Of a stretch of 24,000 nt of DNA, positions 1 to 24,000 are shown in pieces. Under the pieces are notes generated by a model. It ran no database searches. It was given only the letters and a program-made list of their open reading frames with translations, and was not told the DNA's origin. The stretch is from Minisyncoccota bacterium (GTDB lineage: Bacteria > Patescibacteriota > Minisyncoccia > Phycocordibacterales > Phycocordibacteraceae). The position numbers were made by a program, and so were the translations under genes. The stretch covers positions 13,268-37,267 of the forward strand of contig JAMNXM010000002.1 in the NCBI GenBank assembly GCA_023653145.1, written 5' to 3'. Positions within the stretch are counted from its first letter, which is position 1. Every line of letters starts with the position of its first letter.

Positions 1-1204
1 GATCTCCCAGGTCGCGCGAAGCCATCTTTTCGAGTGCTTGCTCGCGCATATCATTGATTAAAGACTCGCCTGTTACCACATCTCCTTTACGAGATGACAT
101 TTTGCCCGTCGTGAGCACCATCATGCCATGCGAGATATGTACCGTTTTTGCGGCCACGTCAGGCAAGACCTCCGCCATTGCCGCAAGTACTACTTTGAAA
201 AAACCGTCTTGCTCGTTTGCGGTCACGATGACTGAGCGGTCGAGTTTCTCCTTTTCAAACTTTGTCTTGTCGAGTCCCAACTCCTTCGTCTCATACGTTG
301 GAGTTTGCGCTTTGGTAATGAATACGCGTGTGTGAAGCCCTACCTTCTCGCCCTTGTATACGACGGCGCCATCACTCTCTTCAAACACACCCTGGGTGAG
401 CCCCTCTTTGACTACCTCAATACCAACAGGCCCCACCTCACTTTCAAAAAAGTAGTGATTAAATTTTGTCCCGAGGAGTGCATACAGTTCTTCAAAATGT
501 TCGAGCGACGCTTTGCGCCCCGCGTCGTAGATCGGTTGTAGTTCTGGGTCCTTTGCGTAGAGCCTTTTGTTTATGTCGTCGATCTCTTGCTTTGCAGTTG
601 GGTCGCTCTCGTACGCCGACGAACCATACACATATGCTTCTCCGAGTGCGGCAATATCATTTGGGTCAAACTGCTTCTGCATGACTCCCCACACACACTT
701 CGCAACATGCGGACCAATGTCGCCTTGATAGTTTGCTCTCACCACCACTGCGCCAGAGTACTCAGCAAGTCGCGCTAAAGACTCACCGAGCGTGTTGCTC
801 ATCAGGTGCCCAATATGAAATACCTTAAATGGGTTTGGGTCCGTGTACTCGTACATCACTCGCTTCCCTGCGAGTAAGCCACCCTTACCCCACTCCGAAC
901 CGATTGCGGCGATATCAACTACCGTTGACGCAACGAACGCACGCGTGAGGTAAAAGTTAATAAACCCAAGGCCAGCAACCTCAACCTTTTCAACGCCGTC
1001 GATAGTGCCCACTGCAGCAACCACTTCTTCCGCAAGCGCCTTCGGATTCTTCTTCGCTGCTTTTGCAGCGGCAAGCGCGACGTTTGTCGCAAAGTCGCCA
1101 TGCGCTAACTCAGTTGGGTGTTCAAGTGCTGGAGTGACACCCTCAATACCAAGCCCAGTGAGGGCTTTCTGTAGCGCGGCAGTAATGCGAGCCGCTATGT
1201 CCAT
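1..1204 (-). CDS. argS: arginine--tRNA ligase, N-terminal ~401 codons (3' end runs off the left edge of the window)
   Basis: Absent from the ORF track because it is open at the window edge. My reverse-strand translation from ATG 1204..1202 reads MDIAARITAALQKALTGLGIEG...YTDPNPFKVFHIGHLMSNTLGES (class I HIGH motif)...TTGKMSSRKGDVVTG (KMSKS-type loop). It lies 7 nt downstream of the glyA stop on the same strand. Confidence 0.85.
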   Translation of the reverse strand, partial: MDIAARITAALQKALTGLGIEGVTPALEHPTELAHGDFATNVALAAAKAAKKNPKALAEEVVAAVGTIDGVEKVEVAGLGFINFYLTRAFVASTVVDIAAIGSEWGKGGLLAGKRVMYEYTDPNPFKVFHIGHLMSNTLGESLARLAEYSGAVVVRANYQGDIGPHVAKCVWGVMQKQFDPNDIAALGEAYVYGSSAYESDPTAKQEIDDINKRLYAKDPELQPIYDAGRKASLEHFEELYALLGTKFNHYFFESEVGPVGIEVVKEGLTQGVFEESDGAVVYKGEKVGLHTRVFITKAQTPTYETKELGLDKTKFEKEKLDRSVIVTANEQDGFFKVVLAAMAEVLPDVAAKTVHISHGMMVLTTGKMSSRKGDVVTGESLINDMREQALEKMASRDLGD

Positions 1205-1211
1205 CTAGACA

Positions 1212-2483
1212 CTATACAAAAGATTCAGGAATTGGGAACTTCTGCGCAAGCGCCTTGATGTCGGCGCGCACCCTCTCCCTGAGCAACGCATCGTCTTTAT
1301 TCTTGAGCGTTTCTACCATAAGTTCTGCAACGTGGGCGCACTCTGCCTCGCCAAACTTGCGCGTGGTGATGGCCGGCGTACCAAAGCGGATGCCTGACGG
1401 ATCCATAGGCTTACGTGTATCATCCGCAATAGCATTTTTGTTGAGCGTAATCCCAACTTCATCCAAGACACGCTCTGCATCCTGTCCAGTCACTCCGAGC
1501 GAGCCATACACGTCAGCAAGAATCAGATGGTTTGAGGTGCCGCCGCCGAGCATGCGGATATTGTGCGCACGAAACACTGCCTCCATAGCCTTGGCGTTTT
1601 TGAGTACCTGCGTAGCGTAGACCTGGAACGATGGATGGAGTGCCTCACCGAACGCAACTGCCTTCGCCGCAACAACATTCATGTGTGGGCCACCTTGGAG
1701 GCCTGGGAACACTGCCTTGTCTATCTTCTTTGCCACTTCAGCATCGTCGCGCACCAAGACCATACCGCCGCGTGGTCCGCGCAGTGTTTTGTGCGTCGTC
1801 GTTGTCATAACGTCGAACCCGAAGTCAAACGGATTTTTAATCGCCTTCCCCGCGATGAGTCCTGCGATGTGCGCGATGTCCATTACTGCGTACGCTCCCA
1901 CCTCGCGCGCGATAGATACAAACTGCGCGTAGTCTAACTCGCGTGAGTATGCACTAAAGCCAGCCAACACTATCTTTGGTTTTTCTTTCTTCGCGACTTC
2001 ACGCATCTCGTCATAGTCTATTTCCCCAGTATCGGCATTCTTCATCTTGTATCGCACAAAGCGAAACACTTTAGACGGAAACGTCACTGGGTGACCGTGT
2101 GTTAAGTGTCCACCGTGCGAGAGGTCCATGCCGAGTACTGTGTCTCCTGGCTCAAGAAGTGCTGCGTACATCGCAAGATTCGCTGGTGCACCAGAGAGCG
2201 GTTGCACATTCGCAAACTGACAGTTAAACAACTTCTTTGCGCGCTCGCGTGCAATGTCCTCGACAACGTCGGTAAACTGCTGACCGCCGTAGTAGCGCGC
2301 ACCTGGGTAGCCCTCTGAATACTTGTTGGTAAACACACTCCCGTTCGCCTCGCGTACGGCACGGGACACATAGTTCTCTGATGGTATGAGCTCGAGCCCG
2401 TGCTTTTCTCGCTCCTCTTCTCCGTGGAGTGCTGCTGCTACTTCTGTATCCTGCGCTTCGATAGATGAATAGTCCATGGCCAT
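1212..2483 (-). CDS. glyA: serine hydroxymethyltransferase
   Basis: 423 aa ORF with SHMT hallmarks: LIPSENYVS, YPGARYYGG, LSHGGHLTHG, and TTTTHKTLRGPRGG containing the PLP lysine. Confidence 0.95.
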   Translation of the reverse strand: MAMDYSSIEAQDTEVAAALHGEEEREKHGLELIPSENYVSRAVREANGSVFTNKYSEGYPGARYYGGQQFTDVVEDIARERAKKLFNCQFANVQPLSGAPANLAMYAALLEPGDTVLGMDLSHGGHLTHGHPVTFPSKVFRFVRYKMKNADTGEIDYDEMREVAKKEKPKIVLAGFSAYSRELDYAQFVSIAREVGAYAVMDIAHIAGLIAGKAIKNPFDFGFDVMTTTTHKTLRGPRGGMVLVRDDAEVAKKIDKAVFPGLQGGPHMNVVAAKAVAFGEALHPSFQVYATQVLKNAKAMEAVFRAHNIRMLGGGTSNHLILADVYGSLGVTGQDAERVLDEVGITLNKNAIADDTRKPMDPSGIRFGTPAITTRKFGEAECAHVAELMVETLKNKDDALLRERVRADIKALAQKFPIPESFV

Positions 2484-2534
2484 ATGGTTAGTGTAATAAA
2501 TCGAGTATGGCTCAAGCGTCAGATCATACGCGTA

Positions 2535-3224
2535 TTATACCTTTGCTTTCAAAATGACATCCCACACCCGCTCATGTATCACTTCGCGCGGGAGTATCTC
2601 GTTGCCCTTGTTGCACACAATCTTGTGCCAGGCGCTCCCTGCTTGAATAATTTTAAGCGCCGACTTTTGTGCATTTGCAAGGTAGCGCATATCGTTCTCA
2701 ACCGTGTCCCACTTCCCTTTCAAATACTTCTTTTTATCGTTCGCAGATTTGGTGCGCAGGAGGAGTAGCGACAGTGCGACCGGAAGATGTAGATACACAA
2801 TGAGGTCCGGGCGCGGAATACCAAACACTTTATGCTCCATAGTATCGAGCCACTTGAGGAATATCCGCCGCTTTGCGGCGTTCTGTATCTTGCCACCTTG
2901 GTGCATTTGGTTAGCAGAGACGTACCGGTCAAGCACAACGTATGCGCCAGAGTTCAACGCGTCTTCAATTGCCTTTTTCGACTCAAACCGGTCTGCGGCG
3001 TAAAAGACAGATGCGATGTATGGGTCAAGGTGGAGGAAGTCACCATGGTCGCCTCGCAAACATGCACCAACGAACGCACCAAAAAAGTTATGCTCATACC
3101 GCGGGAAATCGAGGGTCACCACCTTCTTGCCAGCTTTTTTAAGACGCTCGACAAGAAGTTTCGTCTGGGTCGCCTTACCCACCCCGTCTGACCCGTCTAT
3201 AACTATGAGTTTCCCCCGCTTCAT
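2535..3224 (-). CDS. tmk: thymidylate (dTMP) kinase
   Basis: P-loop GKLIVIDGSDGVGKATQ, DRY motif (VLDRYVSAN) and a length typical of Tmk. The ORF track starts at GTG 3230. I prefer ATG 3224 (MKRGKLIVIDG) because a TACTAT hexamer sits exactly 6 nt upstream of it. Confidence 0.9.
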   Translation of the reverse strand: MKRGKLIVIDGSDGVGKATQTKLLVERLKKAGKKVVTLDFPRYEHNFFGAFVGACLRGDHGDFLHLDPYIASVFYAADRFESKKAIEDALNSGAYVVLDRYVSANQMHQGGKIQNAAKRRIFLKWLDTMEHKVFGIPRPDLIVYLHLPVALSLLLLRTKSANDKKKYLKGKWDTVENDMRYLANAQKSALKIIQAGSAWHKIVCNKGNEILPREVIHERVWDVILKAKV

Positions 3225-3230
3225 GTCCAC

Positions 3231-3236
3231 ATAGTA
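3231..3236 (-). promoter_or_regulatory. -10-like hexamer TACTAT, 6 nt upstream of the tmk ATG (leaderless geometry)
   Basis: Minus strand reads ggggTACTATgtggacATG. There is no purine-rich SD, and only 42 nt separate the tmk and thyA ATGs. Confidence 0.45.
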
Positions 3237-3254
3237 CCCCGAACCGTCCCACGG

Positions 3255-3260
3255 TACACT
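3255..3260 (+). promoter_or_regulatory. -10-like hexamer TACACT, 6 nt upstream of the thyA ATG (leaderless geometry)
   Basis: Plus strand reads cggTACACTgtgggtATGcag. The -35 region is weak. Confidence 0.4.
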
Positions 3261-3266
3261 GTGGGT

Positions 3267-4100
3267 ATGCAGGCCTACTTAGAGGTGATGGACAGAATTA
3301 TGAAAGAAGGTGTCGACCGCGAGGGACGGAACGGCACAACCCGCGCCTTATTTGCACAGCAGATACGGTTTGATTTTAAAGACGGCTTTCCTGCGGTGAC
3401 GACCAAGAAACTCGCATTCAAAGCAGTGAAGAGCGAACTCCTCTGGTTTTTGGAAGGATCAAACGATGATAATAGACTTAAGGAGTTGAATGGGAGTGAG
3501 CGCACTATCTGGACTGACAACGCTGAGGCCGACTACTGGACCCCTAAAGCCAAATTCTCAGGTGACCTTGGTCGTATCTACGGCGTGCAGTGGCGTACGT
3601 GGCAAGCACCTAATGGAAAGGTAGTCGATCAGATAGCGACGATCATAGATAAGATAAAGAATAACCCTACAGACCGCAGGCTCGTCGTGAGCGCATGGAA
3701 CCCCGGGGAACTTGATCAAATGGCACTCCCACCGTGCCACATGCTGTTTCAATTTTTCCCAAACCCAGGAACGAAAGAACTCTCTATACACATGATCCAG
3801 CGGTCATGTGACATGTTCCTTGGTGTACCGTTTAACATTGCCTCGTACGCACTCCTGCTTGCAATGGTCGCACAAGTCACTGGCTACAAACCAAAAGAGG
3901 TAGTCTTGAGCCTCAACGATGCACACATTTACCATGACCACTTTGATGCGGTGCGCGAGCAGTTGAGCCGCACCTCCTACCCACTCCCGACACTCAAACT
4001 AAACCCTGCCGTCACCGACATTAACGGATTTACGATGGATGATATAGAATTGGTCAATTACCAGTCCCACCCAGCGATAAAGGCAAAAATGATCGTATAG
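3267..4100 (+). CDS. thyA: thymidylate synthase (ThyA type)
   Basis: MQAYLEVMDRIMKEGVDREGRNGTTRALF..., RRLVVSAWNPGELDQMALPPCH (catalytic Cys), DMFLGVPFNIASYALL. The ORF track starts 2 codons earlier at GTG 3261. ATG 3267 aligns with the usual ThyA N-terminus. Confidence 0.95.
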   Translation: MQAYLEVMDRIMKEGVDREGRNGTTRALFAQQIRFDFKDGFPAVTTKKLAFKAVKSELLWFLEGSNDDNRLKELNGSERTIWTDNAEADYWTPKAKFSGDLGRIYGVQWRTWQAPNGKVVDQIATIIDKIKNNPTDRRLVVSAWNPGELDQMALPPCHMLFQFFPNPGTKELSIHMIQRSCDMFLGVPFNIASYALLLAMVAQVTGYKPKEVVLSLNDAHIYHDHFDAVREQLSRTSYPLPTLKLNPAVTDINGFTMDDIELVNYQSHPAIKAKMIV

Positions 4101-4102
4101 TT

Positions 4103-4777
4103 ATGGCACTTTCAGACAAAAAGATTTTGGAGCACATGAAGGCAGGCACCGTGGTGATTGAACCATTCATCCGTGAAAACCTCGCTACCTCAAGTTACGA
4201 TGTCACTATTGGCGAATGGTACTACCGCGAACAGCCACCAGTCGAGCACAACAAAGTATTTAACGTCTACTCCAAAGCGGACACTGAACGCGTCTGGGGT
4301 ACGAAGCCTGTGCGTGCCCTTCCTGCGAAGGAGGCGTTTAAGAACTTTGCATTTAAGTTTGAAGGTATCGCACCGACCGACCGCGTCATACTGCTCGAGC
4401 CAGGCGAGACCATCCTCGCGCACACGAACGAGTTTATTGGTGGCCGCGAGACCGTGACCACCATGATGAAGGCGCGCTCATCATTGGGCCGCAACTTCAT
4501 TAACGTCTGTAAGTGCGCTGGCTGGGGGGACGTAGGGTACGTCAACCGCTGGACGATGGAAATCTCGAACGCATCACAACACTACATAATTCCGCTCGTT
4601 GTCGGACGACGCATCGCGCAGCTCGTATTCTTTGAGACCGGTCCTATTGCTGGTAAAGACTACACTGCGGCGGGCAAATACCAAGTGACAACTGACCTCA
4701 AAAAATTGAAAAAAGCGTGGAAGCCCGACATGATGCTCCCACGACTTTGGAACGATCGCGATATCAAACATAAATGA
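4103..4777 (+). CDS. dcd: dCTP deaminase family protein (possibly bifunctional dCTP deaminase/dUTPase; not decidable by eye)
   Basis: 224 aa with an N-terminal LSDKKILEHMKAGTVVIEPF, KARSSLGRNFI, and GWGDVGYVNRWTMEISN (Dcd/Dut-fold catalytic Ser/Glu context). It starts 2 nt after the thyA stop. Confidence 0.8.
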   Translation: MALSDKKILEHMKAGTVVIEPFIRENLATSSYDVTIGEWYYREQPPVEHNKVFNVYSKADTERVWGTKPVRALPAKEAFKNFAFKFEGIAPTDRVILLEPGETILAHTNEFIGGRETVTTMMKARSSLGRNFINVCKCAGWGDVGYVNRWTMEISNASQHYIIPLVVGRRIAQLVFFETGPIAGKDYTAAGKYQVTTDLKKLKKAWKPDMMLPRLWNDRDIKHK

Positions 4778-5268
4778 CTCGCGTCTCTATAATCGCCGCC
4801 CTCGGCGAGAAGACACGAGCGCTTGGCAAAAATAACCAACTCCTCTGGCGCCTCCCTGAGGACTTAAAATACTTTAAGCAAACCACACTCGGGCACGCTG
4901 TCATCATGGGGCGCAAAACCTACGAGTCAATTGGCAAACCTCTCCCGAGCCGCACTAATATCGTCGTCACCCGTACCCCCACCTACAAGGCGGAGGGATG
5001 CAAAGTGGTTGGGTCATTGGATGACGCGCTCAAGTACGCCCAAGCACTCACGAACCCCGGCTCACCTGAATTGTTTATCATCGGTGGCGCCGACATCTAC
5101 GCGCAAGCGCTCCCCAAAGCTGACCGCCTGTACCTTACACTCGTTGACGACCCGGGCGAGGGTGCGGATGTGTTTTTCCCTGAATACGAAACGCTTTTTA
5201 CAAAAGTGATTTCTGAAGAGCGTGTAGCGGGCGCTATCCCCTCTCGCAGGGTTATTCTTGAGCGTTAG
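4774..5268 (+). CDS. folA: dihydrofolate reductase
   Basis: SIIAALGEKTRALGKNNQLLWRLPEDLKYFKQTTLGHAVIMGRKTYESIGKPLPSRTNIVVTR and LFIIGGADIYAQAL. There is a 4-nt ATGA overlap with dcd. Confidence 0.93.
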   Translation: MTRVSIIAALGEKTRALGKNNQLLWRLPEDLKYFKQTTLGHAVIMGRKTYESIGKPLPSRTNIVVTRTPTYKAEGCKVVGSLDDALKYAQALTNPGSPELFIIGGADIYAQALPKADRLYLTLVDDPGEGADVFFPEYETLFTKVISEERVAGAIPSRRVILER

Positions 5269-6001
5269 CACCTCCCTGCTTCCAGGGGGCTCTGGTTAGA
5301 AACGGGGCAAATATGTCTTCCTCCATCGGCACCTCAAATGACGTTGCTGTTTTTTTACGCTCAGTGTATGTGGTGCCAACGTAGGGTGCGTTTCGTATCC
5401 GCACCAGTGGCGTTTGCTCGTTCTGCTCCCCCATAACAAAGACCGCTGCGGCCGCGAGTGAGTCTGGAACATTGGTCTGAGAACCTCCTGACGTGTGACC
5501 TAAGAGGTCGACAGTCGCGCGATTATCGAAGAGCGGGTCGAACCCTGCCCACGCAAGCGCGGTGCCAACAACACCGCGTCTCAGTGGCACCGAGTGTGAG
5601 TCAGTAATAACGAGGTACAGAGTCTTGAGTTTGTACTCTTTCTTAAACCACTCAAGGAGTGCTCCTGCGGTCGCCTCTGGCTTCTCGGGCCAGAGCACGT
5701 AGTACCCCGCAAATGGGTCGATGCCGGCGTTCACGCAGAGCGTGTTGTTGGTAATGGTGTGCATGACCCACGACCCAGGCACCTCGGAGCGGTCAAGGTA
5801 CTGTGTTGATTCTTTTTTAATCAACTCGTCTTTGTCAGTCCCCTCTCGCGGGACACACCGACCTTGATGAATTGCTACCACCTTTGAGGCAATGCACACA
5901 ACGTCACCCTCTTGAAGAGACAATTCAGATTCTTTGATCTTTGCAAGCAAATCATCCTGCGGCGGCTCTAAAATGGCCATCTTAAATGGGTCAACTTGCA
6001 T
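5252..6001 (-). CDS. CofE-like gamma-glutamyl ligase (F420-0:gamma-glutamyl ligase family; likely folate-related given its context)
   Basis: 249 aa with EGDVVCIASKVVAIHQGR, NAGID, VITDSHSVPLRRGVVGTALAWAGF, and AAAAVFVMGEQNEQTPLVRIR, which matches the CofE layout. Its 3' end overlaps the convergent folA by 17 nt. Confidence 0.7.
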   Translation of the reverse strand: MQVDPFKMAILEPPQDDLLAKIKESELSLQEGDVVCIASKVVAIHQGRCVPREGTDKDELIKKESTQYLDRSEVPGSWVMHTITNNTLCVNAGIDPFAGYYVLWPEKPEATAGALLEWFKKEYKLKTLYLVITDSHSVPLRRGVVGTALAWAGFDPLFDNRATVDLLGHTSGGSQTNVPDSLAAAAVFVMGEQNEQTPLVRIRNAPYVGTTYTERKKTATSFEVPMEEDIFAPFLTRAPWKQGGANAQE

Positions 6002-6030
6002 ACGACACAGAGTACACTATTCGCAACAGA

Positions 6031-6056
6031 CTAAATAAAACCTCCGAGAGGAGGTT
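6031..6056 (-). terminator. rho-independent terminator downstream of rplK
   Basis: Minus strand reads AACCTCC-tctc-GGAGGTT followed by TTTATTTAG. Confidence 0.7.
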
Positions 6057-6121
6057 CTAGTTATGGTTTTGCCTGACCACAACTTGGGCAGGCCTCGCCA
6101 CGACTTCTCGGAACTCCGGCC

Positions 6122-6150
6122 GATAGATGTCTATTTAAACGACATCTATC
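6122..6150 (-). repeat. perfect 10-bp inverted repeat bracketing the rplK stop codon
   Basis: GATAGATGTC (6122-6131), a 9-nt loop tatttaaac holding the stop codon (6135-6137), then GACATCTATC (6141-6150). Confidence 0.8.
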
Positions 6151-6554
6151 CCCATCGATCGAGCAGTGCCGGCAATGATTTTCTCGGCCTGTGCCTGGTC
6201 GGTAGTGTTCAGGTCTGGCATCTTCTTCTTAGCGACTTCGGCAAGTTGTGCCTTGGTGATCTTCCCTGCCTTAATTGTTCCAACCTTGGTAGAACCCTTC
6301 TCGAGACCTACGGCCTTGAGGATGAGGCGAGACGCAGGAGACACCTTGAGGATAAAGCTGAACGAACGGTCATCCATCACTGAAAGCTCGACAGGGATGA
6401 TGTCGCCGCGCATATCCTTGGTGCGATCGTTGAACTCCTTAACAAACTGTCCAATGTTAACGCCGGCAGGACCGAGTGCGGTACCTACTGGAGGCGCAGG
6501 GGTTGCTGCACCACCCGCGATCTGCAATTTAATCTTTTTGACTACCTTTGCCAT
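6135..6554 (-). CDS. rplK: 50S ribosomal protein L11
   Basis: [45 protein letters not shown] is the canonical L11 N-terminus. Confidence 0.97.
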
Positions 6555-6572
6555 AGAGTTCGGTTATTGTAC

Positions 6573-7115
6573 TTAAATTTTACGAATTTGCAAAAAGTCG
6601 AGTTCGACTGGTGTTTCGCGTCCGAACATGGACACCAAGACCTTAATCTTGCCCTTCTCCTCATCTATCTCACCCACCTTGCCCTCGAGGTCCTTAAATG
6701 GTCCATCAGTCACTATGACCGGCTCGCCGATTGAGAAATCGATCTTGTGCTTCACGGTGTCATTTGACATGCGCTTGAACAAGAAATCAACCTCCTCTTG
6801 AGTGAGTGGTACTGGTGTTACGCCGCTCCCCACAAAGCCGGTGACGCGTGGTGTATTGCGCACCACAAACCATGACTCGTCGTCTACCACCATGTCGACC
6901 ATGATGTAGCCTGGGTACACCTTTTCTTCGACGGTGTGGCGCTTACCGCCTACAACCTTGATCTTCTTTTCTGTCGGAATGACCACATTAAAGATCTTGT
7001 TCTGCATACCCAAAGACTCGATACGCTGCTTGAGGTTACGCAACACTGCGTTCTCATACCCCGAGTAGGTGTGCACCGCGTACCACGCGCGCCCGACTGA
7101 ATCTTGTTTAGACAT
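6573..7115 (-). CDS. nusG: transcription termination/antitermination factor NusG
   Basis: WYAVHTYSGYENAV (NGN domain) and a C-terminal KOW region (GEPVIVTDGPFKDLEGKVGEID). It sits in the conserved secE-nusG-rplK order. Confidence 0.95.
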   Translation of the reverse strand: MSKQDSVGRAWYAVHTYSGYENAVLRNLKQRIESLGMQNKIFNVVIPTEKKIKVVGGKRHTVEEKVYPGYIMVDMVVDDESWFVVRNTPRVTGFVGSGVTPVPLTQEEVDFLFKRMSNDTVKHKIDFSIGEPVIVTDGPFKDLEGKVGEIDEEKGKIKVLVSMFGRETPVELDFLQIRKI

Positions 7116-7118
7116 AGT

Positions 7119-7298
7119 TTAGATGATTTGCTCAAGACCGAAGGTAAAGACTGCATCAGCCGCACCAAGCACAAGCGCAACAATAACCACAATGAGGATC
7201 ACAAGCCCTGTAAACCCAACTGCCTGAGACACGGTGGGCCACGAGACGTGGGTCAACTCGCTCTTAACATCACGAAGATATTGAATGAATGCGTTCAT
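7119..7298 (-). CDS. secE: preprotein translocase subunit SecE (59 aa, below the ORF-track cutoff)
   Basis: My translation is MNAFIQYLRDVKSELTHVSWPTVSQAVGFTGLVILIVVIVALVLGAADAVFTFGLEQII. It has the typical SecE motif (E..KV.WP) plus one TM helix, and lies directly upstream of nusG. Confidence 0.85.
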   Translation of the reverse strand: MNAFIQYLRDVKSELTHVSWPTVSQAVGFTGLVILIVVIVALVLGAADAVFTFGLEQII

Positions 7299-7327
7299 AG
7301 TCGTATTGTCCCACAGAAGGCCTCCTA

Positions 7328-7356
7328 TAAAAAAAGCCCTGCGGGGGCTTTTTTTA
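7328..7356 (-). terminator. rho-independent terminator after the SIMPL gene (A/T-flanked, potentially bidirectional)
   Basis: aaaaaAGCCC-tgcgg-GGGCTttttttt. On the minus strand the hairpin is followed by a T-run. Confidence 0.75.
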
Positions 7357-7385
7357 TACTACCAAACTCGCACCAAAATGCAAGA

Positions 7386-8180
7386 TTAGCGGATTTCGTA
7401 GGTGATGTACACCTGACTGACGACTTCGTTCTCTCCAGGAGCAATGTCTGGTGTGGCCTTTGCCTCCATCACACCTCCCATAGCCATATCTGCGCGGCCA
7501 TTGTACGGCATTGGGTAGCCGCCACCTGACTCGCTAAACGATACGACACGGACCAAGCGGACGCCTAGGTCACGGGCAAGAATCTGTGCTTTAGCACGTG
7601 CCTCGTCAATAGCCTCTTTGCGGGCTTCTGCACGGACCGTGTCCTCATCCTCAACAGTAAAGTTTGGACCGTAAAGCTGACTAATACCTGCGTCGCCAAG
7701 GGCAGAGAGCAGGTCCCCGACCTTGCCTAGGTCACGTACTTTGACCTCTGTCGACTGGTTTACGGTGTACCCGATAACGCGCTGCTCGTCATATACGCAC
7801 GGTGGTGTGTAGCACGGTTGTGGGTAGCTGTACTTTGGGCTCACCACATATGATGTGGTCTTTACATCCCTCTCCTCAATCCCCTTCTCTGTAAGAAGCG
7901 CGAGCGCGATGTTGTTCTTCTTCGTTGCCTCGTCCTGCGCTTGAGATGCGGTTTTACCCTCGCCCACTACGGTAAACGAAATAGTTGCAATATCAGGAAT
8001 TGCTGCGGCTTTGCCCATACCATCTACCGTGATGGTGTTGGTTGCAGGTGTTCCTGCCTCGAACAAGTTGCTAAATGCATCTGCGGCAAGGAGCGCTACG
8101 AACACTGACGCAACCAAAAGAAAGATCGCGACCATGCGCTCGACGCGCTTGCTACTCAATACTGACCCATGTTGGTCCAT
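7386..8180 (-). CDS. SIMPL (DUF541) domain protein with an N-terminal membrane anchor
   Basis: 264 aa with an N-terminal TM helix, then ITVDGMGKAAAIPDIATISFTV...TTSYVVSPKY...GYTVNQSTEVKVRDL, which is the typical SIMPL/DUF541 pattern. Confidence 0.75.
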   Translation of the reverse strand: MDQHGSVLSSKRVERMVAIFLLVASVFVALLAADAFSNLFEAGTPATNTITVDGMGKAAAIPDIATISFTVVGEGKTASQAQDEATKKNNIALALLTEKGIEERDVKTTSYVVSPKYSYPQPCYTPPCVYDEQRVIGYTVNQSTEVKVRDLGKVGDLLSALGDAGISQLYGPNFTVEDEDTVRAEARKEAIDEARAKAQILARDLGVRLVRVVSFSESGGGYPMPYNGRADMAMGGVMEAKATPDIAPGENEVVSQVYITYEIR

Positions 8181-8229
8181 AGAAAACCTAAGTTAAGTGG
8201 TAACGAAGTCAGTGTACCACAGGGCACTT

Positions 8230-9315
8230 TTAGTGCGTATGCGTGTGCGGCGCGTGACCTGGTGTACGGCCCCGAATCGCCCAAAGAGCAAGGATTGTAG
8301 CCACCGGAACGACCAAGGCAAGAGCCACAGACCCTACCGCGGCACGCACCACCTCAACGGCAATCACCTCACTGTTGAGAAGGAGCGTCGTGTTCTCGGT
8401 AGAGAGCGCGAAGAGTAATAGGAGTGGGAGCGATGCGCCCACGTACGCTAAGACGAGCGTATTCACCACTGCCCCGAGGTGCTCACGCCCTATCCGCATT
8501 GCACGAGCGTACAACTCTGTGTTCGTGAGCCCGGGGTTTGCCGACTTCAGTTCGCCGATTGCTGCAACCTGTGTCACTGCAAGGTCGTCAACAATACCGA
8601 GCGCTCCAATAATGAGCGCTCCGAGTAAGAGTCCCTCCATCTGGAGCGCACTTCCTGTTGAGATATTCAAAATGCTTGATGCGTCGTCGGCAAACCCCGA
8701 GAGGTGCGCAAAACTAACGAACGCGTCTCCTAAAAATACTGCCACAGTGACCGCAGCGAGCGATGCGAGGTACGCTGCGAGCGTCATCCGTGTTGGTCCA
8801 TGCGTGACGAGCATCACAACACCAAGCATGAGCGCCGCGCATGCAAGGGATGTTAGCGCTGGCGGATACCCACTAATAAGGAGTGGTGCCAGAATGTACA
8901 GAATGACGCCAAGCGAGAGTCCTAGTGAAATCAGTGCCCGCACCCCAATCCAACCACCAACACCGATAATGGCAGCAGCAAAAAGGAATAGCGCGATACC
9001 CATCGCAAATCCTCGATCAGCATCGTGGAGCGTATAGATATAGCCATCGACGGATTCATACTGCGCGACATACACACGACTCCCCACCTCAACAACAATG
9101 CGGTCATTGTTCACCGTCACGGTGCGTCCATCTTCAAGTTCAACCATAAGAGACTGCACGGTCTCCATAAGTGCGGTCCCGGGCACCTCGCGGCGTTCAG
9201 ACGATGCGATTCGCTCTACCGTGCCATGGATAATGGTGACGTCACCGAGTGCCGCGTGTGTAACAAGCGGCATAAACGAAACAGCGAGGAGAAACACGGC
9301 GACAGCGTACTTCAC
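8230..9315 (-). CDS. YibE/F family membrane protein with a His-rich C-terminal tail
   Basis: 361 aa: signal/anchor, soluble N-domain, multiple TM helices, and the conserved distal block GALGIVDDLAVTQVAAIGEL...RIGREHLGAVVNTLVLAYVGASLP. The C-terminus ends GHAPHTHTH. The start is GTG 9315. Confidence 0.65.
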   Translation of the reverse strand: MKYAVAVFLLAVSFMPLVTHAALGDVTIIHGTVERIASSERREVPGTALMETVQSLMVELEDGRTVTVNNDRIVVEVGSRVYVAQYESVDGYIYTLHDADRGFAMGIALFLFAAAIIGVGGWIGVRALISLGLSLGVILYILAPLLISGYPPALTSLACAALMLGVVMLVTHGPTRMTLAAYLASLAAVTVAVFLGDAFVSFAHLSGFADDASSILNISTGSALQMEGLLLGALIIGALGIVDDLAVTQVAAIGELKSANPGLTNTELYARAMRIGREHLGAVVNTLVLAYVGASLPLLLLFALSTENTTLLLNSEVIAVEVVRAAVGSVALALVVPVATILALWAIRGRTPGHAPHTHTH

Positions 9316-9320
9316 TCTCG

Positions 9321-9327
9321 TATGCTA
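9321..9327. promoter_or_regulatory. symmetric TAnnnTA element (TATGCTA) in the 14-nt YibE/F-ZIP intergenic region, inside the 10-bp palindrome ATGCTAGCAT
   Basis: The minus strand reads TAGCAT-acgaga-GTG, exactly 6 nt before the YibE/F start. The plus-strand hexamer TATGCT lies 3 nt before ATG 9330 and 12 nt before ATG 9339. Confidence 0.35.
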
Positions 9328-9329
9328 GC

Positions 9330-10115
9330 ATGAGCGCCATGGACCCGGTCATACTCACCATTTCAAGCGTGTTTGCAGTATCACTCGTATCGCTCGTCGG
9401 TATTGCTGCATTTTCTTTGGAAGAAAAAACGCTCCGCAAGGCACTCTTTGCACTCGTGGGGCTTGCTGCAGGCGCACTCATTGGAGACGCCATTATCCAC
9501 CTGATACCCGAATCTCTCGAAGTGATCGGCGACGAGCGCTTGTTTGGACTTGCGGTCATAGGCGGTCTTCTGGTGTTTTTCTTTCTCGAGAAGGGGCTTC
9601 GCTGGCATCACGCACACCACGGGCATGAACACGAACACACTGGGCACGAACAGTATGAGCGCGGCACACATGGACACCTTGCGCCTATGGTTATTGTTGC
9701 CGATGGAGTCCATAACGCAATTGATGGCGCAGTGATTGCCGCAAGCTTTTTGGTATCTCCCGCCCTTGGTGCAACGACAACTCTGGCAGTATTCCTCCAC
9801 GAAATCCCGCAAGAAATTGCTGACTACGCACTCCTCCTCCACTCGGGACTGAGCCGTGGTATGGCGCTGTTCTATAACTTCCTTTCAGGCGCAATGGCGT
9901 TTTTGGGTGCAGGGTTGGTACTGTGGATCGGCTCGTCGAACGAACTGGTTGGAGCATATGCTGCTGCGGCTACCGCAGGTGCGTTTATTTACCTTGCAGC
10001 GACTGACCTTATACCTGAAATAAACAAAGCACGTCCAACCCGCCGCTCAGTCATTGAGGTGTCGGCATTCCTCATTGGTATTGGTCTTATGGTTGGACTC
10101 TCCTTCCTTGAGTAG
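9330..10115 (+). CDS. ZIP family divalent metal (Zn/Fe) transporter, ZupT-like
   Basis: 261 aa with a His-rich cytoplasmic loop HHAHHGHEHEHTGHEQYERGTHGH, the ZIP signature FLHEIPQEIADYALLL, and multiple TM helices. The start could be the second ATG at 9339. Confidence 0.85.
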   Translation: MSAMDPVILTISSVFAVSLVSLVGIAAFSLEEKTLRKALFALVGLAAGALIGDAIIHLIPESLEVIGDERLFGLAVIGGLLVFFFLEKGLRWHHAHHGHEHEHTGHEQYERGTHGHLAPMVIVADGVHNAIDGAVIAASFLVSPALGATTTLAVFLHEIPQEIADYALLLHSGLSRGMALFYNFLSGAMAFLGAGLVLWIGSSNELVGAYAAAATAGAFIYLAATDLIPEINKARPTRRSVIEVSAFLIGIGLMVGLSFLE

Positions 10116-10484
10116 TTAGGTGCATTTTTTACACACCCCAAAGAACTCCAAGGAGTGCGCGTGTACTGACTTAAACTTTTTTGACTCAACAAGGGCAGCC
10201 TTTTCTAACCCGCGAGGCTCGGTGTGTACGTCTTCAATATCACCACAGGTGGTGCACACAATGTGGTGATGATGCTCTCCTGCTACTTCGTAACGAGGTA
10301 CACGCCCACCAAAATCTACACGGCGAATAGATCCTTCAGAACTCATTTCAGTAATGGCTCTATACACCGTGGAGAGATGCACACTCTGCCCAGCAGACTT
10401 TCGTATCTCGCGTACCGTGAGTGGCTGTTGCGCTTTACTGAGCACTTCTTGGATTACTTTTCGGTCATTGGTGGTGCGTTTCAT
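10116..10484 (-). CDS. Fur family transcriptional regulator (Zur/PerR-like)
   Basis: 122 aa with an N-terminal winged-helix region (LTVREIRK...STVYRAITEM), then HHHHIVCTTCG and a C-terminal CKKC (structural Cys4 site). A 4-nt ATGA overlap joins it to the upstream class V gene, and its stop codon directly abuts the ZIP stop. Confidence 0.85.
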   Translation of the reverse strand: MKRTTNDRKVIQEVLSKAQQPLTVREIRKSAGQSVHLSTVYRAITEMSSEGSIRRVDFGGRVPRYEVAGEHHHHIVCTTCGDIEDVHTEPRGLEKAALVESKKFKSVHAHSLEFFGVCKKCT

Positions 10485-11656
10485 AGTGCGTTAGAAAAAG
10501 TGTGTAGCACATCAAGGTATGTGTCTATATCCTGCTTACTAGTATACGCATGAACACTCACTCGTACAGAGTCACCAATGTTTATTGGGTCGAAATTACA
10601 ATGTGTTCCTGACCGTACATAGATAGTGTGTTGGTTTAGGTACTGACCAACTTCTACTGACGAAGCACCGCTGAGAGTGAAGGACAGAATTCCATTACCT
10701 GAATTGCACCCACATTGAGCAATGCCCGTAGTGAATACGACACTCGGAATGCTCCGCATACCCTCATACGTATACTTCGTTACCTCTTCAACTACTGCCT
10801 CTATCTGAGCCATCCCAATCTCTGCAGCAAAATCAAAAAATGCTCCGAGCGAGTATATCCCTGCGACATGTGGTGTCCCCTCGAAAAGTCTGCCTGGGTT
10901 GGAAAAGAGTGTTGGGCGCAGAAATACAACACCCACCCCTTGTGCTGCGAATGCCTTATGTCCTGACGTATGCAGTACATCAATCCCCATCCCCTCTACG
11001 TCTATAACTGCTTTTGATAAACTTTGTGCACCATCAACCTGAATAATGATGTTTCGAGATTTCAGGAATGCAATTTTTTCTGAATTGTAAAGAATCTCAG
11101 AAGCATTCCCGTAGACGTTATGGATGTGTGTGAGATTAACAAGCCTCGTGCGAGCCGTCACCTTTGATTTGAGATCTGCCCAATCTATTTGTCCATTCTT
11201 CGAAACTATGAGTTCCACGATTTTGACTCGTTTTCCAAGCGCAGCATAGACAGCTGCAACTTCATACCAAGGTTGCACATATGACTGATGATCAGAGGGT
11301 GACACGAGAATCTCATCCCCGTCCTGGAGGAGTTGTTCAAAAAACATGTTTGTTACCCCTCGCATCGAATGACTTGCCCCAAAAGAGAAAAAGATGCTCT
11401 CAGGTGTAGGAGCCCCAATATGAACACTTGCCTGCTCCCGTATACGTGCAATTTTGCGTTGTGCAATAACATCTAAAGTGGAGAGTGAACGCCCCACATT
11501 CGTGTTTTCTTTTGTGTAGAAAGACGTTATTACATCGATAGCTTTTCCGAGTTTCTGCGTGGTTGAGGCGCTATCAAGGAAGATGAGATCGGGACGTTCT
11601 CTAAATATCGGAAACTGATCTCTGATCTTTAGTGTGTCAGGAAATACCCTACTCAT
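10481..11656 (-). CDS. class V (fold type I) PLP enzyme, SufS/CsdA-like cysteine desulfurase family
   Basis: 391 aa with FLDSASTTQK, THIHNVYG, VDGAQS, SGHKAFAAQGVGVVFLR (PLP Lys) and VRSGTHCNF (catalytic Cys context of group II desulfurases). Confidence 0.75.
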   Translation of the reverse strand: MSRVFPDTLKIRDQFPIFRERPDLIFLDSASTTQKLGKAIDVITSFYTKENTNVGRSLSTLDVIAQRKIARIREQASVHIGAPTPESIFFSFGASHSMRGVTNMFFEQLLQDGDEILVSPSDHQSYVQPWYEVAAVYAALGKRVKIVELIVSKNGQIDWADLKSKVTARTRLVNLTHIHNVYGNASEILYNSEKIAFLKSRNIIIQVDGAQSLSKAVIDVEGMGIDVLHTSGHKAFAAQGVGVVFLRPTLFSNPGRLFEGTPHVAGIYSLGAFFDFAAEIGMAQIEAVVEEVTKYTYEGMRSIPSVVFTTGIAQCGCNSGNGILSFTLSGASSVEVGQYLNQHTIYVRSGTHCNFDPINIGDSVRVSVHAYTSKQDIDTYLDVLHTFSNAL

Positions 11657-12939
11657 AAATACTGTGCCACTTCCTGCATCCCTCCCCGCAACGAGGCGGC
11701 ATCATACCCCTGTGTGCGCAAAAACCCTGCTAGGTATGCTGATTTATCACCAACGGCACATACGAAAAGTAACTTCTGACTCTTCGAAAACGGAATGGCA
11801 GAGTCAATCACATGAGACAGTAGGTCATACGGATAGTTCAACGCGCCTGGAATATGTTTGAGCGAGAACGAAACCGGAACCCGTGTATCAATTACGAGAT
11901 AGTCACTACTTACTACTTGATAGTCTGAAAGAGATACTTCGATTGAATGTGCACGGTACTGTTCTCCCCCACCGTCTAGCCATGAAGACTTTTTGCGCTG
12001 GCCGAACAGTTCAGGTATTCGTTTCTTGAGGTAGTCGACATACCACTCATATCGATCGCACACGATAAACACCGCATTCATGGGTTTCGTTGCTCGAGCA
12101 TCTAGTTCAGCGAGAACTTCTAAACTTTTATAGAAATTTATGCCGGCACTTGGACCCCCCAGCACGCCAAGTTTGTCGCGTAGCATACACATCCCGTCTA
12201 TTGCTTCCCGTGATGCGCACTCAATAATCCTTTCGTACTCTTTCTCTTGATAAAGACCAATCTCAAACAATTCATCAGCACCTCGGATACCTGGGATAAA
12301 ATCATCTTTATGCGCCACAAGTCCAAACGCTTTCAAAGATTGGTTTTGTTCTTTAAACCGCTTAATCATACCGAGCGTCGAGCCGGTTGTGCCAAGTCCT
12401 CCTATGACTACATCTACGGACCCGAGGTCACTTAAAATTTCCTGAGCGGTTGTCTCATAGTGAACCTGCCAATTGCGCTCATTCGTAAACTGATCAGTAT
12501 AGATACGCTGCGCAGGATCTACCTGCATCTCTCTTTGGATCTCATAAATTGGATCATTCGGATCACTTGGGTCAAAACACTCGCTCTTCCCCGGCATGAT
12601 CCGTATTGATGTGCCAAGCGACGCTAGTATATCCTTTACGTTCTCAAGTTTAATGAGATTCGTAATGATTCGTAGCTCGCCTCCAAAAAGCTTGGTGAGC
12701 ATTTGGAGTGCTTTTGCCGTGTTTCCGCTGGACGACTCAAGTACTACCTTACCCGCCAAGGTGCCCGCATCAATGTATGGCTTTAGTAACGCATATGATG
12801 TCCGATCCTTTACAGAGCCCCACGGATTTTGATTTTCAAGTTTTGCATACAACTTAATGTTCTTAAAGCCAGTGACCGACTGTGGCACTTCAAGAAGTGG
12901 CGTATTCCCAATAGTGTCTACTATGTGTGTATAGATCAT
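11653..12939 (-). CDS. fold type II PLP enzyme (CysK/CBS/SbnA-like beta-replacement family) fused to a C-terminal rhodanese domain
   Basis: 428 aa with GSVKDR (PLP Lys), SSGNTA (Asn loop) and GGLGTTGST (Gly loop). The C-terminal ~110 aa read LVIDTRVPVSFSLKHIPGALNYP...LLFVCAVGDKSAYLAGFL, a rhodanese active-site Cys loop. Confidence 0.75.
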   Translation of the reverse strand: MIYTHIVDTIGNTPLLEVPQSVTGFKNIKLYAKLENQNPWGSVKDRTSYALLKPYIDAGTLAGKVVLESSSGNTAKALQMLTKLFGGELRIITNLIKLENVKDILASLGTSIRIMPGKSECFDPSDPNDPIYEIQREMQVDPAQRIYTDQFTNERNWQVHYETTAQEILSDLGSVDVVIGGLGTTGSTLGMIKRFKEQNQSLKAFGLVAHKDDFIPGIRGADELFEIGLYQEKEYERIIECASREAIDGMCMLRDKLGVLGGPSAGINFYKSLEVLAELDARATKPMNAVFIVCDRYEWYVDYLKKRIPELFGQRKKSSWLDGGGEQYRAHSIEVSLSDYQVVSSDYLVIDTRVPVSFSLKHIPGALNYPYDLLSHVIDSAIPFSKSQKLLFVCAVGDKSAYLAGFLRTQGYDAASLRGGMQEVAQYL

Positions 12940-14375
12940 AGGTGAATGTAGTTCTCATCTTCATACCACTCAACACCCTCTGCACGGCGCACTAATGCTA
13001 TCTTACGCGCTACACGCTGCTTAAGTGTTGTACTTTCAGAGAAATCCATGAGGTATGGTGCGGTATTCATAAACAAAAGTACATCTCCTACGGACACAGG
13101 TTGCCCAAAAAAGAATTTTCTTCTCGATATAAAATCTGCAGGTAAACATAAATTTCCAACCAAGAAACCTTCACCCACAGCATCACGAGACCCGTCCGTT
13201 TTCGAAAAGAGAACTAGTGGATCGGGCATATACTCTTGATCAGTCGCATTGATATTCGTGCGGTTCATGTCCAACACTATAAGAGTTTGCCCGTGTTCAG
13301 TTTTCTTAATGTGCATGATTTTCGCAGCAGTAAAGCCGGCTTGATCGAAAAACGATTGTCCTGGCTCAATACATATACGGACCCCAAGATCGCGTAACAC
13401 ATCAGCTAGTGGCGATCCGGTATCATCAAAAGGGCTCAGGAGGATTTCGCGGAGCGTTTCAAACTGGTTCTTCGGTTGGTAATAGTCAGAGAACGATTTA
13501 CTCCCGCGCAGTTTCCCTCCCTCAACGTTAAACCCAAGCCCAGATCTATTCCAGGTTAACTCTGTCTGGTCACCCTGCAGTACACTCGCTTTAAGTGTAG
13601 AAATAAACTCATCCCACTCTGTCTTCGACGCGAGATGATTGATCAGGTATCCACCCCCTATATCAATATCTGTGAGGGCAAAATTTGGATGCTGTTCTTT
13701 TTTATACACAATGAACGTCTGTAATGCTTCATTGAGCATTGCCACTCGCTCGCTCACCTTATCTGTTGAAAAATGAAAAGAGAATCCCTTAAGGAGGAGA
13801 TACGACGAGGTGCGCACCCGAGCAACCGCTGCCGCAACCTCAGCAGGCGGGACCCCGAATCGATCTGGTCTATTCGTAATTCGTCTTGGTATCGCAAGTC
13901 GGATATAAATTGGAACACGCACTGGATGCATTGGACCGATGAGTTCTGAACACAGTGCCTCAATACGATCTAACTCATGTATGTCATCAACATTAATGAG
14001 CACCTTATGGAGAACGCACGATTTAAGAAACTCATCGTTTTTTGGACCTGTTGCCTCTATACGTTCACCAGAAAACCCTGCTATAAGCGCATCAGAGAGT
14101 TCTCCTAAAGAGGCGACATCAATGCTCGAACCTGAGAATGCCATACGCCGAGCTATTGCCTTAGATTTATTTGCCTTTGCGGCAAGATAGACCGTACTGC
14201 GCACACCGAGTGATTCAAACAGTGCATTAAATTTTTGGTAGTTCCCAAATGCGACTTCAGGTAGAACTACGTTGAGCGGAGAGCCATACGTACGTATAAG
14301 TGAGCGCAGCACCTCCTCTTCGCGTAAGTATGCATCTACCTCTGGACAAACATATGGCGTTAAACGACTACTCAT
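12936..14375 (-). CDS. type III PLP enzyme of the Orn/DAP/Arg decarboxylase (alanine-racemase-fold) family
   Basis: YLAAKANKS (PLP Lys), GFSFHFS, DIGGGY, CIEPGQSF (EPGR-like) and GNLCLPADF (catalytic Cys region). The ORF track extends to 14507, but those 44 codons lie inside the ATPase gene. ATG 14375 (MSSRLTPYV) gives an ATGAGTAG 8-nt overlap with the ATPase stop. Confidence 0.75.
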   Translation of the reverse strand: MSSRLTPYVCPEVDAYLREEEVLRSLIRTYGSPLNVVLPEVAFGNYQKFNALFESLGVRSTVYLAAKANKSKAIARRMAFSGSSIDVASLGELSDALIAGFSGERIEATGPKNDEFLKSCVLHKVLINVDDIHELDRIEALCSELIGPMHPVRVPIYIRLAIPRRITNRPDRFGVPPAEVAAAVARVRTSSYLLLKGFSFHFSTDKVSERVAMLNEALQTFIVYKKEQHPNFALTDIDIGGGYLINHLASKTEWDEFISTLKASVLQGDQTELTWNRSGLGFNVEGGKLRGSKSFSDYYQPKNQFETLREILLSPFDDTGSPLADVLRDLGVRICIEPGQSFFDQAGFTAAKIMHIKKTEHGQTLIVLDMNRTNINATDQEYMPDPLVLFSKTDGSRDAVGEGFLVGNLCLPADFISRRKFFFGQPVSVGDVLLFMNTAPYLMDFSESTTLKQRVARKIALVRRAEGVEWYEDENYIHL

Positions 14376-15321
14376 ATGTAAAAGTGGTGTCGATTTGCGA
14401 ACGGATGTCCCCCACCGCCTGACGAATCCAGTCCTCCTGGCTGCACTGCTCGTGAAGAGTATGCATACGCTCAAGATACGTCTGCGGATCTTGGTACAGC
14501 GAATCAATCGTAGAAAGCATGGTACTGATTGCCGGATCGAAAACAGTACTGGTTTTGAGAGTGTCCAGTTTAAGCCCAGAGCGGCGCGCCTCCTTAAGAT
14601 CCTTAAGTTCTGCTACGGTACCGAGTCGATGTTGAGACGGAATTTTCGAATCAAGAAATGCAGTGTCCGAGGCATCCTGAATCTTGTTGTATATAACAAG
14701 TATTCTGTCTTGTATTCCAGTTTCCTTAGCAAGCGCACTGTACTGATTGAATACATTAACACTCTCTACTGTAGGCTCAACAGCAAGAATGAAAGCGTCA
14801 AACTGGGCGTACATAGTATTTGCGAAGGCATCGACGCCCGCAACCATATCTGCAATCAAATACTCATCACGTGCAATGCGAGAAAAACGAAGAAGGTTCT
14901 CTAAGATTGCTAAGTTCGTGTGGTAGCACGTGGTCCCTATAACATCCTTAGTGTATGTTCCAACCTCACCTACGAATGCGTTATCCGCATAGTGCGCAAA
15001 GTAATCACGAACCAAAGGGTCACGTGATGACACCGTAAGCAAATTACACCCACGAGACGGTGGTGTTGAATAATACATATGATCTGGTGAAGCTATGCGG
15101 GTGGAAGTGCCGATCATGTGGGTGCGGATTTTTTGCATGTTGCCAGGCAACGATAGATTCTTGTCTTCAGAAAGCGTGATGGTAAGCAAATCTCGAACAT
15201 GCATATTGAGGTCCGCATCAATAAACAACACGTGCTTCCCGAGCCTAACCAGTTCAAGGAAAAAGAAAGCCGATACGGTGCTCTTCCCACTCCCACCCTT
15301 ACCAACAAAGGCCAGTTTCAT
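14368..15321 (-). CDS. CooC/MinD/ParA-class (SIMIBI) P-loop ATPase, CooC-like
   Basis: 317 aa with the deviant Walker A MKLAFVGKGGSGKST, FIDADLN, and the Walker B-like LIADMVAGVDAF. Where I recall CooC carrying a CxC metal site, this protein reads GTTCYHTNLAILENLL. Confidence 0.7.
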   Translation of the reverse strand: MKLAFVGKGGSGKSTVSAFFFLELVRLGKHVLFIDADLNMHVRDLLTITLSEDKNLSLPGNMQKIRTHMIGTSTRIASPDHMYYSTPPSRGCNLLTVSSRDPLVRDYFAHYADNAFVGEVGTYTKDVIGTTCYHTNLAILENLLRFSRIARDEYLIADMVAGVDAFANTMYAQFDAFILAVEPTVESVNVFNQYSALAKETGIQDRILVIYNKIQDASDTAFLDSKIPSQHRLGTVAELKDLKEARRSGLKLDTLKTSTVFDPAISTMLSTIDSLYQDPQTYLERMHTLHEQCSQEDWIRQAVGDIRSQIDTTFTYE

Positions 15322-15335
15322 ACTATATAAAGGAC

Positions 15336-15364
15336 ACTATAGACTAATTGCGAATATTTCGCAA
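15336..15364 (-). promoter_or_regulatory. candidate promoter of the ATPase-PLP-Fur operon, with a 17-bp palindromic operator candidate overlapping the -35
   Basis: Minus strand reads TTGCGA(-35)-17 nt-TATAGT(-10)-14 nt-ATG. The inverted repeat TTGCGAA-tat-TTCGCAA (15348-15364) covers the -35. Read as TGCGAAT-a-TTTCGCA, it has the 7-1-7 format of Fur-family boxes with one inner mismatch. Confidence 0.5.
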
Positions 15365-15450
15365 TAATGCTACCATGATGAGCGGCGGCAGAATACGCTT
15401 ATCTCGCCGCAAATTTGATACACACATTACCAGATACAAAAAGTTAACCT

Positions 15451-15705
15451 ATGAGTGAAGAATGTGAAGATGTCGTAGCGCACAGAAATAAGTCAAATAC
15501 CTATTTCATCTTGAGTGCAGTCTCTGCTGTACTATTTCTTGGTTCAGTTGGAGCAAACGTGCTTGAAGTTGAGCCGTTTGGCGAATACTCTGACGAGGCG
15601 TTTAATCTTGTCGCTGTACTTGCCTTTTTGGCTACGGTCCCGCTACTCTCTGTTGCTATAACTGAACGCAGGGAAGCAAACAAGGGCTGTCAGCACGAAG
15701 ACTAA
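15451..15705 (+). CDS. hypothetical small membrane protein (84 aa, two predicted TM helices)
   Basis: The ORF has two hydrophobic stretches (YFILSAVSAVLFLGSVGANVL and LVAVLAFLATVPLLSVAI) and a strong terminator 18 nt downstream. I found no recognisable family and no clear promoter or RBS. Confidence 0.4.
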   Translation: MSEECEDVVAHRNKSNTYFILSAVSAVLFLGSVGANVLEVEPFGEYSDEAFNLVAVLAFLATVPLLSVAITERREANKGCQHED

Positions 15706-15723
15706 GACGGTTTCTAAGAGACG

Positions 15724-15752
15724 AAAAACGAGAGCAGAGGCTCTCGTTTTTT
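15724..15752. terminator. bidirectional rho-independent terminator
   Basis: aaaaaCGAGAGC-agag-GCTCTCGtttttt. It sits between the convergent 84-aa ORF (+) and the RGG small ORF/DUF475 operon (-). Confidence 0.8.
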
Positions 15753-15770
15753 GCTATCTCGTAACTCTTT

Positions 15771-15896
15771 CTACTTTGACTTCTTCCCACCGCGTGCCGA
15801 GCCGCCACGACTTGCCCCGCCACGGCGCGCCATACGGACCGGCGCCGGCTGATGATAGAAACTCTCTTGGAACGGCCCCTGCTTATTGGTTTTCAT
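15771..15896 (-). CDS. hypothetical 41-aa basic RGG-repeat protein (below the ORF-track cutoff as an independent ORF)
   Basis: My translation from ATG 15896 is MKTNKQGPFQESFYHQPAPVRMARRGGASRGGSARGGKKSK. It is preceded by TATACT-gagtgt-ATG (a -10-like hexamer exactly 6 nt upstream) and followed by the 15724-15752 terminator. Confidence 0.4.
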   Translation of the reverse strand: MKTNKQGPFQESFYHQPAPVRMARRGGASRGGSARGGKKSK

Positions 15897-15902
15897 ACAC
15901 TC

Positions 15903-15908
15903 AGTATA
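15903..15908 (-). promoter_or_regulatory. -10-like hexamer TATACT, 6 nt upstream of the RGG small-ORF ATG
   Basis: Minus strand reads TAGgTATACTgagtgtATG, where TAG is the DUF475 stop. Confidence 0.4.
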
Positions 15909-15909
15909 C

Positions 15910-16914
15910 CTACCCTTTTGTCTGGAGTCGGACCGACGACCAGTATGCTGCGAGTACAAATGAAATACCGATAGTCCCTGTAACGATCTCGGGGACTTCT
16001 GTAAGCAGTGCAACAAACATAGATACGGCGAGACCAAAGATTGCCCAATGCGCACCATGCTCTAGGTACTTAAGAGTCTCAAGAGTGCGTTGGCGCACCA
16101 TATACACCGTAAGTGAGCGGACAAAAAATGCACCGATGCCGAGACCTACCGCAATGATGGGGATAGAGCTCGTCAATGCAAAGGCACCAATAACGCCGTC
16201 GAGAGAAAACGCTGCGTCGAGCACCTCAAGATACATAAAGAGGGCGAATGAGTGTTTTGCGGTTTCTGTAGCCTCAACCGAAAAGGCGCTGGTGATGCCC
16301 TGCATCACGATGAACAAAATGACTCCGATCATGCCACCTGCGAGCACTGTTGCGCGCGCCTCGAGCGGCACCAAAAACGAGATACCCGCAATAATTATGA
16401 GTGCAGTAACGATTTCAATTGCCTCTATTCTCCCCCATCGCGCAAGTCTCCGCTCAAGCACGGCAACCCAGTGCACGTCCTTTTCAGCATCAAGAAAGTA
16501 CTTGAGAGCGACCATCATGAGGAACGCTGCCCCAAAGGAGTGGATCGCGTAACCTGCCTCGTGGAGGAGTTCGCCATAGTGCACCGGATCAAAGAGTGCC
16601 ATCTGCGTAATCGCCCACGGAGACGTCCACACCACTACGGAGACAATTACAATTGGGAGGACGAATCGAGTACCAAACACTGCAATAAGGATTCCCCACG
16701 TTAAAAACCGATGCTGCCATTCGGCAGACATGCGTTTCAACACTTTTGCATTCACAACCGCGTTGTCGAATGACAGCGTCACTTCAAGGAGTATCAAAAG
16801 CACCGTCACGAAAAGTGCTGCCCACCCACCATATACAAACATTGCCCCGAGCCCTGCCACCGTGATTCCGAACGAAAACCAGAAATGCTTTAAAAGATGT
16901 GCGACTGTTTGCAT
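15910..16914 (-). CDS. DUF475 / TerC-superfamily integral membrane protein
   Basis: 334 aa, polytopic, with LEVTLSFDNAVVNAKVLKRM and a second EVLDAAFSLDGVIGAFA repeat typical of DUF475/TerC-like proteins. Confidence 0.65.
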   Translation of the reverse strand: MQTVAHLLKHFWFSFGITVAGLGAMFVYGGWAALFVTVLLILLEVTLSFDNAVVNAKVLKRMSAEWQHRFLTWGILIAVFGTRFVLPIVIVSVVVWTSPWAITQMALFDPVHYGELLHEAGYAIHSFGAAFLMMVALKYFLDAEKDVHWVAVLERRLARWGRIEAIEIVTALIIIAGISFLVPLEARATVLAGGMIGVILFIVMQGITSAFSVEATETAKHSFALFMYLEVLDAAFSLDGVIGAFALTSSIPIIAVGLGIGAFFVRSLTVYMVRQRTLETLKYLEHGAHWAIFGLAVSMFVALLTEVPEIVTGTIGISFVLAAYWSSVRLQTKG

Positions 16915-17996
16915 CAGCGCAGTATACGACTCTCAAGCGTTGGCGTCGAGCCGCTGCGCACCGTAAACGTCTCGCGGCCTATGAGTTGTCCGCGCACCGT
17001 CTCAACACTCACCCGCCACTCGCCTGGAGTAACTGGTCCGTACTCGCTATAGCCTCGGTATCCTCCGTCGCGACCTCCAAAAATACTGAACGGTATTGTT
17101 GCGGCAGTGACCCACAATCCGCGTTGCGTATCGTAGTACTCCCACCGGTGTACGATTGACGTGATGAGTCTGGTTGGAGCGAATACGGAACTGTACGCAA
17201 AGAGTGTACCTCCCTCAGGACTTGTCACTACAACACCAGAGACTCGAGCGTGCCAGGGCTGCGACTCTGTAGCCACATGGTACTGATCATTAAGTTTAAC
17301 GACGCGATGATATACACCAATGTCTTTAAGTGCGAGCGGGATGGGCGGGAGAATGTTTGAGTAGTAGAGCGCTGTAACGGATGCGTACACTATGAGCACT
17401 CCGGTCACAATAGAACTCAGCGACATCCGAACGCGTTTACCATCGACGAGATACAAAAGCCATAAGAATCCTGACACCCCAACAAGCGCAAGCACTCCTG
17501 AGAGTTCAAACACCCCATCCCCCATCCTCCCCATGAGTATCGGGAGCGCATAAATGGAAAACGTGAAGACGCAAAAGAAAAGTAAGGTTGACTGGTACGT
17601 GAGCCGCCACTGATACGAGCGTAGATACTCATTCGTAAGAATAAGTGCGACGAGTACAAGTAAGAATGGCCAACTTGCGATAAACGATCCCGCTTGAGAG
17701 TAGAAAATAAGAAACCCAGAGAACATGCCACCAAACGCAAACTGCGCAGCAAACGGCAACCACTGATACACACGCCGCACCAACTCGAAGCGTGGTGGGC
17801 GCGCCGCAGCTCGATGCAAAAGCAGCATGACCACCACAACCACCGAGAGGTAGGAGAGAATGAGCACGTGCGAGATCAGCAAGTCTATGCGCTTCAGGAC
17901 GATGGTGTCGATGGTGAAGCCGACTAAAAACGCACCGATGGAGAGTTGGTGCTGGTACCGCTCGACAAAACCTTTAACGGCATGGAGTGGGCGCAT
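16914..17996 (-). CDS. membrane protein with a C-terminal DUF2914-like domain
   Basis: 360 aa with about 7 TM helices, then a soluble C-terminus HRWEYYDTQRGLWVTAATIPFSIFGGRDGGYRGYSEYGPVTPGEWRVSVETVRGQLIGRETFTV, which matches my recollection of DUF2914. There is a 1-nt TGATG overlap with the DUF475 start. Confidence 0.5.
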   Translation of the reverse strand: MRPLHAVKGFVERYQHQLSIGAFLVGFTIDTIVLKRIDLLISHVLILSYLSVVVVVMLLLHRAAARPPRFELVRRVYQWLPFAAQFAFGGMFSGFLIFYSQAGSFIASWPFLLVLVALILTNEYLRSYQWRLTYQSTLLFFCVFTFSIYALPILMGRMGDGVFELSGVLALVGVSGFLWLLYLVDGKRVRMSLSSIVTGVLIVYASVTALYYSNILPPIPLALKDIGVYHRVVKLNDQYHVATESQPWHARVSGVVVTSPEGGTLFAYSSVFAPTRLITSIVHRWEYYDTQRGLWVTAATIPFSIFGGRDGGYRGYSEYGPVTPGEWRVSVETVRGQLIGRETFTVRSGSTPTLESRILR

Positions 17997-17998
17997 AC

Positions 17999-18220
17999 CT
18001 ACTCATGCCCTACTCCGTTCTGTGAGCGGAAGTAGTACCACGTGGAGTGCGCGAAGAGCAGTATGACTTGGAGTCCGATTGCATTTCCTAATGCAAACAC
18101 AAGCGTGCCTGTCGTTCCCCATAGGAAGAGCGTGGTGATGATGAACGCATAGATGCGCCACTCGAGTGAGAATAGCAACGACTGCCACATACGTGCGACC
18201 ATACTCTGGTTGTACCACAC
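17999..18220 (-). CDS. DUF2061-like small membrane protein
   Basis: QSLLFSLEWRIYAFIITTLFLWGTTGTLVFALGNAIGLQVILLFAHSTWYYF fits the DUF2061 pattern (K..sWR...two TM helices...Y.hER.W). The start is uncertain: GTG 18220, ATG 18202 or ATG 18190. Confidence 0.55.
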   Translation of the reverse strand: MWYNQSMVARMWQSLLFSLEWRIYAFIITTLFLWGTTGTLVFALGNAIGLQVILLFAHSTWYYFRSQNGVGHE

Positions 18221-18222
18221 GA

Positions 18223-18229
18223 TATACTA
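18223..18229. promoter_or_regulatory. symmetric TAnnnTA element (TATACTA) between the DUF2061 operon (-) and the EEP gene (+)
   Basis: The plus strand reads TATACT-atccac-ATG (6 nt to the EEP ATG at 18235). The minus-strand hexamer TAGTAT is offset by 1 nt. Confidence 0.45.
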
Positions 18230-18234
18230 TCCAC

Positions 18235-18999
18235 ATGCATACCGGCCTGAAATTAGTGAGCATAAATATTGAGGGCGACAAACACTGGGACAGTATCCTT
18301 CCGTTTCTTGAGAAAGAAGGGCCAGAGGTACTCTGTCTTCAGGAGGTATTCGAAGACCAACTGAGCAAACTTACCTCATTTCCCTATCTACACTTCACTC
18401 AGAATACACTCCGCCCGTACTGGAGCGAGCCTGGTGGAGTACCTCGAAACTTTGGCACTGCGATTGCCTCTAGAGTACCTCTTAAGAATGTACGCGACGT
18501 GTACTACTGGAAAGTAGGCGAAGTTCCGGTTTTCTTTGTAAATGGATCTCCTAAGGAAAAACATGCAACACACTGGTACGGCTGTTCGGTAGCTGAAGTA
18601 GAAACTGAGGGTATGACATTCAAGATACTCACCACGCAATTTACATGGACACCAGATGGCATGCCCGATGACCTCCAGCGTAAAGACCTCACAACTCTCC
18701 TGACCTTACTTAAAAATGAAGGCGAGTATGCATTATGCGGCGACTTTAATATTCCAAGAATACAGAATGAACTCTATGCTCAATTAGTCTCTGCACATAC
18801 AGATAACATCCCAACATCATACACATGCAGTTTGGACTCAACATACCATCGGACCCGAACGACCCCAGCGTGGGAGCATGTGCGTCACTACATGGTGGAC
18901 TATCTTCTCACCACACCGAAATACTACGCAACTGATGTTCGTCTTCAAGACGGCGTAAGCGACCACATGGCAATTGTGGCAACACTACACAGCCGCTGA
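18235..18999 (+). CDS. endonuclease/exonuclease/phosphatase (EEP) family protein
   Basis: MHTGLKLVSINIEGDKHW...VLCLQEV...LCGDFNIPR...VSDHMAIVATL. The ORF-track start at 18166 would overlap the DUF2061 gene, whereas ATG 18235 matches the family N-terminus. Confidence 0.8.
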   Translation: MHTGLKLVSINIEGDKHWDSILPFLEKEGPEVLCLQEVFEDQLSKLTSFPYLHFTQNTLRPYWSEPGGVPRNFGTAIASRVPLKNVRDVYYWKVGEVPVFFVNGSPKEKHATHWYGCSVAEVETEGMTFKILTTQFTWTPDGMPDDLQRKDLTTLLTLLKNEGEYALCGDFNIPRIQNELYAQLVSAHTDNIPTSYTCSLDSTYHRTRTTPAWEHVRHYMVDYLLTTPKYYATDVRLQDGVSDHMAIVATLHSR

Positions 19000-19449
19000 T
19001 CGTATCTTTTCTGCAGTAACTGCGAGCGCAGCGTCATCTGCACGTTGGTAGTTGTGGGAGGAAATGTATCCCTCATACCGTGTGAAGTATGTATCAACCT
19101 TTGCAACATGCTGTTTCCACTCATCCCCTACTGTCCCATGCATCGGAAACAATTTGGCGTGCAGATGGTTTACCCCAAATCCCTCAAAAATGACTGCGGT
19201 ACGCCGAACATCAGGAAACGCTGAGTCAATTTTCAACGCAACATGTTTTGCGGCTTGCATAATCCCCTCAATAACATCGTCGGGTGCCTCAAAAATGTAA
19301 CTTTCATAATGAGCCTTCGGAATAACAACAGTAAAGCCTTCTGTATTCGGGAATGGGGTCAGAAACGCCATGTAGTTCATATCCTCCCACACGACGAATG
19401 CCGGTGCAGTACCAGCCACTATACTGCAAAAAATGCAGCCATCACTCAT
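18985..19449 (-). CDS. HIT (histidine triad) family protein
   Basis: CIFCSIVAG near the N-terminus and FEGFGVNHLHAKLFP. The triad reads H-L-H-A-K, a Lys where I expect the third His. Its 3' end overlaps the convergent EEP gene by 15 nt. Confidence 0.75.
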   Translation of the reverse strand: MSDGCIFCSIVAGTAPAFVVWEDMNYMAFLTPFPNTEGFTVVIPKAHYESYIFEAPDDVIEGIMQAAKHVALKIDSAFPDVRRTAVIFEGFGVNHLHAKLFPMHGTVGDEWKQHVAKVDTYFTRYEGYISSHNYQRADDAALAVTAEKIRSAAV

Positions 19450-19455
19450 GCACCA

Positions 19456-19461
19456 AGTATA
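19456..19461 (-). promoter_or_regulatory. -10-like hexamer TATACT, 6 nt upstream of the HIT ATG
   Basis: Minus strand reads ctgaTATACTtggtgcATG. Confidence 0.45.
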
Positions 19462-19501
19462 TCAGTTATGACTTCAGGGGGCTGGTAAAATAGCAAGGCT
19501 G

Positions 19502-19510
19502 TGATATACT
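19502..19510 (+). promoter_or_regulatory. extended -10 (TGaTATACT), candidate csp promoter giving a ~60-nt leader
   Basis: gTGaTATACT at 19502-19510. Cold-shock genes typically have long 5' UTRs. I saw no good -35. Confidence 0.35.
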
Positions 19511-19575
19511 GAAAGTCTCAATGAAGGTTGAGGAGACGCTGGTCGAGGGTTTCAGATTACACACGAAATACACTC

Positions 19576-19773
19576 ATGCAGGGAAAAATCAAAACCGTGA
19601 CTGATCGTGGATTCGGTTTCATTGCCGTCGACGGACAGGCAAAGGACACCTTCTTCCACTCGAAGTCGCTTGTGGGCGTCATGTTTGACGACCTCAAGGT
19701 TGGGGACACTGTCTCCTTCGAAGTCGAGGATGGTCCTAAGGGACCAGCCGCAGTCAACGTCCAGCGCATCTAA
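19576..19773 (+). CDS. cspA: cold-shock domain protein
   Basis: MQGKIKTVTDRGFGFIAVDGQAKDTFFHSKSL contains the RNP1 GFGFI and RNP2-like FFH motifs, in 65 aa. The ORF-track TTG extension (19528) adds a non-homologous Arg-rich N-terminus. Confidence 0.88.
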   Translation: MQGKIKTVTDRGFGFIAVDGQAKDTFFHSKSLVGVMFDDLKVGDTVSFEVEDGPKGPAAVNVQRI

Positions 19774-19786
19774 TTGCACGTACGTT

Positions 19787-19818
19787 AAAACCCCTCTCTT
19801 TTTGAGAGGGGTTTTTGT
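19787..19818. terminator. bidirectional rho-independent terminator between csp (+) and the 48-aa ORF (-)
   Basis: aaaaCCCCTCTC-ttttt-GAGAGGGGtttttgttt. Confidence 0.85.
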
Positions 19819-19822
19819 TTGC

Positions 19823-19969
19823 CTATTGAGCACTCAGTGCTGCCGCGGCTGCTTGCTGGCGCTCTACGACCGCATTCGCAAACTCCTCTGACATGCGTGA
19901 GCCTTGTACCACAACGGCCACCATGATGATTATCATGATCATGTACCCCACCACGGCTTCAGGTTTCAT
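19823..19969 (-). CDS. hypothetical 48-aa single-TM protein, apparently leaderless
   Basis: My translation is MKPEAVVGYMIMIIIMVAVVVQGSRMSEEFANAVVERQQAAAAALSAQ. A consensus promoter lies directly upstream, and the stop sits 5 nt from the terminator. Confidence 0.45.
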   Translation of the reverse strand: MKPEAVVGYMIMIIIMVAVVVQGSRMSEEFANAVVERQQAAAAALSAQ

Positions 19970-19975
19970 ATTTAC

Positions 19976-20004
19976 ATTATACACTATTTATACGTATTAG
20001 TCAA
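19976..20004 (-). promoter_or_regulatory. near-consensus sigma70-type promoter TTGACT-17 nt-TATAAT, with the -10 exactly 6 nt upstream of the ATG
   Basis: Minus strand reads TTGACTaatacgtataaatagtgTATAATgtaaatATG. Confidence 0.65.
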
Positions 20005-20044
20005 ACTTATCTATAAGACACTCTGCGGTGCGTAACTTTCTTCG

Positions 20045-20073
20045 TTGATAATTCGAGGATTTTAGGATACATT
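20045..20073 (+). promoter_or_regulatory. candidate tRNA-Asp promoter TTGATA-17 nt-TACATT
   Basis: TTGATAattcgaggattttaggaTACATT. It implies a leader of about 84 nt before the mature tRNA 5' end. Confidence 0.4.
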
Positions 20074-20163
20074 AGACGGGCTTGCGGGTAGTAAAACGCT
20101 CTGCGTTTTGCCCCCGCCGCACACGGATGGCATGAGCGTAGATGCTCGCGCCACTCCTCGTTT

Positions 20164-20237
20164 GCGGGGGTAGCTCAACTGGTTAGAGCGCCGCCCTGTC
20201 ACGGCGGAGGTTGCGGGTTCAAGTCCCGTCTCTCGCG
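20164..20237 (+). tRNA. tRNA-Asp (anticodon GTC), CCA not encoded
   Basis: Hand-folded cloverleaf: acceptor GCGGGGG/CTCTCGC (two G-U pairs), D arm GCTC/GAGC, anticodon stem CCGCC/GGCGG with loop CTGTCAC, T arm GCGGG-TTCAAGT-CCCGT. Length 74 nt. Confidence 0.9.
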
Positions 20238-20243
20238 CAAACA

Positions 20244-20270
20244 AAACGCCCCACTATTCGTGGGGCGTTT
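20244..20270. terminator. hairpin terminator between tRNA-Asp (+) and rplS (-)
   Basis: AAACGCCCCA-ctattcg-TGGGGCGTTT. On the minus strand it is followed by ttttgtttg. Confidence 0.7.
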
Positions 20271-20281
20271 AACAGTATAAA

Positions 20282-20722
20282 TTACTCAGCCTTTGGTTCA
20301 GCCGTTGGGTCTATCTCGATTGGGGCCTCGTCCTTTGAGCCCCCCGTAGTGAGGTTGACGTTCACCATGTTGCGGAGTGAGCGGCGGATCTCGCGGCTTG
20401 CCTTATCGCGAATGTAGTACAGTTTTGCACGGCGAACCTTTGAGCGACGGATGATGTCTATCTTCTCTATCATTGGAGAGTAGAGCGGGAAGGTCTTCTC
20501 TACCCCGATCTGGCTCAGAACCGCGCGTACTGTAAAGGTGCCGCCGATCTCAGCACCGTGCTTGGTTGCAATAACCAAGCCTTCGTAGACCTGGATACGG
20601 GTCTTACCCTTTTCAACAATCTTTTGGTGTACACGCACGGTGTCCCCTGAGCGGATACCAAGGTTCTTGCGCTCATCTACCTTTACCGGGGTAAGTTTCT
20701 TGACGTCAACAGTTACAGCCAT
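20282..20722 (-). CDS. rplS: 50S ribosomal protein L19, with a ~30-aa C-terminal extension
   Basis: [35 protein letters not shown]...FTVRAV...[33 protein letters not shown]. Confidence 0.95.
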
Positions 20723-20737
20723 AGTTCGTCAAAAATA

Positions 20738-21469
20738 TCACGTTATGAGCGCTTCCGCAACCCTCAGATCCTCGGGGAGCGGTGCCTCAAAGGTGCGCCT
20801 CCCACCGTCCGGCAGGTCTATAGTAATCCTCTCAGCATGGAGTGCTGGACGTGCAAGCCTCAACAATTTTGGTCGTGTTGCCGCATACAGGTGGTCTGAA
20901 ATAATAGGATACCCCAGCGCCTGCAAGTGGACTCTCAACTGATGCGTGCGCCCCGTCTTTGGCACGAGTCCTAGGACCGAAACTCGCTCACCTTCTGGAC
21001 TCATGCCACGCCTGAGGACGCGCCAGAGGGTGATTGCGGCACGACTCTTCTGACCTTCGCGTACGAACCGTGACGCCCAGCGCGGCGGTATCGATTTAAC
21101 GCGCACTATCTCTTGCTCAATGACGCCTTGCTCGGGCTTTGGGTGACCGTACACCAGCGCTCGATACTCTTTACTTACCGTTCGGTCATGAAACTGCTTC
21201 TTGAGCGCAGTGTATGCCTCAGTCGTCTTTGCGAGCACCAACACTCCTGACGTGGTGCGGTCTAAGCGGTGCACAATACCTGGGCGGTCAATGACCTCGC
21301 CTTGTGGAGACACCCAGGGCTCACCAACGCCGCGCATCTCGGGATAGTGTGCAACAACCCAATCGCACACCGATGGCTCCTCAGTACGCCCATCTGAGTG
21401 GACGATGATTCCTGCGGGTTTATTGATGACGAGGATAGAGTCATCTTCAAATATAACAGTTGGTTCCAT
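20738..21469 (-). CDS. RluA-family pseudouridine synthase (no S4 domain)
   Basis: ILVINKPAGIIVH, the catalytic motif HRLDRTTSGVLVLAKT, and GRTHQLRVHL. Confidence 0.88.
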   Translation of the reverse strand: MEPTVIFEDDSILVINKPAGIIVHSDGRTEEPSVCDWVVAHYPEMRGVGEPWVSPQGEVIDRPGIVHRLDRTTSGVLVLAKTTEAYTALKKQFHDRTVSKEYRALVYGHPKPEQGVIEQEIVRVKSIPPRWASRFVREGQKSRAAITLWRVLRRGMSPEGERVSVLGLVPKTGRTHQLRVHLQALGYPIISDHLYAATRPKLLRLARPALHAERITIDLPDGGRRTFEAPLPEDLRVAEALIT

Positions 21470-22137
21470 TACTTCCCCATTCTACGCTGTCTGAGTGCAT
21501 ACAAGTCCAAGACTTCGAAAAACTCTTCTTTGGTAAATGCTGGCCAGTAGGTTGAGGTAAAAAAGAGTTCGCTATAGACTGACCCCCACGTAAGGAAGTT
21601 AGAGAGTCGTTGGTCACCACCGGTGCGGATGATGAGATCAGGGTCGGGCAAATCTGCAGTCCACATGCACGCCTTAAACTCTGCCTCGGTTGGCAAGTGT
21701 TTTCCGTGCGCCAGTGTAAACGCTGCATCAAGTATTTCCGCACGACCACCATACGAGAGTCCGAACCATGCAGTGATCGCGGTGTTGTGCTTTGTCTGCT
21801 CCTCTATATCTGAGAACACCTTTTGGATACGCTTTGAAAACCGCTCACGCTGCCCTGCAATACGGATACGTACACCGCGCCCTGCAAGTTCTGTCGCATG
21901 CGTCTTAAAGAAAAGTTCAATGAGAAGCATGAGGTGCTCGAGCTCCTTGGGCGAGCGCTTCCAATTTTCAGTCGAGAGGGTGTAGAAAAAGAGATCCGAA
22001 ATGCCCCCGCGCTCGCGCGCCCACTCGATGCAGTCTCGAACCCGTCGAACTCCGGCCAAATGCCCCTCTGATGAGGCGAGGCCCCGCTCAGTCGCAAAAC
22101 GCCTGTTACCGTCGATGATAATGCCTATAGAGAGCAT
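21469..22137 (-). CDS. uppS: isoprenyl transferase / undecaprenyl diphosphate synthase
   Basis: IGIIIDGNRRFA, YTLSTENWKR, IRTGGDQRLSNFLTWGSVYSELFF. There is a 1-nt overlap with the downstream rluA-family gene. Confidence 0.92.
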   Translation of the reverse strand: MLSIGIIIDGNRRFATERGLASSEGHLAGVRRVRDCIEWARERGGISDLFFYTLSTENWKRSPKELEHLMLLIELFFKTHATELAGRGVRIRIAGQRERFSKRIQKVFSDIEEQTKHNTAITAWFGLSYGGRAEILDAAFTLAHGKHLPTEAEFKACMWTADLPDPDLIIRTGGDQRLSNFLTWGSVYSELFFTSTYWPAFTKEEFFEVLDLYALRQRRMGK

Positions 22138-22144
22138 GTCGCGG

Positions 22145-22151
22145 TACTATA
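22145..22151. promoter_or_regulatory. symmetric TAnnnTA element (TACTATA) in the 20-nt uppS/DUF4105 divergent intergenic region
   Basis: The plus strand reads TACTAT-7 nt-ATG (22158). The minus strand reads TATAGT-8 nt-ATG (22137). Confidence 0.5.
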
Positions 22152-22157
22152 GCGCAT

Positions 22158-22943
22158 ATGGCATCCAAAACGCCACAGAAGACCCGTGCCTGGTATCCGA
22201 AGTATGGACCACACCAGTTTGACGCAGTACGTGCATCCGACGGCACGTATACGATCGGTGGTGTGCGGAACTTTGTGTACCGTCGAGACGGGAGTGGCAC
22301 CGAGTCGTGGCTTACTGGAGTGCCTGTTAATACCAACGACGTCGTGCGTACCTGGTACCTCCTTGAGCCTTTTACCCGGTTTGCTGCAATTGCTCATCCA
22401 TACTTCGTTTTTGAAATGCAAGACGGGTCTGTGCTCTGTTTTACTATCGAAGGCAAACGACTGAGTGGTGAGCCATACTCGGCGCTCCGTGGCATGCTCA
22501 GCGCGTACGAACTCGGATACATCTGGACGACAGGGCTCGACTGCATCACGATGCCACTGACGCGTGGAGCGCTTGCGCTCTATGCGTACCCACTCACACT
22601 GACCCCACACGAATCCAAAGAGACGCTACGAGCGCTCCTCGATGGGACGCACGGCCTCCACGAAACACCTGAGTTCTATCACACCATCCTAAACAACTGC
22701 ACTATACGATTTGCGCACACCATTCGTGCAGAACGTATACGACCTCTCCCATTTGACCTCTCGTGGTACCTGCCTGGATGGTCGGATCGATACTTTATGC
22801 GCACTGGCCTCATTGCACCGACAGGTGACTACCGCGAGGCACGCAGAGCGCACGACTTAGTGCGACAAGCTGAAACGGTATGGGGGCACATTGAAAGTCG
22901 TGGCGAACGCGCCATAGTAGATATACTCAAGAGTGCGAACTAG
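22158..22943 (+). CDS. DUF4105 (Lnb N-terminal-like) domain protein
   Basis: IGGVRNFVYR...HPYFVFEMQDGSVLCFTIEGKRLSGEPYSALRGMLSAYELGYIW...PEFYHTILNNCT fits my recollection of the DUF4105 pattern. Confidence 0.55.
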   Translation: MASKTPQKTRAWYPKYGPHQFDAVRASDGTYTIGGVRNFVYRRDGSGTESWLTGVPVNTNDVVRTWYLLEPFTRFAAIAHPYFVFEMQDGSVLCFTIEGKRLSGEPYSALRGMLSAYELGYIWTTGLDCITMPLTRGALALYAYPLTLTPHESKETLRALLDGTHGLHETPEFYHTILNNCTIRFAHTIRAERIRPLPFDLSWYLPGWSDRYFMRTGLIAPTGDYREARRAHDLVRQAETVWGHIESRGERAIVDILKSAN

Positions 22944-22945
22944 TG

Positions 22946-23018
22946 TGGGCGATACAGGACTCGAACCTGTGACCTTCCCCGTGTAAAGGGGTTGCTCTAC
23001 CAACTGAGCTAATCGCCC
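22946..23018 (-). tRNA. tRNA-Val (anticodon TAC), CCA not encoded
   Basis: The minus strand reads GGGCGAT TA GCTC AGTTGGTA GAGC A ACCCC TTTACAC GGGGA AGGTC ACAGG TTCGAGT CCTGT ATCGCCC A. It has one A27-A43 mismatch. Confidence 0.88.
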
Positions 23019-23132
23019 GCCTTGTAAAGATAGTATGAAAAGTGTTTCGTCACAACTGCGCTACTGTTTTTACCGTGTGCCTGCAAGTTGCTTCTCGCCC
23101 ATGCTCGGCGCACTCGCAAGCCGCTGCTCGCG

Positions 23133-23198
23133 GTTTTCTGGGACAGAAAACATCGCTCCGCCCGCCACAAAACCAGAAAATTCCGCACATGCGGAATT
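23133..23198 (-). other. two perfect 8-bp hairpins in the tRNA-Arg/tRNA-Val spacer
   Basis: GTTTTCTG-gga-CAGAAAAC (23133-23151) and AATTCCGC-acat-GCGGAATT (23179-23198). On the minus strand the second is followed by ttctggtttt, which is terminator-like. Confidence 0.5.
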
Positions 23199-23211
23199 GT
23201 TCTGTGTTTTG

Positions 23212-23283
23212 TGGCCCCAGTAGGAATCGAACCTACATCGACGGCTTAGAAGTCCGCAGCTCTATCCATTGAGCTATGGGGCC
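23212..23283 (-). tRNA. tRNA-Arg (anticodon TCT), CCA not encoded
   Basis: The minus strand reads GGCCCCA TA GCTC AATGGATA GAGC T GCGGA CTTCTAA GCCGT CGAT GTAGG TTCGATT CCTAC TGGGGCC A. It has an A31-G39 mismatch at the loop-closing pair. Confidence 0.85.
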
Positions 23284-23318
23284 AACCCCACTACACTACC
23301 ACGCACACCTTTACGCAT

Positions 23319-23630
23319 CTACCGACGCCTTTGTGGGTCTGTTAAGTCATACACTACGAAACTTTTTGAAACATATGCTGCAGCGCGACCTTGGTACGCC
23401 TCAAGCACTACGCGGATAGACTCTTGAGTCACCGGTATGGTTGGCTTAGGCGCATTCGTGCTCCCGGACACCAAAGACCCCGTTTGTATACTCAGAAAGA
23501 GTTGTGCACCAACACCCGCTCCGCCCACAAACAAAAGAAACGAGAGTGCGGCAATAATAAGCCAATCGCGTGAAGGGTTTGGTCGCGTTATCTGTGCGAG
23601 CGCGTTCGTAAGTTTGAGTAGATCGTCCAT
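23319..23630 (-). CDS. hypothetical single-TM protein (103 aa)
   Basis: The ORF has one TM helix (WLIIAALSFLLFVGGAGVGAQLFL). It starts 1 nt after the upstream gene's stop, and I recognised no family. Confidence 0.5.
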   Translation of the reverse strand: MDDLLKLTNALAQITRPNPSRDWLIIAALSFLLFVGGAGVGAQLFLSIQTGSLVSGSTNAPKPTIPVTQESIRVVLEAYQGRAAAYVSKSFVVYDLTDPQRRR

Positions 23631-23631
23631 A

Positions 23632-24000
23632 CTATTTGAGTTTTACGAATGACACGACATAGGTCCCGTACCACCCCTTCCCTGTTGCAGCAATATCGGC
23701 GCTTGCAAGGTATGCTCCACGCGGCAGCGACTCAAGGACGGTGCCAAACCGCGCCGCACCTTGAAACGTACTTTCTGCAGACACGGTAATGTCGAGCCGC
23801 TCATGTCGCGCATCAAGCGGGGTAAGTGTCGCAGCGCCAACCTCAGCCTTTACGCCAGCGAGAGTTCCTGCCTGCTCAACAAGTTCAATCGCTTGCGCTG
23901 TCCCTTCAGTAGGGACGATGAAAAACTGCACTGCGCTTCGCTCTGCTGATGTCTGTGCCAAAAACTGAGCGGCAATTTTTGCAAAGGTGTCGCGTGCGGT
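23632..24000 (-). CDS. hypothetical protein, C-terminal part (5' end beyond the right edge); possibly PilO-like, unverified
   Basis: The reading frame stays open to position 24000, and the track's M at 23961 is a TTG inside the frame. The C-terminus reads LDITVSAESTFQGAARFGTVLESLPRGAYLASADI...YVVSFVKLK. Confidence 0.45.
   Translation of the reverse strand, partial: TARDTFAKIAAQFLAQTSAERSAVQFFIVPTEGTAQAIELVEQAGTLAGVKAEVGAATLTPLDARHERLDITVSAESTFQGAARFGTVLESLPRGAYLASADIAATGKGWYGTYVVSFVKLK

Follow-up and report, generated by a model that had tools for sequence, protein, structure and literature searches.

What do a CooC-like ATPase, three different PLP enzymes and a Fur-family regulator do together in one operon? 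The question is raised by a 24,000-nucleotide stretch of DNA from a Minisyncoccota bacterium (the window), in which a first-pass annotation had described five minus-strand ORFs overlapping by 8, 4, 4 and 4 nt.

A five-gene operon with a conserved core

The coordinates and junctions of the five ORFs are as claimed, the first pair being joined by ATGAGTAG (8-nt overlap) and the other three by ATGA (4 nt each). Pfam and NCBIfam profile searches showed the gene identities to be right, and every assigned domain was confirmed by Pfam profiles. The features of the locus are the following:

8230-9315, minus strand: YibE/F-like membrane protein, a neighbor assigned by its Pfam domain and also found beside the cassette in L088, the closest relative
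9330-10115, plus strand: ZIP-family metal importer, convergent with the operon (Pfam Zip, 139.7 bits)
10116-10484, minus strand: Fur-family regulator, 122 aa, last operon gene (Pfam FUR, 71.6 bits)
10481-11656, minus strand: SufS-like class V PLP enzyme, 391 aa (Pfam Aminotran_5, 237.7 bits)
11653-12939, minus strand: PALP::rhodanese fusion, 428 aa, a fold-type II PLP beta-replacement domain plus a single rhodanese domain
12936-14375, minus strand: SbnH-like type III PLP decarboxylase, 479 aa, ATG at 14375 (Pfam Orn_Arg_deC_N, 74 bits)
14368-15321, minus strand: CooC-like ATPase, 317 aa, first gene of the operon, ATG at 15321
15336-15364, minus strand: sigma-70-type promoter (-35 TTGCGA, 17-nt spacer, -10 TATAGT)
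15340-15372, no strand: operator-like palindrome, core 15347-15365, of a motif type that recurs in relatives

As had been noted, the regulator gene comes last, and its stop codon (10116-10118) abuts that of the convergent ZIP gene (10113-10115). No Shine-Dalgarno sequence was found upstream of any of the five operon starts, which fits translational coupling through the gene overlaps. The G+C content of the operon (0.458, versus approximately 0.52 in the flanks) suggests that it was acquired as one unit. None of the window ORFs scanned encodes a NIS synthetase, an SbnB-like dehydrogenase, or a Suf/Isc scaffold protein, in agreement with the initial description. The operon also contains no dedicated exporter or ligand-importer gene, which makes a secreted metallophore a weaker reading for this organism.

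That the genes belong together was borne out by a neighborhood check of 88 related loci drawn from Patescibacteria, Micavibrio, Bdellovibrionota, Melainabacteria, Nocardia, and Streptomyces. The decarboxylase and fusion genes are adjacent in all 88, so that the combination is conserved across phyla and chance juxtaposition is excluded. The SufS-like gene lies beside this core in 71 of the 88 loci and a FUR gene adjoins the cassette in 18, while 64 carry a metal-handling partner, either the ATPase (26 loci) or an HMA-domain protein (38 loci). The ATPase is missing from the actinobacterial versions; in Nocardia a non-homologous metal-binding (HMA-domain) protein occupies its slot, and in Streptomyces and Bdellovibrionota the core pair is kept without either partner. 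Relatives also possess larger clusters with a flavin amine oxidase, a GNAT protein, methyltransferases, a 2OG-hydroxylase-like gene, a fourth PLP enzyme, and a DAO oxidase, a gene content suggesting that these clusters follow small-molecule logic. In many relatives, exporters (MFS/BT1, RND) adjoin the cassette.

Relationships of the three PLP enzymes

The catalytic motifs reported for the decarboxylase (AAKANKS, EPGQ, CLPAD), the fusion (SVKDR, SSGNTA, CAVGDKS) and the SufS-like enzyme (SGHK, GTHC) are all present in the translations at family-conserved positions, and alignments show that the catalytic residues are kept in all three. The best PDB match of the decarboxylase is SbnH (6KNH), whereas the LysA model gives 104.9 bits against a cutoff of 297.9; residues K67, H201, GGG 240-242, EPG 337-339, and C410 are conserved in 63 homologues. 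The SufS-like enzyme, which scores 232.6 bits on TIGR01979 (cutoff 475.1), conserves H123, D208, Q211, H233-K234, and C353.

The fusion finds its best PDB match in aspergillomarasmine A (AMA) synthase (8H4H/8H4Q), with 100 bits by sequence and a fold E value of 6e-27 for an AF2 model of pLDDT 87. Residues K44, SSGN 70-73, C121, PGxR 216-219, C294-D-R, and the rhodanese C394 are identical in 89 of 89 sequences. CysM structures are among the fold matches, and CysM models are the top NCBIfam matches (141 bits for the PALP domain, below cutoff), with 127 bits on the SbnA family model (cutoff 349.95). Because the CysM, CysK/M, and SbnA models score about equally and all below cutoff, the PALP domain could form either C-N or C-S bonds.

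The PALP::rhodanese architecture has precedents in the fungal AMA synthase of Aspergillus oryzae and in Fda4 of Fusarium poae, in which a cysteine-synthase-fold PLP domain likewise precedes a rhodanese-like domain whose loop position holds a Cys. In each case the reaction joins an amino-acid nitrogen to O-phosphoserine (PMC12751119), so possession of a rhodanese domain is in itself no proof of sulfur incorporation. The product of AMA synthase, AMA, is a zinc-sequestering aminopolycarboxylate, and the Fda cluster, with its FAD oxidoreductase, N-acetyltransferase, and MFS transporter, resembles the larger bacterial versions of the cassette. However, AMA synthase is only approximately 24% identical to the window fusion, and the bacterial family has invariant motifs of its own, such as Cys121 in SxCxDP, which is missing in the aligned AMA synthase sequence. 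Moreover, the fungal enzymes work without a clustered decarboxylase, desulfurase, ATPase, or Fur regulator; as no desulfurase accompanies them, their rhodanese-like domain may not carry sulfur. The nearest solved relatives of the fusion (AMA synthase) and of the decarboxylase (SbnH) are both metallophore enzymes.

The ATPase

The assignment of the first gene as CooC-like holds by both sequence and fold: CooC1 is the best match in each case (3KJE, E value 3e-8; 5e-11 for the predicted structure, pLDDT 93.5). Like CooC1 and AcsF, the nickel-insertion ATPases of CO dehydrogenase and acetyl-CoA synthase, the protein has a deviant Walker A motif, GKGGxGK[ST], with the signature lysine, and its family-invariant Cys132-Tyr-His134 aligns with the CooC metal site. 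It differs in having Cys-Tyr-His rather than Cys-x-Cys and in a C-terminal helical extension of approximately 70 residues. The family forms a compact, separate group of 284 cluster representatives (E<=1e-30), and at JGI its members carry the annotation "CO dehydrogenase maturation factor"; the surroundings of the window operon contain no CODH or ACS genes. Two relatives encode the ATPase as a fusion with a methyltransferase or with a HAD phosphatase, an arrangement that is also compatible with a part in biosynthesis instead of metal chaperoning. The Zur-regulated putative metallochaperones of COG0523 (CobW/ZigA/YciC-type; PMC2770081) are nucleotide-dependent and controlled by zinc limitation, as is proposed for it; they are, however, G3E GTPases and not MinD/CooC-type ATPases, and the sequence relationship is limited to the P-loop.

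Promoter, putative operator, and regulator

The palindrome was proposed to overlap the -35 element of the operon, and the sequence does place it over the TTGCGA box. Its core, ATTGCGAA-TAT-TTCGCAAT (15347-15365), extends to imperfect 15-nt arms over 15340-15372; it is the sole match within the window, and 8 of 100 shuffles contained a match at <=3 mismatches. The promoter (15364-15336) agrees with the consensus at 9 of 12 positions and would make for only a very short leader upstream of the ATG at 15321. Across 187 kb of loci from related Patescibacteria, the operator type TGC[GA]A-N5-T[CT]GCA occurs 11 times, compared with 0.63+-0.78 in shuffles, nearly always within promoter regions of cassette, FUR, or ZIP genes.

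The regulator, which contains two CxxC pairs plus an HHHH motif, finds its best PDB matches in a Fur followed by Zur of S. coelicolor and M. tuberculosis. It scores equally well on Fur and PerR models, and a Glu aligns where actinobacterial Zur has its regulatory-site Cys, two points that count against the reading preferred below. Contexts in relatives are of Zur type. The final gene of the Micavibrio cassette encodes a regulator carrying the proteobacterial Zur-type Cys/His pattern, the reference being E. coli Zur. One Melainabacteria locus has FUR-CobW-CobW-S18 adjoining the cassette, and Zur-box-like sites, TG[GA]AAACC[AG]TTTTCA, stand where clusters begin in loci of the cyanobacterial lineage and within clusters in Streptomyces. 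COG0523 genes flank the cassette in L003, L025, and L087, the last being a close relative in which a ZIP-CobW (COG0523) operon is divergent from the cassette and preceded by the operator motif 34 nt upstream. The conserved operator type and the Zur-type contexts back the metal-dependent control proposed initially. A functional link between the window ZIP gene and the operon is only suggested, and the neighbor recurs in a single relative (L087). The ZIP protein scores below the cutoff of the NCBIfam ZupT model. Some relatives point to copper, not zinc, with an MTCKHC-bearing HMA domain in Nocardia, CsoR and a P-type ATPase beside L005, and a CusB-like MFP/RND system in L037.

Discussion

We favor, at roughly even chances, the reading that the five genes are transcribed together under metal repression and make a small metal-binding metabolite, the metal most likely being zinc; a persulfide relay and an ATPase of the CooC type, bearing Cys-x-His, would belong to the pathway. 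In this scheme we infer the product, the substrates, sulfur incorporation, the identity of the metal, and the role of the ATPase; the best reading of the product class is a small aminoethyl or thiol ligand. The metal-bound Fur-family protein would occupy the palindrome over the -35 element and repress the operon, including its own gene, until falling metal, most likely zinc, allowed expression. The PALP domain would convert O-phospho- or O-acetyl-serine to a PLP-aminoacrylate, to which a nucleophile would be added, and the SbnH-like enzyme would strip the alpha-carboxylate to leave a 2-aminoethyl unit of the ethylenediamine or cysteamine type. The SufS-like enzyme may move cysteine sulfur as a persulfide onto the invariant rhodanese Cys of the fusion, a possible source of the sulfur nucleophile or of the product thiol. 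The ATPase would act as an ATP-driven dimer, holding metal between two Cys-x-His motifs and loading or unloading it for the ligand or a client protein.

Parts of this scheme exist elsewhere. In the Fur-regulated staphyloferrin B operon of Staphylococcus aureus, SbnA and SbnH provide an ethylenediamine unit (PMC7139808), the same pairing of a cysteine-synthase-fold enzyme with a type III PLP decarboxylase as in the window. The window lacks the SbnC/E/F NIS synthetases, the SbnB dehydrogenase, SbnG, and SbnI, whereas a rhodanese domain is missing from SbnA, and the sbn operon includes neither a desulfurase nor a CooC-like ATPase. The aes pathway is reportedly built from SbnA-like and DAP-decarboxylase-like enzymes (work ascribed to Spohn et al., 2016/2018). 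Clusters of the aes/EDHA type presumably contain an SbnB-like enzyme, which the window lacks, and presumably have no desulfurase, rhodanese fusion, or ATPase. The aes genes, which make [S,S]-EDDS in Amycolatopsis japonicum under Zur control (PMC9252823), constitute a zinc-repressed small-chelator pathway like the one proposed here; an EDHA cluster of actinomycetes is cited in PMC8914351. For sulfur transfer, the parallels are CysM-CysO of Mycobacterium tuberculosis, in which sulfur passes from a protein carrier to a CysM-like O-phosphoserine enzyme, and SufS relays, in which a class V desulfurase gives a persulfide to an acceptor Cys. In contrast to a ThiS-like thiocarboxylate, the presumed carrier in the window belongs to the enzyme itself, as a fused rhodanese domain. 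The window has no SufE, SufU, or SufBCD, and its decarboxylase is obligatorily linked.

These parallels bear on a rather unlikely alternative, an intracellular thiol pathway in place of a metallophore. The SufS-like enzyme would load the rhodanese Cys, and the CysM-like domain would use the persulfide, much as CysM uses the CysO thiocarboxylate, to make cysteine or cysteine persulfide and from it a cysteamine-type low-molecular-weight thiol that buffers or mobilizes zinc or copper in a cell without glutathione-type thiols. The top CysM score of the PALP domain, the invariant or nearly invariant rhodanese and SufS catalytic Cys residues, the frequency of the SufS-like gene, and the exporter-free window operon all fit. 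However, rebuilding cysteine with cysteine-derived sulfur is circular, the closest relatives with the two-domain architecture of the fusion form C-N bonds, and MFS or RND exporters adjoin the cassette in many relatives. Those exporters and the accompanying tailoring enzymes favor a free small molecule and so also speak against metallocenter maturation, a distinctly less probable reading in which metal insertion into a client enzyme falls to the ATPase (in Nocardia, to the HMA-domain protein), with sulfide from SufS and rhodanese and an organic ligand from the other PLP enzymes, as in cofactor-assembly operons. The CooC relationship with its conserved Cys-x-His motif, the exchange of partners in the Nocardia slot, and the share of loci with a metal-handling partner argue for it; yet the neighbors of the cassette include no conserved candidate for a client metalloenzyme, and the core pair persists without either partner in Streptomyces and Bdellovibrionota.

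Cyanide chemistry is known for both the beta-cyanoalanine-synthase fold and rhodanese, and the PALP domain has beta-cyanoalanine synthases among its structural matches. Detoxification or antimetabolite chemistry apart from metal supply, be it cyanide handling or a toxic amino-acid analogue of predatory or epibiotic bacteria, would suit the host range, in which predators, epibionts, and antibiotic producers abound (Micavibrio, Bdellovibrionota, Melainabacteria, Patescibacteria, Nocardia, Streptomyces). We consider it very improbable, as it leaves the Fur/Zur-type regulators, the Zur-box-like sites, and the COG0523, ZIP, and HMA neighbors unexplained, and the closest relatives of the PALP domain are not beta-cyanoalanine synthases. 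Least probable of all, and already contradicted by the conservation data, is a chance gathering of housekeeping genes (LysA, CysK/CysM, SufS, a MinD-like ATPase). All five genes do fall in large housekeeping superfamilies, but the profile search proposed with the first-pass annotation found none of them reaching the curated cutoff of a housekeeping equivalog, and the 88/88 adjacency over several phyla, the start/stop overlaps, and the low G+C content indicative of joint acquisition all oppose it.

Neither a description of the cassette nor a characterized pathway with the same gene set was found in the literature searched, in keeping with its initial listing as a candidate undescribed system. 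The operon belongs to an uncharacterized cassette that is spread over hundreds of species, including the reduced-genome Patescibacteria.

Gene organization and promoter of the operon

The first-pass annotation had read five minus-strand genes joined by start/stop overlaps of 8, 4, 4 and 4 nt, a regulator gene whose stop codon touches that of a convergent ZIP transporter gene, and a palindrome over the -35 element of the operon. Each of these features was confirmed, the two stop codons being directly abutting, and ORF listing and Pfam searches returned the gene families it had named:

14368-15321, minus strand: CooC-like ATPase (ORF listing; Pfam CbiA/ParA-type P-loop)
12936-14375, minus strand: decarboxylase-like gene (ORF listing; Pfam Orn_Arg_deC_N)
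11653-12939, minus strand: PALP::rhodanese fusion (Pfam PALP and Rhodanese)
10481-11656, minus strand: SufS-like gene (Pfam Aminotran_5)
10116-10484, minus strand: FUR gene (Pfam FUR)
9330-10115, plus strand: ZIP gene, convergent with the operon (Pfam Zip)

In operon order, the gene junctions read ATGAGTAG, ATGA, ATGA and ATGA. The listed start of the decarboxylase ORF is a TTG further upstream, and it is the ATG at 14375 that gives the 8-nt overlap. No Shine-Dalgarno-like sequence was found before any of the five starts, so translation of the operon probably depends on the overlaps between its genes. The palindrome, ATTGCGAA-TAT-TTCGCAAT, lies at 15347-15365, has arms that extend to 15 nt, and overlaps the promoter predicted at 15364-15336 (-35 TTGCGA, 17 nt, -10 TATAGT). 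It occurs once in the window; no second copy was found there, including upstream of ZIP, and the matches with one mismatch fall inside genes.

Several further elements were seen around the operon. An A-run, an 8-bp G+C-rich hairpin (ACGAGAGC-AGAG-GCTCTCGT) and a T-run at about 15724-15753, read from the sequence and absent from the consensus-scan list, look like a bidirectional intrinsic terminator; they sit between the operon promoter region with its divergent 84-aa ORF and an upstream DUF475/TerC-like gene. The 84-aa ORF (15451-15705, plus strand) has two predicted hydrophobic helices, and no homologue of it was found beside the cassette in any related locus. A minus-strand ORF at 15771-16058 with an Arg/Gly-rich C-terminus (…RRGGASRGGSARGGKKSK) overlaps the DUF475 gene (15910-16914) at its 3′ end; it could encode a small basic protein or be a reading frame that arose by chance. 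At 1212-6001 lies a compact thymidylate/folate group (SHMT, thymidylate kinase, ThyA, a dCTP deaminase-like gene and DHFR). The gene that comes next resembles F420-0:gamma-glutamyl ligase (CofE) and would not be expected in a Patescibacteria genome.

The cassette recurs in distantly related bacteria

Database searching gave a 100%-identical entry, annotated as a Candidatus Pacebacteria MAG (Patescibacteria). The nearest two homologues of the 428-aa fusion are 70% and 68% identical to it and are followed by a large set at 43-49%, all with the PALP and Rhodanese domains. Scanning one genome per species yielded at least 591 matching stretches, placing the fusion gene in at least 591 species-level genomes, and 80 loci were kept. 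Their hosts comprise Patescibacteria, Micavibrio, Bdellovibrionota, Melainabacteria/Obscuribacterales, a filamentous cyanobacterium, many Nocardia, Streptomyces and Actinoplanes. The cassette of Micavibrio aeruginosavorus consists of Aminotran_5, CbiA, Orn_Arg_deC, PALP-Rhodanese and FUR genes, and the same cassette is present in a Melainabacteria genome and in another Patescibacteria genome.

Across 88 loci, the decarboxylase was next to the fusion gene in every case, the SufS-like gene in 71, the CooC-like ATPase in 26, all non-actinobacterial, and FUR in 18. This recurrence, above all that of the decarboxylase beside the fusion (88/88), excludes a chance juxtaposition of the cassette genes. 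In 38 Nocardia-type loci, the ATPase slot is taken by an unrelated protein of about 430 aa that ends in a heavy-metal-associated (HMA) domain with the motif MTCKHC. This C-terminal domain is the sole Pfam match of the protein (e.g., 7177-8463 of Nocardia-type locus L034), whose gene is flanked by those of the SufS-like enzyme and the decarboxylase; TetR and PucR-type regulators replace FUR in the Nocardia loci. The core of the cassette is therefore the decarboxylase and the fusion, with a desulfurase-like enzyme and one of two non-homologous metal-handling proteins as the usual companions. In high-G+C loci, spurious overlapping ORFs made neighbor clustering noisy, and a third-position G+C filter was applied.

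The G+C content of the window operon (10116-15321) is 0.458, as against approximately 0.52 in both flanks and 0.529 in the adjacent ZIP gene, and the flanking genes are ordinary chromosomal ones (SHMT, Tmk, ThyA, Dcd, DHFR, NusG and tRNAs). The low G+C content, taken with the patchy host range, suggests that the cassette was acquired horizontally as one unit.

A search among the related loci found no conserved small ORF accompanying the cassette. Individual lineages show variations of their own. In two Bdellovibrionota loci (L025 and L030), the decarboxylase-fusion pair occurs twice per locus, with no SufS-like or ATPase gene nearby, and the second pair lies beside an unannotated protein of 490-529 aa. 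In Micavibrio-type loci (L001, L009, L011, L017, L027 and L029), what comes before the cassette is consistently a DUF2946 protein and an unannotated protein of about 360 aa, and in M. aeruginosavorus the cassette is followed by Oxidored_FMN, SulP/STAS sulfate-transporter-family and aldo-keto-reductase genes. Directly after the Melainabacteria cassette, a 64-aa ORF with the Cys-rich stretch CTCCPCC (L003:11401-11595; also L004:1848-2042) may encode a small metal-binding protein.

The PLP enzymes are intact and distinct from the housekeeping families

None of the operon proteins reached an NCBIfam equivalog cutoff, including those of LysA, CysK/CysM, SbnA and SufS. The decarboxylase scored 104.9 bits against the LysA model TIGR01048 (cutoff 297.9) and the SufS-like enzyme 232.6 against TIGR01979 (cutoff 475.1), while the fusion scored 141.1 against CysM (413), 138.1 against cysKM (344), 126.9 against the SbnA family TIGR03945 (349.95) and 103.2 against CysK (350.95). 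These scores indicate that the operon proteins are not the housekeeping enzymes. The first-pass annotation had reported no NIS synthetase and no Suf scaffold, and our searches agreed: no SufE, SufU or SufBCD partner was found among the scanned ORFs of the 24-kb window, and no IucA/IucC-type NIS synthetase among these or the examined neighbors in relatives. In this the cassette differs from NIS siderophore clusters of the staphyloferrin B type, which have such a synthetase.

The catalytic residues are conserved in all three enzymes. The decarboxylase (Orn_Arg_deC_N, 74 bits) carries the type III signature of PLP lysine, stacking His, GGG phosphate loop, EPG motif and catalytic Cys, and K67, H201, G240-242, E337-P-G339 and C410 are kept in at least 90% of 63 homologues. 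In the fusion, Pfam placed PALP at 8-295 (125 bits) and Rhodanese at 346-425 (42 bits). All 89 sequences compared have the same residues at the PLP lysine K44, the substrate loop S70-S71-G72-N73, the PGxR motif, C121, C294 and the rhodanese C394; the rhodanese loop C394-A-V-G-D-K-S fits CxxGxx[ST], with G397 in all 89 and S/T400 in 88. The SufS-like enzyme retains the PLP lysine (H233-K234), the Asp/Gln PLP ligands (D208 and Q211), H123 and the catalytic Cys in a GHHC-like loop (C353) in at least 90% of its homologues, the divergent Micavibrio-type group included. The invariant rhodanese Cys and the frequent desulfurase neighbor argue for a real persulfide relay, in which the SufS-like enzyme would pass sulfur to the rhodanese Cys of the fusion.

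The best solved relative of the fusion is aspergillomarasmine A (AMA) synthase (8H4H/8H4Q; 100 bits by sequence, E 6e-27 by fold), which shares its architecture, a PALP enzyme with a C-terminal rhodanese-like domain, and is the top match spanning both domains. AMA synthase joins O-phosphoserine and aspartate to form a Zn-sequestering aminopolycarboxylate, and Fda4, a second fungal enzyme of PALP plus rhodanese-like architecture, uses O-phosphoserine and alanine en route to 2,3-diaminopropionate (PMC12751119). The best solved relative of the decarboxylase is SbnH of staphyloferrin B synthesis (6KNH). In staphyloferrin B, an ethylenediamine moiety is built from a serine-derived unit followed by decarboxylation, and the ethylenediamine moiety of the Zur-controlled EDDS arises likewise. 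An AMA-synthase-like fusion universally linked to an SbnH-like decarboxylase points to the same logic here. For the PALP domain alone, the CysM, CBS and SbnA structures follow close behind AMA synthase, and CysM is the top NCBIfam match; with so small a margin, family scores do not discriminate between C-N and C-S bond formation by the fusion.

The ATPase is CooC-like

The 317-aa ATPase matches CooC1 best, both in sequence (E 3e-8) and in fold (E 5e-11; MinD 2e-8), and its AF2 model has a pLDDT of 93.5. Its deviant Walker A motif, G7-K8-G9-G10-S11-G12-K13-S14-T15, fits GKGGxGK[ST] with the signature lysine, and K8, G9, G10, G12, K13 and T15 are invariant in 24 homologues. Where CooC1 has QCYC, its Cys-x-Cys nickel site, the ATPase has TCYH, with C132, Y133 and H134 invariant. 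Two of three CooC/AcsF membership features, the CxC motif and a CODH context, are lacking: no CODH/ACS genes were found among the scanned window ORFs or the called or scanned neighbors in the related loci examined. Since the Cys-x-Cys motif is absent, we regard the protein as CooC-like and not as a CooC. If the protein dimerizes as CooC does, the two motifs together would form a Cys2His2 site, and this geometry is typical of zinc.

This is a compact family: a search of 1.84 billion proteins gave 284 representatives at E<=1e-30. Its members occur fused to a HAD phosphatase (L089:8001-9689) and to a SAM methyltransferase (L090:1069-2796), each beside a second, unfused paralogue, and several loci carry two ATPase paralogues in tandem. 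These arrangements tie the ATPase to biosynthetic genes and keep open a non-chaperone role, for example in supplying or handling a phosphorylated substrate. We set aside the reading of the protein as a substrate-activating ATPase of the BioD/CobQ type, because it has the signature lysine and aligns to the CooC metal motif; the methyltransferase and HAD fusions leave that reading some probability. Upstream in L089 lies a weak ParB_N-type gene, and the serine kinase SbnI belongs to this fold class.

Regulators and operators point to metal control

The regulator belongs to the Fur family (PF01475, 71.6 bits, cutoff 23.1), and the Cys pairs of its structural Zn site, C77-x2-C80 and C118-x2-C121, are kept in 18 cassette-linked FURs. 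Among solved structures, it is closest to a Fur and to the Zur proteins of Streptomyces coelicolor and Mycobacterium tuberculosis. In NCBIfam, models of PerR and Fur score highest, with values far under their cutoffs. Taken together, profile scores and PDB matches leave the subfamily ambiguous between Zur, Fur and PerR. The regulatory-site ligands of the two actinobacterial Zur proteins are Asp, Cys, His and His. In the alignment to actinobacterial Zur, the HHHH block and a downstream Glu and His correspond, with Glu at the position of the ligand Cys. The His that Fur/PerR sites have near the N-terminus is missing from the sequence of the regulator.

Palindromes of the same type occur upstream of the cassette in the related Patescibacteria loci L005, L008, L015 and L088. 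There are two in L005 (TGCAACTCAGTTGCA and TGCGACTTAATCGCA) and two in L015, and the one in L088 (TGCGAATGATTCGCA) directly precedes the ATPase start. The motif TGC[GA]A-N5-T[CT]GCA was found 11 times in 187 kb of related Patescibacteria loci, as against 0.63±0.78 in shuffles. L087 is a close relative whose ATPase is 62% identical to that of the window; there a ZIP-CobW (COG0523) operon, divergent from the cassette, has the motif 34 nt upstream. Genes of the COG0523 family are characteristic members of zinc-limitation regulons (PMC2770081). Immediately upstream of the L087 cassette itself is a long inverted repeat whose arms measure about 22 nt (ATATCACAATGTACATACTAAT … ATTAGTATGTACATTGTGATAT; L087:9935-9990), unlike the operator of the ZIP-CobW operon.

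In the Melainabacteria locus L003, the cassette adjoins FUR, CobW-CobW-Sel1 and ribosomal protein S18 genes. Micavibrio cassettes end in a regulator with the pattern ...YVxC...H.H...CxxC, which matches proteobacterial Zur, such as that of Escherichia coli. Zur-box-like TG[GA]AAACC[AG]TTTTCA sites stand at the cluster starts of three loci of cyanobacterial lineage (L019, L010 and L013), and three Streptomyces loci have them downstream of the SufS-like gene; a search of the Nocardia loci for an actinobacterial-type Zur box gave nothing convincing. Copper may be the metal in some lineages, given the Nocardia HMA-domain protein, the CsoR, HMA and P-type ATPase genes next to L005, and a CusB-like membrane-fusion protein in L037.

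Proposed pathway and its alternatives

A literature search covering open-access papers found none describing the cassette. The cautious interpretation of the first-pass annotation is supported: this is a conserved and apparently undescribed biosynthetic cassette, probably under metal control. Larger versions of the cluster carry tailoring and export genes, which is evidence for a small-molecule pathway. Obscuribacterales-type loci add a flavin amine oxidase, a GNAT-like protein, a SAM methyltransferase, an Asp/Asn-hydroxylase-like protein and BT1/MFS transporters; Streptomyces loci add a methyltransferase, an Acetyltransf_6 protein and a DegT-type aminotransferase; and L089 adds a Cys/Met-metabolism PLP enzyme, an NNMT/PNMT/TEMT-type methyltransferase and a DAO-type oxidase. 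RND and membrane-fusion genes adjoin the cassette in L001, L019 and L037. The operon in the window lacks an exporter gene and represents the minimal version.

Under the mechanism we propose, the operon would be repressed by its Fur/Zur-type regulator, the fusion would carry out beta-replacement on a serine ester, the decarboxylase would convert the product to an aminoethyl ligand, a persulfide relay would feed the pathway, and the CooC-like ATPase would handle the metal. We consider the chances of this combination being right to be about even. Its known part is serine-plus-decarboxylase metallophore chemistry under Fur/Zur control, and two of the cassette components have no described counterpart in such pathways. 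The main rival is a pathway to an intracellular thiol, which we judge unlikely; the invariant rhodanese Cys and the missing exporter of the window operon speak for it, the export genes of the larger clusters against it. A narrower version of the proposed mechanism, rather doubtful as a whole, would make the cassette a horizontally mobile zinc-starvation module, combining a persulfide-fed PLP route to a new thiol-bearing zincophore or zinc buffer with a new zinc metallochaperone ATPase. Sulfur would pass from the SufS-like enzyme to the rhodanese Cys, AMA-synthase-like beta-replacement and SbnH-like decarboxylation would follow, and the product would be a thiol-bearing zincophore or zinc buffer of the aminoethyl/ethylenediamine type. 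The CooC-fold ATPase would bind Zn in a Cys2His2 site across its dimer, in a role like that of COG0523 GTPases elsewhere, and epibionts with reduced genomes, predators and actinomycetes would all make use of the module.

If these proposals hold, the cassette would be a widespread and so far unstudied pathway for making a small metal ligand, directly testable through its presence in cultivable Nocardia and Streptomyces. It would extend the serine-plus-decarboxylation chemistry of the AMA/EDDS/staphyloferrin type by a sulfur relay, and Zn chelators of this type attract interest as metallo-β-lactamase inhibitors. The CooC branch of P-loop ATPases would gain a role outside CO dehydrogenase maturation. 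Patescibacteria are thought to have almost no biosynthetic capacity, and the retention of a four-enzyme pathway in them would, if our reading is true, mark metal scavenging or buffering as a strong constraint on epibiotic life.
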